A DNA stretch of 60,392 nucleotides from Chloroflexota bacterium (GTDB taxonomy: Bacteria > Chloroflexota > Anaerolineae > Caldilineales > Caldilineaceae): positions 1-60,392 of the forward strand of contig JBCCHB010000104.1 in the NCBI GenBank assembly GCA_039028975.1, given 5' to 3'. How positions within the stretch are numbered: the first letter of the stretch is position 1; every line of letters starts with the position of its first letter. A program made the translations under genes and the position numbers. Positions 1 to 60,392 of this stretch are shown here, in pieces. The notes beneath the pieces were generated by a model. That model saw only the letters and a list, made by a program, of their open reading frames with translations. It did no database searches and was not told the origin of the DNA.

Positions 1-2
1 GA

Positions 3-2570
3 ATTAAAGCTGTTGAGAACAAGTCTATTGGGCTGATTCGGGATGAAATCGGATACGACCTAGAACGAAACGGTGGCAGTGCCGTTGAGCGGTGGGGCAA
101 AGGCCACATCCCACCAGAAACCGAGGACATTGAGTCCCTTGCCAGGATTTTCATAAAGAGGGGAAAACTGCCGGAATCCTGGATCAGGAAATTTCTGGAA
201 TATGCAGGCTACCCGAATATCAACGACCTTTGTGCCAATTTGTTCCACGATTCAGATGCTGTTCCTGGTGACATCTACTCCGCAGCAACAAACGGGAATC
301 CAACCGCGCAACCGATACCGGATTCGGTCAACGAACAGTGGCAAACGAAGGTAAATGCCCGTTTGGAACCACAAGGGTACTCGCAGCTTTTTGGCATAGA
401 TGAGTATATTCTACAACTCAACCAGCATCTATTGGAGTTAGACGATATCTGGCTTATTGCTATTCAGGGCATGGGCGGTTTGGGAAAGACCACACTCGCT
501 GACTATGTGGTGCGACAGCCGGAGATGAGCCAACGGTTTGAGGAAATTGCGTGGGTGACGATCAAGAAGCATGGCTATATCCTGGAGGAAGGGAGAGTTA
601 CAGGAGATGACGCCTTTGTGGACAGGGAAGGGATTGTCGAAATGCTCTGTACCCAACTGGGCATCGTACATCATCAGGCATTACCTCCACATCAAAAACA
701 AAACGCCTTGATCACGCATCTGAAACGCGTCCCCTGCCTCATAGTGCTGGATAATCTTGAAGAGCTTCCAGATATGGGGCGTTTTATTCCATTCTTGCAT
801 TCGCTGACCAACCCAAGCAAAATCCTCATCACCAGTCGGCATGCTCTTCCCCAGACATCAGGCATTGCACCTATGGGTATGAAACGCCTGCCCAAAGATC
901 ATGCAACAGCGTTCCTACGCCATTTGTTAGGCAATCATGGCTCTTCTGCTCTAGCTTCCGCGACGGATGCGCAGTTAGGCCAGATGTATGATCGGGTAGG
1001 CGGTCATCCTCTGGCCTTGCGGATGGTTGCCAGCCAGGTGCGTATTTTGTCGCTGCCTGTGGTGCTACAAAATCTGAGCGCAGTGCCTGATGATGAAACG
1101 GATACATTGTACCATTTTCTATATCACAGGTCGTGGGAACTCCTTTCGCCCGATTCGCAGCAGCTACTAGCACTCATGCCGCTAGTGGATAATGGTTCAA
1201 GCGAGCAACTAGCTGCTATCGCTGAACTTAGAATTTCAGAATTGAACACAGCGTTACGTCAGCTAGTCCGCATGTCGCTCATAGAGGTGCGCGGAGGTCT
1301 GGAGGAGAAACGGTATTTTATTTACCGTCTGACCGAAACCTTTCTGCGTAAACAAACCCTTGCATGGAAAGCCCAGCCACATCGTTTTACAGAGTTCCAA
1401 TTCAGGCGTGGCACAGAGCGGAACCTGGATTACTGGCAAGCATGGCTTGAGCAACACAGCCATGAAGTGGACAGGCTGCACCGTGATCAAGCAGGTGTTG
1501 TCAAAGCTATCTGGTATGGATTGGATGTTCCTGATGCATTGCCTTCTGCCTATGCTCTCATTGAGCAGTTTTCACCCTATATGGAGCATCGGGGACATTG
1601 GCAAAGCTGGGGAAACGTGCTTGATACAGCCATAGAAACCGCGCAAGGAACGAACGGTAACGCACAGTTGCCATCGCTTTCTATCTCACATGCGCGTCTG
1701 CTCAGGCATCAGAGCCGCTACCTGGAAGCCGTTTCAGAATATGTCCGTGCTATCCGTCTTTCCCGCCAAGCGAAAGACCGCTATGCCAAGGCAAGGGCAT
1801 GGTCGAATTTAGGTCATCTCTATATTGAACTGGATCGGTGGTGGCGCGCGGAAGTCTTATGTGTTCATTCATTACAGATATTTGAGGAAACGGATAGTGT
1901 TCATGGGCGCGCCCATACGCATAACCATCTTGGTATCCTGTATACCCGCCAATGCAGGTGGGATGTAGCATGGCATCATCTACAGCAGGCTTTGAGTCTG
2001 TGGCAGGAGATGGATGAACTGTATGGCATTGCCGTTGCTAATCTCAATCTGGGCAAACTGGCTAACGATATGCGTATGGAAGCAGTGGAGCCGCCATGCT
2101 CTGCACATGGATTTCTTGAACGGGCCATCGATTATGGCACACAAACGGCGGATGAGGTGGCAGTCGCCATTGCGCGTATGAATTTGGGGATTACCTATAA
2201 GCTGGATGGCGAGTTAGATGAGGCCGAGCGTATCTTTCACGACTCAGCAAAGATTTTTGAGGAATATGGGGATGCCCTTAGCCTTGCCTTAATTTCTGAC
2301 AATCTGGGAGTGATATATGGCGAACGGGGAAACCCAAAGCAGGCGATGCATTATTTGCAAAAAGCCCTTGACAAATGGCGCGCATTGCATAGCCGATACG
2401 GCGAAATACGCACCTTACTCTATTTGGCAGAGTGGGAACTCAAAATCTGGAGCAAAAAGAGCGGGCAAGACTGGCTAGAGAAAGCCGGAGATCTTCTGTC
2501 ACAGGGTAATACAGGAGAGAAATATCCATCGCTACAAAAGACTTTTGAACGACTGAGTAGCAGCCTATGA
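3..2570 (+). CDS. STAND NTPase: N-terminal XRE-like HTH, NB-ARC ATPase, C-terminal TPR repeats. The frame is open to nt 3, so the gene is 5'-truncated by the window.
   Basis: Walker A 'GMGGLGKTTLADYV'; kinase-2/Walker B 'CLIVLDNLEE'; GxP motif 'VGGHPLALRMV'. Multiple TPR-like 'NLG.IY....W..A' repeats in the C-terminal half. The upstream frame reads '...AVERWGKGHIPPETEDIESLARIF...' (HTH-like) with no stop back to nt 3. Confidence 0.85.
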   Translation: MKAVENKSIGLIRDEIGYDLERNGGSAVERWGKGHIPPETEDIESLARIFIKRGKLPESWIRKFLEYAGYPNINDLCANLFHDSDAVPGDIYSAATNGNPTAQPIPDSVNEQWQTKVNARLEPQGYSQLFGIDEYILQLNQHLLELDDIWLIAIQGMGGLGKTTLADYVVRQPEMSQRFEEIAWVTIKKHGYILEEGRVTGDDAFVDREGIVEMLCTQLGIVHHQALPPHQKQNALITHLKRVPCLIVLDNLEELPDMGRFIPFLHSLTNPSKILITSRHALPQTSGIAPMGMKRLPKDHATAFLRHLLGNHGSSALASATDAQLGQMYDRVGGHPLALRMVASQVRILSLPVVLQNLSAVPDDETDTLYHFLYHRSWELLSPDSQQLLALMPLVDNGSSEQLAAIAELRISELNTALRQLVRMSLIEVRGGLEEKRYFIYRLTETFLRKQTLAWKAQPHRFTEFQFRRGTERNLDYWQAWLEQHSHEVDRLHRDQAGVVKAIWYGLDVPDALPSAYALIEQFSPYMEHRGHWQSWGNVLDTAIETAQGTNGNAQLPSLSISHARLLRHQSRYLEAVSEYVRAIRLSRQAKDRYAKARAWSNLGHLYIELDRWWRAEVLCVHSLQIFEETDSVHGRAHTHNHLGILYTRQCRWDVAWHHLQQALSLWQEMDELYGIAVANLNLGKLANDMRMEAVEPPCSAHGFLERAIDYGTQTADEVAVAIARMNLGITYKLDGELDEAERIFHDSAKIFEEYGDALSLALISDNLGVIYGERGNPKQAMHYLQKALDKWRALHSRYGEIRTLLYLAEWELKIWSKKSGQDWLEKAGDLLSQGNTGEKYPSLQKTFERLSSSL

Positions 2571-2617
2571 TGGTAGGCCGCTACTCCTTTATGTGCCTCA
2601 GACGGCAAATGGGTTAC

Positions 2618-2767
2618 TTAACAGCCGCCACCTACATTTCCGCCACTACAGGCAGAGACGGAAGTGGTGTCATACCCAAAGGTATCTGCTGCAAACCCCA
2701 TACCGACATACAATGTCAATGCCGTCACGATACCCAGAACACACAGGACGATTTTTCGTTTCAACAT
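2618..2767 (-). CDS. Unannotated 49-aa ORF (MLKRKIVLCVLGIVTALTLYVGMGFAADTFGYDTTSVSACSGGNVGGGC) with a signal/TM-like N-terminus and a Gly/Cys-rich tail.
   Basis: ATG (rc of cat 2765-2767) to TAA (rc of tta 2618-2620). Hydrophobic N-terminus, convergent with the NB-ARC gene. Below the 60-aa ORF-track cutoff. Confidence 0.25.
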   Translation of the reverse strand: MLKRKIVLCVLGIVTALTLYVGMGFAADTFGYDTTSVSACSGGNVGGGC

Positions 2768-3032
2768 GGCTCTATAGCCCTCCAAAGGCTAAATGAGATA
2801 GAGCCTGCTGAGTATAAGCTCATACCACCCGTCGGTGGCACCACCGGTGTTTCCTCAACAAGCAAAATGGTCGATACGTATTAGTCTGTACAAACCGTTG
2901 CTTGCTGCCAGCCCTAGAACAGGTCTGTAACTGCAAGTGCATCTATTATTTCATGGGGCGGTGGCGGGTTTCAATATCGGGCGCGATATAGCGCCAAATC
3001 TCCTATCAATAGCACACAATGTCTTTCGGGAT

Positions 3033-3389
3033 TTATTTCAGTGCCTTCCGGACAGCATCGGGTGCATTGGCGATGGCAGTGAGGAAGGCAATAGCGGTTC
3101 TGTCCGGTGAACGGCCCTGCTCCCATTCCTGAACGGTGCGCACAGACAGATGATAGGTTTCTGCAAATTGGCGTTGTGACAGCTTCAATTTTTGGCGTAT
3201 GGCCTTGATATCCGGTACAGGGCGGAAGCGTTTTAACTCCTCTTTGGTCATAGGTAGCGCGTCTGGATCTGACTGTGCTGCCTCTGTGATTTCTTCTTCA
3301 GTCATTGCATTCACCCGTTGCCAATCAGTCATGCCTGTTGAGGGAGCATGTGGATCAAGTGTGACTCTCACAATATGTTCTTCGTTCAT
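3033..3389 (-). CDS. BrnA-like antitoxin (DUF4415-like N-terminus plus XRE-type HTH).
   Basis: 'TEEEITEAAQSDPDALPMTKEELKRFRPV' (DUF4415-like) followed by 'LSQRQFAETYHLSVRTVQEWEQGRSPDRTAIAFL' (HTH). Operon order is toxin then antitoxin, as in BrnTA. Confidence 0.7.
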   Translation of the reverse strand: MNEEHIVRVTLDPHAPSTGMTDWQRVNAMTEEEITEAAQSDPDALPMTKEELKRFRPVPDIKAIRQKLKLSQRQFAETYHLSVRTVQEWEQGRSPDRTAIAFLTAIANAPDAVRKALK

Positions 3390-3630
3390 CTTTCCTTGCC
3401 CTTCGTGCTGAAATCATACGTATGCGTCCATTTCGGTAGGTGTAGACTACCAATAAGATCTGTTCCTCTACCATACCGATGATTCGATACCGCGCCTCAC
3501 GATAATCGTTTCGGCAATCCATTTCAGTGATATAGCGAGGATCAAGAAATACGTTCTTGGCATCCTGAAAATCTATGCCATGCTTCTGCATATTGGCATG
3601 GTTTTTCTTTTGATCCCACTCAAATTCCAT
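3355..3630 (-). CDS. brnT: BrnT-family (DUF497) ribonuclease toxin.
   Basis: 'MEFEWDQKKNHANMQKHGIDFQDAKNVF' and 'RMISARRARKDERRTY' match the BrnT/DUF497 signature (FEWD..K...N..KHG..F..A...F ... ISAR.A). Overlaps the downstream antitoxin by 35 nt. Confidence 0.8.
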   Translation of the reverse strand: MEFEWDQKKNHANMQKHGIDFQDAKNVFLDPRYITEMDCRNDYREARYRIIGMVEEQILLVVYTYRNGRIRMISARRARKDERRTYCESHT

Positions 3631-3688
3631 AACTGACTATACGCGTAACGCGTAGCCATTTCAATGAAAATCGACACTGCCTCATCTT

Positions 3689-4570
3689 TCACATTGGCCT
3701 GCTAACCACACCTATTGTGCTGAACACTTCTCTGAACCTTTCACTCTCTGTTCCAAGGTAAAAGAATACATTGCCATGCGTGGGGCTACGCTGCTGCTGG
3801 CCATTTTTATCGATGAAACGAATGCGATGGTGAGTAGTGCAGGAGATATAGGTACTTGCCAGCTTCATATACCATGTGGCTGCAACGGCAGGCCGGACCA
3901 GAATGACTGCCTGGGTGATGTTGCCTGCCTCATATTCCTGGATGGCCTTGCCTGTGAAAGCTGCGGCTAATCCTGCCCCGAAAGGCGGGTTGAGCCAAAG
4001 ATTTCCTTGCCAGGGTTGCTCCAACCCATTATCCTTGATGCCATACCACTGTTTGGCCCGTATCCATTGCTGGGCTACTTCATTAGAGGCAGGGTCAAGG
4101 GAGATACGCCCCATGACTTGTCTGGCCATCTCGATATATTCGGATGGTGTATACCATTCATCACTTACCGAGCTACATTTGGCCTCATGGGGTTTACGTT
4201 TTCTGGTTTCCAGCCATGCTATCTCCCGCTTGATTTTCTTCAGCTCCCGTCCATTGTCAATTAACCGTTGGAACAGTTCGATTTCAGCATCTTTCAGATA
4301 GCGGCTCTTACAGCCATTTGCAAAGGGTGTACGGCTCCGGAGTTTGCCATAACGTCCTTTTCCTTTGGCGGTCCCTCCTGGTTTTGAATATTCGATCCAA
4401 CAATCCTGTAATATGCCCTCTTGCTGGAGCTGTTCCTGTTTGCGTTTGAGTGAAGCAAGACTACGCTGAGGCATAACAACTTTCGGTGGGCAGGATTCGG
4501 GGGCAAAACAGCAATGAGGCTCTTTTCTACTCTCCTTTGTGTCACATGGCAAGCCGTCACCCGAATGCAA
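3689..4570 (-). CDS. Phage-type DNA N6-adenine methyltransferase (Dam_phage-like). Probable true start is Met at ~4474.
   Basis: 'DEWYTPSEYIEMARQVMGRISLDPASNE' then 'NLWLNPPFG', i.e. the W.TP ... LDPA ... NPPF arrangement of phage Dam methylases. Confidence 0.7.
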   Translation of the reverse strand: MHSGDGLPCDTKESRKEPHCCFAPESCPPKVVMPQRSLASLKRKQEQLQQEGILQDCWIEYSKPGGTAKGKGRYGKLRSRTPFANGCKSRYLKDAEIELFQRLIDNGRELKKIKREIAWLETRKRKPHEAKCSSVSDEWYTPSEYIEMARQVMGRISLDPASNEVAQQWIRAKQWYGIKDNGLEQPWQGNLWLNPPFGAGLAAAFTGKAIQEYEAGNITQAVILVRPAVAATWYMKLASTYISCTTHHRIRFIDKNGQQQRSPTHGNVFFYLGTESERFREVFSTIGVVSRPM

Positions 4571-5011
4571 TGGGTGATTTTCTTTGCCTTGCCATCTGAT
4601 TTGTGATTGAACGATGCTGTTGCTATTCCAGTACCCAATTGTTTGCTATGCCCCAATCTGAGCCAGACATCCCCGCATTATCATCAACGGAGCAGCCTAT
4701 ACCACAGGAAGATGATATCACTTCGCCTACAGCTCCCCTTTTGCCCCTTAGCCCTACCCGTTATGTGGAACTACAAATGAACGGACTATATGGTATTTCC
4801 CCGGAGCGGCGATATATCCGTCCTGACCTGCCCTATGACCTTTACGATGGCTTGGCGGCAGTCACGGACGACCTCATGGAAGTGGAGGAACCGGAACGAT
4901 AGCAGCGCCCTTCTAGCGCAGTTTTCACCTTTTCTGCTTGCTCTCATCGGCACGTCCCGATAGAAGGGAAAATCTTAAAGATGTTTACCCTAAACCCAGT
5001 GCGCTACCCCG

Positions 5012-5890
5012 ATGCCTTCTTCCCCTTCATGGAATCAATATAGCAAGGACTTCATCAACATCCTTGAAGGATTCCGGTATCAGCACGGTATCCGAGAAGT
5101 GTTTTCCGACTGGGTTGAGGTTGCAGCCTGTGCCATCCACCAGGAACCGTATCATTTGGGGCTGGTGATACGGGATGAAACCTTTGATATCGTTGAAGCG
5201 CAATATATGGAGGCAGTGAAGAAGTATAACAAGGAGGAATTGAATGCTTTCGCCAATCTACTTGCGATCACGAAAATGGCGCTTGGTGAGGGCTATGGTG
5301 ATTTTCTTGGGAGAACGTATATGCAGCTTGAAATCAGTAACGACCGCAGCGGTGAATTCTTTACACCTTATCCAGTGTCCCTGATGATGGCCAGAATGAC
5401 CCTGGCGGATGTAGCTGAACAACTTCAGAAGAAGTCTTTTATCACTGTATCCGAACCAGCTTCTGGTGCAGGTGGGATGCTGATCGCACTGGCAGAGGTA
5501 CTTCAGGAGAAGGGATACCAACCAAGTGAAGCCATGTTCTTTGAGGCAGTTGATGTAAGCAAACTCTGCGCCGATATGACCTACCTACAGACAGGAATTC
5601 TTGGACTGTCCGGCATGGTGAGGCATGGCAATACGCTGACGATGGAGTCATGGAGCCACCGCTTTACACCGATATGTCGTATTTTCCCATACCGTACCAA
5701 CAGATTCCTGGACAGCCTTTATACTGATCCGGCGGAAATACCCGAACCAGAACAACCACCTGTTGCCGCCAACGACAATGAATTAGAGCAAGAAACCAGC
5801 ACACCCACACCAGAGGCTACTGCTGAAGCCGAGGTACTTGATCGCCTCTCTGACCTCGATCAATCTTACGTCCAGGGAAGATTGTTCTAG
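5012..5890 (+). CDS. N6-DNA-methylase-like protein (HsdM/gamma-class AdoMet-binding core) lacking a recognisable NPPY/F/W catalytic loop. Degenerate or non-catalytic.
   Basis: 'GEFFTPYPVSLMMARM' then 'VSEPASGAGGMLIALAE' (FxTP ... EPAxGxGG). No NPP[YFW] follows, and there are no adjacent hsdS/hsdR. Confidence 0.5.
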   Translation: MPSSPSWNQYSKDFINILEGFRYQHGIREVFSDWVEVAACAIHQEPYHLGLVIRDETFDIVEAQYMEAVKKYNKEELNAFANLLAITKMALGEGYGDFLGRTYMQLEISNDRSGEFFTPYPVSLMMARMTLADVAEQLQKKSFITVSEPASGAGGMLIALAEVLQEKGYQPSEAMFFEAVDVSKLCADMTYLQTGILGLSGMVRHGNTLTMESWSHRFTPICRIFPYRTNRFLDSLYTDPAEIPEPEQPPVAANDNELEQETSTPTPEATAEAEVLDRLSDLDQSYVQGRLF

Positions 5891-6302
5891 GCTGCTTCTT
5901 CTCTTACAGCCAAGCTATCCGGGCCTGCTCAGGCTATGCTGAAGGCCCTTTGCCCCTCGTTACTTGCCAAGGTGTCAGCCTCACATTGCCATCTCTCAAA
6001 GAGCGGATGCTACATGTTGCTTAACCCCTTTTCCCTCTTGACTGCACTCGCTATTTCCCGCTCATTTTTTCTTTTATCCGTCCTTATTTGATGCTCTGGG
6101 CAGGGTATCACGTCTCATGTGATGGGTTATAAGGCAGGTATCGGTACAGATTTCTCCACGTGGTGTCCGTTGGTTCCGGCTTGTGTAGCAAACCACAGCA
6201 GACAGGCAATGCCGCGGTCCGCGCAAACGTGTTGGACATGCCTGTCTGCTGCGGCCTGCTTCTCTTCTCCTCACATACGAACCACAACATAGGAGAAAGA
6301 TC

Positions 6303-6542
6303 ATGACTGAATCAACCACCAACAAACCCGTATTCACTTTCCGACTTGGTACCCTTTCCGCCACCATCTGGCAGAACCGGACGAAGAAAGGAAGCTATTA
6401 CCGTACAGAAATGGTTCGGAATTACAGAGATACGGAAGGTGTCTGGCAAACAAGTAGCAGCTTCGGCCATGAGGAGTTGCTGAATGTGGCCAAACTAGCC
6501 GAACGTGCTGAAGACTATATCGCCCGTCTTACGCAATCCTAA
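6303..6542 (+). CDS. Hypothetical 79-aa protein.
   Basis: ORF only. Sits directly upstream of the methyltransferase gene. Confidence 0.3.
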   Translation: MTESTTNKPVFTFRLGTLSATIWQNRTKKGSYYRTEMVRNYRDTEGVWQTSSSFGHEELLNVAKLAERAEDYIARLTQS

Positions 6543-6612
6543 CAAGGCACATTTTCACAGGGCTGCACCAAAACGCAGCCCTTACTATTACACTTACTTC
6601 ACGGAGTATCTC

Positions 6613-7269
6613 ATGTTTTCGATTCACAGCTTTCTGAACCAACTCATTCACGATAATTGCATCCAGGTGATGCAGACCATGCCAAGTCACAGCATCGACC
6701 TGATCGTCACCGATCCACCCTATCTGGTGAATTACCGCTCCCGCGATGGCCGCACCATTGCCGGGGACCAGGATGATGCATGGCTGCATCCAGCCTTTGC
6801 CGAGATGTATCGGGTACTTACTCCCAACAGCCTGTGTATTTCCTTCTATGGCTGGAACAAGGTAGACCGCTTCATGGATGCATGGCGCACTGCCGGATTC
6901 ATGCCCGTAGGTCACTTCACTTGGAGCAAGCCTTATGCCTCTAGTCAAGGCTTCACCCAGGCCAGACATGAAAATGCCTATCTACTCGCTAAGGGTAACC
7001 CCAGAAAACCTGCCCATCCACCCAGAGATGTTCTGCCCTGGCACTATACCGGAAACCGACTGCACCCGACGCAAAAGCCTGTCTCTGCACTCACACCGCT
7101 GATTGAGGCATACTCTACCGAGGGTGCCATCATTCTCGATCCCTTCGCTGGTTCCGGCACTACTGCCGTTGCTGCTAGACAGTTACACCGTGCCTTTATC
7201 GGTATAGAGATGGACCGCACCTATTTCGTTAAGGCCAAAGACAGGCTGGCAAAGCATTCCGCCTCGTAA
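6613..7269 (+). CDS. DNA methyltransferase (N4-cytosine/N6-adenine, PF01555-like). The ORF track begins at 6505; the first ATG is at 6613.
   Basis: 'IDLIVTDPPYLVNY' (DPPY motif IV) then 'ILDPFAGSGTTAVAA' (AdoMet motif I), the beta-class motif order. Confidence 0.85.
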   Translation: MFSIHSFLNQLIHDNCIQVMQTMPSHSIDLIVTDPPYLVNYRSRDGRTIAGDQDDAWLHPAFAEMYRVLTPNSLCISFYGWNKVDRFMDAWRTAGFMPVGHFTWSKPYASSQGFTQARHENAYLLAKGNPRKPAHPPRDVLPWHYTGNRLHPTQKPVSALTPLIEAYSTEGAIILDPFAGSGTTAVAARQLHRAFIGIEMDRTYFVKAKDRLAKHSAS

Positions 7270-7399
7270 ATCGTAGACTGGCCGCTTTGGTATAAGAGCG
7301 GCCTGTTGCATTGGGCATCTATTAAGCGTAACCATTTTACGTCACGGGAAGCCATATTGCCACTTGATTTGTACGCCTTTTTAGCATACAATTGGGTGT

Positions 7400-7699
7400 A
7401 TGGAAACAGAACATGCAACGCAGCCAACAAAGAATCAACGCATCGCTACCCGCGTGACCAGTGAGCATAAATTACTGTTTGAGCAAGCCGCTCTCCTGAA
7501 GGGGATATCCCTGACGGACTTTATGGTGAGTTCTGCCTATGATGCAGCGGTCAAAGTGCTCATGGATAGTCAGGCTGTGTTAGAGGTGGGGGCAAAAGAC
7601 AGCCATGCTTTGATTGAGCGCTTACTGCATCCCCGCCAGCCCTCTGAATTGCCTGAACTTCAGAAAGCGGCTGCACAGAATCCATGTATCAAGTCATAG
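7400..7699 (+). CDS. DUF1778 (TacA-like RHH) antitoxin with no intact GNAT toxin partner.
   Basis: 'RIATRVTSEHKLLFEQAALLKGISLTDFMVSSAYDAAVKVLMD' matches the DUF1778 family. The downstream ORF (7614-7814) is not GNAT-like. Confidence 0.65.
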   Translation: METEHATQPTKNQRIATRVTSEHKLLFEQAALLKGISLTDFMVSSAYDAAVKVLMDSQAVLEVGAKDSHALIERLLHPRQPSELPELQKAAAQNPCIKS

Positions 7700-7864
7700 T
7701 CGGTGGCGGCACAATCATTTTACACGCAGTTGCTCACACGGATGTATCCCTTTGATCAAGCAGCGATGTATTTCTATCAGAAGTATCGTTTTCTTTCCTT
7801 ACCAGTTATGTTGAATATACTGTTTATCGAGATGGCAACGATCTGGAACAAGTTTGCCGTCTGA

Positions 7865-8617
7865 ATGGATATGAGTCAATGCAAAAGTGATACGGACATA
7901 GTTATTTTTGTCTACGGTGCAATGTTATCATTACGTTCTCAATTACAGGCCAAGATTGTTTTAAAAGTCATTTCGGTCGTTTCATTTGTCATCGCATTTA
8001 TTTGGTTCGTTGTCGAACCAGGTTTCGAGCCGATCCTGGCATTTCTGGGAGGAACCGCAGCCCTAATATCCTCTTTTGTTGATTCTGGTCAACAAAGTAA
8101 CGACGATGAAACAAGCTCTAATTTGGTGAATCAAACGGTTCGGCATGACAAACAGTATGATTATTTGACATCATCGCTACACAAAAAACCAGTCGAAAGA
8201 CCCAAAATCAAGTATAGGCCCACTCAAGATAAGGTAGTGGAAGATAAGCTTTACGATGCATTCATATCGCTAAGAAACCTATCATTCATTATTCTAATAT
8301 TCTCTTTATTCATGGTATGCGTTTTGACAGCAATGATGATTGCCCGGCTAGATGGCATACCGCTGATTGGATTCATCTGGCTAGTGACCATATTTAGCAT
8401 CTTTATATTCATGATGAAGACTCTTTATCGACGAATATCTGTTACGGGTTATTATGGCAAGATAAAGCTTGTTGACACACGAGAAACCATAAAACATTCA
8501 CTACAAAAACGAACCTGGGGAAACGTATTCACTAACATTTATATGGAGGCAGTCATTTCCTTTTTGCTCAAAACTAAGAAAAGGGAAGCTGATAAGCTTA
8601 TGGGCTGGTTTGGATAG
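7865..8617 (+). CDS. Polytopic (about 4-TM) membrane protein of unknown function, translationally coupled to the downstream peptidase.
   Basis: Hydrophobic segments 'IVLKVISVVSFVIAFIWFVV', 'ILAFLGGTAALISSFV', 'LSFIILIFSLFMVCVLTAMMIA', 'IPLIGFIWLVTIFSIFIFMM'. AT-rich codon usage. Stop at 8615-8617, 37 nt before the next ATG. Confidence 0.6.
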   Translation: MDMSQCKSDTDIVIFVYGAMLSLRSQLQAKIVLKVISVVSFVIAFIWFVVEPGFEPILAFLGGTAALISSFVDSGQQSNDDETSSNLVNQTVRHDKQYDYLTSSLHKKPVERPKIKYRPTQDKVVEDKLYDAFISLRNLSFIILIFSLFMVCVLTAMMIARLDGIPLIGFIWLVTIFSIFIFMMKTLYRRISVTGYYGKIKLVDTRETIKHSLQKRTWGNVFTNIYMEAVISFLLKTKKREADKLMGWFG

Positions 8618-8654
8618 AGCCAGCAGTAGGCAGTTTGTTAGGGAGAATTGGATT

Positions 8655-10040
8655 ATGGACAGTTTCGGCAATCAAGAATTGTTATATTTTAATGGCATTA
8701 ATGGTTTTACTGGTGAATATGGATTACCACCCATGTCATACGAAGAATTTGGGGAATTTATACGAAATGAACGGCCACCTCAAAATTTGGGCGACCTTAA
8801 GTTGCGACGTCAGTTAATTGCCAAAGAGAACCTTTATACAAAGGAAGGGGTAGATCCTAAAAAATTATCAGAAGCAGGCTGGGGTATTATTTTTGCTCAT
8901 GACGGTGATCCAAAGATTAAGGAAGCCCTCACCCCCCTTCTTGACCTGCGTTCCCAACAGGCTGGACAATATTTCAAGATTTATGATGGGAACGATGGAT
9001 ACCGACCTAATGAAACAAAAACCAGATTTCTTGCTAGGCATGGAGGTGGCCCTGGCCCAGCAGATCCCGAAAAGGTTCCGTATTACCTGCTGATTGTCGG
9101 CACTCCAGAGGCTATACCCTATCAATTTCAATATTTATTGGATGTACAGTACGCTGTTGGCCGAATTAGTTTTGATACAGTACAAGAATATGAGAATTAT
9201 GCCAAGAGTGTAGTTGCTGCTGAAACAAATGGGATACGAGGTCCAGAACGTTGCTGTTTTTTTGGTACGTCCAACCAAGATGATCGAGCTACGAATTTCA
9301 GTGCAACTCACCTGGTTCAGCCTTTATACAAGGAATTTTCTGGAAATAATCCTACTTGGGAGTCTGAATCCTTCATAGGTACACGGGCTACCAAAACAAA
9401 GCTTAAAGAACTTCTTGGAGGAAAGCAGGCACCTGCCCTTTTGTTTACTGCTACTCACGGTATGGGATTCCCTAAAGAGCATTCTCTTCAGGCCAGCCAT
9501 CAAGGTGCTTTATTATGTCAAAATTGGCCAGGACCAAAAAAGTGGCAACAACCGATCCCACAAGATTTTTACTTTTCAGAAGATGATGTGATCAGTGATG
9601 CAAATATGCTTGGACTTATAATGTTTTGTTTTGCATGTTATTCGGCTGGTACCCCTCTCTATAATGATTTTGACCGAAATCAGAACGAGCCCATTGCGTC
9701 ATCTCCGTTTATTGCAGGTTTGCCAAAAAAAATTCTGGGGAATACAAGTGCTGCTTTAGCTTTTGTTGGTCACATAGAACGAGCTTGGTCATACTCATTT
9801 CTTTGGCCTGGTGTTGGCGAACACACTATTGTCTTTCAGGATGTATTGAAGCGCCTCATTGATGGTCATCCGATTGGATCGGCAATGGAGCCAATTAATC
9901 AACGTTATGCAGAACTTGCAACTGTCACAGATTATTTGAACTCCGAAGATATTGACGATAATATTGGCGTATGGACAGCAAAAAACGACTCGCGTAACTA
10001 TATTATCATCGGTGATCCTGCCGTGCGTGTATCTAGTTGA
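8655..10040 (+). CDS. Clan-CD (caspase/legumain/gingipain-like) cysteine peptidase homolog. The ORF track starts at a TTG at 8610; the ATG at 8655 has a GGGAGA RBS.
   Basis: Putative catalytic His in 'ALLFTATHGMGFP' and Cys in 'MFCFACYSAGTP', ~54 aa apart (HG ... AC.S.G, as in legumain 'DHG...EACESG'). N-terminal beta-strand-like 'YYLLIVGTPEAIP'. Confidence 0.55.
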   Translation: MDSFGNQELLYFNGINGFTGEYGLPPMSYEEFGEFIRNERPPQNLGDLKLRRQLIAKENLYTKEGVDPKKLSEAGWGIIFAHDGDPKIKEALTPLLDLRSQQAGQYFKIYDGNDGYRPNETKTRFLARHGGGPGPADPEKVPYYLLIVGTPEAIPYQFQYLLDVQYAVGRISFDTVQEYENYAKSVVAAETNGIRGPERCCFFGTSNQDDRATNFSATHLVQPLYKEFSGNNPTWESESFIGTRATKTKLKELLGGKQAPALLFTATHGMGFPKEHSLQASHQGALLCQNWPGPKKWQQPIPQDFYFSEDDVISDANMLGLIMFCFACYSAGTPLYNDFDRNQNEPIASSPFIAGLPKKILGNTSAALAFVGHIERAWSYSFLWPGVGEHTIVFQDVLKRLIDGHPIGSAMEPINQRYAELATVTDYLNSEDIDDNIGVWTAKNDSRNYIIIGDPAVRVSS

Positions 10041-10133
10041 GGTGTAACAGAGAATATGTCCACTTGCTCTGATTTGACACTGCAATCAACAGACCATGAC
10101 TGATATAAAGTAAAAATCTCACTCCTTACCAGT

Positions 10134-10664
10134 CTAATTTGGCGCAATCAGATCTGTTACATTGGCAATTGCGCAATTTATGGCATCGCTAGGCTTCAAA
10201 GTAGGATCATGGCAGACCAAATTAGTTAATTCCTCAAATAGAAGCCTGACACCAACCATGTCAATAGGAAGGTGATATGCAAAAATCTGGGAAGCCCCCG
10301 TTTTTTTACGAATATCATCAATTTCAGAGCGAAAATGTAAATCATCGCCACAAGAATTCAAGATGATGAATTGCCCTTTGAAATTATCATGTTGTTCGTT
10401 TAAATCCTTAAGTATGCCCTCATTCAAGCCAGAATTGTGCCCAGCAACGAATACAGTGTTAACTGATGCTTGAGCTAAAGCTTCGATATTTGGGTAAGTC
10501 TCTATTTTTTTTTCTTGTGCATATTTTTCGATTTGTATCCCTGCTTGTATTTGTCTATCATCCAATCTGCGCAAATCTATCCATACTGCCATATTCCATT
10601 TACCATCGGCTCCCATTAGAGGTTGTTCATTAATTAAGTTTCGAATCGTATCTGTGAGGACCAT
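10134..10664 (-). CDS. Minimal (176-aa) CHAT/caspase-like domain protein.
   Basis: 'TVFVAGHNSGLNEG' (His-Gly) and 'QFIILNSCGDD' (Cys), spaced as a caspase-fold dyad. AGGAGA RBS 8 nt upstream of the ATG. Contains an A10 tract (10504-10513). Confidence 0.5.
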   Translation of the reverse strand: MVLTDTIRNLINEQPLMGADGKWNMAVWIDLRRLDDRQIQAGIQIEKYAQEKKIETYPNIEALAQASVNTVFVAGHNSGLNEGILKDLNEQHDNFKGQFIILNSCGDDLHFRSEIDDIRKKTGASQIFAYHLPIDMVGVRLLFEELTNLVCHDPTLKPSDAINCAIANVTDLIAPN

Positions 10665-10696
10665 TTCTGATTCTTCTCCTAATTGTGTTCACTGAC

Positions 10697-12667
10697 TCAA
10701 ATCATAGTCATACTTTTATCTAACAACATCGATATATACGAAAGCCCAGTCTGTAGCGCACGTAGATTATCTTTCTGAATATCAGTTAAATCGTCCCTTC
10801 CTAAAGTAGAATTTATTGCCTCATGGAGTAAGGGTGAAAAACCTTTACTGATTGCTTCGTCTGACTTAGCAAGCTCAATAAATTCATCAAGCACAATTTC
10901 TAGGGTCTCCAGCATCACCATCCCATCATATGCGAAAACGCCGCGGACTCCAGTGCTAGTAATGAACGAACTATCGAAGCGGCGTTGTTCATCATGATCC
11001 ACTGCTAGTATTGCTACATAACATTCCTGAAGGTGTTCAACACTAGTCGCTATAGGCAAGGATGATCTAGAATTTGTATCGAAGGGGGGGATAAAGTCAC
11101 TTTGTTGATTTGCTGAAATATAAAGAGCATTGGAACATCCATCCTCATCGAATTTATTTTGTGTAACAATCCCATTATTATCAGCTAGAGACTTTAGCTG
11201 CGCCAGGCGTTCTGAACTTGCAGGGCCGAATGAATCTTCATCAATTATCAGCGTCAGATTCCAGTTCCCATTGTTGTCCAATACAGGACGTTGGCCCTCA
11301 AGATTAGCTAGTGCAATTATTGGATCATCATCTAGTGAAACATTTTTGACGCCTCGAGTTTTCGCAATCATAGCTAATCCATGCGCGATTCCACGTCGAA
11401 GTTCTCGCTCTGCCTTGTTCGATGTTAGCCCGGTAACGAAAACTAGATTTTCTTGTTTCTCGGAGAATAGAAATTCAAAAACATCTGTAAAGTCAGGAAA
11501 CTCATATTGTAATTCCAGGTTGTAAAGATGTTGTAGACAATAATCTCCGACCGCACATTTTATTTCGACATTTAGATCTGTTAGAGATATACCCTCAAAA
11601 ACCCTAAATTCTCGCCCACGTTGTACTAACAAATACCCATTTAACTCATCGACATAAATAGCGGGGTACCCCTTCATTGTCATGGCCGCAACGCCCAGTC
11701 GATTTCGCAGCCAGTAATCAATTGAAAACGATTTTCCCATAAATGCCCACATGCCATTTGCATTTGTCTTACCTATAGCATCAAGGAAGTTTAGTATTTG
11801 TTGAGCGCCTATATTATCATCGTTAGCGAAGAACGTCCGTCCAAATTCCGATACTGCATCAAATTCTACGTCAATAATTTCACCTTTTTTTGTATGCCAG
11901 AGCGTGAGTTTATCGCCCCACTCTGTTGTACCAGGTGTAACGTCAGTACCATTTTCCCATAATGCGTGGAAAAATTTTTCCTCTGAGCCAACTTCATAAT
12001 TTAATGCACGATTGTTGTAGCCAAATATGTCTAGGTCTGACAGATAGAGTTCTGGTAATGATTTTCTTTGTGTTGGTGTTAGGCTCAGAAGATTTAGAAG
12101 AAGAAATGTTTCTATTTCGTTCCCAGAAAGTTCTTGATAATTTGCTTGACCTCCCCCCCGTAGCTCAAGCAAATTATCAAGAGCTTCCAGGTCTCCAGAA
12201 CTTATACGGGGCCTAAGTAGCTCATACGCATGAGCTATATCTTCATCTACCCAAAAAGGTTGTGGGTAAGCGCTATTAGGTGAGAAAAAATCGTATTCAC
12301 TAATATCGTATTCGCTAATATACATGTCAACTAGCACTACTCTTTTGGTCGTATCATATCTTACACTGTTATCTAGTTGTGATTGTAAAAGTTGTTCCAA
12401 AGCCCTTGAGGTTCCAGTTCTTGCACTAAGGTTGACTAACTCTGGAGATAATCCATTAACCGTAAAAGAGCGACCACCATAGGTAATCATATTACCTGCT
12501 ACCGACCCTCCAACCACCCTAGTACCGGAAGATATTGTCCGTAAAATTTGTCGAATCAGGGAAGCTTGTTGGGTAGGCGATGCGTAAGCAGGTGCAAAAA
12601 AAATTACTGTCAAAATTAAGGTGATGCTAATTATTGTAATTCGTAGGAAATATCTCAACATTATCAC
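10697..12667 (-). CDS. Large secreted protein (656 aa) of unknown function with an N-terminal signal peptide. Operonic with the 176-aa CHAT-like gene.
   Basis: 'MIMLRYFLRITIISITLILTVIFFAPAYASPTQQ' (signal peptide, A-Y-A|S cleavage-like). 32-nt gap to the downstream gene. In-frame 15-bp tandem duplication (ISEYDISEYD) at 12291-12320. Confidence 0.6.
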   Translation of the reverse strand: MIMLRYFLRITIISITLILTVIFFAPAYASPTQQASLIRQILRTISSGTRVVGGSVAGNMITYGGRSFTVNGLSPELVNLSARTGTSRALEQLLQSQLDNSVRYDTTKRVVLVDMYISEYDISEYDFFSPNSAYPQPFWVDEDIAHAYELLRPRISSGDLEALDNLLELRGGGQANYQELSGNEIETFLLLNLLSLTPTQRKSLPELYLSDLDIFGYNNRALNYEVGSEEKFFHALWENGTDVTPGTTEWGDKLTLWHTKKGEIIDVEFDAVSEFGRTFFANDDNIGAQQILNFLDAIGKTNANGMWAFMGKSFSIDYWLRNRLGVAAMTMKGYPAIYVDELNGYLLVQRGREFRVFEGISLTDLNVEIKCAVGDYCLQHLYNLELQYEFPDFTDVFEFLFSEKQENLVFVTGLTSNKAERELRRGIAHGLAMIAKTRGVKNVSLDDDPIIALANLEGQRPVLDNNGNWNLTLIIDEDSFGPASSERLAQLKSLADNNGIVTQNKFDEDGCSNALYISANQQSDFIPPFDTNSRSSLPIATSVEHLQECYVAILAVDHDEQRRFDSSFITSTGVRGVFAYDGMVMLETLEIVLDEFIELAKSDEAISKGFSPLLHEAINSTLGRDDLTDIQKDNLRALQTGLSYISMLLDKSMTMI

Positions 12668-13629
12668 TTCCTTATTATTTTACTGAGGAAAATAAAATTA
12701 ATAAATCAAACTGCGTCTCATCGAACGATTGTTAAACAATCCCCTATGTGTGTTGGGTTACTCTTCCTAATTGATTTTATCATATGAAACCTTCCGGGTA
12801 ATTCTGTAAGTTGTTGGTCGCGCACAATGATTGAGGAAGACAATACAAGGTGTGCTGAGAGTGTTCCTAGTGGCTGATAACACCCATATGACAGATAGTC
12901 GTATGAAGACATTTACACTGAAACTAATCAGAAGATTGTTATTGTACGAGTGCTTAGATTTGGGCAAGCATTTGTCGGTTGCTTTCTAACCCCAGGTCCT
13001 GGACGTTTTATTTTAATTCCACAACAATGATCATTTGTTCCTCAGCGTTTACCGTTTTTGCGATGTTGAATCGCTCAATATGGTATTTCAGTTGGTAATT
13101 GCTTCATTTTTGCAAACTATTTGTACCAAAAGTAACCCTTCAGCCACCCTAAAATTAAATCGATATAAAGTCTAATAAGAATCAGTAGATCGCAATCCAA
13201 CCTCTTCACGAGGTGGCGGAGTCGAGATTCTTCGCTAGGCATGTACCGAATAGCTTGGTAACCCAAGCCATAACACGGTTTTGTCTCACGGAAATAGTGG
13301 TGGCTCAGAATGATATTGCGATCTACTAAGTATAGTATCTATAGACGTAAAAGCCTGTCTATTTCTTTCACAAAGGACTTCCTGTCGTAACAGGCTCAAC
13401 TGGCACGTAGTAAATACTGAAGTGCGTTTCGTGAGAATGCTATCGATAGGACCAGCGGGCTTAGATGGACAGAAGCCTACACTTTTAGATTTGTTTTGAG
13501 GGTTGAAAGCGTAGGTTCTTGTTCGAATCGGCTTAGGAGTCCTTCGTCGGTGAAGTATGTGCCATTGGGTAGCACATGCTTGTATGGGAGTAGCGAGATG
13601 TGTGACAGGTTTTCATCGTCGGTGGTTTC

Positions 13630-13896
13630 TCACCGCTGCCGCAAGTTTTCAACGATGCTGTCTATTTTGATGGTGTTCCAGTAGAGTACGGCGTTGGAAA
13701 CAAGGCTGAGACAACTGGCCTTGTTCATGATTTCTTCGTAATTTCCGGTCGTGAACTCTACCTGGTCTGCAAAGAAAATCCGCTGTGGTAATTTATGACG
13801 ATACTCTCCTTTGTTGAGCTGTAGCTGGACGGTTCGACGTAAATCCGGATCGGTGAGATAGCGCAGAATATATTCTGTTTTGATGATACGCCCCAA
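13630..13896 (-). pseudogene. Tn3-family transposase (TnpA) C-terminal fragment. Remnant only.
   Basis: 'GEYRHKLPQRIFFADQVEFTTGNYEEIMNKASCLSLVSNAVLYWNTIKI' matches the conserved C-terminal region of Tn3 TnpA. No upstream continuation of the frame. Confidence 0.75.
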
Positions 13897-14003
13897 ATGA
13901 GTGAATGCTTTAGATAGACGGTCTGATGGGTAACTGCTGGTTAGGCGCTGTACGATAACATGAACAGGAGCAGTTCGTTGTTCCAGCGAGGTTATGGTTG
14001 ATA

Positions 14004-14237
14004 TTAGATGTCTTCCTTTTCGGAGGCTATCCTCAGTGATTTATCAAGCGTGGCTACCTGAAATTGACGCCGCAAAGCCAATTCTAGGTAACAGGCATCG
14101 TAGGTTGTCAGACGGTAGGTAGTCATCACGGGGACCATACGCTCGATCTCCGGGGGGGTGGCCGCCTCCGTGTCAATAGTCAAGGTCAAACATCCGATTG
14201 GCTTCAAAGGCTCCGATTTCCTGCACCGTGCTCCCAT
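14004..14237 (-). pseudogene. PIN-domain (VapC-like) toxin C-terminal fragment.
   Basis: 'TYDACYLELALRRQFQVATLDKSLRIA' resembles a VapC C-terminus. The N-terminal half is missing or frameshifted. Confidence 0.5.
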
Positions 14238-14478
14238 TCATCTGGACATCCAGACTACTGTAGCAGAATGGTGGAAAGAAAGAGATTCTTTCTGCCCTAT
14301 GAAACTTTATGGATCATACTGTTTCAACTTTCTGCATTCTCTGTCCCTCAACGGCTCATCACCATACATGATCAATGGGCTGATTTTTGACAGGATTTAT
14401 AGGTTCTCATGATGGATCGATGGCGACATCTTTCCATGAAATCCTGTCCCATCCTGACTTGCATGAAACGTTAGATAG

Positions 14479-14730
14479 TTGTATTGTTTCACTATGCGGT
14501 ATGACACCGAAAAATGGCAGGCCAAACGGTGGGAAACGGAGCGCCGTTACTACGTGGCCGAACTGCGTCAGGATCTGTTTGGTGGCTGGTGTATTGAACG
14601 GCATTGGGGAGCACGTTACAGTCGGCAGGGAAATAGTCTGACCATCTCTGCAAACGACTACGTTCATGCGCTTGAGCTGCTTGAGGAGGTTGCCAAACGG
14701 AGACAGCTTCGGGGGTACGCCCATGCCTGA
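14479..14730 (+). CDS. WGR-domain protein.
   Basis: 'RRYYVAELRQDLFGGWCIERHWGARYSRQGNSL' matches the WGR-domain pattern (RyY.....DLFG.w.v...WGRiG..Gq). Confidence 0.6.
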   Translation: MYCFTMRYDTEKWQAKRWETERRYYVAELRQDLFGGWCIERHWGARYSRQGNSLTISANDYVHALELLEEVAKRRQLRGYAHA

Positions 14731-15301
14731 TGTCCTCCATGACCAGGAAGGCCACCGCAAATACCTCAATAAGGCCGAGCGGGAAGCTTTCTTAAAAGCA
14801 GCACTCGATGAAGAACGGGAACGGCGCACTTTCTGCGAGATGTTACATTACAGCGGTGCGCGGATTTCTGAAGTGCTGGCGATCACCGCAGGCCGCATCG
14901 ATCTCGACACGCATAGCGTCACGCTGGAAAGCCTCAAAAAGCGGCAGCGGGGTATTTTCCGCATTGTTCCCCTGCCTTCTTCTTTCGTCGAACGGCTCGA
15001 TTTGGTACATGGGATTAAACAGGCACAGAAAAAGGGTAAAGAGGAGGTGTGGCTTTGGACATGCAGCCGTACCACCGCATGGCGTATTGCCAAGGGTGTG
15101 ATGCAGCGGGCCGGAGTGATAAGCAGCGCCGCCACACCCAAAGGACTACGGCACGGTTTCGGTGTCGCAGGCGTTACCCATGAAGTGCCGCTCAATATGG
15201 TGCAGAAATGGCTCGGACATACCGACATCGCCACCACCGCCATCTACGCCAATGCCATTGGTGAAGAAGAACGGCAAATTGCACAGAGAATGTGGGAGTG
15301 A
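14666..15301 (+). CDS. Small tyrosine recombinase/integrase (catalytic domain only). Likely start is Met at ~14723.
   Basis: Catalytic-residue context 'ARISEVLAI' (Arg), 'HGLRHGFGV' (His-x-x-Arg), 'IATTAIYANA' (Tyr nucleophile). Confidence 0.75.
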   Translation: MRLSCLRRLPNGDSFGGTPMPDVLHDQEGHRKYLNKAEREAFLKAALDEERERRTFCEMLHYSGARISEVLAITAGRIDLDTHSVTLESLKKRQRGIFRIVPLPSSFVERLDLVHGIKQAQKKGKEEVWLWTCSRTTAWRIAKGVMQRAGVISSAATPKGLRHGFGVAGVTHEVPLNMVQKWLGHTDIATTAIYANAIGEEERQIAQRMWE

Positions 15302-15393
15302 AAACCCTCATCACCACGTCTTTAAATATTGTGAGGCATTAGAAAGATTTTATTCCATAAAAACGTTGTACAGTTTATTTGCAATTCTTACAT

Positions 15394-15583
15394 ACTCTAA
15401 TTGCTAACCTCTATTAGTGCTTTTGCTAGAGAAAGAAACTAGTTCGGCTTGTTATGTCAACTCCGCCTGATATGTGTGGAAAACACAGCATCAGGCATCC
15501 AAACAATTTACCGTCACGCACTGTATGCTGTGTGCCTTTTAAATTAGCCACTATATACATCCAGAGTAGGTTAGCAATTAGAG
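15394..15583. repeat. Perfect 16-bp inverted repeat (CTCTAATTGCTAACCT / AGGTTAGCAATTAGAG) separated by 158 bp, ~90 bp downstream of the integrase gene.
   Basis: Left arm 15394-15409; right arm 15568-15583 is its exact reverse complement. Confidence 0.5.
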
Positions 15584-15874
15584 TTACATATCTTAATACC
15601 AATTTTAAAAAATTACCCAACCTCTGACACATGTCGTTCAGGCTAAGAGGTTATATTATCAGAATACCCCTATGATGATGTTTGAATGATTATTAGATGA
15701 CCGTGAATGAATATTCAGCGGAAAGGATGCGCTGTAGGGGTTTGAAGTCCAACGGTACAAAAACGCGGGAAATAACTAAAACTTCAATGTTACCCCCTCT
15801 ACAATCTATCGGCTGTAAGTTGCATGGTATCAGAGTGGTTTTATTTCGCAGATATACGCCGATCTAAAAATTAA

Positions 15875-16636
15875 ATGTATACACAGCATCCAGTGTTCAT
15901 GCCCCCTGAAAACGATAGCGCTCGGATTTGGCGATATTTAGATTTCACAAAACTAGTGTCACTATTTGAATCACAATCGCTCTTCTTCGCTCGTACAGAC
16001 AAACTCGGTGATCCCTTTGAGGGATCTTGGCCACAAAAAAACTTGCGCGTGGTAAGAGATAACCTTCCCGATATTCCTGTTGACAAGCATGAAATCTATT
16101 TTATGGACGTGGCCAACATTAGCAATCTCTTGAAAAAGTGGGCAGAGTGCAATGCGATCAGTTGTTGGCATCTAAATGAGCAAGAATCCGCGGCAATGTG
16201 GAGACTATATCTTAAGAGTGATGAGGGAATTGCAATTCAATCGACATTTGCACGTCTTCGTGATTCGATAACCGATGACAGAACCGTTTACATTGGAACA
16301 GTCCGCTACATTGATTATGAGACAGATTGGTTTGATCCAATTAACCTTTACGAGGCTCTGCTACACAAAAGAAAAAGCTTTGAACATGAGAGAGAATTGA
16401 GGGCTGTTGTCACAGCAATATCAACCGGTCCAGAGGAAAGAGAAATCGACTTTAGCAAGTCAGAAATTACTGATGGAATCAAGATCGCTGTGAATGTTAA
16501 TATGCTGATTGAAAATATTTACGTAGCTCCTGATGCGCCAACATGGTTTACGGATCTCGTGAGTTCTATTGTCAACAGGTACAAATACAAGTTCAATGTC
16601 CAACAATCGAAGTTGTCTGAGAGACCAATCTACTAA
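15875..16636 (+). CDS. DUF2971-family protein (abortive-infection-associated family).
   Basis: 'IWRYLDFTKLVSLFESQSLFFARTDKLGDPFEG' matches the DUF2971 N-terminal signature (YrY.s...l..l....l.fs....fNDPfE). Confidence 0.55.
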   Translation: MYTQHPVFMPPENDSARIWRYLDFTKLVSLFESQSLFFARTDKLGDPFEGSWPQKNLRVVRDNLPDIPVDKHEIYFMDVANISNLLKKWAECNAISCWHLNEQESAAMWRLYLKSDEGIAIQSTFARLRDSITDDRTVYIGTVRYIDYETDWFDPINLYEALLHKRKSFEHERELRAVVTAISTGPEEREIDFSKSEITDGIKIAVNVNMLIENIYVAPDAPTWFTDLVSSIVNRYKYKFNVQQSKLSERPIY

Positions 16637-16737
16637 ACGAGAACGATCCGATATATACATGGCACCGCTTTCATTTTCAATGAATCATGTGTTTATGCTT
16701 TGTCCTGCACCTTGGGCGAGCTGTGCCAAACGCATAT

Positions 16738-18351
16738 CTAACCTAATACAAACCTAATATCGCTGGGATTTACATTTTCAGATGATATTAGTCTAACTTG
16801 CTCTGAGCCACCAAGGTTCTCCATTAATAACTCCGCTTGGGCAAGAATGTATGCTTCGTTCATATTCCGTCCTGAAGCAATAGACTCGTAAAAAGCAGAA
16901 GCAAAGGCAATGGCAGACACATTTTCTATCTCACCCTCAATACCAATAACACAGTCAACATGACACGATATCTGCGTTGCTTGAGTATGTGAGTAACAAG
17001 AATTTAGTACTACACAACGGATATCGCCCTTAAATCCTCTAAAAATTTCGCTGAGTGTATGAGGCTCTACCCGATGATAAGTTCCTGTGTTATTTTCAAA
17101 GAGTAATGCCCCATTCTTTACGCCATGTCCACTAAAGTGAACTATAGTGGGTCTATAGTAAAGTAAATACCGTAAGACGTCTCTCGCTTTAGTCGCCCAT
17201 ATTTGCTGAATCGTAAATTGTTGTCCATAAATAGCCCGATTCAATGATTCAAAAATTTCTCTATGCTCTTTTCCGAGCTGAAGCCAAACCCTATCAGAGG
17301 GTTCGGCAGCTAAACAAAGTATTACATTTTTTTCAATATGATTGTCGTTTGATTTAGGCTGAAACTGTTGTTCTATAGTGATCGAATAAGACTCTAATTC
17401 AGGATGTTTATTCCCCAATTCATACACGAGTTGATGTGCGTCCTTCTCCGAAAGTTCTAACGTAACACGCACACTACCGGAGCTAATATTTTGCAAGAAA
17501 ACTCTCTCTGAATCTATGTCGGCAGCAGCACAAATAGCTGCGATTAAATCATCGAGATGTTTAGGTGTATAGGTAGCTATATCATTTGGGATGGATATGG
17601 TAATCTGACCACGTGATCGGTCTTTGCGTAAACGGTCGATAGCATCTTGCAAGAATTCAACATCAGCCGAGTTTTCCCGCTTGCTAAACATGTCTTGGGT
17701 ATTGTGACGACTGTTGTTAGTATCCACCTCATTAGTCAGAAGAGTATACCCAAGTTCTTGCCGTTCTCTGGTACCTATCGGGTCCCAACCCCACTCCTCT
17801 TCTAATATAGTCCATACCTCTTCAAAAAACTCAGGATTCTGGCTTAATCGCAGAGTATCCAAGAGATACATTATAAAGGAAAAGCGACGCGTGGCGCGAG
17901 GTTTGGCTATACCTTGCTCCCATGCTGCAACTGTTTTTCGAGCCTGTCGGCCGGTTAGACCTAACATTTTTGCTGCTTCAGCTTGTGATAGCCCAACCCC
18001 TTCGCGTAGCTGACACAGAATTTGAAGACGAGACGTAGTGGAACGTTGATTGCGATCTCTTGAGGAAAAATCTTCATTAAGTGCTTTTAGAGTTGGGTTC
18101 CCTGGATTATAGTCATGTGCACTTTGGATCAATTCATAAACTCGATCTGTCGCAACAGACCATTCGATGAGGCTAGATACGATTGATGCCAGATTGCTAC
18201 CAGATGCAATCCTATCCAGGGATACGTTCATCTCTACTTGAACCATCATGCGCAAAGCATCTTTGGTTCGGTAGCCATCCAGGAGCGCTTCCTTAATCTG
18301 TTTTATTTGAGAACCGTCCGGCTTCATATGGCTCTCTGTCTTACCTTCCAC
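16738..18351 (-). CDS. Effector-associated-domain (EAD-like) + HTH + C-terminal CHAT/caspase-like domain protein.
   Basis: N-terminus 'IKQIKEALLDGYRTKDALRMMVQVEMNVSLDRIASGSNLASIVSSLIEWS...NPGNPTL' is EAD-like. Central 'LSQAEAAKMLGLTGRQARKTVAAWEQG' is an HTH. C-terminal 'TIVHFSGHGVKNGALLF' (His) and 'IRCVVLNSCYSH' (Cys) form a caspase-fold dyad. Confidence 0.6.
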   Translation of the reverse strand: MEGKTESHMKPDGSQIKQIKEALLDGYRTKDALRMMVQVEMNVSLDRIASGSNLASIVSSLIEWSVATDRVYELIQSAHDYNPGNPTLKALNEDFSSRDRNQRSTTSRLQILCQLREGVGLSQAEAAKMLGLTGRQARKTVAAWEQGIAKPRATRRFSFIMYLLDTLRLSQNPEFFEEVWTILEEEWGWDPIGTRERQELGYTLLTNEVDTNNSRHNTQDMFSKRENSADVEFLQDAIDRLRKDRSRGQITISIPNDIATYTPKHLDDLIAAICAAADIDSERVFLQNISSGSVRVTLELSEKDAHQLVYELGNKHPELESYSITIEQQFQPKSNDNHIEKNVILCLAAEPSDRVWLQLGKEHREIFESLNRAIYGQQFTIQQIWATKARDVLRYLLYYRPTIVHFSGHGVKNGALLFENNTGTYHRVEPHTLSEIFRGFKGDIRCVVLNSCYSHTQATQISCHVDCVIGIEGEIENVSAIAFASAFYESIASGRNMNEAYILAQAELLMENLGGSEQVRLISSENVNPSDIRFVLG

Positions 18352-18696
18352 CCGATAACGACGGGTAATACTCTATCACTAAATAATAATCCGCTCGACT
18401 TCATCAAGACTGATCGCATTACTCGTTCTATCATGAATCCTGGTTACATCTGGTGAAGAATCAATGAATATGGTGAACGTGTCCTGCTCTGCTTCTTGAG
18501 TTAATGCCGGAATGTGTGCAGAAGCGGCGACCGCAAGATCCTAGGGTTTTGAATGGAGCGACAAGTGCGTTTGGCATGACACATTCTCCAGCGGGAATTA
18601 TACTTCATGACCAGGGATTGTGTCTACGAGAGTGTTTAGCATAAAGCGGCTTATGTTATATGTTAAGGAAGGTTAATGTGGGGATGCTCCAGGCTT

Positions 18697-19080
18697 TTAT
18701 CGGATCGTTTTTACTTGACACAGACTCAGGGTCTCCCAAGATCTATCGGCAGTGACGGCGATAAACTTGCGGCTGCAAGCGACGGCAAGGCAAGCACGAT
18801 CGCCAAAGGATAAACCAGCCTGTTTCGTCATTGGGCGCAATCGTCCTGCTTCCCAGGATAACTGACGATCAAAATCAACGATATTTCCGATACCGATCAC
18901 AGAAATTATCGTCGTCACATCCGCTTCGCTCACGCCTTTCTCCAAGAGTTTTGCAATGACTTCGGAAAGGTTGACTGAGCATATGACAGATGCAGGTATC
19001 AGTGGGGTGACTGCATCACTTCCTGTCTCATCATTGAGTAGCGCAAGCACTGCGGATGCATCCAGAATAAAATCAATCAT
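18697..19080 (-). CDS. vapC: VapC PIN-domain toxin.
   Basis: 'MIDFILDASAVLALLNDE' (PIN N-terminal Asp) and 'LSFGDRACLAVA'. 8-nt overlap with the upstream antitoxin. Confidence 0.8.
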   Translation of the reverse strand: MIDFILDASAVLALLNDETGSDAVTPLIPASVICSVNLSEVIAKLLEKGVSEADVTTIISVIGIGNIVDFDRQLSWEAGRLRPMTKQAGLSFGDRACLAVACSRKFIAVTADRSWETLSLCQVKTIR

Positions 19081-19321
19081 CTCCTGCCTCTTGTCGGCGA
19101 TCCGTAATTAATTCATCGACAAGAGGTGTGTCTGGAGGCAGATATTGGCGCAGAAGCTTCTGCGCCTTTTTCACGGCTTGATCGTGTGAAATAAGCCGCA
19201 ATTGCCCATTCTCCAGGATCAGGGTCAGTGCATCGCCGATCTGTAATCCTAACTCTTTACGAATAGATGCAGGAATCACGATGCGGTTCCCGTGCATAAT
19301 TTTGGCAGCCTCAGAAATCAT
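19073..19321 (-). CDS. vapB: AbrB/SpoVT-type VapB antitoxin.
   Basis: 'GNRIVIPASIRKELGLQIGDALTLILENGQLRL' is a swapped-hairpin AbrB/MazE-like fold. Confidence 0.75.
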   Translation of the reverse strand: MISEAAKIMHGNRIVIPASIRKELGLQIGDALTLILENGQLRLISHDQAVKKAQKLLRQYLPPDTPLVDELITDRRQEAGDD

Positions 19322-19668
19322 GGCGTAAAACCTATTTAGTGCATATCATACAAATATGCCACATCATAGGTTAAATCAGAAGCAAAAAGAGTTCATGCTC
19401 ATTCTTTCAACGTACAGGATACGGATTTAGAGTCACGAAAAACCTGCTTTCATCATTGATAATTCGGTGAGCAACATTCGGGGGCAAAGTGGAGAGCGGA
19501 GCCTCTTTAGCATTACCTGTTTCTGTCACACGCGAAACATTTGCAACAGCTTTCAGATATTAGCAATTGAGATAATTCTGTGGATTTATTGCGATAAGAT
19601 TCAACCCGATACGTTTTGGTTGCCTTTCAGATGAAGATAGTGCATTTTGGTGCCTATTATTACCGCAA

Positions 19669-19968
19669 ATGAAGACGTATTCTGCGATGACCAGCCGTTC
19701 CAATACCGATAAACAGCAACGTAAGATACAGATGGACAGGGAAATCCTGGACGTAGACGGAGCCGCCGCTTTGCTAGGCGTTTCCAAACGCACCATCTAT
19801 AAGCTAGTCAGTGATGGAGAACTGCCAGCCAAGAAAGTTGGCAAGGAATGGCGATTCTCCAAGAAAAAGCTTGTGGAGTGGGTCACACAGGGCGAACCAC
19901 AGGGGAATACCGATTCTGCCGAAGCGCTCCTTAAAAATCCTAATATCCGCTTTGGTTCGCGTTCATGA
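19669..19968 (+). CDS. Excisionase/AlpA-like HTH (HTH_17) DNA-binding protein.
   Basis: 'LDVDGAAALLGVSKRTIYKLVSDGELPAKKVGKEWRFSKKKLVEWV' matches the excisionase-family HTH. Confidence 0.65.
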   Translation: MKTYSAMTSRSNTDKQQRKIQMDREILDVDGAAALLGVSKRTIYKLVSDGELPAKKVGKEWRFSKKKLVEWVTQGEPQGNTDSAEALLKNPNIRFGSRS

Positions 19969-19969
19969 C

Positions 19970-20623
19970 TTATCTGTCTCTCAGCACTATCGGTAGTACT
20001 CCATCCTTATAGTAGGCTTCTGCTATCCCAAGGTATCTACGAAGCCCATAGGGAAAGGTAGCCACGGCTTCAAAGGGAATATTTCCTTCTGTCACCCGTT
20101 TAACGCCTGTTGGCCTCTTGCCACGTTTGCTAAGAGGGCCATCCACTGGTACGCGTTTCGTGGTGCTTCTTCCGGCCTCTATTCCCTCGAACCCTAACAG
20201 GGGAGCTAAACGGTTGACTTCTGTGATCCATTGCGGATCGTTATGGGAGGTGGTTCCGGTCATACCACCAAGATGGTAATGTACCGAAGCATGAATACAT
20301 TCATGCAGCAACACATCAAAGGCAAAAGACTGGCCAAGCCATTCGGATGGCACGCCCCAAGGCTCTTTGGCTGCTGTGCCGCCAAAGACGGAAGGATGCA
20401 TGATCATGGTTGGTGGATGCCTGTCACTGGCAGCGCACTGCCCCAGGCATCTCCCATGTGCGGTCAGAGAGAGAATCAGGTGCGGATATGGTAAAGCACC
20501 CTCAAACCACGCTGCATTGATGGCGTCAAAGGCTGCATAGAGCCACCTGCCCTGCTCTCCATAGAATGTCTCTGCCACCAGATGGCAAGCCTCTCTCACT
20601 GCAACTTCGTTCCTGTAACACAT
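19970..20623 (-). CDS. SprT-like zinc metalloprotease-domain protein.
   Basis: HExxH in 'VLLHECIHASVHYH'. N-terminal 'FDAINAAWFEGALPYPHLILSLTAHGRCLGQC' is a SprT-like pattern. Confidence 0.6.
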   Translation of the reverse strand: MCYRNEVAVREACHLVAETFYGEQGRWLYAAFDAINAAWFEGALPYPHLILSLTAHGRCLGQCAASDRHPPTMIMHPSVFGGTAAKEPWGVPSEWLGQSFAFDVLLHECIHASVHYHLGGMTGTTSHNDPQWITEVNRLAPLLGFEGIEAGRSTTKRVPVDGPLSKRGKRPTGVKRVTEGNIPFEAVATFPYGLRRYLGIAEAYYKDGVLPIVLRDR

Positions 20624-20751
20624 AACAACATGTTACAGGATAGGTAGCTGGTAGTAAAGGCAGATTCAGAATCCAGGCTTGGGTAAACTTGCATGACAAA
20701 TCAACAGAAAATACGATGGCAAACAGTACTAATCTATGCTATAAGTAAAGA

Positions 20752-21003
20752 ATGGCTATTGTTATTGATACTCTTCAGGCAATGAAGGCTCTCACAGAGG
20801 GCGGTGTTTTTACGCAAGCTCAGGCTGAGCGGATTGTCGATGTAGTGGCCGAAGCAAATGATGATGTGGCCACAAAGGGTGATATGAAAGAGTTGCGAGC
20901 AGATCTCGAGATTCTTCGTCGTGACATCACTATCAAAATGTATGTTTCTACCTTCAGTGCAGCAGCATTTGTCATTGGTGCCATACGGCTAATGGGTATT
21001 TAG
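20752..21003 (+). CDS. Small coiled-coil/membrane-anchored hypothetical protein (DUF1640-like).
   Basis: ORF with a C-terminal hydrophobic tail 'STFSAAAFVIGAIRLMGI'. Confidence 0.3.
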   Translation: MAIVIDTLQAMKALTEGGVFTQAQAERIVDVVAEANDDVATKGDMKELRADLEILRRDITIKMYVSTFSAAAFVIGAIRLMGI

Positions 21004-21191
21004 GCAGAGAACCTTCTCTTATTGCCCCGGCAATGGCAATTTTCCCCTCATCCATTTCCATAATGGAGTTGATCGTGCCAAAATCCCCCAATTTGCATTG
21101 CCAGGTATGTGTGTACCAGGGTATGTACACTGGAAAGTTAGCATCCGGTTTTTCAGCACAAGACTTTCACTCAGATATTTCTCATCTCATT

Positions 21192-22241
21192 TTACTGATG
21201 CCTTCTCTTTTCATGGACTTTACGACAGAAGCCGATAAATGCTGCATCAGGATTACGGGGCGGCTCCGTCATCCATTCCCGCCACTCCTCCTCCAAATTA
21301 TAAATATCGCGCCCTGGGGCGGCTAAACGGGCTTTGTGATATGTATCCGGCTTCAAAGGAGGGCAGAAGGGACCAGTTTGTTTATCCTCCTCTATGCACA
21401 ATGGCATTGTGTTTCTATTTCTAAACTCCACCTGATCCGCCTGCTCATAAAAGATGACTGTGTAATCTGGTAAATGATCGTGTGCGGCCAGATGCTTTAT
21501 AGATCGGCGAAATTCTTTCAAGGAAGCTTTAGAACCAGATTTTTTATGCATTACCTCCAAAGATACAGACCACCTCTCTTGTTGGCCGCAGTGTTTTCTG
21601 GCTAATTCATAGGTTCTTCGCTCGATGGGCTTCCGTAAGCGGAAATAGTCACGATGTAGAGTCAATACTTCGCGTTCGCGTATTGCATCAAAGACCCAAT
21701 CTGATAACACAACCTCACAGTAGAGTAAGCGCCCATCTAGGCCGAATTTTCGGGCTACCGTTGCTGCTTCAATCAGGCCAAATGCTTCCCATTTCTCCTC
21801 GTCACCTCGGTGTATATTGGTGCGGATACGTGTTCCATCCAAACGATCTAAAGCCTCGCATAGAGCCTGATAATCCTTGCCAGCCGTTCCCCGATTGGTA
21901 AATTTCAGTAACTCATGTGCATTGAGACGTACTCGCTTACCAACTGGTTTATCTTCCCTAAGTCTTGCGATAACCTGAGAAATCGCATATATCAAGATAT
22001 CTTTATCGTATATGGTCGCTAATCCCTTCACACTGGGAACAACCTCTAACCAATTGCCATTATGTTCGTATCGCCGGATATTAGTCTCTGGCTTTTTCGA
22101 CAAAGAATAAAATGGGTGCTCCATTTGCGGGATAATGTCTTTCAGTACCGCATCTGCAACATCGCAGATAAACAGATCGTGCTGCGGATGACGATCCGGT
22201 AATAGTTGGTCGTCGTTGTTGTTCGGGGTTTCACACACCAT
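21192..22241 (-). CDS. repA: Plasmid replication initiator protein RepA (RPA family, PF10134-like).
   Basis: 'MEHPFYSLSKKPETNIRRYEHNGNWLEV', 'GLATIYDKDILIYAISQV' and 'LLKFTNRGTAGKDYQALCEALDRLDGTRIRTNI' match conserved RPA-family blocks. Iterons lie immediately upstream and overlap the start codon. Confidence 0.8.
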   Translation of the reverse strand: MVCETPNNNDDQLLPDRHPQHDLFICDVADAVLKDIIPQMEHPFYSLSKKPETNIRRYEHNGNWLEVVPSVKGLATIYDKDILIYAISQVIARLREDKPVGKRVRLNAHELLKFTNRGTAGKDYQALCEALDRLDGTRIRTNIHRGDEEKWEAFGLIEAATVARKFGLDGRLLYCEVVLSDWVFDAIREREVLTLHRDYFRLRKPIERRTYELARKHCGQQERWSVSLEVMHKKSGSKASLKEFRRSIKHLAAHDHLPDYTVIFYEQADQVEFRNRNTMPLCIEEDKQTGPFCPPLKPDTYHKARLAAPGRDIYNLEEEWREWMTEPPRNPDAAFIGFCRKVHEKRRHQ

Positions 22242-22372
22242 AGAGTATGTTTCGGGGTTTTACACACCCTTGTCAAGAACTTTCGGGGTATTAAACACCG
22301 CCTGTAGATAAACCGGATTTTACCCACCAAGTTTCGGGGTTTTACACACCAAAATTCGGGGTTTCACACACC
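22222..22372. repeat. Iteron array: five copies of an 18-bp TTCGGGGTTT(T/C)ACACACC repeat with 22- to 31-bp spacing, plus a degenerate half copy.
   Basis: Copies at 22222-22239 (overlaps the repA ATG), 22251-22268, 22282-22299 (degenerate), 22333-22350 and 22355-22372. Half copy near 22311-22328. Confidence 0.75.
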
Positions 22373-22475
22373 GCCTAGTTCAAATAATAACCTAAAATCA
22401 AACCCCTATAAGCAAAAAATTTCCTTTAACACCTATTTAACACCTATCTAACACACTACGTGCGCGAGGAAGCCT

Positions 22476-22484
22476 GTGGATAAC
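22476..22484 (-). promoter_or_regulatory. Consensus DnaA box (TTATCCACA on the minus strand) next to the AT-rich stretch and TTAACACCTAT repeats.
   Basis: 'tgtggataa' at 22476-22484. 'ttaacacctat' x2 at ~22425-22447. An AT-rich run at 22380-22420. Confidence 0.4.
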
Positions 22485-22514
22485 ACCAAATTCTAATGCC
22501 AACATAAAAATTGC

Positions 22515-22632
22515 ATTCGCTCAAAGAGCGAATAGATTTTGATTAGTACCTACCCTTCGGTCGCCATGCTCCCTACGCCCCACACCTACGGTGTGGCCTA
22601 AAATGCATGAGCGATGCATTTGCATCGCTCAT
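22515..22632. other. Cluster of three perfect hairpins (8-bp, 7-bp and 12-bp stems) between oriV and the primase gene. Candidate oriT, single-strand initiation site, or primase loading site.
   Basis: attcgctc-aaa-gagcgaat (22515-22533); ccacacc-tac-ggtgtgg (22580-22596); atgagcgatgca-tt-tgcatcgctcat (22607-22632). Confidence 0.45.
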
Positions 22633-22776
22633 AACTCATCCTGATGACTAGGCAATGACAACAGAACGCAGCACTCCATGCAGATGTGGAAATGCAAAGA
22701 GAGTCAAAAAGAAGACTGATGAAAGAAAAAATAAAGGCTTTTTTGGGGTTGTTGGTTAACAAGAGGAAGGGAATAC

Positions 22777-23769
22777 TCAAGCGATGCAGGCGGCTAGTCT
22801 GTTTTGGATGAGGAAGGCATTGTAGTCATGGAAAGAGGCATAGAGGGGAGATTGATCGATGAGGGTAAGGTCTGGCAGCTTCTCTTGTAGGTAAGAGACT
22901 AACTCTTTGCCTGTATCATCATGATCTAGATAGAGATGAACCTCCCCTACTCCCATCTCCTGGATAGTTTCCACAGCACGTTTCCTTAGAGAGGCAGAAT
23001 TGAGAATGATCACGGGCATGGGCAGTGTCCTACTGCCTCTATGTTGCATCCAGGACAGAAAATCCATAAAGCCCTCAAACATGGCAACAGCATCCGGTAT
23101 GGATGCTGTTGCGTGTTGTGGAGACAGCAGGGTGAGATCTTTCTTGCCTTGGGCGCTCTTGAAGCCACGGGAGCGGAGTTCATACCCACCGCTCCTACTG
23201 GCAAAGGCAAGAGAATAGAAGCGTCTATCACCACGTTGATAGTGCATCTCCTGTAGCCAGGGCATTGCTATCGCTTTGTCGATACCACGTTCTTTCAGAT
23301 ACTGAATTAATCCTAAACTCTGCAAAGGAAGGATTCTAAGCACCGTGAGAGCATCATCCGCACCCTCCGGGTGGGATTCTCTATCCAAACCCTCTTTCGC
23401 TGCTCTACGGGCATCTATGGCCCTTTGGTGCGCGTCCTCCCACAAAGAAGGCTGCACAGGTGCAAGCGATGGATCACCCAGGCTCGTAGAGCGGGCAATC
23501 GGTAAGGCTTCCAGCTTGCGTAAGGCTCCCGCTACATCATCCACAGCCAAGCCGTAATACAGGCACACAAATTTCAGGATGTTGCCCCCTACCCCAGACC
23601 CGTGGTCGTACCAAGCTTTCCCGTCACGGCTTATCTTGAAAGACGCATCACTTTCTTGCCGCCAAGGACTACAATACCACCACTCCCCTCGGACCTGGCG
23701 GACCGCCTCACACCCCAAAGCCGAAAGCAAGTCTCGAATATGGATGGTCTTGGCCTCTTGGGTGCGCAT
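22777..23769 (-). CDS. Primase-like protein: degenerate CHC2-type Zn-finger-like N-terminus plus C-terminal Toprim domain (plasmid TraC/DUF3991-like).
   Basis: 'WYCSPWRQESDASFKISRDGKAWYDHGSGVGGNILKFV' (primase Zn-binding-like, with cysteines largely lost). C-terminal 'VHLYLDHDDTGKELV' is a Toprim acidic motif. Confidence 0.55.
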   Translation of the reverse strand: MRTQEAKTIHIRDLLSALGCEAVRQVRGEWWYCSPWRQESDASFKISRDGKAWYDHGSGVGGNILKFVCLYYGLAVDDVAGALRKLEALPIARSTSLGDPSLAPVQPSLWEDAHQRAIDARRAAKEGLDRESHPEGADDALTVLRILPLQSLGLIQYLKERGIDKAIAMPWLQEMHYQRGDRRFYSLAFASRSGGYELRSRGFKSAQGKKDLTLLSPQHATASIPDAVAMFEGFMDFLSWMQHRGSRTLPMPVIILNSASLRKRAVETIQEMGVGEVHLYLDHDDTGKELVSYLQEKLPDLTLIDQSPLYASFHDYNAFLIQNRLAACIA

Positions 23770-24138
23770 GGAAAACTTTCTTTTTTCATGAATAATATGT
23801 TTCTCGAAGGCGTATGAGTGTTCTAACTTAAAAAATCTTTATAAACTCATGAGCATCTCCAACTCAGAAAGTGCAATTGTGACGTAATGTCAATACAATT
23901 GAGCTATTGCACTTGTGAACAACTGCACAGCAGAGCTAACATACACGTGTATTATTGTAGGCTCATATTGGATTCCTGGGATCTAATGCAAAGGGTCCCC
24001 AAGCAGATCCTTGGAATCCATCATGAGCCTTATTGTATAGCCTTTCTGCTGTATGATTGTACTAAAAAACAGTTGTTTCTCTATATAATTGCGCTATTGT
24101 GCAGTTGTATAGCAATTAATCTAACGAAGTAGAGGGCC

Positions 24139-24888
24139 ATGATTACAGCATTCATCAATCAGAAGGGAGGGGTAGGAAAAACAGCTACGGTTCTTCAAGC
24201 AGGTGGCATTCTGGCTGCTTCGGGCAAAAGGGTTCTACTTGTGGACGCAGACCCACAAGCAAGCTTATCTATCGATTTTGGTATTGAATCCCCTGATCCA
24301 GGATTAGATGACGTCATACTAGATGGTCGTTCAGTGAATGATATTATTCATCAGGTAAGAGATAATCTCGACTTAGCACCGACATCAATTCATCTGGCGC
24401 GAGCCGAACTTGAATTACAGAGCGCCTTTAATCGCGAATACCGAATGAAGGATGCATTAACCCCACTCCGAGATAAGTATGATCATGTACTCATTGATTG
24501 CCCTCCTAGTCTTGGCTTAATGGCTGTCAATAGTTTGGCAGTTAGCGACGACATCGCAATTGTCATGTCGTGTGATTATCAAGCCTTGATGAGTGTCGGG
24601 CTTCTGTATGAATCTGTGGTGGCACTCAAGGCTCAGATAAATTCAGACCTCTCAATTCGAGGACTCATTCGCACACGCTATGACGGACGCACAAATCATT
24701 CTGAATCAGTAGCACAAAAGGTAGTCGAATTATACGCCGACTATTTCCATATCTTTGATACGATTATAGGTGAACGCACAGTTATAAAGGATGCGACTGC
24801 TGCACATCAATTGATAATCGAATACCAGCGAGGTAGCGATGCTGCAAAAGACTATATCAAGCTGACAAAGGAGGTCTTCGGTGAGTAA
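24139..24888 (+). CDS. parA: ParA/Soj-family partition ATPase.
   Basis: Deviant Walker A 'INQKGGVGKTAT'. ParA-typical 'LLVDADPQASLS' and 'VLIDCPPSLG'. Confidence 0.9.
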   Translation: MITAFINQKGGVGKTATVLQAGGILAASGKRVLLVDADPQASLSIDFGIESPDPGLDDVILDGRSVNDIIHQVRDNLDLAPTSIHLARAELELQSAFNREYRMKDALTPLRDKYDHVLIDCPPSLGLMAVNSLAVSDDIAIVMSCDYQALMSVGLLYESVVALKAQINSDLSIRGLIRTRYDGRTNHSESVAQKVVELYADYFHIFDTIIGERTVIKDATAAHQLIIEYQRGSDAAKDYIKLTKEVFGE

Positions 24889-25231
24889 GAAGCAAGGTAG
24901 CCCATTAGATTCTCTGCAACGTCGTGACCTTCCAAAACTGGATGATATTAAATCTGTGCGAGAAAACAATTGTACAGTAGAACAGTTAGACAGTAAGAAC
25001 GAAGTTGCAAAAGAACCGACGCGATCTTCCAATGTGACTTTACCTATTTCTATGTGGGATTGGATCGACGACCGACATCGTGAAATCCAGCGTAGCGGAT
25101 GGCATTCTATTCGTAAAGCTGCTGTGATTCGAGCTATTATCCAAACTGCTATATCGGTTGAGGTTGATCTGACAGGTGTGACAACAGAAGAAGAAATATC
25201 TCAACGGTATAGAAGTGCAATTCAACAATAG
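24881..25231 (+). CDS. Small partition/centromere-binding protein candidate (ParG/RHH-like). Overlaps parA by 8 nt.
   Basis: Genomic position and coupling to parA. 'NVTLPISMWDWIDDRHRE' is an RHH-like beta-strand/helix. Its stop lies inside a 36-bp palindrome. Confidence 0.45.
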   Translation: MSKKQGSPLDSLQRRDLPKLDDIKSVRENNCTVEQLDSKNEVAKEPTRSSNVTLPISMWDWIDDRHREIQRSGWHSIRKAAVIRAIIQTAISVEVDLTGVTTEEEISQRYRSAIQQ

Positions 25232-25258
25232 CACAGTTGATCAACTGTGCTATTGTTG
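25223..25258. promoter_or_regulatory. Perfect 36-bp palindrome CAACAATAGCACAGTTGA|TCAACTGTGCTATTGTTG. Candidate centromere (parS/parC) or operator site.
   Basis: 18+18 nt exact reverse complement. Related CTATTG...GCAGTTG/CACAGTTG motifs recur upstream of parA at ~23900-23930 and ~24090-24115. Confidence 0.6.
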
Positions 25259-25279
25259 AATTGGCGATGTTTCAAACAT

Positions 25280-26362
25280 CTAATCCCCTTCTCTTTCGAT
25301 GAACCCGCATGTTAGGTTTATAATAGTGTTTGTATTGATATCGTAAGTGATAGAATAGGGTATATTGGAAATGGTTTTGCCGATAAAGTCTCCGTGATCA
25401 GAGCAAAAGACGATTATAGTTTCTTCGCGTAGTGATAGGCGGATCAATGCATCCAGGATTTGACCAAGAGCATCGTCAATAAAGCGAACCATGCCATAGT
25501 AGACCGCCAACAGTCCATAGATATCTTCTATGTCATCATTGCGTACACCTAGCATCTCATATAGCATCCGATTGCGTTCGGGGGCAGTGCCGTCGTTAAA
25601 TTCATCATCTCGCCAGGGCGGCAGGTCAATCTTCTCTTTGGGGAAGATAGCGGCGTATTGCTCAGGACAGACCCAAGGCTCGTGGGGATCGGGGATGGAA
25701 ACCCATAGGGCAAAGGGTTGGATATCTGATTGAATCCCAGAAAGGTTGCCAGGGTTGTCATCCGGCTGGGTATTGGATAAAACTTCCCGCCTGCTGGCAT
25801 ACTCTTCCAGAAAGCGGATGGTCTGGCCAGCCACCAATCCAGTGGAATAATCTTCAAGCGGAAAGTCGTTGGTGGCGTAGGCAAAATGGGGATTTTGGGG
25901 CGTCATCGTGCGCCGCAACTCATGGGCTGCATGGATTCCCGAAAGTGGGCGGAACCACTCCATGCCCTTGGTCTCAACCTTCTCTGGTAGGCCACTATGA
26001 GAAATTTCGCAGTAGGTATCAAAGAGAGCTAAATCCTCAGCCTGAGAAAAACAGTGGTTTTTCCCAATCAATCCCACATGGTACCCCGCCTCTTTCCATA
26101 GACGGACGCCATGCTCAACCCCCGCTGGCATAGGTGTCTCATTTCGCCGGCTACCGTGAGAGTGAGGCCACTGGCCTGTCCAAAAAGAGACCCGGGCGGG
26201 CATACAGAGCGGATGAGGCGTAAAGGCATTTTCAAAGAGAACCCCCTCGTCCGCCAAACGAGCCATATTTGGTGTCTCGCAGAAGGAATTGCCATAGAGA
26301 TGGCTGGCTGTCGCCTTCTGCTGGTCAGTCATGATTATGAGAATATTAGGTTGATTAGGCAT
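25280..26362 (-). CDS. Cys-type sulfatase (arylsulfatase family).
   Basis: 'ILIIMTDQQ' and the 'PLCMPARVSFWTGQWPHSHG' sulfatase signature (C-x-P-x-R). Confidence 0.85.
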   Translation of the reverse strand: MPNQPNILIIMTDQQKATASHLYGNSFCETPNMARLADEGVLFENAFTPHPLCMPARVSFWTGQWPHSHGSRRNETPMPAGVEHGVRLWKEAGYHVGLIGKNHCFSQAEDLALFDTYCEISHSGLPEKVETKGMEWFRPLSGIHAAHELRRTMTPQNPHFAYATNDFPLEDYSTGLVAGQTIRFLEEYASRREVLSNTQPDDNPGNLSGIQSDIQPFALWVSIPDPHEPWVCPEQYAAIFPKEKIDLPPWRDDEFNDGTAPERNRMLYEMLGVRNDDIEDIYGLLAVYYGMVRFIDDALGQILDALIRLSLREETIIVFCSDHGDFIGKTISNIPYSITYDINTNTIINLTCGFIEREGD

Positions 26363-26394
26363 ATTGTTGGGCGAATCTTAGAAAGTCGTAGACG

Positions 26395-28410
26395 CTAAAA
26401 GTCGAGCGCTTCATCAATAATCTCATTACTCTCCCGGACCGTATCATACTCACTACGAGCCTCTTCTAGAATGCGACCGATACCTTCGATGCGTTCGCTC
26501 AGCTCTTCGTCACTTTGGCTCGATTGCCAAGCCTGCCTTAGTAGATCTTCGAAGGATTTGGCCCCCTCGATATTTCCTAAGATCAGGTCGAGTTCCCCAA
26601 TCACCAGCTCGAACATACGGATCTTGCGGGCCAAAAGCTCAATGACGTGAGACTCAATGGTCTCATTGCAGGATAGGTTAAATATGGTCACATCATGAAT
26701 TTGGCCGAGGCGGTGGAGACGTCCAATGCGCTGCTCGACCCGCATAGGATTCCACGGCAGGTCATAGTTGATGAGCTGATGGCAGAATTGGAGATTGCGC
26801 CCTTCTGCACCGCTCTCGGTAGAGACCATCACGCGCATCCCTTCTTCACCTTCATCTCGAAATGCTGCGACCGCGGCCTCTTTCTGCTGAATGCTCATAC
26901 CGCCATGGAACCCGGTTGTAGGGATGTTCAGTTCGTTGAGCCGATTGACGATGGTCTCCTGAGTTTGCCGGTACTCAGTAAAGATGAGGAATTTGCCCGG
27001 AAACTGTTCCAGTAGTTCTTCTACAGCAACCAACTTCCGCCCGATAGGAATAGAACGGGCTAGATCTAAAAATTCCTGTAACTCAACCCGAGCATCATCG
27101 CTGTAGGCCCGATCATTGACCATCTTCTGGAGCGTGGAAGCGACGGCTTGAGGGCTACTGCTTAACTCGCGTTGTAGGATCGTCAGCGTTAGGCGCAGAA
27201 ACTTGCTATTTTCTGTGTTGCGGAAGCGTTTGCGGATATAGTCCGTAACGTCTTGGTAGAGCTTAAATTCGGCTTCACTAAGCGTTAAATGGTAGATGGC
27301 TGCTTGTCGCTTGGGGAATTGAACGTCCACTTTGCTGCGACGGTTGCGAATCATTACATCATTAAGCAAATGACGCAGGGATTGGGCATTTCTGGGTTGT
27401 CGTTTATCAGCTTGATCCAAAAAGTGGCGGCGGAAGGCTCGAGCCGTACCTAATTGTCCAGGTGAAAGAATGGTAATGAGGCTGTACAGCTCCAGGAGAT
27501 CATTCTGAACCGGCGTGGCCGTCAACATAAGAATGTAGCGCTTACGGATTTTGTTGACGAATTGCCAGGCTTGGGTACTACGATTTTTTAACTTATGAGC
27601 TTCATCGATGATGAGCAGGTCGTAATCCCGTGCCAGAATAACGTCACTATGGTCTCGACGTTTGGCCCGATCGATGGACGTAATCCAGCGACCGCTCTCT
27701 TCTTGGGCCAGAGCACGCCATTCAGCTGGCTTGTTGATGACGGTAAAGCGTTCGTTGAACTTGCCTTCCAACTCTTCGCGCCACTGTTCAGTTAAAGATG
27801 CAGGCGTCAACACCAGCACTGTACGCACGAGGCCACGCTGAATCAACTCCTTCATAATGATGCCGGCTTCAATGGTTTTACCTAATCCGACCTCATCCGC
27901 CAGAAGCGCACGGCCTCGCATATCGTTAAGCGCCTGGTGAACTGCTTGGATCTGGTGTTCATAATGCTCTACATTAATAGAGTCGAGGCAAATCAACTGG
28001 TCAAAGCCGGTGCTAAGGCTCAGCTCTTCTGCCTCTAATCGAAGCTGGTAGAGAGGTAGTGGCTCAGGCATCCGGATACGACCATGAGTACGAAAGAAGT
28101 TGGTCAGATTTTGAGGTGTCTCAATGACCCTTGGTGGCAACGTAACGCCAAAACGAGCGATCTTCTCTGCCATTTCGTGATCAATGTTGTACCGATACCC
28201 ACAGCGGAAACAAGCTGTTGCCTCTTCTTCATCAAGCCAGTTGCATTGAGGACAGCGCTTACCCATGACCGTCGGGGTCACCTTCTCTGTCTTATTCAGC
28301 TCTTTCTCAGCTTCGTCTGGTATTTCAAGCCATTCAAACCGCTCTTGCATTGGGATAGATAGGTCCTTACGATGCCCGCCGATCTGCGGGGATCTTGGTT
28401 TTGGCAGCAA
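26395..28410 (-). CDS. SNF2-family helicase with N-terminal zinc ribbon. Alternative start is Met at ~28350.
   Basis: 'CPQCNWLDEEEATACFRCGY' (Zn ribbon); 'LADEVGLGKTIEAG' (motif I); 'LLIIDEAHKLKN' (DExH); 'NYDLPWNPMRVEQRIGRLHRLGQ' (motif VI). Confidence 0.85.
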   Translation of the reverse strand: MLPKPRSPQIGGHRKDLSIPMQERFEWLEIPDEAEKELNKTEKVTPTVMGKRCPQCNWLDEEEATACFRCGYRYNIDHEMAEKIARFGVTLPPRVIETPQNLTNFFRTHGRIRMPEPLPLYQLRLEAEELSLSTGFDQLICLDSINVEHYEHQIQAVHQALNDMRGRALLADEVGLGKTIEAGIIMKELIQRGLVRTVLVLTPASLTEQWREELEGKFNERFTVINKPAEWRALAQEESGRWITSIDRAKRRDHSDVILARDYDLLIIDEAHKLKNRSTQAWQFVNKIRKRYILMLTATPVQNDLLELYSLITILSPGQLGTARAFRRHFLDQADKRQPRNAQSLRHLLNDVMIRNRRSKVDVQFPKRQAAIYHLTLSEAEFKLYQDVTDYIRKRFRNTENSKFLRLTLTILQRELSSSPQAVASTLQKMVNDRAYSDDARVELQEFLDLARSIPIGRKLVAVEELLEQFPGKFLIFTEYRQTQETIVNRLNELNIPTTGFHGGMSIQQKEAAVAAFRDEGEEGMRVMVSTESGAEGRNLQFCHQLINYDLPWNPMRVEQRIGRLHRLGQIHDVTIFNLSCNETIESHVIELLARKIRMFELVIGELDLILGNIEGAKSFEDLLRQAWQSSQSDEELSERIEGIGRILEEARSEYDTVRESNEIIDEALDF

Positions 28411-29314
28411 TAAATTGACGATGGGTTAAGTTTAACTTGTAGGAAATGTTGTAGATCTCCTCAGCCTCCTGAGCCGTGACATATCCATCCGCATCAGCGA
28501 TGGTGAAAAGGAGGTCAAGCAACTCTTCTCCTTCATCAGACGTAATGGTGGTTGCCAATTCTCGTGTCAAACGCAGAAAATCCATCTCTGCGCTGACTTC
28601 GCTAATGGCCACTTGGGCAATAAAGAGCGCCTCATCGCTGCTAACAGAAAGATCCTGCTCTAGATGAGTCGTCATGGCATTGAATTCACTGTCGGTGACT
28701 TGCTGGTCGATGTGGGCTATCCGGGCCATAAGCCCGCCAATTGCCGCTAGACGACGCAATTGTTCATCAGGCAGATTGAGGCTGAATGCCTCGCCCTCCA
28801 GCCGCCGTTGAATGCCGTAGTAGACCTTATTGCGGATAAATTCATCAAAGTATCGTTCCCGATTAGGGGCCTGGCTGATAGCTTGCTGGCGTCGCTGGAA
28901 GGGACCTTGCAACAGGCGAGAAAACTGACCAAAGATGTTGAGGTTGACCTGATCCATCGCCTGCTGAATCTCGGTCACAACAGCTTTCTCTTCAGAGGTA
29001 ATTACGCCATCGGCATGGACCAAGTTATCCAGATACTCTAAGGCCAACTTTTTATCGTCATCCGTACGCAGCTGGGTCTGTAATTCTTCGATCAGGTGAT
29101 GACGCTCGTCGGCAGATATAGGCGATTCGATGAACATTTCCAGGCGCGCCCATTCGATGGAATTTAAACGACGGTTGCCGCTTTTATGGGTTTCGGGTAG
29201 CTTATAGAGCAGATCTTTAAGTAGATTTTGCTCCTCATCAGTCAGTTCATTGTCTGCCCAAGCTGCTGCAATGATCACTTTCGCCAGGGCAAGGATTAAG
29301 TTTCGTTCGGACAT
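28367..29314 (-). CDS. Tandem TerB-domain protein.
   Basis: 'LALAKVIIAAAWADNELTDEEQNLLKDLL', 'LVHADGVITSEEKAVVTEI' and 'LLFTIADADGYVTAQEAEEIYNI' give the TerB (xADGxhxxxE) signature at least twice. Confidence 0.65.
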   Translation of the reverse strand: MSERNLILALAKVIIAAAWADNELTDEEQNLLKDLLYKLPETHKSGNRRLNSIEWARLEMFIESPISADERHHLIEELQTQLRTDDDKKLALEYLDNLVHADGVITSEEKAVVTEIQQAMDQVNLNIFGQFSRLLQGPFQRRQQAISQAPNRERYFDEFIRNKVYYGIQRRLEGEAFSLNLPDEQLRRLAAIGGLMARIAHIDQQVTDSEFNAMTTHLEQDLSVSSDEALFIAQVAISEVSAEMDFLRLTRELATTITSDEGEELLDLLFTIADADGYVTAQEAEEIYNISYKLNLTHRQFIAAKTKIPADRRAS

Positions 29315-29322
29315 ATTTCCCT

Positions 29323-29691
29323 TTATTTTTCTTCAAGTCGTACCAGATTCCGCACAGAAATCCAGCCCCACTCATTCTCCTCTGTCTTGGCCCAAGCCCA
29401 TCCGTTGAGAACGTGCGAGACCGTTACAAACGCGCCTATAGTGAGCGTCAACTCGTGGGCTGTATACGTGCCCTGTGCCGTTGCCCATTCACCATCTACA
29501 TGTAGAAGTTGTAGCGGAACCCAGCCTTGTTTGCCGTCGGCATTTTCGCACTTAACCCAATTTGCCCATTCCGGATCATCTGTAAACTTCTGGATTACTT
29601 GCACCAACTCTCCAGCAACAAAAGTAATAGGGTCTGGGTTGGTGGATTCGTGGGCGCGATGGACCATGTGGGTTGGTTGATATGAAGTCAT
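29323..29691 (-). CDS. Small protein with two SH3-like repeats.
   Basis: 'FVAGELVQVIQKFTDDPEWANWVKCENADGKQGWVPLQLL' and 'ELTLTIGAFVTVSHVLNGWAWAKTEENEWGWISVRNLV' follow the ELxhxxGxxVxV...W..a....G.xGWhP pattern. Confidence 0.5.
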   Translation of the reverse strand: MTSYQPTHMVHRAHESTNPDPITFVAGELVQVIQKFTDDPEWANWVKCENADGKQGWVPLQLLHVDGEWATAQGTYTAHELTLTIGAFVTVSHVLNGWAWAKTEENEWGWISVRNLVRLEEK

Positions 29692-29697
29692 TATTTA

Positions 29698-31089
29698 TCA
29701 CCCAGACCGTATGGTCAAATCTACATCAGCAGGGGTGAAATAAAGTTGGGCGTTGCCCTCACTTAGTCGTTCTAGCGCCTCTTGTTTACGCAGGGTGTTG
29801 AAGATAGCTACCTTCTCAGCTATAGGCAGATCCTCGCCAAGACCGTTGAGGAATGCTTGTACCCGCTGGGCCTCGGTTTCACCTGCTATAGCTCCCTCGA
29901 TTTGGGCATGTTGCCGACGGAGGTCAAGTAGTTGGCCGCGCTGTTGCTCCTTCTCAATTTCGCCTTGAAGCCCCTTTAAGCTGACTTCGTTTTCGCTCTC
30001 CTGCTTCTGCAGCCGGTTGATGCGATTGGTGGTTTCGTTGATGATCTCTTGGAGCACTTTTTGGGTGCTTGGATCCTTGCTGCTTACAGAACGAACTTCG
30101 ACCGCGTGTAGCGCAACGCCTCTTGCCAGATAGAAGGTCAGATCCCCTTCGATAATCACGCTGCGGATAATTTCGTTGAACGAGGCCAGGAATTGCTCCA
30201 GCGTAACCCGAGAGACGGCCTGAATGATCGCGCTTCGAGCATGGGAACAGATATCCCCTGGCGTGTCATCGGTGGTGCCAATCATCTTCTCTAAATCGGA
30301 GATCTCCCAAAAGAAGGTGACGCCGATAACCAACTCAACATTGTCTTGAGTGCGCGCCTCGAATTCATACCACATAAATTTGGGGCGTAGATCAAAGTGG
30401 GTGATCATCAGATTCCGCTGGTCTTTATAAATGCCACTTGACCAACGTAACGCCACCAGCTCTTGATGTGGCTCCAGGAAAAAGGCTCGTTTCGTTTCGT
30501 CACTGCCTCTGTGAAAGAGATAACGCCCGTTTTCGTCTTTAATAATGACTGCTTCGTTATCCTCTAACCGGATGCGCTTGCGTACTTCTGCCACCTCCTG
30601 GTGGGGCTCTGGCACAAAGACCTGCTTGTTTGTGATAAGAGATAGCTGCCCCGTGCGGTTGTCTCGCACCAACACGGCCGTCTCTTCATCAATATTCACG
30701 CCGACTTGTACAGCGTTGATCACATCTTCGGTAGGAGATAAATAAATGGTCTGCTCACCCCGTTCAACCCGAACGGTGCCAGTAAGATTGTCGATCAAGC
30801 AGACATATTCGTTTTGCCGGAGGGTAATGCTCTGCCGTTCTTCTACGACCTCGTCTTCTGCCTCCCGGAAAAAGAGCGTAGGACCGATGACATTACGCAA
30901 TTCACCAGTCAATGTGTTGCGGATAAGTAAATAATCGATAGGGCCGAGCGTTGTGGCCTTGAGTCGTGTAACTTTCCAAAGGGGTGGAATAAAGGCCATC
31001 TTGGGGCCATTTATCATGAATCGTCGAGTAAATGCCTGAACAAGCAGTTGCTCATCATCTTTCAGAAAGTAGTATCGGGGGAAGAACAT
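29698..31089 (-). CDS. Major-vault-protein-like protein: four ~45-aa MVP-type repeats, an SPFH/band-7 (vault shoulder-like) domain, and a C-terminal coiled coil.
   Basis: Repeats 'YLLIRNTLTGELRNVIGPTLFFREAEDEVV', 'YVCLIDNLTGTVRVERGEQTIYLSPTEDVI', 'VLVRDNRTGQLSLITNKQVFVPEPHQEVA', 'VIIKDENGRYLFHRGSDETKRAFFLEPHQELV'. Compare the vault repeat '[29 protein letters not shown]'. Then 'DNVELVIGVTFFWEI' (SPFH-like) and a heptad-rich tail. Confidence 0.55.
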   Translation of the reverse strand: MFFPRYYFLKDDEQLLVQAFTRRFMINGPKMAFIPPLWKVTRLKATTLGPIDYLLIRNTLTGELRNVIGPTLFFREAEDEVVEERQSITLRQNEYVCLIDNLTGTVRVERGEQTIYLSPTEDVINAVQVGVNIDEETAVLVRDNRTGQLSLITNKQVFVPEPHQEVAEVRKRIRLEDNEAVIIKDENGRYLFHRGSDETKRAFFLEPHQELVALRWSSGIYKDQRNLMITHFDLRPKFMWYEFEARTQDNVELVIGVTFFWEISDLEKMIGTTDDTPGDICSHARSAIIQAVSRVTLEQFLASFNEIIRSVIIEGDLTFYLARGVALHAVEVRSVSSKDPSTQKVLQEIINETTNRINRLQKQESENEVSLKGLQGEIEKEQQRGQLLDLRRQHAQIEGAIAGETEAQRVQAFLNGLGEDLPIAEKVAIFNTLRKQEALERLSEGNAQLYFTPADVDLTIRSG

Positions 31090-31367
31090 TATTGAATAGC
31101 ACCTCTTATTCCATATCTAATTTGGTCTTTGTCCGTGCCAACTCACCACGACGCGGCCGACTCTCTTCTGAGATCTGCTGAGGGGCAGCGGCTTCTTCCT
31201 TTGCACGAATTATATCTGTTCATCTTACGTAAGCAAAAGCTCAGCTGCGCTCTCATCGTATAGTTTGAGCTCAGAATGACCTTAGAGCAACAATATGTCT
31301 AAAAATCCTTAGCGATTCGTTATCTCCGCAAATGGCGAAAAATGAATATACTTTTTGTGGCTTTATA

Positions 31368-32282
31368 CTACAACTCTAGACTATAAGCAGCCCGTACACC
31401 CATGCCCGTATCGCCATAATTGGCACAAACGATACGGGTGGCGCATCGGCAGAGATCCCATCCGTAGTTGAAGCAACCGCCTCTTTGAATCCCATCCGGG
31501 TCTTTATGCTCGACGTCTACGAACGGTTCATCCCATATCTGTCTCCCCGTATATTGATGATAATCATCTGCCACCCACTCGCTAAGATTGCCGAGCATGT
31601 CGATCAACCCAAAGGCATTGTGCTTGCCTTGGTGCTCATCTTCTTTGTGGTTTAGATAGTGATAGTATTCGTTAAAGATAGCCTTGTAGTCGTAATCATA
31701 TTGTGTATGATTTTGCTTCATCCAGCAATAGGACGGATCTGGATCATTGCCCCAGTAGAAGAGGGTCTGGCTTCCTGCACGGCAAGCATATTCCCACTCT
31801 GCTTCAAGGGGCAGGCGTAGCCCAACTTTGGTTAATAAGGCAACTGCCTCATCTCTTGAGACTGCATCAACAGGATACTCTTCCCCAAATTCAAAGGTGA
31901 GATTTGCCCCTCCATGCTGACGCCAAGCCCCTTCTGTCACCATAAATCGGCTGAGTAGGAAGGGGGATAGGGTTACCTCAACTGTCGGAGACTCAGATGC
32001 ATCGCCACGATAGCCTTTCTGTTGAAGCAGTGCTCTTTCTTCATCTGAGGAGCCGAGCAGAAATGTGTCACCTGGAATGAGATGAAAGAGCATGTCGGTT
32101 TGTCTATGACGATAGACTCCGATCGCATGACTTTGAGCACCACATGAGAAACGCCTCATTTCAACAAAGTCAAAACGGTTTGCCAAAGTTTCAGATGCAA
32201 CGTTCAGAGCATTGCGCCGCTCTTGATCTGTTGCTTCATCCCAAACGTTGATTCTCTCAAGCAAATTGTGCGGGTTCATCAT
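31368..32282 (-). CDS. Formylglycine-generating enzyme (FGE/SUMF1) family protein. The ORF is open to 32450; likely start is 'MMNPHNLL' at 32282.
   Basis: 'FHLIPGDTFLLGSSDEE', 'TVEVTLSPFLLSRFMVTEGAW', 'RGGCFNYGWDLCRCATRIVCANYGDTGMGVRAAYS' are FGE-sulfatase domain blocks. Confidence 0.7.
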   Translation of the reverse strand: MMNPHNLLERINVWDEATDQERRNALNVASETLANRFDFVEMRRFSCGAQSHAIGVYRHRQTDMLFHLIPGDTFLLGSSDEERALLQQKGYRGDASESPTVEVTLSPFLLSRFMVTEGAWRQHGGANLTFEFGEEYPVDAVSRDEAVALLTKVGLRLPLEAEWEYACRAGSQTLFYWGNDPDPSYCWMKQNHTQYDYDYKAIFNEYYHYLNHKEDEHQGKHNAFGLIDMLGNLSEWVADDYHQYTGRQIWDEPFVDVEHKDPDGIQRGGCFNYGWDLCRCATRIVCANYGDTGMGVRAAYSLEL

Positions 32283-32298
32283 AAACGTAATCCTTACC

Positions 32299-33357
32299 TT
32301 AATCGAATGCCACCTGGTATCGTGGATTCCCAGCAATCTCAACGGCTTGACCACTCTCAATAGAGTCGATGGCGGCGCTGAGCATGGCGAAAACCTTGAG
32401 GTTTTTGCGTCCACTAAAGGGCGGTTCCTCACCTTGCGCTCCTTTGCCAATGGTCACGTATTTGTACCAGACATCAAAAAAGGGAGCAAAGGGTTTAACA
32501 AGTGGCACAGCGGCATCAATCTTCACATCATCAAAATCACCCAGAGCAGGTGCAAATTGATAGCTCATCTGATCTTTGGACATGTGGAGACCATGGCATC
32601 GTAGCACCCCTTTTGTCCCCTCAATGCGAAATTCATACATGCTGGATTGTGCCGAAAAACCACCATGATAGCCCATGTGCAGCCCGTTACTAAAGCGTAT
32701 CAATGCATTGACCATGCATGGTCCAACGTAGGGTGACCAGGAGGGGATAAAGCCATCACAGGAGATCCACTCGGGCTCATACCCAGGGAAAACTGCCAAG
32801 AAGGAGTCGAAGTGATGACACGAGGTTTCGTATAGGGCTGGCTGAAGCATCTTGGCCAGATTAAGTGCTTTGGGACGAGGTTTGCTATTCATGAACCAAG
32901 CGCCTTCTGGTTTACCTAGCTGACCGGAGCAGATAAATTGGGCCACAGCCTGATAGTGCCGATTATATCGCATCTGCTGGCCTACACTCAGAGTCAATCC
33001 GCTCTCGTCGGCTAATCGAACCAAATCAACTGCTTCCTCAAAGTTGTTGGTAATCGGTTTCGCTACAAGTACATGAGCACCAGCCTGTAGGATCGTCTTG
33101 GTCTGCTCATAATGCAGATCGGATGGTGTGTTGATGAGGACGGCATCTGGACCTAGTTTAGCTAGGGCTTCCCCTAGATCTTTGAAGGTAGCTTCTCTTG
33201 GGATACCCAGCTTTTCCTGTGCATTGGCTAGGGCATCATCACGTATATCAACGATACCAGCCGTCTCATACCACGGCTTCTCCACTAAGAGAGATGCCAT
33301 GTGATTGCTAACCCCGCCCCACCCTACAATGAGGCAGCGAATGTTCTTCCCAGCCAT
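32299..33357 (-). CDS. Gfo/Idh/MocA-family NAD(P)-dependent oxidoreductase.
   Basis: N-terminal Rossmann fold 'IRCLIVGWGGVSNHM' and 'AGAHVLVAKPI'. Confidence 0.85.
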   Translation of the reverse strand: MAGKNIRCLIVGWGGVSNHMASLLVEKPWYETAGIVDIRDDALANAQEKLGIPREATFKDLGEALAKLGPDAVLINTPSDLHYEQTKTILQAGAHVLVAKPITNNFEEAVDLVRLADESGLTLSVGQQMRYNRHYQAVAQFICSGQLGKPEGAWFMNSKPRPKALNLAKMLQPALYETSCHHFDSFLAVFPGYEPEWISCDGFIPSWSPYVGPCMVNALIRFSNGLHMGYHGGFSAQSSMYEFRIEGTKGVLRCHGLHMSKDQMSYQFAPALGDFDDVKIDAAVPLVKPFAPFFDVWYKYVTIGKGAQGEEPPFSGRKNLKVFAMLSAAIDSIESGQAVEIAGNPRYQVAFD

Positions 33358-33391
33358 GAATGACTCCTCTTTTCCATACTATTTTTCTTGT

Positions 33392-33420
33392 TTGACACCT
33401 ACACATTCATTTGCTATCCT
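33392..33420 (+). promoter_or_regulatory. Sigma70-like promoter candidate (TTGACA-17 nt-TATCCT) upstream of the ABC importer operon. The divergent intergenic region is shared with the oxidoreductase gene.
   Basis: 'ttgaca' at 33392-33397 and 'tatcct' at 33415-33420. GGAGG RBS before the 33630 ATG. Confidence 0.3.
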
Positions 33421-33629
33421 AGAGTAGACTCCTAATATGTAAGAAATTGTATAAGATAGATGCTTGTCATTTATTATAGTGCCTGAATCCCAAAGTGACA
33501 ATCACTATCGATCTGGCTCTCCCCCCAGCGCAACCAATCCTTGCCCGTTTGTATAAACACGTCGTTACTGTAAACAAGCTGACGACCCAATTAGTCCAAA
33601 AATTTCTATAACCATTGGAGGAAACTTAA

Positions 33630-35324
33630 ATGATACGTGCTACCAAGTCTTGGCAGTTGTTGTCTTTGCTTTTTGTGATCGTGCTTGTCATATCTGCCTG
33701 TGCCACACCTGCCGCTGCCCCTGCTGAGAGCGACGGCGATAGTGGAGCGGATTCCGGTAGTGGTGAAATGATGGCAGATCTGCCTGACGGTGCTGCAGCG
33801 GAGCAGGTTCTGCGCATTAACACCGGCTCAACAGGCGCATCTAGCTTTTCCTTCTATCCCATGACTGGCGGAGGCGACCATCAGAACTGGATGCCCTTCC
33901 TTTATGTGCCACCTATCTACTTCGATGTTGATTTGAACTTGCAACCAGGCATATTCAACACCTGGGATTCCAACGACGATTCTACCGTTTGGACCTTTAC
34001 CATTGACCCAGCGGCTCGCTGGTCGGACGACACACCTATTACAGCTAACCAGGTGGTAGGCACATGGACGCTCATGACCGATCCGCTAACTGAGATGGGA
34101 CGCATTCCCCAATACATCGGCAACGTGCAGGGTTTTGCAGAAGAGCGCGAAGGCCCCGACGGCACCATCGAAGGCTTCAATATCGTTGATGATAGCACCA
34201 TCGAAGTTTCGCTGGTCAATCCAGACGCTATTTTCCACTGGCGCATCGCCACGACTCATATGAATCCTATCAAGGTGGAACAAGTAGAAGCCAACCCTGA
34301 TTCTTTCTGGCTCCCAGAAAACGAACCAGCCGTTAGTGGCCCCTACATGTTAGAGAGCTACGACCCCGATCTGCAAACCGCTACATTGGTTCCTAATCCC
34401 AATTGGTGGATGGATGAAGGCCCCTACCTTGAGCGTATCGAATTCATCTTCCAACCTGAACCAGATACCATGGCCGTCATGCTCCAAAATGACCAGGCTG
34501 ACGCCAATATGACGGGTATTCCCTATGCCATGAATGAGCAATTCCCTGATTTCTTCCGTCCCGTCAAAGCCTTTGGCTTTAATTCTTTCTGGTTGGCTTC
34601 TACGGTAGAGCCAACGGATGACGTCAATGTACGTAAGGCTCTTGCCCTCTCTGTTGATGGTGACGCCATCTTCCAAGCCGCTTTCCCTGAAGGCAATGGA
34701 ATTCAGGCCAATCAGGTGCTCGATCCAGATCTGCCCTGTTTGGAAAGCGAGATGAGTTGGTGGCCCTTTGATGTGGAAGCGGCCAAACAAGCCATTGCCG
34801 ATTCTAAGTATGGTAGTGTTGAAAATCTGCCCAAAATTCGCATTACACCTCGTGGGACGGATGCCACCAATAACCGGGCACTGGAAGCCGTTATGGAGCA
34901 GTGGCGTCAGAATTTGGGCCTGACCAATATCGAGTTCCAGCAGGCTCCCGATGGCTTTGGTGATGATCAAGAGCTGATCAACCTCTCTCGTGATGATGCC
35001 GTTATTCGCTTCCCTGACTCTGCGACCTACATGTGGGTGAGCGCCCACACAGCAGGCCCGATTGCCCGTGGTGACATGATGCGTGGCTACTCCAACCCAG
35101 AGGTTGATTCCCTTTTGGAAGAAGCCCTCTCCCTAGCGGCTGACGATCCAGAGCGTTGTGCATTGGCCTTGGAAGCCCAACGAGTCTTCATGGACGATTA
35201 CCAGTTCCTCTTCATTGGCATTGGTATCCCCACGTTGAATGCACGGGACTATGTCGTTAACTACGAAAAAGGGCCAGACATTGGCGTTATTGCACCGTGG
35301 CGCATCTATATTGCAGAACACTAG
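33630..35324 (+). CDS. ABC transporter substrate-binding lipoprotein (family 5, peptide/nickel/oligosaccharide).
   Basis: Lipoprotein signal 'LLSLLFVIVLVISACATPAAA'. SBP_bac_5-like length and composition. First gene of the SBP-permease-permease operon. Confidence 0.85.
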   Translation: MIRATKSWQLLSLLFVIVLVISACATPAAAPAESDGDSGADSGSGEMMADLPDGAAAEQVLRINTGSTGASSFSFYPMTGGGDHQNWMPFLYVPPIYFDVDLNLQPGIFNTWDSNDDSTVWTFTIDPAARWSDDTPITANQVVGTWTLMTDPLTEMGRIPQYIGNVQGFAEEREGPDGTIEGFNIVDDSTIEVSLVNPDAIFHWRIATTHMNPIKVEQVEANPDSFWLPENEPAVSGPYMLESYDPDLQTATLVPNPNWWMDEGPYLERIEFIFQPEPDTMAVMLQNDQADANMTGIPYAMNEQFPDFFRPVKAFGFNSFWLASTVEPTDDVNVRKALALSVDGDAIFQAAFPEGNGIQANQVLDPDLPCLESEMSWWPFDVEAAKQAIADSKYGSVENLPKIRITPRGTDATNNRALEAVMEQWRQNLGLTNIEFQQAPDGFGDDQELINLSRDDAVIRFPDSATYMWVSAHTAGPIARGDMMRGYSNPEVDSLLEEALSLAADDPERCALALEAQRVFMDDYQFLFIGIGIPTLNARDYVVNYEKGPDIGVIAPWRIYIAEH

Positions 35325-35415
35325 GCCGATTGACGATTTAAGGATTTTAGATTGACGATTGTTTAGGGGTTAGCCTCAAATCGTCAATCTAAAATCGCCA
35401 ATCACAAATTGACTG

Positions 35416-36363
35416 ATGCTTTCTTACCTATTCTCTCGTATCATCCGATGGACAACAGGGCTGCTATTGGTCCTGTTTGTTTCATATTCCATGCTCTATT
35501 ATGGCGCTGGTGATCCGATCAAGCGGATGTTCCAGGACATGGAGCAGGGTGGGATGGAGGTTGATGAAGTGACGCTTGAGGCGTTACGCGAAAAGTATGG
35601 CCTGAACGATACCTTAGCAGTGCAATTTTCAACGTATTTGCGCAACTTGGCTCGTGGAGAGTTGGGCATGTCGATTCGTGAAAAGCGCTCTGTCACGGAT
35701 ATGGTGATGGCCCGCATCCCGATATCGTTTCAAATTGGTCTAGTTTCCACCCTACTGAGTGTGCTCATTGGTATCCCACTTGGCGTACTGGCATCGCTCT
35801 ACCACAATCGCTGGTTGGACCAATTTATTGTGAGTTCTGGGGTCTTTGTTAACGCAATTCCCATTTTTGTCACTGGTCCAATTTTGATGCTCTTTTTGGT
35901 CGTGGGTTTGGGGATTATGAACGTACCCTTTGGCTGGAAAGGCATCTTCCACTCCCAGGTAATCTTGCCAGTTATTGTATTGGCTTTAGGGCCTTTGCCG
36001 ATTCTAATTCGCCAAACTCGTGCCGCCATGCTCGAAGTGATGGGTGAAGAGTACGTTCGTACTGCCCGTGCCAAAGGAATGCCCGAGCGCTTGGTCATTG
36101 GTCGCCACATGCTGCGTCCCGTTCTAACACCAGTGATTACCTCCGCTGGTCTTATTCTGATTTCCGTTGTCAATGGGGCTATCTTTGTTGAAATCATCTT
36201 TGGCATCCCTGGTTTAGGCCAGTTGACCAAAAAGGGAATCGATACCATTGACTATCCAGTCATAATGGGAACAGCTTTGGTTGGTGCCGTCATTGCCATG
36301 GCGGGGAATCTCCTAGTTGACTTGATCTATCCGCTCCTTGATCCAAGAGTCACTCGACAATAA
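35416..36363 (+). CDS. ABC transporter permease (DppB/OppB-like).
   Basis: Six TM segments. EAA-like loop 'EEYVRTARAKGMPERLVIGRHMLRPVL'. Confidence 0.9.
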   Translation: MLSYLFSRIIRWTTGLLLVLFVSYSMLYYGAGDPIKRMFQDMEQGGMEVDEVTLEALREKYGLNDTLAVQFSTYLRNLARGELGMSIREKRSVTDMVMARIPISFQIGLVSTLLSVLIGIPLGVLASLYHNRWLDQFIVSSGVFVNAIPIFVTGPILMLFLVVGLGIMNVPFGWKGIFHSQVILPVIVLALGPLPILIRQTRAAMLEVMGEEYVRTARAKGMPERLVIGRHMLRPVLTPVITSAGLILISVVNGAIFVEIIFGIPGLGQLTKKGIDTIDYPVIMGTALVGAVIAMAGNLLVDLIYPLLDPRVTRQ

Positions 36364-36374
36364 GCCAACAAACG

Positions 36375-37352
36375 ATGTCTGCCACCACTCAAGCTACCTC
36401 TCGCCTAAATTTACAAACGGACGGTGCTCTACCGGTACGCAGCCTCTGGAGGGATGCTTGGTATCGTTTCCTGAAGAACAAATTGGCCATTATGGGTCTG
36501 GTCATCATTTTGGTCTTTTTTGTGCTTGCTGCTTTTGGTCCGACTTTGGCACCTTATGACTTTCTGGATCAACAGCTTGACCAACAACTAGAGTCCCCAT
36601 CAATGAGTCACTGGCTGGGTACCGATGATCTGGGACGTGATATCTTTAGCCGTCTCTTATATGGTGCACGTACGGCTGCACTTGTTGCAGTGATCTCGAC
36701 GGCTATTAGCCTAATTATCGGCGTTGTGGTTGGGGCCACAGCGGGGTATGTTCGGGGTCGTACAGATGAATTTTTGATGTGGTTAACGGATGTAACCATG
36801 TCCGTACCAGGGTTGTTGTTGGCTATGGTGATCAATTCGGCACTGAAACGCCCGATTGTTAACTGGATGGATGTGATGTATCAGCAGACGAAAAACCCCA
36901 TCTACCTCAACACCTTATGGATTGATCTGCTGTTGCTCTTTGGCGTATTGGCACTCATTAGCTGGCCCGGTTTTGCCCGCTTGATACGGGGGCAAGTATT
37001 GAGCATTGGCAATACAACCTACGTGGAAGCTGCCCGCTCTGTTGGTGCCTCAGCTCCCCGAATTCTGGCTCGGCACGTTGTGCCAAACTCTATGGGGCCA
37101 TTGATTGTGGCTGTAACGGCTGGCATGGGCGCGGCGGTGGTTGCCGAGGTTGCGTTGAGTTGGCTAGGCCTGGGCATTCAACCACCCAATCCAAGTTGGG
37201 GAATTATGCTTAGCAATAGCCAAACTTGGTGGCGTACTTATCCTCATTTTCTGGTTGCGCCGGCCATCACAATTGGCATTATTTCCATTGCCTTTACCTT
37301 CTTTGGGGACGGGTTAAATGATGCCTTAAACCCGCGTTTGCAGCAGAAATGA
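36375..37352 (+). CDS. ABC transporter permease (DppC/OppC-like).
   Basis: 'TYVEAARSVGASAPRILARHVVPNSMGPLIV' is an EAA loop. Confidence 0.9.
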   Translation: MSATTQATSRLNLQTDGALPVRSLWRDAWYRFLKNKLAIMGLVIILVFFVLAAFGPTLAPYDFLDQQLDQQLESPSMSHWLGTDDLGRDIFSRLLYGARTAALVAVISTAISLIIGVVVGATAGYVRGRTDEFLMWLTDVTMSVPGLLLAMVINSALKRPIVNWMDVMYQQTKNPIYLNTLWIDLLLLFGVLALISWPGFARLIRGQVLSIGNTTYVEAARSVGASAPRILARHVVPNSMGPLIVAVTAGMGAAVVAEVALSWLGLGIQPPNPSWGIMLSNSQTWWRTYPHFLVAPAITIGIISIAFTFFGDGLNDALNPRLQQK

Positions 37353-38146
37353 TGATGGAGCCATACGGCGATACGTTTCAAACGGCACCGAGTATAGATG
37401 TCTCCGGCATGATTGATGCGGCGCAACCAATTGCCAAGGCTGCCTCAACCATCTATTTGCGCCACACAGAACCCTGGTTCATTGGGTTGCTTGCCCACGG
37501 TTCGGCTGTGAAAGGCGGCTTTATCCCCAACTGTAGCGATATCGATTTTCAGCTTTATCTGGAAGATGGTGCATTTGATGCACCTGGCTACATAAAGTTC
37601 GACATCGCCCAATCTATCCATCTAGAATTAGCCGAGATCGATCCTACCCCATTTCGATACATTCAATGCTATTCGATGACTCGGAACCTTCGGACCGACT
37701 TTGTTGGGCCGATCCCTGGAGCGTACCATGTCATCTATGGCCGCTGCCCCGTTCCGGCTGCTACGGCAGATGAGCTTCGACAGTCGGCCCAAGATGGATT
37801 GAAGCAGCTTAATGCATATGCACCCAACTTGTTGAGCCATGGAGGAGGCCGTTTGGAAAGGCATGTCAGACTACTTTGCACCAAAGTTTGGCCCGTGCTT
37901 TATCAAGTGCTTGTCTTACAACAGGATGATCCAATTGCCACATGGAATTTACCCAAAGAGCAAGCTATGGCTCTACTGCCAGAGTCTTCCGAGATGGCGT
38001 ATGCCATTCAATGCTTTTATCAAGCGGTTCTTCTCTACTACCCATATGAAGCGTCTGTGGACCGCGGGCTATCCGTCATTGAGAGTGGCCTACAATTTTT
38101 GAAGAAAGTCAACATATGGAGTGAAAATAGGCTTAGTTCGTTGTGA
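37349..38146 (+). CDS. Nucleotidyltransferase-fold protein (ANT/DUF4111-like). 4-nt overlap with the permease gene.
   Basis: 'HGSAVKGGFIPNCSDIDFQLYL' matches the hG[GS]x(9-13)Dh[DE]h NTase motif. Confidence 0.5.
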   Translation: MMMEPYGDTFQTAPSIDVSGMIDAAQPIAKAASTIYLRHTEPWFIGLLAHGSAVKGGFIPNCSDIDFQLYLEDGAFDAPGYIKFDIAQSIHLELAEIDPTPFRYIQCYSMTRNLRTDFVGPIPGAYHVIYGRCPVPAATADELRQSAQDGLKQLNAYAPNLLSHGGGRLERHVRLLCTKVWPVLYQVLVLQQDDPIATWNLPKEQAMALLPESSEMAYAIQCFYQAVLLYYPYEASVDRGLSVIESGLQFLKKVNIWSENRLSSL

Positions 38147-38190
38147 AAACTTAGCGATGAGAATAGGTGAATCAAACAAGGGGATGACGG

Positions 38191-39066
38191 ATGAGTTTTG
38201 TTGCCAAAAAGCACGTTAGTCACAACCAGTTTGGCTACATGATTGTTGACGAATCAACTGGTCAATGTTTGGGTGGATTCGGTGCCAACTACTATCGCCC
38301 TTGGGTCTTTCCCCTCTATACGCCCAACGGGTTAACTGTTCTGCAAGAATTTCCATATGATCACCCCTTCCACACGGCGATGTGGGTGGCCCAAGGTCCG
38401 ATATGCCATAATGGTAACGAATCTCATTTCTGGCCCTCACCACCTATGCGAATCGCCGATGAGCCGCTCTTTGAAAATATGGGCCGTATGGATGTCGGTG
38501 ATCCTGAAATTATCGCACTGGAGCAGGGTATTCGCTTTCGGCTCAATAGTATCTGGCGGGATAAGAACGGAGAAGCTGTGTTGGACGAGGAACGAACGGT
38601 CGAACTGCTTTCCAGCAACGAAGGAACAGTCTGTAACATGTGGAGCAAGAAGACGGCTTCCTATGGGGCCCTGGAATATCGTCAATCCAAATTTGGCAGC
38701 GTCGGTGTTCGGGTAGAGCCACGTCTCCTACCCGAATTGGGAGGCGTTGTGTTGGCCAGTGATGGGCGACGAGGCACGGCTGAGGTGGCCATTGATCAGG
38801 AGTGTACGTACGTTGCCTATGAAAATAGTCTGCCCTCTGGGGAACGCTTTGGTCTCCTAATGACGATTTTGGACAGGGAAACAGAGCAGGCAGGAATCAA
38901 AACCGGGCCTTGGTTTGTGCGCGATTATGGGCTGGCCGCCTACAATGCCACTCGTCATGAATCCATATACAGCAATATGGGTGAATCATGGACAATCGGG
39001 CTACGTGTCGCGGCCTATGACGGCTCGATGAATAACCACCGCGCTGACTCCATCATGGCTCTCTGA
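38191..39066 (+). CDS. PmoA-like/DUF6807-family protein.
   Basis: 'NYYRPWVFPLYTPNGLTVLQEFPYDHPFHTAMWVAQG' resembles the family N-terminal block. Confidence 0.45.
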   Translation: MSFVAKKHVSHNQFGYMIVDESTGQCLGGFGANYYRPWVFPLYTPNGLTVLQEFPYDHPFHTAMWVAQGPICHNGNESHFWPSPPMRIADEPLFENMGRMDVGDPEIIALEQGIRFRLNSIWRDKNGEAVLDEERTVELLSSNEGTVCNMWSKKTASYGALEYRQSKFGSVGVRVEPRLLPELGGVVLASDGRRGTAEVAIDQECTYVAYENSLPSGERFGLLMTILDRETEQAGIKTGPWFVRDYGLAAYNATRHESIYSNMGESWTIGLRVAAYDGSMNNHRADSIMAL

Positions 39067-39111
39067 ATAACATCACGATTGACTTGACAAATACCAACCA
39101 CCGACTACCTT

Positions 39112-40089
39112 ATGCTATCAATTGATTGTCAAAGCCACGTTTTCCCTCAAGAATATGCCGAATTGCTGACCCGAAACAAGGGACGTCTTCAAACAAGTGG
39201 CGGCGGCGGCATTTATACCATCAACTATTGGGATGTCCAACGCTTTCGTTTGGATCTGGAACTCTACTCCATCGAGCGGAAGCTGGCGGCTATGGACGCT
39301 GCCGGTATTGACATGAGCGTATTGAGCGTCAACATCCCTAGCCCTGAATTGTTGGATCCTGAGTTGGCTCTACAAGGCGCTCAAATTTGCAATAACTTTT
39401 TGGCTGAAATATGCCAGAAGTATCCAGAGCGATTTGTTGCCATTGCCTCGCTGGCCCTATCGGATGTTGCGAGTGCAATTACGGAGCTAGATCGAGCTAT
39501 TGACGAATTGGATCTGCGAGGTGTATTCCTGGTCTCCAATATCAACGATCATCCATTGGATGCCCCCCAATTTGAGCCATTTTATGCTCATGTGGCTGCA
39601 CGGAATATTCCGCTCGTACTCCATCCAACCGTGGCTTCTTGGCAGGGCTCGATCCAGAGCCATTCCATGATTCCCATGATGGGTTTTATGATCGATACCT
39701 CCTTTGGCATGATGCAGCTTCTCTTGGGCGGTGTGCTGGAAAGACACCCTACGTTGAAGGTGGTCCATCCCCATACCGGTGGCGTGGTTCCCTACCTCAT
39801 GGGCCGCATTCAGGAGCAGACCGAAGTTAAGGGGCGAGGGCGGGACAATATTACAAAGCCGCCCATGGACTACTATGAGAATGTCTATCAGGATCTGGTT
39901 TCGCCTTCAGCCCAGGCTATACGGTACGCTGTCGAATTTTCTAGACCCGATCGACTTCTCTTTGGTAGCGATCACCCATGGGTTTCGATTGAGACTATAT
40001 TGGATCCTGTTAGGGAATTGGATATTCCACAAGAGGTGCGCTCGATGATTATGGGGCAGAATGCAAGTAGGTTATTTGGGATTGAGTAA
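39112..40089 (+). CDS. Amidohydrolase-2 (ACMSD-like TIM-barrel metal-dependent hydrolase).
   Basis: 'IDCQSHVFP' (N-terminal His-x-His-like) and 'LLFGSDHPW' (C-terminal Asp/His metal ligands). Confidence 0.7.
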   Translation: MLSIDCQSHVFPQEYAELLTRNKGRLQTSGGGGIYTINYWDVQRFRLDLELYSIERKLAAMDAAGIDMSVLSVNIPSPELLDPELALQGAQICNNFLAEICQKYPERFVAIASLALSDVASAITELDRAIDELDLRGVFLVSNINDHPLDAPQFEPFYAHVAARNIPLVLHPTVASWQGSIQSHSMIPMMGFMIDTSFGMMQLLLGGVLERHPTLKVVHPHTGGVVPYLMGRIQEQTEVKGRGRDNITKPPMDYYENVYQDLVSPSAQAIRYAVEFSRPDRLLFGSDHPWVSIETILDPVRELDIPQEVRSMIMGQNASRLFGIE

Positions 40090-40527
40090 GGACTCTTCAA
40101 TATATCTACAAGGATCAAAGAGATGCACTCAGGCATACTGATGCACGCGAAGGCACACGGGGTTCTCTGAAATTCGGTGCAACTTTATGGATAGCTGTTT
40201 TTCTGGCTCCGCCTTAGCATCTTGCTCCTTTATGCGATATAATGATGAATATCTAACGGCCACAACTCGTTGGGCATCCCCTGATTAACCATAGTGGATA
40301 AACCAAATCACATGTACCGATCGCAATTTATCATTTCTGTGAAGAGTGAGATGCACAGGGGCCGGACCATAAACAATCCACACTATTTTTCCCCGTGCGT
40401 TGCACTTAGTGCGGCCTCATATAGAGAAATGCGAAGTAAATGATTGCGCATCCGATTTGTCAGCCAACAAACTATCAATAAGTACGTACCCCGTTCACTT
40501 CTTAGGAACGACATAAGGAGAATTCCC

Positions 40528-40947
40528 ATGGCTTCGATTGAAAACCCTCAATTAATGATCGTACCCGACGATGATACCAAAACAGCTCTCGTCAAAGTTT
40601 CATGCAGGGTCAATTTTACTGATGAAGAGATGCAGGTGATCAAGGAAAATCCGGAGCGCAAGTATTTTAAACTATTTTGCCTCCTCAAGGGACATGATTT
40701 TGGCAAGGTTGCTTTCTGGGATTCAGACGACTGGATTTACTCTTTCCCCACCATTGTTTTCCCAGATAGTACACCAGAAAAACAAGAAGTTGCCATCTTT
40801 GAGGCCACGTTGGGCTACAGCTTGCTCAATGAGGATGTTATTGGCGTCGATGAAATCTATGCCAAAATTATGCTGACCGGTTTCCGGCCATTTAGTGACA
40901 GCACAACTACCAGAACTGACATTGTACGCTATGAGTTTGGTGGCTAA
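40528..40947 (+). CDS. Hypothetical protein (~139 aa from Met 'MASIENPQ'). The ORF is open from 40444.
   Basis: ORF only, with an AGGAGA-like RBS 'taaggagaa' before 40528. Confidence 0.35.
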   Translation: MASIENPQLMIVPDDDTKTALVKVSCRVNFTDEEMQVIKENPERKYFKLFCLLKGHDFGKVAFWDSDDWIYSFPTIVFPDSTPEKQEVAIFEATLGYSLLNEDVIGVDEIYAKIMLTGFRPFSDSTTTRTDIVRYEFGG

Positions 40948-41004
40948 GCTCGAACCAACCCATGCAAATCCCCTCTTGGGATCATTCCTGGGGAGATCAT
41001 TCCT

Positions 41005-42171
41005 GTGAAGATTGTTGACATTTATGAAGGGGTGATTCCCATCTCTTCTTCAATTCGTAATGCTTATGTAGACTTTTCCAAAATGACCGCGTCCATGGTG
41101 GCGGTCGAATCCGATGTGATCCGAGAGGGGAAACCACTTGTTGGTTTTGGCTTCAACTCAAATGGCCGCTATGCCCAAGGCGGGATTTTACGAGAGCGAA
41201 TTCTGCCACGACTCCACCAAGCAAGCGAATCCGAGCTGCTGAGTGACGACGGCCAGAATATCGATCCCTTTAAAGCTTGGGATGTTATGATGACCAATGA
41301 AAAGCCGGGCGGCCATGGCGATAGGTCAGTGGCCGTCGGCGTGATCGACATGGCCTTGTGGGATCTGGTTGCTAAAATTGAAGAGAAATCCCTGAGCCAA
41401 CTACTAGCCGATCGCTATTGTAACGGTGAAGCGGATTCAGACGTGGAGGTTTATGCGGCAGGCGGCTACTATTACCCTGGCAAAGGGCTAGTACAGCTTC
41501 AAGACGAGATGCGCCGGTACCTGGATATGGGGTACACGAAAGTCAAAATGAAGATCGGTGGCACATCTTTGGCAGACGATCTGGAACGTATTGAAGCGGT
41601 CATCAATATCGTAGGAGATGGGGCCAATCTGGCTGTCGATGCCAACGGGCGCTTTGACCTCAAGACTGCGGTGGCCTATGCTGAAGCAATGGAGCCTTAC
41701 GACTTACGTTGGTACGAGGAGCCGGGTGATCCCCTCGATTATCAACTGAACGCCGTGGTCGTCCAATCCACGTCTACACCGATTGCCACAGGTGAGAATC
41801 TCTTCTCTCGCATCGATACGCAAAATTTGATCCGTTATGGCGGCATGTCACCCAGCAACGGCATCTTACAGATGGATCCAGTACTGAGCTATGGATTGGT
41901 TGAATATATGCGAATGCTTGAGATGTTGACCACACATGGCTGGTCATGGCGACGATGTATTCCACATGGCGGTCATCAGATGGCGCTCAATATCGCTGCT
42001 GGATTGGGATTAGGAGGTAACGAATCCTATCCAGAAGTCTTCCAGCCTATTGGGGGCTTTGCTGATACAGTTCCAGTTATTGATGGGCGGGTTCGGATCC
42101 CTGATGCTCCAGGTATTGGTTTTGAACTAAAAGGTGACTTGATCGATGTGTTGCGGCAATTAAGAGACTAG
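41005..42171 (+). CDS. Enolase-superfamily enzyme (mandelate racemase/muconate lactonizing enzyme family).
   Basis: 'KVKMKIGG' (KxK), 'LAVDANGRF' (metal Asp), 'YDLRWYEEP' (Glu), 'IATGENL'. Confidence 0.8.
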   Translation: MKIVDIYEGVIPISSSIRNAYVDFSKMTASMVAVESDVIREGKPLVGFGFNSNGRYAQGGILRERILPRLHQASESELLSDDGQNIDPFKAWDVMMTNEKPGGHGDRSVAVGVIDMALWDLVAKIEEKSLSQLLADRYCNGEADSDVEVYAAGGYYYPGKGLVQLQDEMRRYLDMGYTKVKMKIGGTSLADDLERIEAVINIVGDGANLAVDANGRFDLKTAVAYAEAMEPYDLRWYEEPGDPLDYQLNAVVVQSTSTPIATGENLFSRIDTQNLIRYGGMSPSNGILQMDPVLSYGLVEYMRMLEMLTTHGWSWRRCIPHGGHQMALNIAAGLGLGGNESYPEVFQPIGGFADTVPVIDGRVRIPDAPGIGFELKGDLIDVLRQLRD

Positions 42172-42299
42172 TTATCCATAATTTGGTGTCGATGTCATGG
42201 CCTTGAGTGCTTAAGCAAGAGCCATATACATAAAGATAGCCATAGCTACACACTACCCCTACTACCCCCACTTTCCCCTTTCCATGATATAATAGCTGT

Positions 42300-43757
42300 A
42301 TGTCGCCAGAGAATGGAAGCCAAATACAAGCTGAATATCGGCGTTTGCCCTCAGTAGAGGCGCTTCTGCGTGTATCAGAAGTTTCATATCTTACAGGTGC
42401 CTACGGGGTTATGCAGGTTACGGAGGCACTTCGTACTTTGCTCCAGTCAGCGCGTCAAAAAATCCGTGAAGGGCAATCTGCACCAGCACCCACATCTTGG
42501 CCTCATCTTCTTCAAGCTCATTTAACCCAACTTTCCCAGCCCCTCTTGCGCCCAGTCATTAATGCAACCGGCGTAATAATCCATACCAACTTAGGTCGCG
42601 CCCCCTTGAGTGTTGCCGCCCGTCAGGCTGTGACTGATGTGACCCTTGGTTATAGCAATCTGGAATATGATCTGGATGCTGGAAAGCGGGGGAGTCGCTA
42701 CAGTCACGCCAGGGAGCTGCTGGTAGAATTGACCGGTGCTGAAGATGCGTTGGTGGTTAACAATTGTGCAAGCGCTCTCTTTCTAACTCTTCGTGCTCTC
42801 TGTGAGGGGCGGGAAGTGGTTGTGAGCCGAGGGCAATTGGTAGAGATTGGCGGTGGGTTCCGTATTCCAGATGTGCTTCGTCAAAGTGGAGCGACTTTAG
42901 TTGAGGTCGGGACGACCAATCGGACTCATCCGCGAGATTTTGCTGAGGCAATCTCAGAAAACACGGCTGCATTGATGCGGATCCATTCGAGCAACTTTCG
43001 TTTGATCGGTTTTGTTACAGAGCCAGGGCTGGATCAATTGGTTGATGTCGCGCTTCAGGCTGTGCTGTCCGATGCCGCTTCACATTGTGAGGGGAACTTG
43101 GAGCCACGGGAACGTTCATTGGTTATTGATGATCTAGGAAGCGGGACGCTATTGGATACTCAGCCTTATGGTCTGCTAGCTGAACCTATGGTTCAGCAGA
43201 GCGTGGCTGCTGGTGCAGATGTTGTGGTGTTTAGTGGTGATAAATTGTTGGGTGGACCACAAGCTGGCATTCTAGTTGGAAAGGCCGACTGTATTGCTGA
43301 GTTACGTCAACATCCTTTGGCCAGAGCATTGCGGGTAGATAAGATGACCTTGGCAGCTTTGGAGGCGACCTTGCGCAGCTATCGCTCAGGCCGGGCATTG
43401 CAAGAGATTCCCGTGTGGCGAATGATCAGTGGGACAGTTGAGCAAATGAAGAACATGGTTACTGATTGGCAAACTCAGCTAGGCGTCTGCGGCATCGAGA
43501 GTAGCCAGTGGGAGGGTGAGAGTGCCGTGGGGGGGGGAAGCCTTCCTGGTGAAACGTTGCCAACCTCCTTATTGTCCTTGCCTGTCTCAGCCTTCGGGAA
43601 GAACTCAGATGACGTAGCGACAGACTTACGCAGTCTGGATTTTCCCATCATCTGTCGGATCCAGCGAAACCATTTACTCTTTGACCCACGAACTGTGTTG
43701 CCAGAGCAACATGATAAATTAGTACAGGGTATTTTGGGGATAGCGGATGGTGGTTAG
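42300..43757 (+). CDS. selA: L-seryl-tRNA(Sec) selenium transferase (selenocysteine synthase SelA).
   Basis: 'INATGVIIHTNLGRAPL' and 'VVVFSGDKLLGGPQAGILVG' (PLP-lysine region) are SelA hallmarks. Confidence 0.8.
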   Translation: MSPENGSQIQAEYRRLPSVEALLRVSEVSYLTGAYGVMQVTEALRTLLQSARQKIREGQSAPAPTSWPHLLQAHLTQLSQPLLRPVINATGVIIHTNLGRAPLSVAARQAVTDVTLGYSNLEYDLDAGKRGSRYSHARELLVELTGAEDALVVNNCASALFLTLRALCEGREVVVSRGQLVEIGGGFRIPDVLRQSGATLVEVGTTNRTHPRDFAEAISENTAALMRIHSSNFRLIGFVTEPGLDQLVDVALQAVLSDAASHCEGNLEPRERSLVIDDLGSGTLLDTQPYGLLAEPMVQQSVAAGADVVVFSGDKLLGGPQAGILVGKADCIAELRQHPLARALRVDKMTLAALEATLRSYRSGRALQEIPVWRMISGTVEQMKNMVTDWQTQLGVCGIESSQWEGESAVGGGSLPGETLPTSLLSLPVSAFGKNSDDVATDLRSLDFPIICRIQRNHLLFDPRTVLPEQHDKLVQGILGIADGG

Positions 43758-43807
43758 TGGGTGGTTGAACTGCCATCGACCAATCGACCAATCGACCAGT
43801 TGACTAA

Positions 43808-44677
43808 TTGACCAAAGAAGCTAAAATGCTCATCTTATTAAAACTGGGTGGTTCGCTCATCACAGATAAGCAAATCCCTGAATCAGCCCGACATGATGTG
43901 ATAAAGCGTTTGGCTGCTGAGATTGCCCAGGCGTTGAGGGAAAATTCGAAACTAAAATTAATTCTGGGCAATGGGGCTGGAAGCTTTGGCCACGTTCCGG
44001 CTAAACAATATGGAACCCGCCGCGGTGCCCGCACTTCGGAAGAATGGAGTGGTTTTGCCCAGGTGGCTGATGCTGCCGCTCGGTTGAGTCGTCTTGTGGC
44101 TGCAGCGCTTTTGGAAGAGGGGGTTCCCGTATGGACTATACAGCCAAGTGCTAGTCTGCGGTGTACAGATGGAGTGGTTGTAGATGGCCCGGTTGAGACA
44201 GTTGCACTTGCCCTTCAACGAGGATTGGTGCCGCTTGTCCATGGCGATGTGGCACTAGATAGTGTCCGAGGAGCCACAATTGCCAGCACTGAAGAGATCT
44301 TTGAGTTGCTTATGGCGCAGATTGGGGATTATCTACCTAATGAATCAACTTGGCGTTTAGAACGTATGGTTTTGGCTGGCGAAGTGGATGGCATCTATAG
44401 TGAAGATCCACTCCGGAACCCTACTGCCACACGCTTTAACTCGCTGACGCCCGCCAGAATCACTCAGATCCAAAAGGGGTTAGCGGGTAGCCATGGCGTG
44501 GATGTTACAGGGGGCATGGTCGCCAAGGTGGACCAATCTGTATCTTTTGTGGAAAAGTATCCAGGTTTGGCAATCTTTGTGTGTAGTGGCTTGACGCCTG
44601 GCTTAGTTGGTCAAGCCTTGCAGATGAACGAGCCAAGTAAATTGACACAAGATGGAACTTGGATCCACGCAGCATGA
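43808..44677 (+). CDS. Isopentenyl phosphate kinase (amino-acid-kinase family).
   Basis: 'ILLKLGGSLITDK' and 'GNGAGSFGHV' match the IPK signature (KxGGSxITxK ... HGxGSFGH). Confidence 0.65.
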   Translation: MTKEAKMLILLKLGGSLITDKQIPESARHDVIKRLAAEIAQALRENSKLKLILGNGAGSFGHVPAKQYGTRRGARTSEEWSGFAQVADAAARLSRLVAAALLEEGVPVWTIQPSASLRCTDGVVVDGPVETVALALQRGLVPLVHGDVALDSVRGATIASTEEIFELLMAQIGDYLPNESTWRLERMVLAGEVDGIYSEDPLRNPTATRFNSLTPARITQIQKGLAGSHGVDVTGGMVAKVDQSVSFVEKYPGLAIFVCSGLTPGLVGQALQMNEPSKLTQDGTWIHAA

Positions 44678-44838
44678 TCCGTTCTATAATCCATGTACAA
44701 ATTCATTAAGTGGCGCTCTTTGACGTTGCGATCTACCGAATATGGGCAGATGAAATCATTTGCATGAATACCCATGCAAAAGTATAATGCCTCACGCTTG
44801 TAGATGTAGTTGAATTGCTTTGAAAGGCCTATTAATTT

Positions 44839-46245
44839 ATGTTACCGTCCTTTTTTTCCGGTGAAACTTTAATCACATTTGTCTCTTTTGTTGTCGTGCT
44901 GGGTATATTAGTCTTTTTCCATGAACTTGGGCACTATTGGGTTGCTCGGCGTAATGGGATCATCGTCGATGAGTTTGGTATGGGATACCCACCCCGCCTG
45001 ATAAAACTCTTTACCTATGACGGCACGGACTTCACTATTAACCTGATTCCTTTTGGCGGTTTTGCGCGTATGCGGGGTGAGGATGCCGCAGATATGGGGC
45101 CTGGAACCTTTAATGGGGCCAGCCGAGGAGGTAGGGCAGCGACGCTTATTGCAGGGCCAGCTATGAATGCACTGCTAGCAATTATACTCTTTGCCATTAG
45201 CTTCATGGATGGATTCCCAGCCCCAGCCGCAAGTCCTCAAGTGCTACCCAATAGCTCCGCCGAACTTGCTGCATTTGGCGTTGAATCGGGTGATATTCTG
45301 CTTACTCTTGATGATCGGCCTATCTATACTACAGGAACCAGCGAGCTAAACTACCGAATTTTGAACCGTAGCACAGCAAGCAGTGGCGACAATGATTCCT
45401 TGCCTGTTTTGGTTGTGAGCCGAGAAGGCGAGCTTGTGTCTTTAACGTTGCCCGCTGAGACTACAGCCAACGACCTGATTGATGTGAATGAGTACCAAGG
45501 AGTATTGGGTACCCAAATTTCCCTCGTAGAGAAAGGTAGCCCCGCTGATGCAGCCAATTTACAGAACGGTGATCTATTCTATGCGGTGGACGAGGAGGTT
45601 GTCACAGATGCAAAGCCTCTTACTGACATAATTAGTCGTCATGTTGAAGAGCATCCTGATAAAGATCAAGCGGTCTCGCTCACGGTCATGAGGGACCAAG
45701 AATGGATTACTGTACAAATTACGCCCCGCTCTAACCCACCAGAAGGGCAAGGGGCGCTAGGCGTTCGGATCGGCAGTATCTCTCAAATGGCCGCACTGCC
45801 TTTTGGTCAGTCCTTGTGGCAAGGTGTCGTATGGACCTTTGACTATTTTCGGGTTGTTCTTCAACTGCCTTTTATGCTTTTAACCGGAGATGTTTCACCT
45901 GCAGAAGCTGAATTGACTGGCCCTGTAGGCATTGCTGGACTGGTTGGGGGTGCTGTCAGTGCCACGATTGAGACTGGTTATCGTTTTCCCATTTGGCGCT
46001 TGTCGGCGATTTTGAGTGCTGCCTTAGCTATTACCAATATGCTGCCCCTGCCTGCTTTAGATGGGGGGCGTCTGCTCTTTATTCTGATTGAAACCATTCG
46101 TGGTCGTCGGATTAATCCCGAAAGAGAAGGAATGGTTCACATGTTGGGCTTTATGCTTTTGCTTGGTTTGATTGTGATTATTACTGTACGGGATATAAGC
46201 GCTACCCGAGAAGGGATCGATTGGCTTTCGATTCTTGGCCAGTAA
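44839..46245 (+). CDS. rseP: Site-2 protease RseP (M50 family) with PDZ domain.
   Basis: 'FFHELGHYWVAR' (HExxH), a central PDZ-like region, 'NMLPLPALDGGRLLF' (LDG motif). Confidence 0.85.
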   Translation: MLPSFFSGETLITFVSFVVVLGILVFFHELGHYWVARRNGIIVDEFGMGYPPRLIKLFTYDGTDFTINLIPFGGFARMRGEDAADMGPGTFNGASRGGRAATLIAGPAMNALLAIILFAISFMDGFPAPAASPQVLPNSSAELAAFGVESGDILLTLDDRPIYTTGTSELNYRILNRSTASSGDNDSLPVLVVSREGELVSLTLPAETTANDLIDVNEYQGVLGTQISLVEKGSPADAANLQNGDLFYAVDEEVVTDAKPLTDIISRHVEEHPDKDQAVSLTVMRDQEWITVQITPRSNPPEGQGALGVRIGSISQMAALPFGQSLWQGVVWTFDYFRVVLQLPFMLLTGDVSPAEAELTGPVGIAGLVGGAVSATIETGYRFPIWRLSAILSAALAITNMLPLPALDGGRLLFILIETIRGRRINPEREGMVHMLGFMLLLGLIVIITVRDISATREGIDWLSILGQ

Positions 46246-46269
46246 GATTCTTGGTCAGTAAGTAAGATT

Positions 46270-48243
46270 ATGTCACACAATTCAGGGAATTACCTTGTTT
46301 CGAATCCAGAGGGCAATAACACGGACAAACGCAAGGTCCGGTGTCGCAATTGCGGACACCGTTCATACGCTGCGCTTGTCATCTGCCCCCAGTGTGGGCG
46401 TGAACTGCGTGCCGCTCCAACGCGCTTTTTGAGCTGGCTATTACCGGTCTTAATTGCCGTACTCTTCCTATTTGTTCTTGTAACCAATATACCGGATCCG
46501 GGGTTATGGATCGCGCAGCAAGTGACCCGTACACGGGGTTGGATTACCCAACTGGCAACGCAGATTGAACCTCGTGTCATGATAGAAAGTACTGTGATTC
46601 CAGCTGGAGTGACTGGTTCTGTGGGTGAAACAGAGAATAGTTTGACGGTAGTGACACCTAATCCACCAGTCGTGGGAGACTTATCTGGGACGATTGGTAA
46701 CGTGCCTACACCGATTCCCCCCGAAGAAAACTCGGTCGCCTTGGTCACTATACCTCCCACAGCTCTGTCAACGAGTACGCCTTTGGCAACAAGTACACCT
46801 GCTCCCACCCAGACGCCGATTCCAACTGAAACACCTACTGATATTCCGCCTCCTACACGGACGCTAACTTCTACACCTAAGCCAACGGCCCTACCTATAT
46901 CCACAAATACGCCTACCCGTACATCTAGACCAACTCAACAACCTCCATCACCAACGCCGACGGTAACAATCGAGCAGGCCACTCCTACCGATTCTAGCCA
47001 AGATGAACAGCTACGAACAGGCGATACTATCACATCGGGCCGCTTGACAGTCTCTGATATTTTGGGCCAGAATAAAGATGACGCTAATTCTGGTCTTTCT
47101 GGTGAGGACCAAGACGGTTCGACAACTACAGTCGCTCAGATTGCTACCTCAACAGCAATCGAGACAGCGATTGCCACTCATACACCCACAACGCGTCCTA
47201 CAGTGGCCAATACAGCAACAAGTACGAGGACCCAGACTGCGACGAGTACTGCGACAAATACTCGCACAAGCACAGCGACAAGATCGCCCACAAGTACTGC
47301 AACCAATACGGCGACAAATACTGTAGTAAGTACTGCCACAAGCACTGCCACGCGAACTCAGACGCCATTGCCTACTATTTCCCCCACTAGCACAGATACC
47401 TTGACCCCATTGCCAACAGAGACGCCTCTGCCGACGGATACACCTCTGCCAACGGATACACCCGAACCTACCGCTACAGCTACACCTGTTACCTATGTAG
47501 TTCAATCGGGTGATACATTATTAGCCATTGCTGCCGAGATGGATACAACGGTGAATGCAATATTGGAAGCCAATGGCTTAACAGCGGATGATGCACGACG
47601 CTTACGCTTGGGACAGGTTCTTGTGATTCCAACCCTTGAGGGTGTTGAGGACGATGTGACTGAGGAAATTGTGGAAACCGCTACCCCTGAGTCAATCGAA
47701 TATGTTGTCGAGGCTGGCGATACGATTTTGGGAATTGCTGCTCGCTATGGTGTTTCTGTCAACGGTGTTTTGGCTGCCAATGGGCTCTCTTCGGATGATG
47801 CCGCAACGATTCGCATTGGGCAAACTTTGATCATCCCTGCGGCTGGAAGCGGGCTGGAAGGCAATGTCGTTGCAAATGCTCCCCAAAATGCCTATCGATT
47901 GGATGCTCCGATCTTGCGTAGTCCGGAGGACGGAACGCCAATGAGCTGTAGCCGAGAGGACAATTTGGTTTGGCAGCCTGTACCCTTTATGGGGCCTGCT
48001 GATCAATATCTGATGCACATGGGCTTTGTCAGTGGCTATAGACAGGATGGCACACCGACCATCACCTGGATTGTTGAACAACTAAGAGATAGAGATCGGA
48101 CATCTTGGTCTATGGAAACCGCCTATTGCTCACTAGCACCACAGGAATTTGGACGTATTTGGTATTGGTATGTGGAGGTCATCGATCAATTTGGCGTTGC
48201 TGTCAGCCCGCCCAGCTCTTCTTATTCCTTTACATGGCGGTAG
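46270..48243 (+). CDS. Membrane-anchored protein: N-terminal zinc ribbon, one TM, Pro/Thr-rich linker, 2x LysM, and a C-terminal unknown domain.
   Basis: 'VRCRNCGHRSYAALVICPQCGREL'. TM 'WLLPVLIAVLFLFVLV'. PT-rich 46700-47500. LysM 'YVVQSGDTLLAIAAEM...LGQVLVIP' and 'YVVEAGDTILGIAARY...IGQTLIIP'. Confidence 0.7.
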   Translation: MSHNSGNYLVSNPEGNNTDKRKVRCRNCGHRSYAALVICPQCGRELRAAPTRFLSWLLPVLIAVLFLFVLVTNIPDPGLWIAQQVTRTRGWITQLATQIEPRVMIESTVIPAGVTGSVGETENSLTVVTPNPPVVGDLSGTIGNVPTPIPPEENSVALVTIPPTALSTSTPLATSTPAPTQTPIPTETPTDIPPPTRTLTSTPKPTALPISTNTPTRTSRPTQQPPSPTPTVTIEQATPTDSSQDEQLRTGDTITSGRLTVSDILGQNKDDANSGLSGEDQDGSTTTVAQIATSTAIETAIATHTPTTRPTVANTATSTRTQTATSTATNTRTSTATRSPTSTATNTATNTVVSTATSTATRTQTPLPTISPTSTDTLTPLPTETPLPTDTPLPTDTPEPTATATPVTYVVQSGDTLLAIAAEMDTTVNAILEANGLTADDARRLRLGQVLVIPTLEGVEDDVTEEIVETATPESIEYVVEAGDTILGIAARYGVSVNGVLAANGLSSDDAATIRIGQTLIIPAAGSGLEGNVVANAPQNAYRLDAPILRSPEDGTPMSCSREDNLVWQPVPFMGPADQYLMHMGFVSGYRQDGTPTITWIVEQLRDRDRTSWSMETAYCSLAPQEFGRIWYWYVEVIDQFGVAVSPPSSSYSFTWR

Positions 48244-48281
48244 AGAGTAGGATGGATATGTAACAGAATGGCTATATTACC

Positions 48282-49385
48282 ATGACTCAAAATATGAACT
48301 ATACAGATACAAGTGATTTGAATGCAATAGGTAGCGATATCGCCAAAGAGCTAAATAATGGCAAGATCAAATTGCCAGTGGATCAGCTTCTCTTTCGCTT
48401 AACTAGTGATGATCGCTCACTGACCGCTCAAGATCTCTTTGCTTTCTCGGACTTAACCCGCTACGATGCACGTTTAGTTCAGGATCATTGGACCGATATC
48501 CCTGTGCAGCGCCGTCAATGGGTTGTATCAACCCTGGTTGAATCTGCCGATAATGAATTAGATTATCATTTAGGTCGTATCTTGCGAATTGCTCTGCGAG
48601 ATGACGAACCGCTCGTCAAAGAGGTGGCTATTCAGGGACTACGGGAAGAATTGGGGAGTGATCTATTGGCCGAATATATGCGTATTTTACGTAGAGAGAT
48701 GGAACCAGGGGTTCGTGAAGCGATCGCCATTTCCCTCGGACATTACGTGCTATCTGGAGAGCTGGATGAGCTTGATGCATCATTAGCCATTCAGGCTGAA
48801 GAGACCCTTCTATCTATGCTTCACGATGAGATGGAAGCATTGGCTGTGCGCTGCCGAGCTTTGGAAAGTATTGCCTATTCAGGTGAAACAGGTATCCGCG
48901 AGCTGATAGAGGATGGGTATTACTCGCCTGATGAAGAGATGCGCGTTAGCTCACTGGTTGCCATGGGGCGAAGCGCAGATATCCGCTGGCGTGGCCTGGT
49001 ACGGGCTGAATTACAGAATCCATCTCCATTGATGCGCGCGCAGGCCGCTAGAGCATGTGGCGAATTAGGGACACAAATTGCTAACCAAGATCTGCTCTTC
49101 TTATTAGAAGACGAAGCACCAGTCGTACGCGATGCTGCCATCTTTGCGCTAGGCAGGATTGGTGGGAAAGATGCTACCGAGGCGTTACGCATTATTGCCG
49201 AAGAGGGCGATGAAGCTGAACGTCAAGCGGCTGACGATGCCCTGGAAGAGATGGCCTTTTACGCTGATTCAGAGGGCGCCCCGTTCTTTGATGAAGCATT
49301 GGATAACGAGGATGAGTGGGACCATGAGCCGTGGGACGAATGGCTTGGTTCGGATGAAGAGGATCTCGGCATCTATGAAGAATAG
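48282..49385 (+). CDS. HEAT/PBS-lyase-repeat protein with an acidic C-terminus.
   Basis: Repeats such as 'EPLVKEVAIQGLRE', 'PLMRAQAARACGELG', 'VVRDAAIFALGRIGG'. C-terminal 'DNEDEWDHEPWDEW'. Confidence 0.55.
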   Translation: MTQNMNYTDTSDLNAIGSDIAKELNNGKIKLPVDQLLFRLTSDDRSLTAQDLFAFSDLTRYDARLVQDHWTDIPVQRRQWVVSTLVESADNELDYHLGRILRIALRDDEPLVKEVAIQGLREELGSDLLAEYMRILRREMEPGVREAIAISLGHYVLSGELDELDASLAIQAEETLLSMLHDEMEALAVRCRALESIAYSGETGIRELIEDGYYSPDEEMRVSSLVAMGRSADIRWRGLVRAELQNPSPLMRAQAARACGELGTQIANQDLLFLLEDEAPVVRDAAIFALGRIGGKDATEALRIIAEEGDEAERQAADDALEEMAFYADSEGAPFFDEALDNEDEWDHEPWDEWLGSDEEDLGIYEE

Positions 49386-49395
49386 GGCATGATTT

Positions 49396-49767
49396 GTGAA
49401 TTTGAAATTGAAGCGCTTGGTGCGTACGCAAAGTTCAGAGCAGTACGCACTTTTTGATCTAGACCAACGAGATAGCCGCCAGCAACCTATGACCATTGGT
49501 AAGCTGGATATGCACTACACCAACGAAGGAGTCTACGGGACGATTCTCTTCTGGGACCAGCAGTCTCGGAAATTGCCTGAGGGGCAGCGAAAGCGGTTGA
49601 TTCAATCCCTCTTGCGGGAGATCACCCAGCCCATGGGGGTCCCCAACGAATTTGTCGTTGAATACTTTGCGCCTAGATTGGATGAGTATCACGTCTTTCA
49701 TAATTTGGATGATGCTGAAGATGAGGAAGATTTCCCGGATGAAACTGAGGAATTCTTAGATGAATAG
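49396..49767 (+). CDS. Hypothetical acidic protein.
   Basis: ORF with a DE-rich tail. Confidence 0.4.
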   Translation: MNLKLKRLVRTQSSEQYALFDLDQRDSRQQPMTIGKLDMHYTNEGVYGTILFWDQQSRKLPEGQRKRLIQSLLREITQPMGVPNEFVVEYFAPRLDEYHVFHNLDDAEDEEDFPDETEEFLDE

Positions 49768-49775
49768 GCGTAGTA

Positions 49776-50687
49776 TTGTTCATTTTTGATTCTCTTCTGC
49801 CAATCTTTGGACGTACAGTTTTGCCTGTTTTACTTGTGGTTGCTTCTGGGTATTTTCTGGGCCGCAATATGGTGTTGGATAGTCGCACCATCGGCAGAAT
49901 CCTCTTCTATCTTGCCACTCCTTCTTTAGTCTTTCGAAGCCTCTATCAGACGAAAATCAATATCAGTAATCTTCAAAACCTGGCGCTTATCTCTATCTGT
50001 ATGGTTATCCTTACTGGTACATTGGGATGGCTTACCGCTTTTCGGGAAGAGCGCCGCAGGCGAGCCGCCGTTACCTTGGCGTCAGCCGTCGCCAATAATG
50101 GCAATATGGGCATCCCCATTTCCCTATTTGCCTTTGGCGAAGCGGGAGCAGCTTTGGGGACTCTCTACTATGTAGTAACCTCTTTTTGCAGCAATACATT
50201 GGGTTCCGTTGTGGCCTCCGCAGGTAGTGCTTCCGTTGGGAAAGCCGTCAGTCACGGGCTACGGGTGCCTACCCTGTACGCTGCTATTGGTGGTTTAGCC
50301 CTCAATTGGCTTCAATGGGAACTACCAACAGGGGTTGTGCGAGCGGCCGATCTGATGGGTGGGGCTGCAGTGCCTGGAATGTTGATCCTGATGGGGGTGC
50401 AGTTGAGCAGTGTTAAAGTCGCATTCAACCAGCAACCTGTCTATGCCGTTACCTTGATTCGACTACTGGTTGCGCCCATCTTAGCATGGGGGCTCTGTCT
50501 TCTGCTGGGCGTAAATGGCCTAGAGCGGGATATCATCATTTTACAAGCATCTATGCCTACTGCTGTCATGGTGACCATCCTGGTTACAGAATTTGATGCT
50601 GCTCCCCGACTAGTTGCCGCTATTATCTTCTTTTCAACCCTTTGTAGTATCGTGAGTCTTTCTGTTCTGCTCTGGATTTTGCTATAG
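49776..50687 (+). CDS. AEC-family (auxin efflux carrier-like) membrane transporter.
   Basis: Ten hydrophobic segments. N-terminal 'LPIFGRTVLPVLLVVASGYFLGR' resembles the AEC/malonate-permease family. Confidence 0.75.
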   Translation: MFIFDSLLPIFGRTVLPVLLVVASGYFLGRNMVLDSRTIGRILFYLATPSLVFRSLYQTKINISNLQNLALISICMVILTGTLGWLTAFREERRRRAAVTLASAVANNGNMGIPISLFAFGEAGAALGTLYYVVTSFCSNTLGSVVASAGSASVGKAVSHGLRVPTLYAAIGGLALNWLQWELPTGVVRAADLMGGAAVPGMLILMGVQLSSVKVAFNQQPVYAVTLIRLLVAPILAWGLCLLLGVNGLERDIIILQASMPTAVMVTILVTEFDAAPRLVAAIIFFSTLCSIVSLSVLLWILL

Positions 50688-51126
50688 TACTCACTCCCTT
50701 TCCTTAAACGGTCCAAAATTTAAAACGGTGTGTCACTTGCTTAACCTTAGCGACCAAACAGATGCAAAGTTGAGAAAATTGTCTACCTCTGTTACAGTAT
50801 AGAAACTCTTATTAGCTGATGGCATCTGTGAAGTGATTAGGCTTGGTGCGGAAATTATTTCGTACATCTTGGAATCTGTTGTGGAGAGCAGATTCCATGT
50901 CTGAATGCTTATCAAGTTGTGATCTATTGATTGTGTTTATTGGTATCAAGTGTGCAAGTTATAGGGAACCATGTTCTCAAATGACTTGCACACTTTTTGT
51001 CCTTATACTCAGCTCCGTTTGAAAACCGGAATTTAGTCTCTCCTGTAGAGGCTGCGGAAAACTCCGGTCTTCAAATCGACCGCAGTATTGCAATATTGCC
51101 ACGTTCCACTTTAATTCCACTCACCC

Positions 51127-52392
51127 ATGAAAAAGAAATGCTTTGTTCGCATAGTTCAAATCTGTTTGTCTACTGTTATACTATTATTCGTAACGAGCTG
51201 CCAAGCCACCTTCTCGACATCTTCTGAAGAGACGCGCTCATGGTCTAAACAGGCTCCTCTACAAGCCGCGGTTCAAACGCTGAAGCAAGATGAAACAGGA
51301 ATAGAAGAACCTGTTTCAGGTGAACTTGATGCAGATAGCTCGATTGTAAATGAACCTAGTTCAGATAATCCTAGTTCAGATGAGGTTGATTCTGTTGAGG
51401 CTAATGTGGTTGTGGCTGACACTGACGTGGCTGATCCTGGGGCAGCCTTATCGGATGAAGTATCTGCATACAAACCACTGCCTGTACCTATAGCACCGCT
51501 TGCCAGGGTGTCAGACGCCCAACTTCAGTCGACCCGCAAAAATGCGTTAGAACGAATGACATTTGCCACACGGAAAGCTGAGCCAGATTCGCCATATTAT
51601 CATACGACGTGGTTAACTTATTATGGGCGCCCAAATATAGGCGTGATGGGGATCTTGGGTGAATATGACATCAATACCCTGGTACGGTTATTGCGCACCA
51701 AAGCAAACGAGTATGATGATGCCAATGGCGCTGGCATCTCGGTGATGCCTGCTTTCCACTTAGTGTATGGAATGGCAACCCGGGCACCTGGTGTTCGGGG
51801 TGACTATCTCAATTTTCTGAGCGATGAGACGGTCATGGAGTATATTGAGCGGGCTGAAGAAGAAGGCTTTGCGGTGATACTGGATATCCAGATCGGTGGC
51901 TTGACACCCGTTGCTTCCATGCGCTATGGCTTCCCTTATCTTAAATACCCTAATGTTCATCTCGCGGTTGACCCTGAATTTGCCTTGGTACACCCAGACC
52001 AAGCCGTTCCCGGCAACCCCATCGGCTATGTCACGGCAGAGCAGGTGAATCAGGTGCAGGCAGCCATGTTTCAACATATGATCATCAATGGAATCCGGGA
52101 TAGAAAGATCCTTCTGGTACACCAATTTCTAGATGAAATGATTCGGGATAAAGAGGATCTAGACCACAGCTATCCGATTGATCTAACTATCTCGGTTGAT
52201 GGGTGGGGGGGGCCTGGGGGTAAGATCAGCAAATATAATATCTTTGTCGATAAGAGTGACGAATTCAGCTCCTTCAAACTATTTTATGGTTGGGATGTAC
52301 CCCTGTTAACACCTTCTCAAGCGCTTGGCCTTGAATCTTACGATGACTATCTAACCATCGATGTCATGCCAAATATGATCATTTATCAATAG
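51127..52392 (+). CDS. Secreted/lipoprotein candidate with an acidic low-complexity linker and a C-terminal putative glycoside-hydrolase-like TIM-barrel domain.
   Basis: Signal peptide 'VILLFVTSCQATFS'. The function call is weak. Confidence 0.4.
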   Translation: MKKKCFVRIVQICLSTVILLFVTSCQATFSTSSEETRSWSKQAPLQAAVQTLKQDETGIEEPVSGELDADSSIVNEPSSDNPSSDEVDSVEANVVVADTDVADPGAALSDEVSAYKPLPVPIAPLARVSDAQLQSTRKNALERMTFATRKAEPDSPYYHTTWLTYYGRPNIGVMGILGEYDINTLVRLLRTKANEYDDANGAGISVMPAFHLVYGMATRAPGVRGDYLNFLSDETVMEYIERAEEEGFAVILDIQIGGLTPVASMRYGFPYLKYPNVHLAVDPEFALVHPDQAVPGNPIGYVTAEQVNQVQAAMFQHMIINGIRDRKILLVHQFLDEMIRDKEDLDHSYPIDLTISVDGWGGPGGKISKYNIFVDKSDEFSSFKLFYGWDVPLLTPSQALGLESYDDYLTIDVMPNMIIYQ

Positions 52393-52398
52393 TCAACT

Positions 52399-53805
52399 AT
52401 GGATCCATTTAGCGATCACCCCTTCGACGAACCTTATCTAGAACCGGTGAGCCAATCGGCACCGATCAAAATGGTCCCGGCCAATATTGAGTCCGAGATG
52501 GCAGTATTGGGCTCTTTATTGATCGATCCTGACGCCATTGTAAAGGTTGCCAACTTCTTGCGCGTTGAAGATTTCTACCGCGAGCGTCATGGCTGGATTT
52601 ATGGGGCTATCCTGGCTCTCAACGAACGTCGGGAACCTCTTGATCCCCTCACCCTGACTGATGAACTCGATAGGCGTGAGCAGCTCGACGAGATCGGCGG
52701 TCCAGCTTACCTCAACGATCTGATGGGTACCACACCCACAGCGATTCATGTTGATCACTATGCCCGCATTGTAGAGCGGACAGCGCTCCTTCGCCGCCTC
52801 ATCTCGGCTGCTGGCAAGATTGCTGAACTAGCCTATGATGAAAGCCAAGATCCAGACCAAGTAGTGGAACGGGCTGAACAGATCATCTTTGGCGTTAGCG
52901 AGAGTCGCATTCATCGCGATCTAACGCCCATTCACTCCATTATGCAAGAGGTTGTGAACCGGCTCGACTTTATGGCCCGCAACCAGGACGCACTCATGGG
53001 CGTGCCAACTGGCTTTCAGGCGCTGGATCAGATGCTTGGCGGCTTCCAACAGAGCGATCTGATTATCCTGGCAGCACGACCCGGCATGGGCAAATCCTCT
53101 TTTGCGCTTAGCCTAGCCTTAAATGCCGTCCGTAATCTCCGGTCCCGAATCGGCATCTTTAGCTTGGAGATGAGCAATGATCAAATGGTGCAGCGCCTGC
53201 TCGCCATGGAGACCCGGATCGACAGCCACCGTCTACGATTGGGACAGGTTCATGATGACGAATGGACCATTGTGCTAGAGGTCGCCAACACCCTCGCCAA
53301 CACCAGCATCTTTATCGACGATACGCCAGGCGCAACAGTGAATGACATCCGAACTAAGTCTCGTCGTCTCTATGCCGAGCATGGGTTGGATCTAATCGTC
53401 ATCGACTACATGCAATTGATGACCGGCCAGCAGACCGCCGGGCGAGGTGAAAATCGTCAGCAGGAGATCAGCTACATTAGTCGCTCTCTCAAAGAGATTG
53501 CCCGTGAATTGAATGTACCTGTGCTGGCGTTAAGTCAGCTAAGTCGCGCTGTAGAGAGCCGGGCCGATAAGCGACCTATGTTGTCTGACTTGCGTGAAAG
53601 TGGATCGATAGAGCAGGATGCGGACGTCGTCATGTTCATTTACCGAGAGGATTACTACATTCCAGACACGGATCGACAAAATATCGCCGACATCATTGTC
53701 GCCAAGCATAGGCACGGCTCAACCGGTACTGCAAGCCTCTATTTCCGTAAAGAGCTGACTCAATTTAGTGATATGGAAGTCCAGAGGACAGAGCTAGATT
53801 ACTAA
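52399..53805 (+). CDS. dnaB: Replicative DNA helicase DnaB.
   Basis: Walker A '[16 protein letters not shown]'. '[10 protein letters not shown]' (Walker B). '[19 protein letters not shown]' (RecA-like arginine-finger region). Confidence 0.9.
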
Positions 53806-53938
53806 CTATGCTTTGCTAGACAGTTTGATAGAACAAATGTATAATTCTGCCTAGAGTCATAGAATTCGTTGTAGCGCTAATGATTTCAGAGGTAGCAGAC
53901 CTTTTTATTGATCCCTTTGGAGAGCAACCAGTAGACTT

Positions 53939-54781
53939 ATGAGCCAAAATACTGCCTTTATTGGGTTTCCCGATAAAAAAATGAATCCAATTGTTGTACC
54001 GGATTACTTTTTTAGTGATCTGCTTCCCTTAATTGATAATTTGGCCGAGCTAAAGTTGACCATGCACTGCTTTTGGTTGCTAAACGAGCAGAGTGGCGAT
54101 TTGCGCTATTTGCGGGGTGACGATTTGCGTAGCGATACCCAACTTCTCTCTAGCTTGAGCGCAGATGATCTTCGCCCTCCGCTGACTATTCTAGACGATG
54201 CCTTGGAACGGACCGTCGCTCGCAATACGTTGCTGCGCCTGGAGATTACTGCGCCGGGCGAGCCAGATGAATTGGGTTTAGGACTGGGCAACGAGCCAAA
54301 GAGTGGAGAAGAGGAGTTACTTGAAGATTGGTACTTTATGAATACGGTCAAGGGACGGCAGACGCTGGCTTTGATTCGTCAGGGGCAACTGACGGAACTT
54401 CTGCCTGTTCTGCCCGAAGAGGCAAAGCTCAAAGTGGACCGACCGATTATCTTTATTCTCTATGAGCAAAATGTGGGAATGTTGTCACCCATGATCGCCG
54501 ACCAACTGCGGGATCTTGAAAAGACCTATCCACCCTCTTGGATCGAGGAGGCATTTGAGATTGCCGTAAGCCGCAATGCCCGCAACCTGAAATATATTCT
54601 CGCCATTCTCAAACGTTGGGAAACAGACGGACGAGATACTGCCAAGCACAAGAGTGCTGGAACAGATACTCTAGGAAAGAGCAATCAATATGAAAGGAAT
54701 GGACGACCTGCTGGGGAACGACGAGTCCCAGAGAGCGGATATGATATCCCAGATGATCTCAAGGACATCATCATCGGGTAG
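53939..54781 (+). CDS. DnaD-domain replication initiation/primosome protein.
   Basis: C-terminal '[32 protein letters not shown]' matches the DnaD/DnaB_2 YxxxIxxxW motif. Positioned between dnaB and the helicase loader. Confidence 0.55.
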
Positions 54782-56195
54782 TAGAGGACGACGGCGAAAT
54801 CGGCCCGAGGCTCCAGTCCATCAGATTACCCTACCGGATAGAGATCTAGCCAATCCCAAAGAAATCACACCAGAAGTTAGCTGCACCCGATGTAATGACA
54901 TGGGCTTTTTAACAGTAGATGTACCCATGGGGCATCCTGAATTTGGCAAGGCGATTCCCTGCTCATGCCGAGCGCAAGAGAGAGCCTATCGCAAGCTGAA
55001 TCGTCTTTTGCGGATGAGCAACCTAGATGGCCTAGAGCCATTGACCTTTGACAGATTTGATGCTTCTCCAGAGCACCTATCAAGGGAGCACAAGCATAGC
55101 CTGCACTATGCCAGCACAACCTGCCAGCATTTTGCCCAGCAGCCTGAAGGATGGTTATTGATCACTGGAACTTATGGCTGCGGAAAGACCCATCTCGCGG
55201 CAGCAATTGCCAATGAACGGCTCAATGCAGGTCATTCGGTTCTCTTTCAAGTCGTACCAGATCTGCTCGATCACTTGCGGCGTTCATTTGGCCCTAATAG
55301 TGATGTGACCTATGACGAGCTTTTCGAGCAGGTACGCTCGACACCTCTGCTGATTTTGGATGATCTGGGGGCACAACATAGCAGCGGCTGGGCGCAGGAA
55401 AAACTCTTCCAACTGCTCAATCATCGTTATAATGTAAAGCTACCCACCGTTATCACCACGAACCTCCGCATGGATGAGATCGAACCTCGCTTACGTAGCC
55501 GTCTTCTTTATGTTCAATTTGTGAATCATGTGTTGATTACAGCACCTGATTTCCGCGTTGAGCAAGGGGCTACGAGTAATTACGGGTTGAGTACCCTACG
55601 TCTTCATCAGGATAAGCGCTTTGATACCTTTGAAACTCGACGTAATGAGCTAACAGCTCAAGAGCGAGCAAACGTACAAACGATCTATGATTTCTGTTAT
55701 CAATACGCCGAAAATCCGACGGGATGGGTTGCTATCAATGGTACCTACGGTGCTGGTAAGACTCATCTTGCCGCAGCCATCGCCAACCATCGACTCGATA
55801 GGGGACTTGGAGACGTACTTTTCATCGTGGCTCCAGATCTGCTTGATCATCTTCGCTCTACTTACAGCCCAACAGCAACCACCACTTACGATCGCCGGTT
55901 TGATGAGATTAAAAATACACCTATGTTGATCTTGGATGATCTGGGCACGGAAAGTGCTACTCCTTGGGCGAAGGAGAAGCTCTTCCAGTTGTTGGACTAT
56001 CGCTATAGCGCTTCCCTGCCTACTGTGATCACAACTACCATTCACGTCGATGATATTGAACCATGGCTCCTTACTCGTATCAAGGATGTAAGCCGTTGTC
56101 GAATATGCGTGCTCTCATGTCCCAGTTTCCGGGGCAGCCCGACCCAACAGCAGCAGACCGGAAAAGGGCGTAGGTCAAATGGTGGAAAGAGATAA
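54690..56195 (+). CDS. DnaC/DnaI-like helicase loader with an N-terminal Zn-binding region and two tandem AAA+ (IstB-like) ATPase modules. The annotated ORF overlaps the upstream gene by 92 nt, so the start is uncertain.
   Basis: 'CTRCNDMGF...CSC' (Zn). Module 1 '[24 protein letters not shown] ... LLILDDLG'. Module 2 '[24 protein letters not shown] ... MLILDDLG'. Confidence 0.75.
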
Positions 56196-56321
56196 TTTTG
56201 CTCTGTTTGACAGCAAATTTGTTGTCTGCTAGAATCACGAGAGGCCATAGGCACACGCCTAGTTGGCCTTTTTATTTGGCCTGAATTTTTATTGGTTTCG
56301 TAAGGCTGACAGGAGGGAATC

Positions 56322-58172
56322 ATGAATGAGACACTACGGACATACGCCCGTCTGCTTGGACATCTACGCCCTTATCCTAAGGAGGTTTGCATTGCCTACA
56401 TTTCAATGATGGGCGCGGCTCTCCTCAACCTCTTTATTCCACAAGTCATAAAAAATGCAATTGATAACGGCATTGCTGCAGGCAATTCAACCAGCCTCTT
56501 TTGGGCTGCTGGCTTGATTGTAGCCATCGCTGTCATTCGAGCTATGGCGGCTTTTGGCCAACAATATTTCGGTCAATGGTTAACGTTTCGCGTAGCCTAT
56601 GATCTACGTGATTACTTTTATCAGAGTATGCAGCGTCTGCCCTTTGGCTTCCATGATACAGCTCAAACAGGTGATCTGATGAGCCGAGCCACAAGTGACA
56701 TTACCGAGACAGAACGTTTTGTCGGTATGGGGCTCATGGATCTGTTGGCTACAGTGCTGCTATTAATCGGTGTAATCACTGCTATGCTCTTTGAAAATCT
56801 ACGTCTTGCACTCATGGTGCTGCCTTGCATGGCCGTAATGGTCTATTCAACCATACGCTTTGGAGGGGTCATCCGCCCACTTTTCCAACGGATCCAAGAG
56901 CAGATGGGTGTGCTCTCGACAGCTATGCAGGAAAGTATGACGGGGATTAATGTTGTAAAGGCGTTCGCCAGGGAAGAGGATGAGTTCGTCAAATTTGATC
57001 GAGAGAATGATGATTGGTTTGAGCGACGCTACGATGCGATCAAGCTTTGGTCAGTTTACTGGCCTCTTTTTACACTTATTTTAGCCCTTAGTATTGTCTT
57101 ATTACTCTGGTTTGGTGGCCCCATGGCCTTGTCGGCCCAGATTACAGTGGGTTCTCTCTTTGCCATGATCTCCTATGTGCTGATGCTCAACGGACCCGTA
57201 CTTCGCCTTGGGTTTCTGGTCAATATGGCGGCAACCGCTGGTGCAAGTGTCAAGCGAGTATATGAAATCATTGATACGCCCAGTACCATAGAGGAGCCAG
57301 AACAGGCTGTATCTGTAGAAGAGTCCACAGGTCATGTAGTCTTTCAGGATGTCACCTTTGGCTATCTCGAGGATGCACCAATCTTACAGAACATCAGCTT
57401 TGTATCAGAACCAGGGCAAGTTGTGGCACTTATTGGACCGACCGGTTCGGGCAAATCATCTATCATTAATCTGATTCCTCGCTTTTATGACCCTTTCAGC
57501 GGGCAGGTGCTCGTCGACGGTGTAGATGTGCGGGAGCGCAAACTGCATGAGCTGCGGCGCAACATTGCGATTGTCTTGCAGGAACCATTCCTCTTCAGCT
57601 CGACAATTGCTGAGAATATTGCTTACGGACGGGGTGATGCAACCCAAGAACAGATCGAAGCCGCGGCCAAAGCCGCCTGTGCTCACGACTTTATCCTTAC
57701 CTTCCCTGACGGTTACCAAACCCATGTTGGTGAGCGCGGCGTCACCCTAAGTGGTGGACAAAAACAACGCGTGGCCATTGCTCGGGCTTTGATCTGCGAT
57801 CCGCGTATTCTGATCTTAGATGACTCAACCAGCGCCGTTGATACGGAGACTGAACATCTGATTCAACAAGCCCTGCAGGAATTAATGAAGGGACGAACAA
57901 CCTTTGTCATTGCCCAACGCCTCTTATCGCTCAAAAGTGCCGATCAGATATTGGTCTTAGAGAATGGACGGATTGCTGAGCGTGGAACTCATGATAGCCT
58001 TTTGGAAATGAATGGTCTCTATCGACAAATTTACGATCTACAACTCAAGGACCAAGAAGAATTCCAACAACTTTCGACCTCTCCATCGCCTTACGATGCA
58101 AGTTCTCATCGCATTGAGGAGTCTGCAACCCTATCCGAATCCGCATCGTTTACACCAGTTCCTGGCCGGTAA
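56322..58172 (+). CDS. ABC exporter (fused permease-ATPase, type I exporter fold).
   Basis: Six TM N-terminal domain. 'GPTGSGKSS' (Walker A), 'LSGGQKQRVAIARAL' (signature), 'ILILDDSTSAVD' (Walker B). Confidence 0.9.
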   Translation: MNETLRTYARLLGHLRPYPKEVCIAYISMMGAALLNLFIPQVIKNAIDNGIAAGNSTSLFWAAGLIVAIAVIRAMAAFGQQYFGQWLTFRVAYDLRDYFYQSMQRLPFGFHDTAQTGDLMSRATSDITETERFVGMGLMDLLATVLLLIGVITAMLFENLRLALMVLPCMAVMVYSTIRFGGVIRPLFQRIQEQMGVLSTAMQESMTGINVVKAFAREEDEFVKFDRENDDWFERRYDAIKLWSVYWPLFTLILALSIVLLLWFGGPMALSAQITVGSLFAMISYVLMLNGPVLRLGFLVNMAATAGASVKRVYEIIDTPSTIEEPEQAVSVEESTGHVVFQDVTFGYLEDAPILQNISFVSEPGQVVALIGPTGSGKSSIINLIPRFYDPFSGQVLVDGVDVRERKLHELRRNIAIVLQEPFLFSSTIAENIAYGRGDATQEQIEAAAKAACAHDFILTFPDGYQTHVGERGVTLSGGQKQRVAIARALICDPRILILDDSTSAVDTETEHLIQQALQELMKGRTTFVIAQRLLSLKSADQILVLENGRIAERGTHDSLLEMNGLYRQIYDLQLKDQEEFQQLSTSPSPYDASSHRIEESATLSESASFTPVPGR

Positions 58173-58238
58173 GAAATCATAAACTCTACAGTTGGTGGCT
58201 GGTAGCTGGTGGCCGACACATAGCGAACGCCGACCAAA

Positions 58239-60254
<2,016 letters not shown>

Positions 60255-60262
60255 GTCAGCGA

Positions 60263-60281
60263 CCACCGGCAGAGCCGGTGG
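60263..60281 (+). terminator. Hairpin ccaccgg-cagag-ccggtgg immediately after the ABC exporter stop. No U-tract, so a weak terminator candidate.
   Basis: 7-bp perfect stem with a 5-nt loop, 9 nt after the TAA stop. Confidence 0.3.
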
Positions 60282-60392
60282 CTTGAATTCATGGACCGCT
60301 CGAAGCGGTTATTTAGAGCCCCCAATGGGGGCAACTTCTATCAGTCTTGGTCGAAGAGACTCAGTTGGTCGTAGCGTCGGTCTTCTTCTTCC

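Follow-up and report, generated by a model that had tools for sequence, protein, structure and literature searches.

It is quite probable that positions 21192-22483 of the DNA analysed here (a stretch of 60392 bp, hereafter the window, which is the entire contig of an NCBI Chloroflexota metagenome-assembled genome) hold an intact theta-type, iteron-controlled replicon of the RPA family, most likely part of a plasmid-like element integrated or co-integrated in a Chloroflexota genome. A sequence-only reading had called this region a textbook theta-replicon oriV, and this description is supported by the shared family design of every element, a design common to dozens of RPA-family replicons, together with an iteron footprint and a tandem winged-helix model of RepA. 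The origin itself is ordinary; the novelty lies in its context, a Chloroflexota contig in which it is joined to chromosome-type genes.

The repA gene and the elements of its origin

The gene that had been claimed to encode an RPA-family RepA is present at full length (21192-22241, minus strand, 349 aa). Its product scores 275.8 bits against PF10134 (cut-off 27; E 3.5e-82), aligning from position 4 to the end of the 228-position profile, and has 99% coverage against relatives of 343-359 aa. Judged from its sequence, repA is under strong purifying selection, with pN 0.068 and pS 0.80 in the comparison with L083, a relative at 90% identity. The AlphaFold2 model of RepA is of moderate confidence (mean pLDDT 72.9), with low confidence in the N-terminal 50 residues, and adopts a predicted tandem winged-helix (WH1-WH2) initiator fold. 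Its best Foldseek match in the PDB is to domains 2-3 of RctB (E 2e-10, probability 1.0), and the Rep WH1 domain 6h24 is also matched (E 2e-4). At the sequence level, a Pfam Rep3_N match was sub-threshold (E 0.0056), and a phmmer-level search of PDB sequences with RepA detected no relationship to any solved Rep structure. As repA lies on the minus strand, "upstream" corresponds to higher window coordinates throughout.

Five 18-bp repeats had been proposed upstream of repA, and five strong copies are indeed found, but the total is six when a degenerate, in-phase copy at 22311-22328 is included. Matches to TTCGGGGTTTYACACACC start at 22222, 22251, 22282 (2 mismatches), 22333 and 22355, with no further match anywhere in the window; in shuffled sequences the mean was 0.04 matches, and none of 100 contained five. 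All six iterons lie on the minus strand, at positions +2, -27, -58, -87, -109 and -131 relative to repA, and form an array of direct repeats beside the rep gene with the consensus and spacing of the family. The first (GGTGTGTGAAACCCCGAA, 22222-22239) covers codons 1-7, being nucleotides +2 to +19 of the open reading frame (ATGGTGTGTGAAACCCCGAAC, encoding MVCETPN), so that the start codon is overlapped as had been claimed; most relatives have an iteron at the same +2 position. Iteron 2 (22251-22268) occupies the spacer from the TTGACA hexamer to the start codon, iteron 3 (22282-22299) keeps 17 of its 18 bases in L083, and iteron 4 (GGTGGGTAAAATCCGGTT, 22311-22328, 5 mismatches) keeps 14 of 18 in the same relative and is in 22-bp phase with the two pattern matches beyond it, iteron 5 (22333-22350) and the distal iteron 6 (22355-22372). 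Sequence comparison with L083 makes the iterons a phylogenetic footprint: they are 94% identical, against 56% for the spacers and 33% for the A+T-rich stretch, the last value being expected for an element defined by composition only.

These observations were further strengthened by a comparison set of 53 relatives with at least three detected iterons, mostly alphaproteobacterial plasmids. The shared design comprises iterons at +2, -27 and about -57, a distal cluster phased at 22 bp, and a DnaA box roughly 110-125 bp beyond; the +2 iteron over the ATG, the iteron consensus and the spacing are the same family-wide, with the positional pattern recurring in most of the 53. Iterons co-vary with RepA, in that the L090 and L091 proteins (51% identical) use other iterons with the DnaA box and GTGTTA repeats unchanged. 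At the DNA level, a megablast of 19-26 kb found no relatives in PLSDB.

The TTGACA hexamer (22271-22276, minus strand), read from the sequence 35 nt before the ATG, is a putative -35 element of the repA promoter. Across the family, TTGAC is kept at -35 from the ATG and a Shine-Dalgarno sequence is absent; a hexamer so near the ATG implies that the repA mRNA is apparently leaderless. The putative -10 region is weak in the window (GAAACA, against GAATAT in L083).

Distal to the iterons lie an A+T-rich region and a DnaA box. The AT-rich run that had been noted upstream corresponds to 22373-22424 (69% A+T, with a maximum over 40 bp of 77.5% against 52% for the whole window), a stretch that forms part of a candidate unwinding element. 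It is followed by three GTGTTA(A/G) repeats, candidate repeats of that element, about 11 bp apart (22425-22458, minus strand); as the direct repeats reported earlier, TTTAACACCTA occurs in perfect copies at 22425 and 22436, and the third copy is degenerate. The A+T-rich segment including these repeats measures 86 bp at 70% A+T. GTGTTA repeats at about this spacing occur in 34 of the 53 relatives and also in RPA replicons with different iterons. The perfect DnaA box that had been claimed (TTATCCACA, 22475-22483, minus strand) is the sole perfect copy in 60 kb. In 41 of the 53 relatives a perfect box is found either inside the array of iterons or no more than 200 bp upstream of the distal one, most of these 41 having it 110-125 bp upstream of that iteron; the box of the window is not kept in its closest relative, L083. 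A DnaA-box-like sequence (TTATCTACA, 22303-22311, minus strand, 1 mismatch) is present inside the iteron array, and a box with 0-1 mismatch stands at the same -70 position in L083, L004, L005, L084, L008 and L031.

Hairpins, the G-rich module and the maintenance backbone

Beyond the DnaA box, three hairpins on the minus strand separate the origin from a primase gene. Hairpin C with its T-run (22508-22540) is terminator-like on both strands and shows compensatory changes in L083 and L092. A conserved G-rich module, AGGCC-hairpin B-GGGGCGTAGGGAGCATGGCGACCGAAGGGTAGG (22549-22599), emerged from comparison with other origins, and hairpin A with its T-run (22600-22632) is the probable terminator of the primase gene. 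The MAFFT alignment of hairpin B was too poor for pair counting, and covariation was taken from individual folds.

In PLSDB, at least 107 plasmids whose Rep proteins belong to other families have the G-rich module beside their origins; PromA plasmids and many others share it, and it seems to have escaped annotation. Its interpretation as a recognition site of the Toprim primase is weakened because the module adjoins origins without a Toprim primase or an RPA RepA, and its interpretation as coding sequence was rejected on account of 1-nt indels between copies. A search of the whole window against Rfam at gathering thresholds gave no matches, and permissive E-values brought no credible match on 22200-22800 or on three plasmid loci; a full-text literature search for the module sequence found no paper, and an IMG/VR pattern scan returned no matches. 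A metagenome scan with the 15-base core yielded mostly chance matches, with the extended module in 3 of 120. The GC-rich hairpin region next to the A+T-rich region of the RK2 (IncP-1) oriV and the ssi sites of RSF1010 lie, like the module, on the unwinding-element side of the iterons; the RK2 oriV segment occurs at 100% identity in PLSDB plasmids. These possible analogues are alike in character to the module of the window, all being GC-rich hairpins, with a weak sequence resemblance (CCGGGAGGGTTCG against CCGGAGGGTAGGCG). The G-rich module is a candidate general origin accessory site.

The gene upstream of the hairpins (22777-23769, minus strand, 330 aa) encodes a Toprim/CHC2 zinc-finger primase-like protein (PF13155, E 1.6e-8; PF01807) and is co-oriented with repA. 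Its named relatives come from Chloroflexota, Caldilineaceae and Anaerolineae metagenome-assembled genomes; on sequenced plasmids, the best relatives reach at most 32% identity and are mostly from Bacteroidota. On the plus strand follows parA, a Walker-type partition ATPase gene (24139-24888; PF13614, E 2.4e-45), for which NCBIfam ParA/partition matches fall under curated cut-offs. A small open reading frame of 116 aa (24881-25231, plus strand) is a probable parB-like partner from its position and its 8-nt overlap with parA, and has no match in Pfam or NCBIfam. At its stop codon lies a 46-bp perfect palindrome (25218-25263), a candidate centromere or terminator, and half-motifs related to it occur upstream of parA at 24091-24105. 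The maintenance backbone is made up of the primase gene, oriV, repA, the divergent parA/parB-like pair and the palindromic site, and it sits in a mobile segment of lower G+C content that is at least 25 kb long.

No relaxase, T4CP or T4SS gene is found in 1-25 kb among open reading frames that are 120 aa or longer. The sole recombinase is a short Xer/invertase-like enzyme of 211 aa in mid-segment (14666-15301), and its interpretation as the remnant of a frameshifted integrase was rejected, the upstream open reading frame being a WGR-domain protein and not an integrase N-terminal domain. The same segment contains a 93-aa fragment of a Tn3-family transposase (13651-13929) and a stretch poor in open reading frames at 12.7-14.4 kb.

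The junction with Caldilineaceae-type DNA and the state of the replicon

The state of the replicon was examined through its right-hand flank, where a sulfatase gene (25280-26362, minus strand) is truncated at its 3' side. Homology to Caldilineaceae sulfatases of 490 aa ends near 25376; by this sequence comparison, the element meets host-type DNA at this junction, about 3 kb from the end of the replicon. The sulfatase homologues lie in multi-megabase Caldilineaceae contigs, and the relative L086 has a TerB-SNF2-sulfatase synteny with an intact sulfatase. Between 7.3 and 25.4 kb the G+C content is 0.41-0.46, and on the right-hand side of the junction it is 0.49. The sequence-only reading had placed dnaB, a dnaD-like gene, a dnaI-like gene and selA in the same window as the origin; all are present, but they lie 20-33 kb away, beyond the junction and outside the replicon. 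These genes, namely selA (42300-43757), dnaB (52399-53805), a DnaD-domain gene (53939-54781) and a DnaI/DnaC/IstB-like gene (54690-56195), belong to Caldilineaceae-type housekeeping DNA, in which rseP is also located; the matches of selA, rseP and dnaB are at equivalog level.

The missing 180-aa 3' part of the sulfatase was found nowhere in the 60 kb by tblastn, and the left boundary of the foreign segment falls outside the contig. The junction itself carries no repeat and no integrase gene was found at the boundary; a search of 1-30 kb found no tRNA genes, att sites or convincing long direct repeats. Because the segment is joined inside the sulfatase to chromosomal DNA of Caldilineaceae type, an integrated or co-integrated state is the most likely one, and the choice between plasmid or chromid and integrated element that had been left to read coverage and assembly topology leans towards integration or co-integration. 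A free plasmid or a chromid is a possible state of the replicon.

The continuity of the contig was assessed with an independent k=31 Logan assembly of run SRR22824298, which crosses the junction (L085). Its three pieces (112-24215, 24186-25247 and 25234-28826) tile the NCBI contig perfectly, with breaks at 24186-24215, where parA encodes its Walker A motif, and within the palindrome; owing to these breaks, it is the NCBI contig, together with tiling by 30-nt overlaps, that connects oriV to the junction. The 24-kb Logan contig was considered as a circle and rejected, given that window positions 1-400 and 23.8-24.7 kb share no k-mer of 16 nt or more. Nor does the contig look like a closed circular plasmid: the start of the window shows no terminal overlap with the sequence at 24.2 kb, and the contig runs on into selA, rseP and dnaB.

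Integration raises the question of whether the origin still functions, and it is conceivable, if unlikely, that the region is a silent plasmid fossil in the chromosome. The decay around it (the Tn3-family fragment and the stretch poor in open reading frames), the weak -10 region of the repA promoter and the lack of evidence for an excised form fit such a relic. All family-conserved origin elements are nevertheless intact, repA, the primase gene and parA are full-length, and the iterons show 94% conservation relative to L083 with synonymous sites already saturated; any inactivation must on these grounds be very recent. That the origin is active in a Caldilineaceae-like host, whether it drives a secondary replicon with dnaB, selA and rseP on it or belongs to an element alternating between integrated and free forms, appears rather improbable.

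We further considered whether the whole contig could be a megaplasmid or chromid of a Caldilineaceae-like bacterium, run by the RepA/iteron origin and carrying captured dnaB, selA and rseP. This is distinctly improbable, as is the corollary that the truncated sulfatase is an old recombination joint and not an insertion into the main chromosome. The complete replication and partition backbone under selection, the presence of a plasmid-type replicon and core genes on one contig, the lack of an integrase or att boundary and a predicted RepA fold closest to that of RctB, a Vibrio chromid initiator, would all suit a chromid. Weighing against it, integrated mobile elements are far commoner than chromids with a replicative helicase gene, G+C content shifts at the junction, and the sulfatase homologues reside in contigs of chromosomal size (multi-megabase, Caldilineaceae); the same RepA family with iterons is, moreover, found inside complete chromosomes elsewhere.

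Very improbable is an assembly chimera in which chromosomal DNA was wrongly attached to a free plasmid (window 1 to about 24215) through a short stretch common to two parA genes, the Walker-A-coding 30-mer at 24186-24215: the Logan assembly does fork exactly there, but its pieces tile the NCBI contig perfectly, Walker-A 31-mers are expected in unrelated metagenome parA genes and would produce a fork without a misjoin, parA is one intact open reading frame with a full AAA_31 domain, and the palindrome half-motifs recur upstream of parA, across the fork. Even in a chimera, the parA/parB-like/palindrome module would adjoin the truncated sulfatase at 25376, and plasmid-type DNA of foreign origin is thus linked to the chromosome in both cases.

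Relation to known replicons, proposed mechanism and significance

The replicon of the window closely resembles a group of small and mid-size alphaproteobacterial plasmids from Rhodobacterales (Paracoccus, Phaeobacter, Sulfitobacter, Pseudosulfitobacter) and Acetobacteraceae (Acetobacter, Komagataeibacter). Their RepA proteins are 63-66% identical to that of the window over the full length, their iterons follow the same consensus (GGTnnnTRAAACCCCGAA), and their layout is the same, including the three GTGTTA repeats, the DnaA box and TTGAC at -35 from the ATG. The differences lie in the host, which is Chloroflexota for the window contig and Pseudomonadota for these plasmids, in the Toprim primase gene and G-rich hairpin module upstream of the window origin, neither of which is found in the alphaproteobacterial relatives, and in the joining of the window replicon to chromosome-type DNA, whereas the relatives are on small circles. 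Other RPA replicons, likewise with full arrays of iterons, are located within a chromosome of 6.7 Mb and on contigs of 1.2-1.5 Mb from other phyla.

Uncultured Toprim-oriV-RPA modules were found on metagenome/Logan contigs of 9.6 to 57 kb (L083, L090, L091 and L092). Their order is that of the window (Toprim gene, hairpins with G-rich module, DnaA box, three GTGTTA repeats, A+T-rich region, iterons, repA), except that the G-rich module has diverged in L091 and the DnaA box is absent from L083. The parA gene is divergent from the Toprim gene in L083, L091 and L092 and downstream of repA in L090; L091 has an IS110 transposase gene between the Toprim gene and the origin, and L090 carries a MobA/MobL relaxase gene and a TraG-like gene. 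The RepA and iterons of the window match L083 (90% identity), whereas the primase is more similar to its counterparts in L090-L092 (52-70% identity in tblastx segments); the RepAs of these modules are only about 51% identical and use other iterons. On this sequence comparison, the window arrangement is a mosaic, in which a proteobacterial-type RepA/iteron cassette has been recombined onto a different backbone of primase and origin flank.

Classic theta plasmids such as pSC101, P1, F, R6K, RK2 and pPS10 combine a tandem winged-helix initiator with direct-repeat iterons; a DnaA box stands at the outer edge of their A+T-rich unwinding region, and iterons over the rep promoter lead to autorepression. 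The window origin appears to share this anatomy and differs from it in having one iteron within the coding sequence and an apparently leaderless mRNA. Among solved structures, RctB, the initiator of Vibrio cholerae chromosome 2 (PDB 5tbf, 5ubf), aligns with the RepA model over about 260 residues (TM 0.44/0.53), including both predicted winged-helix-like domains; sequence identity is 11-14%, and RctB has extra domains and a different origin logic (12-mers, 39-mers, crtS). Planctomycetes plasmids and pBTK445 of Tetrathiobacter kashmirensis have RPA-family initiators with an iteron-containing region beside rep, which share the Pfam family of the window RepA and provide a precedent for RPA replicons outside Proteobacteria (bioRxiv 10.1101/2024.01.22.576637). 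With about 37% identity among themselves, the planctomycetal proteins make up a separate, distant clade, and the window RepA falls within the proteobacterial-type clade.

From this anatomy, and by analogy with pSC101, P1, RK2 and pPS10, we infer RepA binding, melting, autorepression and leaderless translation. RepA monomers would bind the six GGTGTGTRAAACCCCGAA iterons, and host DnaA would bind the perfect box (22475-22483) and perhaps also the weaker one within the array. The two proteins would jointly melt the A+T-rich segment of 86 bp, whose three GTGTTA repeats lie one helical turn apart, after which the host DnaB helicase would be loaded and priming carried out by the host primase or by the co-transcribed Toprim/zinc-finger primase. 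As the three proximal iterons cover the region from the -35 element to the start codon, RepA occupancy should repress repA, and handcuffing, the pairing of iteron arrays, may limit copy number.

RPA is a very common and little-studied replicon family, to which the window adds a well-resolved member with a consensus architecture of iteron logo, iteron over the start codon, apparently leaderless repA, three GTGTTA repeats and DnaA box. To our knowledge, few plasmids have been characterised from Chloroflexota, and especially Caldilineaceae, and there are essentially no genetic tools for them. The compact primase-oriV-repA module, with relatives in several Chloroflexota-type contigs, is therefore a candidate shuttle-vector replicon. 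The helicase-loading genes of Chloroflexota look DnaD/DnaI-like rather than DnaC-like. If the origin is active, it would be the first described iteron (RPA-type) replicon working in Chloroflexota, and its leaderless repA, its own primase and the G-rich module would be features permitting function across phyla.

Anatomy of the origin and its proposed operation

The repA region constitutes a complete, apparently functional iteron origin of the RPA type. Its initiator gene occupies 21192-22241 (minus strand, 349 aa) and encodes a full-length RPA-family RepA that matched PF10134 over profile positions 4-228 of 228 in a profile search (E 3.5e-82) and, below threshold, the Rep_3 initiator WH1 domain. 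In an AlphaFold2 model (mean pLDDT 72.9), which matched domains 2-3 of RctB (E 2e-10) and a Rep WH1 domain (E 2e-4), the predicted RepA fold is the tandem winged-helix of iteron initiators. Against the closest relative, a 9.6-kb Logan contig from an uncultured organism (L083) whose RepA is 90% identical, synonymous sites in repA are saturated (pS 0.80) and pN is 0.068.

By searching for the 18-mer TTCGGGGTTTYACACACC at up to two mismatches, we recovered the five iterons named in the sequence-only reading (starts 22222, 22251, 22282, 22333, and 22355) and no further copy elsewhere in the 60-kb window; dinucleotide-preserving shuffles gave a mean of 0.04 matches and reached five in 0 of 100. To these can be added a sixth, degenerate iteron at 22311-22328, exactly 22 bp from its neighbour, whose first 13 bases are conserved in L083. 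Read in the repA orientation, the iteron is GGTGTGTRAAACCCCGAA, and the proximal copy overlaps the start codon as had been claimed, occupying nucleotides +2 to +19 of repA (ATG-GTGTGTGAAACCCCGAA-C); the first codons of the gene, themselves an iteron, encode MVCETPN. Upstream of the iterons, the A+T-rich run and TTAACACCTAT direct repeats of the same reading correspond to a 52-bp stretch of 69% A+T and three GTGTTA units spaced ~11 bp apart, followed by a 16-bp GC-rich spacer and a perfect DnaA box, TTATCCACA, at 22475-22483, the sole perfect copy within the window. A one-mismatch box lies at 22303-22311, a place where several relatives carry a perfect one.

In the family alignment (window 22242-22276), nearly every member has a TTGAC(A) hexamer precisely 35 nt upstream of the repA ATG, the middle iteron occupies the spacer of this putative promoter, and no Shine-Dalgarno sequence precedes repA. 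The combination of these three features implies a leaderless transcript, and the repA mRNA therefore appears to start without a leader, with its promoter and start codon covered by iterons.

From this anatomy and from what is known of pSC101, P1, RK2, pPS10, and plasmids like them, a mechanism can be proposed in which RepA monomers would occupy the six iterons while DnaA would bind the perfect box and perhaps the one-mismatch box as well. Melting would take place in the 86-bp A+T-rich segment, where the GTGTTA repeats are helically phased, host DnaB would be loaded, and priming would be carried out by the host primase or by a 330-aa Toprim/CHC2 zinc-finger primase, the gene for which lies immediately upstream of the origin, co-oriented with repA. 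By binding the three proximal iterons, RepA would repress production of its leaderless mRNA, and copy number would be held in check by iteron arrays pairing with one another. For stable inheritance, the element would rely on a divergent parA and the small parB-like partner ORF that overlaps it. Over the stop codon of this partner, 112 bp from the junction described below, lies a 46-bp perfect palindrome (25218-25263; halves CAATTCAACAATAGCACAGTTGA and TCAACTGTGCTATTGTTGAATTG), whose half-motifs GCTATTG and CAGTTG recur upstream of parA (23860-24110), making it a possible centromere.

The RPA replicon family and a mosaic backbone

A tblastn comparison of RepA with PLSDB gave 1222 matches, the best of which are full-length, 63-66% identical, and located on small or mid-size plasmids of Rhodobacterales and Acetobacteraceae; relatives at 57-73% identity were also found in 80 genome contigs. 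The regions upstream of repA were taken from all these loci, and their design was compared in the 53 with at least three recognisable iterons. The resulting consensus is GGTnnnTRAAACCCCGAA, with a nearly invariant AAACCCCGAA half, and iterons are placed at +2, ~-27, and ~-57, followed by a distal cluster at 22-bp spacing. In 41 of the 53 loci, a perfect DnaA box lay inside the array or no more than 200 bp upstream of the distal iteron (mostly 110-125 bp upstream), and 34 carried GTGTTA/GGTGTT repeats, 11 bp apart, between box and iterons. All of these family-wide elements are found where expected in the window, which bears out the earlier interpretation of a theta-type oriV.

Comparison with uncultured relatives separates the parts of the origin. 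All six iterons recur in L083 with unchanged spacing, and identity to the window falls from 94% for the iterons to 56% for the spacers and 33% for the A+T-rich stretch. Three further contigs (L090, L091, and L092) encode RepA proteins ~51% identical to that of the window. The iterons of L090 (...TAAAGTACCAA) and L091 (...TAAAGTGTCGAA) differ from the window's; in L092 the AAACCCCGAA half is retained next to a changed 5' half. Since the iterons differ with RepA, they track the initiator as binding sites would. The DnaA box and GTGTTA triplet are kept in all three, and on this comparison they behave as initiator-independent origin parts.

Four uncultured contigs share the Toprim-oriV-repA order and have parA next to it or not far away; the 57-kb one among them has, in addition, genes for a MobA/MobL relaxase and a TraG-like protein. 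Sequenced plasmids carry only distant homologues of the primase (at most 32% identity), and the named relatives of this protein all come from Chloroflexota, Caldilineaceae or Anaerolineae MAGs. The window's primase resembles those of L090-L092 (tblastx segments 52-70% identical) more than that of L083 (38-58%), unlike RepA and the iterons, which are closest to L083, so that the 21192-23769 module is mosaic. This pattern suggests that an iteron-repA cassette has been exchanged on a conserved backbone of primase and origin flank.

A conserved G-rich hairpin module beside the origin

Three hairpins, which as a block give z = -5.0 versus shuffles when folded as DNA, occupy the interval from the DnaA box to the primase stop codon; the middle one belongs to a G-rich module on the minus strand at 22549-22599, and the others flank it at 22508-22540 and 22600-22632. 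The module reads AGGCC-(stem-loop)-GGGGCG-N-AGGGAGC-N3-GCGACCG-N-AGGGTAGG, with a near-invariant G-rich tail and compensatory stem changes (for example CCACACC/GGTGTGG, CCACGCC/GGCGTGG, CCGCCCC/GGGGCGG, and CCGCGCC/GGTGCGG, which contains one G:T pair). It occurs in at least 107 PLSDB plasmids, including PromA plasmids (pTer331 and Thiomonas pXI1), pWES-1, pPALO552, and pHAL40; loci with the module include L083, L090, L092, L122, L158, L168, and L213-L219. In every case examined, it lay within a few hundred bp of iterons or a rep gene, and wherever sequence was read it was on the A+T-rich side, although the adjoining Rep families vary (RPA, PromA RepA, and RepB/Rep_3). The alphaproteobacterial RPA relatives lack it.

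No Rfam family matched the module, nor did its sequence match the searchable literature; a coding sequence was ruled out by 1-nt indels between copies. It resembles the GC-rich hairpin region of RK2 oriV in position, with weak sequence similarity. We regard it as a candidate single-strand initiation or primosome-assembly site, or as a candidate insulator against read-through transcription.

Junction with chromosome-type DNA and state of the element

The window spans a complete NCBI contig of 60392 bp from a MAG assigned to a Chloroflexota bacterium. G+C content is 0.49 to the right of ~25.4 kb and 0.41-0.46 in the left segment (7.3-25.4 kb). The right side carries genes for a sulfatase, an SNF2 helicase, a TerB protein, and a peptide ABC transporter; three others, selA, rseP, and the gene for isopentenyl-phosphate kinase, score above the NCBIfam equivalog thresholds. 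Caldilineaceae MAGs encode 490-aa proteins to which the sulfatase is 67-74% identical, some of them on 0.5-Mb and 14-Mb contigs; its homology ends at ~25376, after residue 327 of ~490, and the missing part is absent from the whole window. A related locus (L086) has the TerB-SNF2-sulfatase order with an intact sulfatase. The dnaB, DnaD-domain, and DnaI/DnaC-like genes of the sequence-only reading are indeed present, but they lie 30 kb away in this host-type DNA and nothing ties them to the replicon. The DnaI/DnaC/IstB-like ATPase (54690-56195), adjacent to dnaB and the DnaD-domain gene, is unusually long (501 aa), and its two matched stretches suggest a duplicated or fused AAA+ loader. Next to an SNF2 helicase, whose best NCBIfam matches, below cut-off, are DISARM DrmD and DpdE, a cluster at 28367-31089 encodes one protein with a TerB domain, one with an SH3 domain, and a third, of 463 aa, with weak shoulder/repeat matches of the major-vault-protein type; this cluster may be a defence-type locus.

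The left segment is mobile-looking, comprising three consecutive DNA methyltransferase genes (3689-7269; Dam-like, N6_Mtase, and N4/N6 MTase), a Tn3-transposase fragment, a short tyrosine recombinase, a CHAT/EAD1 protein, a PIN/MazE pair, and an excisionase-type HTH protein, followed by the repA-primase-parAB backbone. No obvious restriction partner for the methyltransferases was seen among the ORFs scanned, and an NB-ARC/TPR STAND NTPase gene sits beside them at the left contig end. The Tn3 fragment (93 aa, 13651-13929, minus strand; DDE_Tnp_Tn3 E 2.7e-30, profile positions 267-356 of 389) is a decayed remnant in an ORF-poor stretch (12.7-14.4 kb).

We consider it probable that the replicon is an integrated or co-integrated plasmid-like element; a chromid or megaplasmid is an unlikely reading of the contig. 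The junction is crossed by an independent k=31 assembly of SRR22824298 (contig L085, window 28826-25234), and no repeated 18-mers other than the palindrome occur near it. That the contig is an assembly chimera is very improbable: this Logan assembly breaks in the palindrome and at 24186-24215, a 30-mer that encodes the Walker A motif of parA and is the only point at which a misjoin could be imagined, yet parA is a single intact ORF, and conserved Walker-A 31-mers are expected to fork metagenome assemblies, here likely through one shared with another parA. The linkage of oriV to the junction rests on the NCBI contig and on the Logan pieces that tile it with 30-nt overlaps (112-24215, 24186-25247, and 25234-28826).

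An integrated state would not be exotic, since RPA-family members with complete iteron arrays sit inside a closed 6.7-Mb acidobacterial chromosome (L058, OY969908.1) and in contigs of 1.2-1.5 Mb (L015 and L071); integration of RPA replicons appears to be recurrent across phyla. What is noteworthy about this probably integrated element is its Chloroflexota host context, its physical join to chromosomal DNA, its mosaic primase/replicon backbone, and a widespread, undescribed origin-flanking module.

Follow-up and report, generated by a model that had tools for sequence, protein, structure and literature searches.

Four tightly spaced genes in the window, the whole 60,392-nt stretch of DNA analysed here, encode a protein that resembles the eukaryotic major vault protein (MVP), an SH3 protein, a double-TerB protein and a zinc-ribbon SNF2 ATPase. 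Do they form a functional system, or do they merely share a place on the chromosome? A sequence-only reading had taken them for a cassette inserted between a sulfatase and its maturase, a formylglycine-generating enzyme (FGE), and had suggested a nucleic-acid surveillance module built on a vault/SPFH scaffold. Our results very probably point to another explanation: The host is a Caldilineae-like Chloroflexota MAG, in which co-oriented, probably co-transcribed, yet evolutionarily independent chromosomal genes follow one another at close spacing. One of them encodes a genuine five-repeat mini-MVP, and there is no four-gene system.

A closely spaced run of minus-strand genes

All genes of the run lie on the minus strand, and both the gene content and the coordinates that had been read from the sequence proved right. 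The MVP-like gene (29698-31089, 463 aa) is followed by the SH3 gene (29323-29691), with an SH3_2 match in its first half, the double-TerB gene (28367-29314), the SNF2 gene (26395-28350 from its ATG start, 651 aa) and a 3'-truncated Cys-type sulfatase gene (25280-26362). Upstream lies a gene of the FGE-sulfatase (SUMF1/EgtB/PvdO) superfamily (31368-32450; PF03781, 99.1 bits). An overlap of the SNF2 and TerB genes, as claimed earlier, exists only with the TTG start of the longest open reading frame (26395-28410), whereas the database entry (651 aa) begins at ATG 28350 and so leaves a gap of 16 nt. The gaps between the genes measure just 6, 8, 16 and 32 nt, and we found no convincing minus-strand terminator between them; the genes are therefore probably transcribed together in this genome, and a functional link specific to the lineage is conceivable.

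The four-gene block has a host-like GC content of about 0.50, compared with 0.39-0.46 in the adjacent mobile stretch, and to its right lie housekeeping genes including those for SelA, DnaB and an M50 protease. An Rfam search of the whole window yielded no family that reached its threshold.

The flanking sulfatase and FGE-domain genes

The sulfatase has the Cys-type CxPxR motif that had been assigned to it, in the form CMPAR, and a Pfam Sulfatase match. This match extends no further than position 253 of the 301-position model (1-253), and after 'SDHGDF' the reading frame continues as AT-rich junk, with a break at about 25385. As the reading frame indicates, the gene is a 3'-truncated remnant at the point where it meets the lower-GC mobile region; it has probably been cut by, or abuts, an integrated plasmid-like element. 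The closest relative (locus L132) shows the same SNF2-sulfatase junction, with 81% identity over 134 aa. TerB-SNF2-sulfatase is its native gene order, and an insertion of the block between the sulfatase and the FGE-domain gene is not supported.

The FGE-domain protein has its best PDB matches in ToxD and human FGE (about 1e-11), with ToxD, whose entry was deposited as a serine/threonine kinase and not as an FGE, in first place. Its NCBIfam matches are all far below their cut-offs. In a single pairwise phmmer alignment, tyrosine occupies the position of Cys336 of human FGE, while Cys341 is kept. This gene, which likely starts at Met57 (position 32282), probably does not encode a canonical FGE. 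With a truncated sulfatase and an FGE-domain protein that by alignment lacks one of the two catalytic cysteines, the notion of a sulfatase and its maturase is probably wrong.

Gene neighbourhoods in relatives

The probable common transcript invites the view that the genes form a lineage-specific operon, in which the double-TerB protein, possibly together with the SH3 protein, would cooperate with the SNF2 ATPase and might, for instance, anchor or control it at the membrane during stress, while the MVP-like gene would have been recruited upstream only recently. Apart from the short gaps, the common orientation and the lack of convincing terminators, this view can draw on near relatives: TerB and SNF2 are adjacent in two of them (L046 and L132), and an SH3 orthologue (53% identity) lies upstream of TerB in a third, L047, the only locus where this was seen. 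Such synteny, TerB-SNF2(-sulfatase) on the one hand and SH3-TerB on the other, is of the ordinary short-range kind and limited to these three nearest relatives.

At 65-76% identity the TerB and SNF2 orthologues are already unlinked, even within one genome: assembly GCA_019217005.1 has the two genes on different contigs, TerB on 58 and SNF2 on 42. The double-TerB gene stands alone in three genome loci (L042, L044 and L045), and TerB is absent near the SNF2 orthologues of L048-L050 and L133, in a sampling of SNF2 neighbourhoods that comprises a handful of loci. None of the 80 more distant double-TerB loci from metagenomes contains SNF2, SH3 or MVP genes; downstream sequence of at least 800 nt was available for 52 of them, and upstream sequence of at least 500 nt for 57. 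Conservation is much stronger for SNF2 than for TerB (84% versus 69-70%), as expected for independent core functions.

Close orthologues of the MVP-like gene never adjoin SH3 or TerB. SH3, TerB or SNF2 genes occur near none of 44 orthologues (41-78% identity), and within up to 10 kb they are missing from all 41 genome loci (41-75% identity), even at tblastn E<10. In 40+ loci the gene is surrounded by housekeeping genes that have nothing to do with it. The closest orthologues differ in what lies beside them: genes for an acyl-CoA dehydrogenase and an AMP-binding enzyme at the 78%-identical orthologue (L131), and for an AlkZ-like protein (L001) or an acetyltransferase and a WYL protein (L135) at two orthologues of 75% identity. 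Among 108 proteins encoded nearby, 149 Pfam families were counted, none of them in more than three proteins. Shared neighbour families are limited to synteny between close relatives, as in the Herpetosiphon loci and in the FGE-domain genes present in the window and at the three Oscillatoria loci. The four genes are not co-conserved, which is a result that the sequence-only reading had itself named as refuting it, and the cassette and the surveillance module proposed for them cannot be upheld. We consider the operon improbable, and independent genes that share a transcript the better account of the run.

The SNF2, SH3 and double-TerB proteins

The SNF2 protein matches SNF2-rel_dom (137.6 bits) and Helicase_C (76.1 bits). 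Its designation as a zinc-ribbon SNF2 helicase rests on these domains and on a CxxC-x10-CxxC motif (28201-28254, minus strand, residues 53-70) read from the sequence, in a region with 84% identity in L046 and L132, but the Zn_ribbon_3 profile match at the N-terminus stays below threshold (E=0.0017). Orthologues form more than 100 clusters with 70-84% identity across the Caldilineaceae, and among solved structures the closest is RapA, the RNA-polymerase-associated SNF2 ATPase (E=2e-39); the protein therefore looks like the product of a core gene. It appears to be a RapA-like core protein, highly conserved in this lineage, and presumably acts as a DNA/RNA-polymerase-associated translocase. It is not RapA/HepA proper: the RapA equivalog NF003426 was rejected at 215.5 bits against a cut-off of 576, with an alignment limited to the ATPase core, and RapA has 968 aa compared with 651 aa here, where an N-terminal zinc ribbon replaces the RapA N-terminal domains.

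The tandem SH3 structure that had been suggested for the SH3 protein is clear in its first domain (SH3_2, E=4.7e-13, residues 10-63), while the second has diverged and the C-terminal half alone matches SH3_1 at just E=0.007. Both halves nevertheless align with a score of 41, compared with 23.5 +/- 5.1 for shuffled sequences, better than 498 of 500 shuffles. The gene product is predicted to be a small cytosolic protein with one clear and one diverged SH3 domain. In the double-TerB protein, the two TerB stretches expected from the sequence were confirmed (PF05099, 79.7 bits). Its family, with 361 homologues, is widespread in Anaerolineae/Caldilineae, and its neighbours differ from locus to locus, in 5 loci from genomes and 80 from metagenomes. 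Like the SH3 protein, it is probably a small lineage-specific protein. A tellurite resistance (Ter) cluster was considered for the TerB domain and rejected, because no other ter gene (TerA/C/D/E/Z, TelA) is present among the window neighbours examined or among 107 neighbours of orthologues.

Defence systems

Could the block be a new system for phage defence or nucleic-acid surveillance that uses a vault/SPFH scaffold? Or could it be a divergent TerB and helicase system of the Shango kind? Three observations favour such a function: the SNF2 core matches the PADLOC models DrmD, BrxH, DpdE and ZorD, TerB domains are found in the Shango, Bunzi and Dionysus systems, and the adjacent mobile, defence-like region holds methyltransferases, a CHAT-EAD1 protein and a PDC-S31 candidate. 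The SNF2 matches cover the helicase core alone, and against the NCBIfam defence equivalogs the protein scores far below the cut-offs (DrmD, 279.9 vs 950; BrxH, 276 vs 610; DpdE, 221.9 vs 500; ZorD, 85.4 vs 1500), so that a DISARM, BREX, Dpd or Zorya component was rejected. Their partner genes (PglZ, DrmA/B/C, ZorA/B, Dpd) are not adjacent either. An IMG/VR pattern scan found no relatives, and the MVP-like and SH3 proteins have no PADLOC match. PADLOC-DB 2.0.0 should include Shango models, and the TerB protein gave a weak PDC-S48 match only (E about 1e-3), with no named system even at E<=10.

Contrary to the view that no named system combines such genes, Shango does pair TerB with a helicase: this anti-phage system consists of the TerB-like SngA, the ATPase SngB and the DEAD/DEAH helicase SngC (10.1101/2022.11.11.516204). 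Here, too, a TerB-domain gene adjoins a gene for a superfamily-2 helicase-type ATPase. The locus does not match Shango, however, which we rejected because an ATPase gene is missing between TerB and SNF2 and the TerB protein matches no named system in PADLOC; in addition, the helicase here is a SNF2/RapA-like core gene, and its adjacency to TerB is not conserved beyond the nearest relatives. Together with the missing co-conservation, the core-gene pattern of SNF2 and the host-like GC content, this makes a defence function very improbable, and the four-gene block is not a defence island. The locus does not hold up as a new defence or stress system and should not be carried forward as such; its remaining value is modest.

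A short bacterial homologue of the major vault protein

The 463-aa MVP-like protein is a genuine short bacterial homologue of eukaryotic MVP, and the compact MVP-like architecture proposed from the sequence is borne out at several levels. The Pfam family MVP_shoulder (PF11978) scores 26.6 bits at residues 236-316, above its gathering cut-off of 25, and is precomputed on most orthologues, whereas Vault_3 remains below its own (20.6 vs 28.8 bits); many orthologues do have a precomputed Vault_3 match, and many carry annotations for PF17795 and PF17796. In phmmer searches against the PDB, residues 64-459 align to positions 356-780 of rat/human MVP (E=1.4e-7). The AF2 monomer model (pLDDT 85) retrieves MVP structures as the top 12 Foldseek matches (E=7e-24 to 1e-17), followed by a second tier of HflK/C, stomatin, prohibitin, erlin and flotillin (E=3e-10 to 1e-6).

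That the protein is an ordinary membrane SPFH protein of the HflK/C or stomatin type, with N-terminal beta domains that resemble vault repeats only superficially, is scarcely credible: many orthologue entries are indeed named 'SPFH domain-containing protein' or 'HflC' and many have a precomputed Band_7 match (PF01145), but the Foldseek E-values of MVP structures are at least seven orders of magnitude better than those of all other SPFH structures, 3gnf, a fragment with the MVP repeats R1-R7 alone, is matched separately (E=4e-9), the match at the sequence level spans repeats, shoulder and cap helix, hydrophobic segments are lacking (maximum Kyte-Doolittle 19-residue window, 1.08) and no NfeD-type partner gene is found among the neighbours. 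The repeats are thus of the vault type, as the sequence-only reading had held, and the protein, with no predicted transmembrane segment, is expected to be soluble.

In the model, the MVP plan is laid out from the N- to the C-terminus on the minus strand. Five vault-type beta-sheet repeats (30385-31089; residues about 5-48, 52-90, 94-133, 137-175 and 179-233) precede an SPFH/Band-7-like alpha/beta shoulder domain (30076-30384; residues about 236-338, from PF11978 and the model) and a long helix resembling the MVP cap helix (29758-30075; residues 340-416 and 423-444). Internal repeats, reported earlier as four units of about 45 aa, are real, but the model has five. Alignments with hhalign are strong between repeats R2 and R3 (E=3e-10) and R2 and R4 (E=1e-11), weaker between R3/R4 and R5 (about 1e-4) and not significant in register for R1. 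The shoulder is the most conserved block of the alignment (A1), and the helical part aligns to the MVP cap-helix region up to MVP residue 780. Behind the helix at 423-444 follow about 19 residues of low confidence (pLDDT blocks of 55, 48 and 42, below 50 at 456-463), and nothing corresponding to the cap-ring segment was recognised there.

Relation to known vault and SPFH proteins

Eukaryotic MVP (rat/human; PDB 4V60, 9R86, 9BW5) shares with the mini-MVP the beta-sheet repeats, the SPFH-like shoulder, the long cap helix and detectable sequence homology, but is larger, with about 860-890 aa and nine repeats, and has a longer cap helix and a cap ring; vault RNA, TEP1 and PARP4 are missing from the context here. 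SPFH cage proteins (HflK/C, stomatin, prohibitin, erlin, flotillin) have the shoulder/SPFH fold in common with it and, like it, a long helix, through which they assemble into rings or domes. They differ in being membrane-anchored and devoid of vault repeats. By analogy with MVP, which forms closed 39-fold half-vault shells, and with other SPFH proteins, the mini-MVP would most likely use its shoulder and cap helix to self-assemble, giving a soluble ring or cup.

Bacterial MVP homologues are already known. Daly et al. 2013 (PMC3762200) listed putative ones, including A9AUD4 of Herpetosiphon aurantiacus, whose exact sequence (UniRef100_A9AUD4) is 56% identical to the MVP-like protein over its full length and belongs to the same family. 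This and a later study (Sokolskyi 2019, 10.1101/872010) focus on long homologues of about 800-880 aa from gliding bacteria and cyanobacteria, and contain neither gene context nor experimental data. Five-repeat homologues have been described from Asgard archaea, where multimer modelling suggested a closed cup (Nat Microbiol 2026, PMC12962969). These archaeal proteins share the reduced plan of five repeats, shoulder and cap helix with the bacterial protein, a likeness in architecture.

The locus thus adds a well-supported Chloroflexota member to a known family, and bears on vault function and on a bacterial versus Asgard archaeal origin of MVP. Small soluble mini-MVPs may also be tractable for cryo-EM of a minimal vault-like cage. 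A bolder proposal, which we regard as rather unlikely, is that mini-MVPs constitute a large and mostly unrecognised bacterial family of soluble vault-like cups, with the co-transcribed SH3, TerB and SNF2 proteins as possible clients or partners in this one lineage; if true, it would bear on the origin of the eukaryotic and Asgard vault proteins. The family itself comprises 1310 clusters at 50% identity (E<=1e-3) and is found in Chloroflexota, Cyanobacteria, Sericytochromatia, Elusimicrobia, Cloacimonadota, Muiribacteriota, Oligoflexales and others, so that the five-repeat form has a much wider distribution than the 'few Bacteria' of recent literature (PMC12962969). It occurs amid unrelated housekeeping genes in many bacterial phyla, as a stand-alone gene that is strongly conserved, with about 55-78% identity between phyla.

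A bacterial relative of the major vault protein

Fold and homology show that the 463-aa protein encoded at 29698-31089 (minus strand) is a real major vault protein (MVP) relative with vault repeats, shoulder and long helix, as the sequence-only reading had proposed, whereas the four-gene surveillance system that this reading built around it is not real; its observation is partly confirmed and its interpretation partly supported. The protein exceeds the curated cut-off of the Pfam family MVP_shoulder (26.6 against 25), with Vault_3 remaining below threshold, and the only significant phmmer matches among all PDB sequences are major vault proteins (E = 1.4e-7 to 3.5e-6). A single alignment in this search joins residues 64-459 to MVP 356-780, a span in which we see the final repeats followed by shoulder and cap helix.

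An AlphaFold2 model derived from a 45-sequence alignment (mean pLDDT 85) contains five repeat units of beta sheet, a shoulder of alpha/beta type at residues 236-338 and a long helix at 340-416 and 423-444. When this model was compared with the PDB by Foldseek, the top 12 matches were all MVP (E = 7e-24 to 1e-17), followed by a second tier of HflK/C, stomatin, prohibitin, erlin and flotillin (E = 3e-10 or worse), and the repeat-only crystal structures of MVP R1-R7 were matched separately (E = 4e-9). Profile-profile comparison of the repeat segments identified R2, R3 and R4 as clearly homologous (E = 3e-10 and 1e-11), R5 as weaker and R1 as diverged. The reading as an ordinary membrane SPFH protein was rejected on fold ranking and hydropathy: the protein contains no hydrophobic segment, its maximum 19-residue hydropathy being 1.08, and is predicted to be soluble, unlike classical SPFH proteins. 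As in MVP and SPFH cages, it would oligomerise via the shoulder and the cap helix, probably into a ring or cup.

Publications already mention the family. In Herpetosiphon aurantiacus the orthologue, 56% identical to the MVP-like protein over its full length, is exactly the sequence UniRef100_A9AUD4, and A9AUD4 is listed among putative bacterial MVP homologues (Daly et al. 2013, PMC3762200); a literature search turned up no bacterial member that had been characterised experimentally. Searching 1.84 billion representative proteins with a profile gave 1310 relatives at E<=1e-3, 287 of them at E<=1e-30. Their lengths range from ~460 to ~960 aa, and the longer ones carry extra repeat stretches or several matched stretches, which suggests a continuum of repeat numbers from the mini form to full-length MVP. 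One relative comprises 3381 aa. A phage origin gained no support from an IMG/VR scan, in which no relatives appeared, a weak negative that covers two peptide patterns only.

Gene arrangement in the window

The window is a contig from a Chloroflexota MAG. The gene content described from sequence proved correct: the minus strand carries a run of seven genes in one orientation, from a GFO/IDH/MocA oxidoreductase (32299-33357), the most upstream, through to a Cys-type sulfatase (25280-26362). The second gene encodes an FGE-sulfatase-domain protein (longest ORF, 31368-32450), for which Met57 (32282) is the likelier start because the longest ORF would overlap the oxidoreductase gene by ~150 nt. After a gap of 279 nt follow the MVP-like gene, an SH3 protein gene 6 nt past it (29323-29691, 122 aa), a double-TerB protein gene 8 nt further on (28367-29314, 315 aa), a Zn-ribbon SNF2 ATPase gene (longest ORF, 26395-28410) and, another 32 nt downstream, the sulfatase. 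The SNF2 and TerB genes had been thought to overlap; the SNF2 database entry, 651 aa starting at ATG 28350, instead leaves a 16-nt gap between them.

The block from the MVP-like gene to the SNF2 gene has a host-like GC content of ~0.50, with SelA, an M50 protease and DnaB among the housekeeping genes to its right. With gaps of 6-32 nt between them and no conspicuous terminator on the minus strand, the MVP-like, SH3, TerB and SNF2 genes and the sulfatase remnant are probably transcribed together in this genome, which does not imply a common function. A promoter and terminator scan was uninformative, with counts no higher than in shuffled sequence. Across the whole 60-kb window, no Rfam family reached its gathering score and no tRNA or tmRNA genes were detected; the idea of a vault-RNA analogue or other structured RNA was discarded for want of an Rfam match in the window.

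Conservation of the neighbouring genes

Our results show a stand-alone distribution of the MVP-like gene. A scan of a genome collection yielded 41 loci with orthologues (41-75% identity) from Chloroflexota, Cyanobacteria, Sericytochromatia, Elusimicrobia, Cloacimonadota, Muiribacteriota and Oligoflexales, and SH3, TerB and SNF2 genes were absent within up to 10 kb at every one of them (0/41), in tblastn searches even at E<10. When all flanking ORFs were clustered, neighbour families were shared only between closely related genomes, namely within the genus Herpetosiphon, apart from FGE-domain genes in the window and three Oscillatoria loci. Among 108 flanking proteins, a Pfam scan recognised 149 families, each in at most three proteins, and neither TerB, SH3 nor SNF2 was among the families listed. 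Neighbours differ markedly even among the three closest orthologues that have context: the one in L131 (78%) is flanked by genes for an acyl-CoA dehydrogenase and an AMP-binding enzyme, the one in L001 (75%) is followed by an AlkZ-like gene, and the one in L135 (75%) by an acetyltransferase and a WYL protein.

The other genes are similarly independent. The double-TerB family is widespread (361 homologue matches), and its gene stands alone in L042 (65%), L044 (62%) and L045 (49%) as well as in 80 of 80 metagenome loci (42-52% identity), of which 52 extended 800 nt or more downstream and 57 extended 500 nt or more upstream; in a Pfam scan of 107 neighbours of these metagenome genes, no family was represented by more than five proteins. 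In GCA_019217005.1 the TerB (65%) and SNF2 (76%) orthologues occupy separate contigs and have unrelated genes beside them, and TerB is absent beside the SNF2 orthologues of Litorilinea and two other genomes.

Gene order is kept only in the nearest relatives, and this is ordinary short-range synteny: TerB (70%) precedes SNF2 (84%) in L046; TerB (69%), SNF2 (84%) and a sulfatase (81% across the initial 134 aa) follow one another in L132; and SH3 (53%) precedes TerB (71%) in L047, where an aminotransferase lies upstream and the MVP-like gene is missing. A conserved four-gene cassette is contradicted by tblastn with each of the four proteins at the 41 loci, by ORF clustering and by both Pfam scans. 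The proposed insertion next to the sulfatase does not hold either: since the SNF2-sulfatase junction is native, as in L132, nothing was inserted there recently.

A conserved 502-aa AAA ATPase directly precedes SNF2 in Chloroflexi bacterium TSY (L048:4473-5981) and Litorilinea aerophila (L049:4276-5784). The two ATPases share 78% identity, no such gene occurs in the window, and this ATPase may be a real conserved partner of SNF2.

FGE-domain genes lie near the MVP-like orthologue in four cyanobacterial or Anaerolineae loci. They are Ser/Thr-kinase fusions, which are common in cyanobacteria, and we treated their proximity as coincidence rather than as true partnership. Two Oscillatoria loci (L023:11820-13679, L024:11777-13630) encode a longer MVP-like protein (547-551 aa) followed by such fusion genes; the FGE-domain gene just upstream of the MVP-like gene in the window is probably a coincidental recurrence.

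SNF2, TerB and known defence systems

Over 100 clusters from Caldilineaceae, Litorilinea and Caldilinea have members 70-84% identical to the SNF2 protein, whose best match among solved structures is RapA (E = 2e-39). Matches to DrmD, BrxH, DpdE and ZorD are confined to the helicase core and fall far below the NCBIfam cut-offs; we infer that the gene encodes a RapA-like core translocase rather than a defence protein. PADLOC matched neither the MVP-like nor the SH3 protein and gave only a marginal PDC-S48 match for TerB. Membership in a defence system was rejected, as PADLOC and NCBIfam returned generic SNF2-core matches only. One named defence system, Shango, is defined by TerB and a helicase and also needs an ATPase (10.1101/2022.11.11.516204); the locus in the window does not match it.

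The truncated sulfatase and the adjacent mobile stretch

The suggested pair of a sulfatase and its FGE maturase is doubtful. The sulfatase carries the CxPxR motif; judged from its sequence, it is truncated, its Pfam match being limited to positions 1-253 of the 301-position model and its frame leaving sulfatase-like sequence, within 25280-25400, right past 'SDHGDF', at ~25385, for AT-rich junk. For the FGE-domain protein, ToxD and human FGE are similarly good matches (~1e-11). Aligned to human FGE, it has Tyr in place of the catalytic Cys336 while keeping the equivalent of Cys341; its role as the maturase of the sulfatase is putative.

To the left of the sulfatase, a low-GC stretch (~8000-25400, GC 0.39-0.46) of mobile or plasmid-like character stops inside or at the truncated gene. 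It contains a peptidase C25-like gene (8610-10040), a Tn3-type transposase remnant (within 12.6-14.7 kb, minus strand), a phage-type integrase (14666-15301), RepA (21192-22241), a Toprim/CHC2 primase (22777-23769) and ParA (24139-24888). The missing 3' part of the sulfatase was sought at the far edge of this region (7-8.7 kb) and not found; its loss reflects either insertion of a mobile element into the gene or other decay.

A defence-like pair lies within the low-GC stretch at 15875-18351, consisting of a protein that PADLOC matches to its candidate family PDC-S31 (E = 2.6e-22) and, on the opposite strand, a 537-aa EAD1-HTH-CHAT protein (CHAT-EAD1, caspase-like). Two DNA methyltransferase genes occupy 5012-7269, a fragment-like N6_Mtase (5012-5890) and an N6_N4_Mtase (6505-7269) that matches the PADLOC type II methyltransferase model with E = 6e-92.

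Follow-up and report, generated by a model that had tools for sequence, protein, structure and literature searches.

Helicase loading in bacteria is known from E. coli DnaC and B. subtilis DnaI, which are single-module proteins acting as six chains per helicase. AAA+ assemblies with specialised or joined modules include clamp loaders, ORC–Cdc6, the type II AAA+ proteins (p97, ClpB) and engineered linked ClpX, and in these assemblies some nucleotide sites are catalytic while others are structural or regulatory. None of them is, to our knowledge, a bacterial helicase loader, and their clades and clients differ.

DnaI of B. subtilis and Geobacillus (PDB 4m4w, 2w58; PMC2673437) has a zinc helicase-binding domain followed by one initiator-clade AAA+ module and acts alongside a DnaD-type protein, with six chains per helicase hexamer. 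E. coli DnaC (PDB 6qel, 6qem; PMC8213410) also has a single AAA+ module, lacks a zinc domain and forms a 6:6 complex. In this protein, N203A abolishes ATPase activity, R216A uncouples ATPase activity from single-stranded DNA (ssDNA), and K143, F146, S177 and Y179 form the ssDNA-binding tetrad; the Arg-coupler, located four residues before the Arg finger, was called invariant in the DnaC/DnaI family (PMC8213410). IstB of IS21/IS5376 (PDB 5bq5, 8q3w) belongs to the same AAA+ subfamily (PF01695), but is a single-module partner of the IstA transposase on duplex DNA. A survey of resident loaders recorded Anaerolinea and Chloroflexus with one dna[CI] gene and without dciA, and inferred that resident dna[CI] genes are derived from phages (Brezellec 2016).

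Here, we describe a loader gene with two AAA+ modules in a Caldilineaceae genome of the Chloroflexota (contig JBCCHB010000104.1, assembly GCA_039028975.1; the window analysed is the whole stretch of 60,392 nt). The literature searched contained no description of a tandem-AAA+ loader. Judged by sequence, the protein is a homologue of DnaC/DnaI-type loaders. We consider it somewhat more probable than its negation (roughly 0.55) that it is the resident chromosomal DnaB loader, of the DnaC/DnaI kind, in which an ancient duplication gave two functionally differentiated modules behind a single zinc domain.

Gene cluster and domain architecture

The gene is the third of a cluster on the forward strand, which comprises the following features:

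52399..53805, forward strand: dnaB, replicative helicase, 468 aa, first gene of the conserved cluster (TIGR00665, PF03796, PF00772)
53939..54781, forward strand: dnaD-like gene, 280 aa, with a DnaD/DnaB_2 C-terminal domain (PF07261, TIGR01446, phrog_186)
54690..54781, forward strand: overlap of the dnaD-like 3′ end with the loader 5′ end, 92 nt, the loader lying in the +1 frame relative to dnaD
54690..56195, forward strand: tandem-AAA+ helicase-loader gene, an uninterrupted open reading frame of 501 aa plus stop
56239..56281, forward strand: GC-rich hairpin followed by a U-run, a putative intrinsic terminator closing the cluster (RNA fold)

The dnaB product scores 569 bits against TIGR00665 (cut-off 385) and also matches PF03796 and PF00772. 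The dnaD-like product exceeds the cut-offs of PF07261 (47.3 versus 22 bits) and TIGR01446 (45 versus 24.95 bits), matches phrog_186, “DnaD-like helicase loader”, and ends in a conserved C-terminal tail motif (13 residues here). Unlike the DnaI system, the cluster contains no co-loader of the B. subtilis DnaB type. It is flanked by housekeeping genes, and ABC transporter genes are among the neighbours. Folding of the RNA from 56196–56300 gave −32.1 kcal/mol (z = −3.3) with a hairpin at 56239–56272, which a simple terminator scan did not report.

Within the loader protein, a conserved N-terminal peptide and a Cys/His zinc module precede two AAA+ modules of the DnaC/DnaI/IstB type:

54690..54713, forward strand: conserved N-terminal peptide MKGMDDLL, marking the homologous start codon
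54882..54968, forward strand: zinc module C65-x2-C68-x13-H82-x8-C91-x-C93, presumed helicase-binding domain (AF2 pLDDT 62–73)
55002..55559, forward strand: AAA+ module 1, residues ~105–290 (AF2 pLDDT 80–97)
55560..55583, forward strand: flexible linker between the modules, residues ~291–298 (pLDDT <50 in both AF2 runs)
55578..56135, forward strand: AAA+ module 2, residues ~297–482
56136..56192, forward strand: basic C-terminal tail, residues 483–501, of low conservation and low pLDDT

The original prediction described two tandem, paralogous DnaC/IstB-like modules with near-identical Walker blocks behind a DnaI-typical Cys-rich segment, and our comparisons bear out all three points. The two halves are 48% identical over 171 residues (BLASTP, E = 3e-61), and DnaI, DnaC and IstB models match both of them in profile searches. 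The Walker A motif reads GTYGCGKT at residue 160 and GTYGAGKT at residue 351, each directly followed by HLAAAIAN, and the Walker B motif reads LILDD at residues 221 and 413, each followed by G. Pfam PF01695 and NCBIfam PRK08116 (DnaC-like ATP-binding proteins) each match in two stretches; the PRK08116 score of 242.9 bits, which sums both stretches, exceeds the cut-off of 189. The equivalog models of DnaI (PRK08939, 151.6 bits, cut-off 228) and DnaC (PRK07952, 142 bits, cut-off 357) score below threshold, and phrog_50, “DnaC-like helicase loader”, matches at 1.3e-86. The nearest solved relatives are DnaI (4m4w, 2w58), which is the best sequence match in the PDB (E = 3e-16), and DnaC (6qel); structure comparison gave TM scores of 0.78 for 3ecc (normalised on the target) and 0.64 for 6qem.

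The spacing of the Cys-rich segment, CxxC-x13-H, is the same as that of the B. subtilis DnaI zinc ligands C67, C70 and H84 (PMC2673437), which points to a putative metal site. In the region of the fourth ligand the loader carries CxC at x8, where DnaI has C101. Of 294 tandem homologues, 252 have C65, 259 have C68, 289 have C91 and 267 have C93, and the proteins without these cysteines are mostly N-terminally truncated gene calls.

The two modules diverge at ATPase-gating residues

Functional residues were assigned by comparison with an E. coli DnaC sequence in which each of the 11 residues that PMC8213410 names has the expected number. To place the Arg-coupler and the Arg finger, we used the family motif [ER]-R-x-x-[SD]-R-[ILM] and not pairwise alignment to DnaC, which shifted both by four residues because the loop between sensor I and the following helix is shorter here.

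By this assignment, all functional residues of DnaC appear to be present in module 1: K166, D224/D225, sensor I N258, Arg-coupler R267, Arg finger R271 and sensor II R289, together with the putative ssDNA tetrad equivalents R197, F200, S232 and W234. Module 2 keeps K357, D416/D417, Arg finger R463 and sensor II R481, as well as the candidate tetrad residues R389, Y392, T424 and W426, but departs from DnaC at two positions, with T450 at sensor I and W459 at the Arg-coupler.

The same pattern is seen across the 294 tandem proteins. Asn occupies sensor I in 83% of first modules versus 5% of second modules, and the Arg-coupler is Arg in 92% of first modules, while second modules have Trp in 43% and Arg in 38%. 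Retention of the Arg finger is 98% in first and 96% in second modules, and both modules keep the sensor II equivalents. The Walker A Lys, which the filter that selected these proteins required, and the first Walker B Asp are present in ~100% of both modules, and the second Asp in 96% and 90%. In the alignment, the tetrad equivalents of both modules are shared by at least 93% of the family when Phe/Tyr and Ser/Thr are pooled. Of the 15 second modules with Asn at sensor I, 11 have Arg at the coupler and none has Trp, a count uncorrected for phylogeny. One residue is inserted in the module 2 P-loop (NSVGYGNGKT) at 15 of 80 loci, most of them carrying Ardenticatenaceae or Promineifilaceae labels.

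The positions at which the modules have diverged, sensor I and the Arg-coupler, are thus exactly those whose gating of ATP hydrolysis was demonstrated in DnaC, and the “invariant” Arg-coupler of the DnaC/DnaI family is not invariant. An Arg-coupler is likewise absent from IstB.

Distribution and genomic context

The search gave at least 588 species-genome hits, whose labels place almost all of them in the Anaerolineae group of the Chloroflexota, and 80 of these genomes were fetched. In 78 of the 80, dnaB and a dnaD-like gene precede the two-module gene. The dnaD-like gene lies directly upstream of the loader at 78 of 80 loci, and a DnaB homologue is found upstream at 66 of 80 related loci. The closest relatives come from Caldilineales-labelled genomes, and the two-module form also occurs in records titled complete chromosomes (for example, OZ243888.1).

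At the orthologous position elsewhere in the phylum, versions with one and with four modules were found, and related proteins also include forms with three. The single-module Chloroflexota loaders (P0243, and P0271 in locus L082) share the N-terminal peptide, the zinc module and the operon, overlap the upstream gene by ~83 nt and are 52–60% identical to module 1; they differ in having one AAA+ module and only 276–287 aa. They likely represent the ancestral state. The cluster of P0243 includes proteins from Dehalococcoidia-labelled MAGs.

We assign the loader a chromosomal role because the dnaB/dnaD-like/loader order is kept (78/80), the order rplI-dnaB-dnaD-loader is found in L082, the flanking genes are housekeeping genes, and one dna[CI] gene without dciA was reported for Anaerolinea and Chloroflexus (Brezellec 2016). 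The fixed synteny with dnaB and the dnaD-like gene indirectly supports the prediction that the protein loads a DnaB-family helicase.

Possible assembly of the loader

Structure prediction with AF2 was run for the full-length protein with 30 sequences and for residues 96–490 with 118 sequences. In both runs, the modules are confident and the linker is disordered (pTM 0.48 and 0.53), and the models are therefore uninformative on inter-module geometry; they indicate modules that would have no fixed mutual orientation. A Foldseek search of the PDB placed p97/Cdc48 tandem chains on top (TM ≤0.31, rmsd 15–20 Å). We rejected a shared arrangement with these proteins, since at such TM scores the match reflects two AAA+ folds paired sequentially.

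As a tentative model, to which we give appreciable weight short of calling it probable, the loader would act as a trimer of covalent pseudo-dimers. The zinc domain would dock on DnaB, and both modules would bind ATP and ssDNA side by side in a DnaC-like spiral, so that the six AAA+ positions filled by six DnaC chains in E. coli would here be filled by about three polypeptides carrying three helicase-binding domains. Sensor II, at the extreme C-terminal end of module 1, would serve the ATP site of module 1, so that with so short a linker the simplest position for module 2 is next to it. Module 2 would then give its Arg finger R463 to this canonical site, forming an intramolecular catalytic site without an Arg-coupler gate. 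The pocket of module 2, with Thr, Ser or Ala at sensor I, would bind ATP at the boundary between polypeptides, hydrolyse it slowly or not at all, and serve in assembly only. In this way assembly would depend on ATP, and only half of the sites would hydrolyse it. For the side-by-side layout and the direction in which the Arg finger is donated, we rely on general AAA+ topology, the AF2 interface not being confident. Ser or Thr acts as sensor I in other AAA+ proteins, and module 2 may therefore still hydrolyse ATP. The four-module orthologue is not evenly divisible into a ring of six positions, which argues against a universal rule of six modules per DnaB hexamer.

Such a pair of covalently linked, diverged modules would be a ready-made asymmetric loader that could help to address which ATP sites must fire, the number of helicase-binding domains required and the way in which hydrolysis is linked to the sensing of ssDNA. 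The assumed 6:6 stoichiometry of loader and helicase may fail in some lineages. If the trimer model holds, a homo-oligomeric bacterial loader has evolved subunit specialisation like that of clamp loaders and ORC–Cdc6, and the orthologues with one, two, three and four modules form a natural series on how many active sites a loader needs.

A possible but rather doubtful arrangement keeps the same role with six chains bound to DnaB through six zinc domains, their AAA+ modules forming either two stacked tiers of the p97 or ClpB type, one ring of N modules and one of C modules, or an open-ended filament of varying length on ssDNA, as in DnaC or DnaA. It would accommodate module numbers from one to four at the orthologous position, which a fixed six-position ring explains poorly, and open spirals are known for DnaC-family proteins. 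The joint loss of the sensor I Asn and the Arg-coupler in module 2 is what homotypic interfaces between second modules predict, but this correlation was taken without phylogenetic correction. Moreover, the linker of ~10 residues directly after sensor II favours a neighbouring position in the same layer, and the AF2 model, uncertain as its orientation is, does not superpose on D1–D2 chains of the p97 type.

It is unlikely that module 2 instead acts as an intramolecular regulator, or cap, on the oligomerisation face of module 1, which would keep the loader monomeric, with its ATPase off or pre-activated, until DnaB and ssDNA are engaged. Consistent with such a cap, the last module alone lacks Asn at sensor I in the four-module orthologue as in the two-module proteins, the Arg-coupler, a hydrolysis gate in DnaC, is replaced in module 2, and the P-loop of this module carries the insertion described above at some loci. 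Yet module 2 is conserved nearly as well as module 1 (66% versus 70%), and it keeps Walker A and B, the Arg finger, sensor II and four ssDNA-contact equivalents, which is beyond the needs of a passive cap. The AF2 models show no stable intramolecular docking.

Mobile-element and defence functions

We consider it very improbable that the protein is an IS21-type IstB helper, a prophage replication gene product or a defence ATPase rather than a chromosomal loader. The name of its Pfam domain (IstB_IS21), the matches of the cluster to phage DnaC-like and DnaD-like families and the phage origin inferred for resident dna[CI] genes (Brezellec 2016) would fit such a function. Against it, the IstB equivalog NF038214 scores 152.8 bits versus a cut-off of 200 and no IstA gene adjoins, the tandem form was absent from all 858 phage records that bear a DnaC-like gene, and PADLOC returned only weak P-loop hits. 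The housekeeping neighbours and the synteny with a TIGR00665-class dnaB, which is fixed across the class and includes rplI in L082, also favour a chromosomal loader.

Translation start and overlap with the dnaD-like gene

The original prediction had noted an overlap of ~90 nt with the upstream gene and asked whether start-site choice or frameshifting was involved. The measured overlap is 92 nt, and comparison of the N-termini of 72 loci settles on M1, with the overlap conserved. Upstream of the conserved CxxC, the only in-frame starts are M1, M4, M18 and M22, all of which lie within dnaD. Shine–Dalgarno sequences are unusable for choosing among them, because most genes in the window have none. 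M1 aligns with the conserved N-terminal family motif, M-[KE]-x-[LVM]-[GD]-[DE]-[IL]-[LA], which coincides with an in-frame start in 41 of 72 loci and is present in the single-module relatives too. Most loci have an overlap of 80 nt, and the closest relatives (labelled Caldilineaceae or Caldilinea) one of 83 nt, so that overlaps of 80–92 nt are the family norm. For these reasons, alignment identifies M1 (54690) as the homologous start, which requires no frameshift. The conserved 80-nt overlap suggests that the two loading factors are tightly co-expressed.

That the overlap serves a programmed +1 frameshift yielding a DnaD–loader fusion protein is highly unlikely. The overlap is long, and the frame relation between the two genes is identical in 68 of 72 loci, but a frozen frame relation is expected of any old overlap. 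One database fragment (P0257) reads as if the N-terminus of a loader had been attached to the C-terminus of a DnaD protein, although it lacks the CxxC and looks error-laden. The loader frame opens with the start-codon-led peptide MKxLDEIL in 41 of 72 loci, the DnaD frame closes with its own conserved tail and stop, and PF07261 appears in none of the 120 top homologues among the matches listed.

Origin of the tandem modules

The original prediction would have been refuted by a misassembly, or by a recent in-frame duplication at this locus among orthologues that are uniformly single-domain. Instead, all orthologues in the Anaerolineae group have two modules, and modules 1 and 2 share only 53.5% identity in DNA, with third codon positions at 33.5% (saturated), which dates the duplication as ancient. 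An assembly duplication, or a fusion of adjacent genes by sequencing error in this contig only, can be dismissed on this divergence, on the lack of repeats beyond matches of 29 and 17 nt (576-nt period), on the identical protein encoded by an independent Logan contig (P0001) and on the same architecture in the at least 588 species genomes, and we found nothing in its favour.

Between proteins, first modules are 69.5% identical to each other and second modules 66.2%, while the identity between first and second modules is 49% whether or not they share one protein. In a neighbour-joining tree, N- and C-type modules form separate clades with the same sister pairs in both. The separation of N- and C-type modules into two lineages indicates one old duplication, and both modules are under purifying selection. 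The tree resolves the core N and C clades and is unreliable for the most divergent tandems (38–40% identity), lineages in which independent duplications may have occurred.

Domain architecture of the tandem loader

The loader gene lies downstream of dnaB and a dnaD-like gene:
52399..53805 (+), dnaB
53939..54781 (+), dnaD-like gene
54690..56195 (+), helicase loader gene, 501 aa, uninterrupted

The loader contains two AAA+ modules, each with its own Walker A (GTYGCGKT at residue 160, GTYGAGKT at 351) and Walker B motif (LILDD at 221 and 413). Aligned by BLASTP, residues 120-289 and 311-481 share 48% identity (68% similarity, one gap; E=3e-61), and the repeat period in the gene is 192 codons (576 nt). 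Pfam IstB_IS21 (PF01695) and the NCBIfam PRK08116, DnaI, DnaC and IstB models each match the protein in two stretches. The original prediction, which described two paralogous AAA+ modules in one polypeptide, with paired Walker motifs, and an overlap of about 90 nt with the upstream gene (measured: 92 nt), is thus confirmed in all details. The protein scores below the equivalog cut-offs of DnaI, DnaC and IstB and passes only that of the broad PRK08116 subfamily.

Domain layout of the loader
Residues 1-8: N-terminal motif; MKGMDDLL, fits the conserved family motif
Residues 20-61: variable region, predicted disordered; conservation and AF2
Residues 65-93: putative zinc module; C-x2-C-x13-H-x8-C-x-C
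Residues 105-290: AAA+ module 1; motifs and AF2
Residues ~291-298: linker, disordered in AF2; both runs
Residues 297-482: AAA+ module 2; motifs and AF2
Residues 483-501: basic C-terminal tail; conservation and AF2

Both modules open with the same lead-in (L-S-x-L ... F-D-x-F) and close with AP-x-[FY]-R. In two AF2 runs both were predicted confidently (mean pLDDT 79 and 86), with their mutual orientation undefined (pTM 0.48 and 0.53). The CxxC-x13-H spacing of the putative zinc module equals that of the zinc ligands C67, C70 and H84 in Bacillus subtilis DnaI (PMC2673437). Fold and motifs are common to the loader, DnaI and DnaC, and its working mode is presumed to be alike. Two family regularities do not apply to it: a single AAA+ module in each chain, and invariance of the Arg-coupler.

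Conservation of the tandem form

An assembly artefact is excluded by low sequence identity between the modules, the shortness of repeats, an independent assembly and the wide occurrence of the gene. Modules 1 and 2 are only 53.5% identical at the DNA level and 33.5% at third codon positions, only 32 of the 82 module-to-module codon pairs encoding the same residue use an identical codon, and the longest DNA repeats measure 29 and 17 nt. A protein on an independent Logan contig (P0001) is 100% identical to the loader. The protein search scored 8000 homologues, of which 120 were listed; all 120 are 419-827 aa long, and 118 carry two canonical Walker A motifs. Scanning one genome per GTDB species gave at least 600 stretches, 588 of them confirmed, and the tandem gene is present in each of the best 80 loci, records titled complete chromosomes included. 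These 80 loci are labelled Caldilineales, Ardenticatenales, Promineifilaceae, Anaerolineales or plain Chloroflexota, with one Deltaproteobacteria exception. Among the matches listed, the closest species genome encodes a loader 59% and a DnaB 75% identical to those of the window, which therefore represents a Caldilineales-related lineage without a close representative. The exceptional locus (JAOSJX010000008.1), from a MAG labelled "Deltaproteobacteria bacterium", bears a Chloroflexota-type dnaB/dnaD-like/tandem loader operon and is probably mislabelled or mis-binned.

Among 119 tandem proteins, mean identity is 69.5% between N-terminal modules and 66.2% between C-terminal modules; between N- and C-terminal modules it is 49% (49.2% within the same protein, 48.7% between different proteins). 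In a neighbour-joining tree, core N and core C modules form separate clades with matching sister pairs. Together, these patterns point to a single duplication that predated diversification of the family, followed by purifying selection on both copies.

Using module 1 alone as query, HMMER retrieved 27,583 relatives across the library. Among the best 150 cluster representatives, one matched in four stretches, five in three, 128 in two and 16 in one; some three-stretch matches are doubtful, several having only two Walker A motifs and P0121 two near-identical modules. In this last protein, modules 1 and 2 of three are nearly identical, which may reflect recent duplication or misassembly. Full-length single-module relatives (276-287 aa) share the N-terminal peptide of the loader as well as its zinc module, and in the tree they fall close to the N clade; the cluster of one of them, P0243, includes MAG proteins labelled Dehalococcoidia. 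Locus L082 has the order rplI, dnaB, dnaD-like gene and one-module loader (overlap 83 nt), and the corresponding operon of L081 combines an intein-containing dnaB and a dnaD-like gene with a four-module loader (P0004, 6001-8484), whose modules are well diverged (38-66% identical pairwise). This shared context shows the one- and four-module proteins to be orthologues of the tandem loader. No tandem form was found among 858 phage genomes with DnaC-like genes.

Start site and overlap with the dnaD-like gene

The original prediction had questioned the start site and raised possible frameshifting; comparison of loci settles on M1 (54690) as the homologous start, and a frameshift is not required. 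The only in-frame starts before the CxxC motif are M1, M4, M18 and M22, all within the dnaD-like gene, and gene calls beginning at M71 (e.g. P0001) clip the zinc module, since CxxC is conserved. Shine-Dalgarno evidence in the window genome was uninformative. In 41 of 72 loci, an in-frame start codon leads the motif M-[KE]-x-[LVM]-[GD]-[DE]-[IL]-[LA], and MKGMDDLL of the window aligns residue for residue with MKDIDEIL. Most of these 41 loci have an overlap of precisely 80 nt; for the nearest relatives, labelled Caldilineaceae or Caldilinea, the value is 83 nt, and for the window 92 nt. Of 72 loci, 68 keep one and the same frame relation. A conserved tail of its own (type RRRY-I-x-G-E-Y-x-D-Y-I-x-H), with a counterpart in the window, closes the dnaD frame. 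Conserved peptides are encoded in both frames, and the overlap itself is old and conserved.

The dnaD-like tail (RRRYIEGEYADYIEH type) is conserved across orders, is encoded in the overlap (54690-54781 and equivalents in L001-L082) and could be a docking peptide. A semi-conserved "TSSS" stretch of the loader is probably the other-frame reading of this tail, which the overlap encodes. The 372-aa protein P0257 reads as a DnaD C-terminal domain fused in frame to the loader N-terminus, lacks CxxC and probably comes from a frameshifted contig, not a genuine fusion.

Operon context and predicted function

The window dnaB encodes a full DnaB helicase (TIGR00665, 569 bits vs a cut-off of 385), and the ORF at 53939..54781 contains a DnaD-type domain. 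Of the 80 loci, 78 have the dnaD-like gene directly before the loader and the other two lack upstream sequence; an upstream dnaB is present in 66. In the window, the operon is flanked by housekeeping genes (SelA, M50 protease, ABC exporters), and neither an IstA transposase near the loader nor a defence-system signature was found. One resident dna[CI] and no dciA were reported in Anaerolinea thermophila and Chloroflexus, with architecture unmentioned (Brezellec et al, 2016). On homology, synteny, flanking genes, the absence of these signatures and that dna[CI] count, we infer that the protein is the resident helicase loader. That Chloroflexi possess a resident dna[CI] gene was thus already known (Brezellec et al, 2016), and public loader sequences are annotated "ATP-binding protein" or "DNA replication protein DnaC"; full-text literature searches turned up no account of the tandem architecture or of the asymmetry between its modules.

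A GC-rich hairpin with a U-run at 56239-56281, 3' of the loader, probably terminates the operon. Directly after the loader stop codon lies a strong sigma-70-like promoter match (56207-56235, TTGACA-17-TAGAAT with TG, 11/12), followed by the hairpin and an ABC transporter gene at 56322; this promoter-before-hairpin order is odd and could represent a leader or attenuator. Another promoter-like site (53817-53845, TAGACA-17-TATAAT, 11/12) falls within the 133 nt that separate dnaB from the dnaD-like gene, and the latter and the loader may have their own promoter.

Many orthologous dnaB genes seem to harbour inteins. The L081 dnaB (3433-5259) encodes a 608-aa DnaB with a Pfam Intein_splicing match, and candidates occur in the dnaB regions of L005, L008, L011, L016, L030, L041, L044, L058, L066, L069 and L080, where the DnaB match ends near residue 412-423, followed by a gap of ~1-1.5 kb. 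The window dnaB (468 aa) has no intein. Just upstream of it, 51127-52392 encodes a 421-aa protein with an N-terminal lipoprotein-like signal (…LLFVTSC), an acidic low-complexity region and no Pfam match at E<=1e-5.

Asymmetry of the two modules

Residue roles known from Escherichia coli DnaC (PMC8213410) were mapped by alignment and the family motif [ER]-R-x-x-[SD]-R-[ILM].

Functional residues of modules 1 and 2 (percentages over 294 tandem proteins, all chosen to have Lys in both Walker A motifs)
Walker A (DnaC K112): module 1 K166, 100% (by selection); module 2 K357, 100% (by selection)
Walker B (D169/E170): module 1 D224/D225, Asp 100%/96%; module 2 D416/D417, Asp 99%/90%
Sensor I (N203): module 1 N258, Asn 83%; module 2 T450, Asn 5%, Ser 47%, Ala 17%, Thr 10%
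Arg-coupler (R216): module 1 R267, Arg 92%; module 2 W459, Trp 43%, Arg 38%
Arg finger (R220): module 1 R271, Arg 98%; module 2 R463, Arg 96%
Sensor II (R237): module 1 R289, Arg 87%; module 2 R481, Arg 78%
ssDNA tetrad (K143, F146, S177, Y179): module 1 R197, F200, S232, W234; module 2 R389, Y392, T424, W426; each >=93%, Phe/Tyr and Ser/Thr pooled

Judged by these motifs, the two modules are not equivalent. The N203A mutant of E. coli DnaC has no ATPase activity and is the most impaired in loading, and R216A frees the ATPase from its dependence on ssDNA; R216 is called invariant across the DnaC/DnaI family, and an Arg-to-Trp change at the analogous position of human Orc1 is disease-linked (PMC8213410). 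The four-module orthologue has canonical modules 1-3 and deviates in its last module alone (sensor I Phe, sensor II Gln). Two- and four-module proteins therefore share a plan of at least one canonical module followed by a specialised terminal one.

The module 2 P-loop fits this asymmetry too, with a one-residue insertion in 15 of 80 loci, most of which bear Ardenticatenaceae or Promineifilaceae labels (L024, L028, L031, L032, L034, L037, L039, L042, L044, L049, L056, L058, L066, L072, L074). It reads N-S-[VI]-[GA]-[YF]-G-N-G-K-T and has lost the first canonical Gly; module 1 is canonical.

Proposed mode of action

We favour, at a probability of roughly 0.55, a three-chain model with alternating sites. 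The zinc domain would dock on DnaB, as in DnaI, and both modules would bind ATP and ssDNA and enter a DnaC-like spiral, three chains supplying six modules with only three helicase-binding domains. Module 2 beside the module 1 ATP site as its Arg-finger donor is the simplest topology, because sensor II of that site just precedes the ~10-residue linker. This intramolecular site would have a canonical cis side and no Arg-coupler on its trans side; the site of module 2 itself, weakened at sensor I, would lie at the polypeptide boundary, completed by R267 and R271 of the next chain. The main rival, six chains arranged as two tiers or an open filament, is possible and clearly less probable; it draws on the variation in module number, four not dividing into six, and on the tendency of the sensor I and coupler changes in module 2 to co-occur. 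That module 2 is mostly regulatory or capping seems improbable. The tandem loader should come as something of a surprise to replication specialists, and it provides mechanistic work with a naturally asymmetric loader.

Other features of the window

GC content is low at 8001-18000 (0.40-0.42 vs about 0.49 elsewhere), and this stretch could be a horizontally acquired island. The selenocysteine synthase (SelA) gene at 42300-43757 (PF03841, 435 bits) implies that the organism uses selenocysteine.
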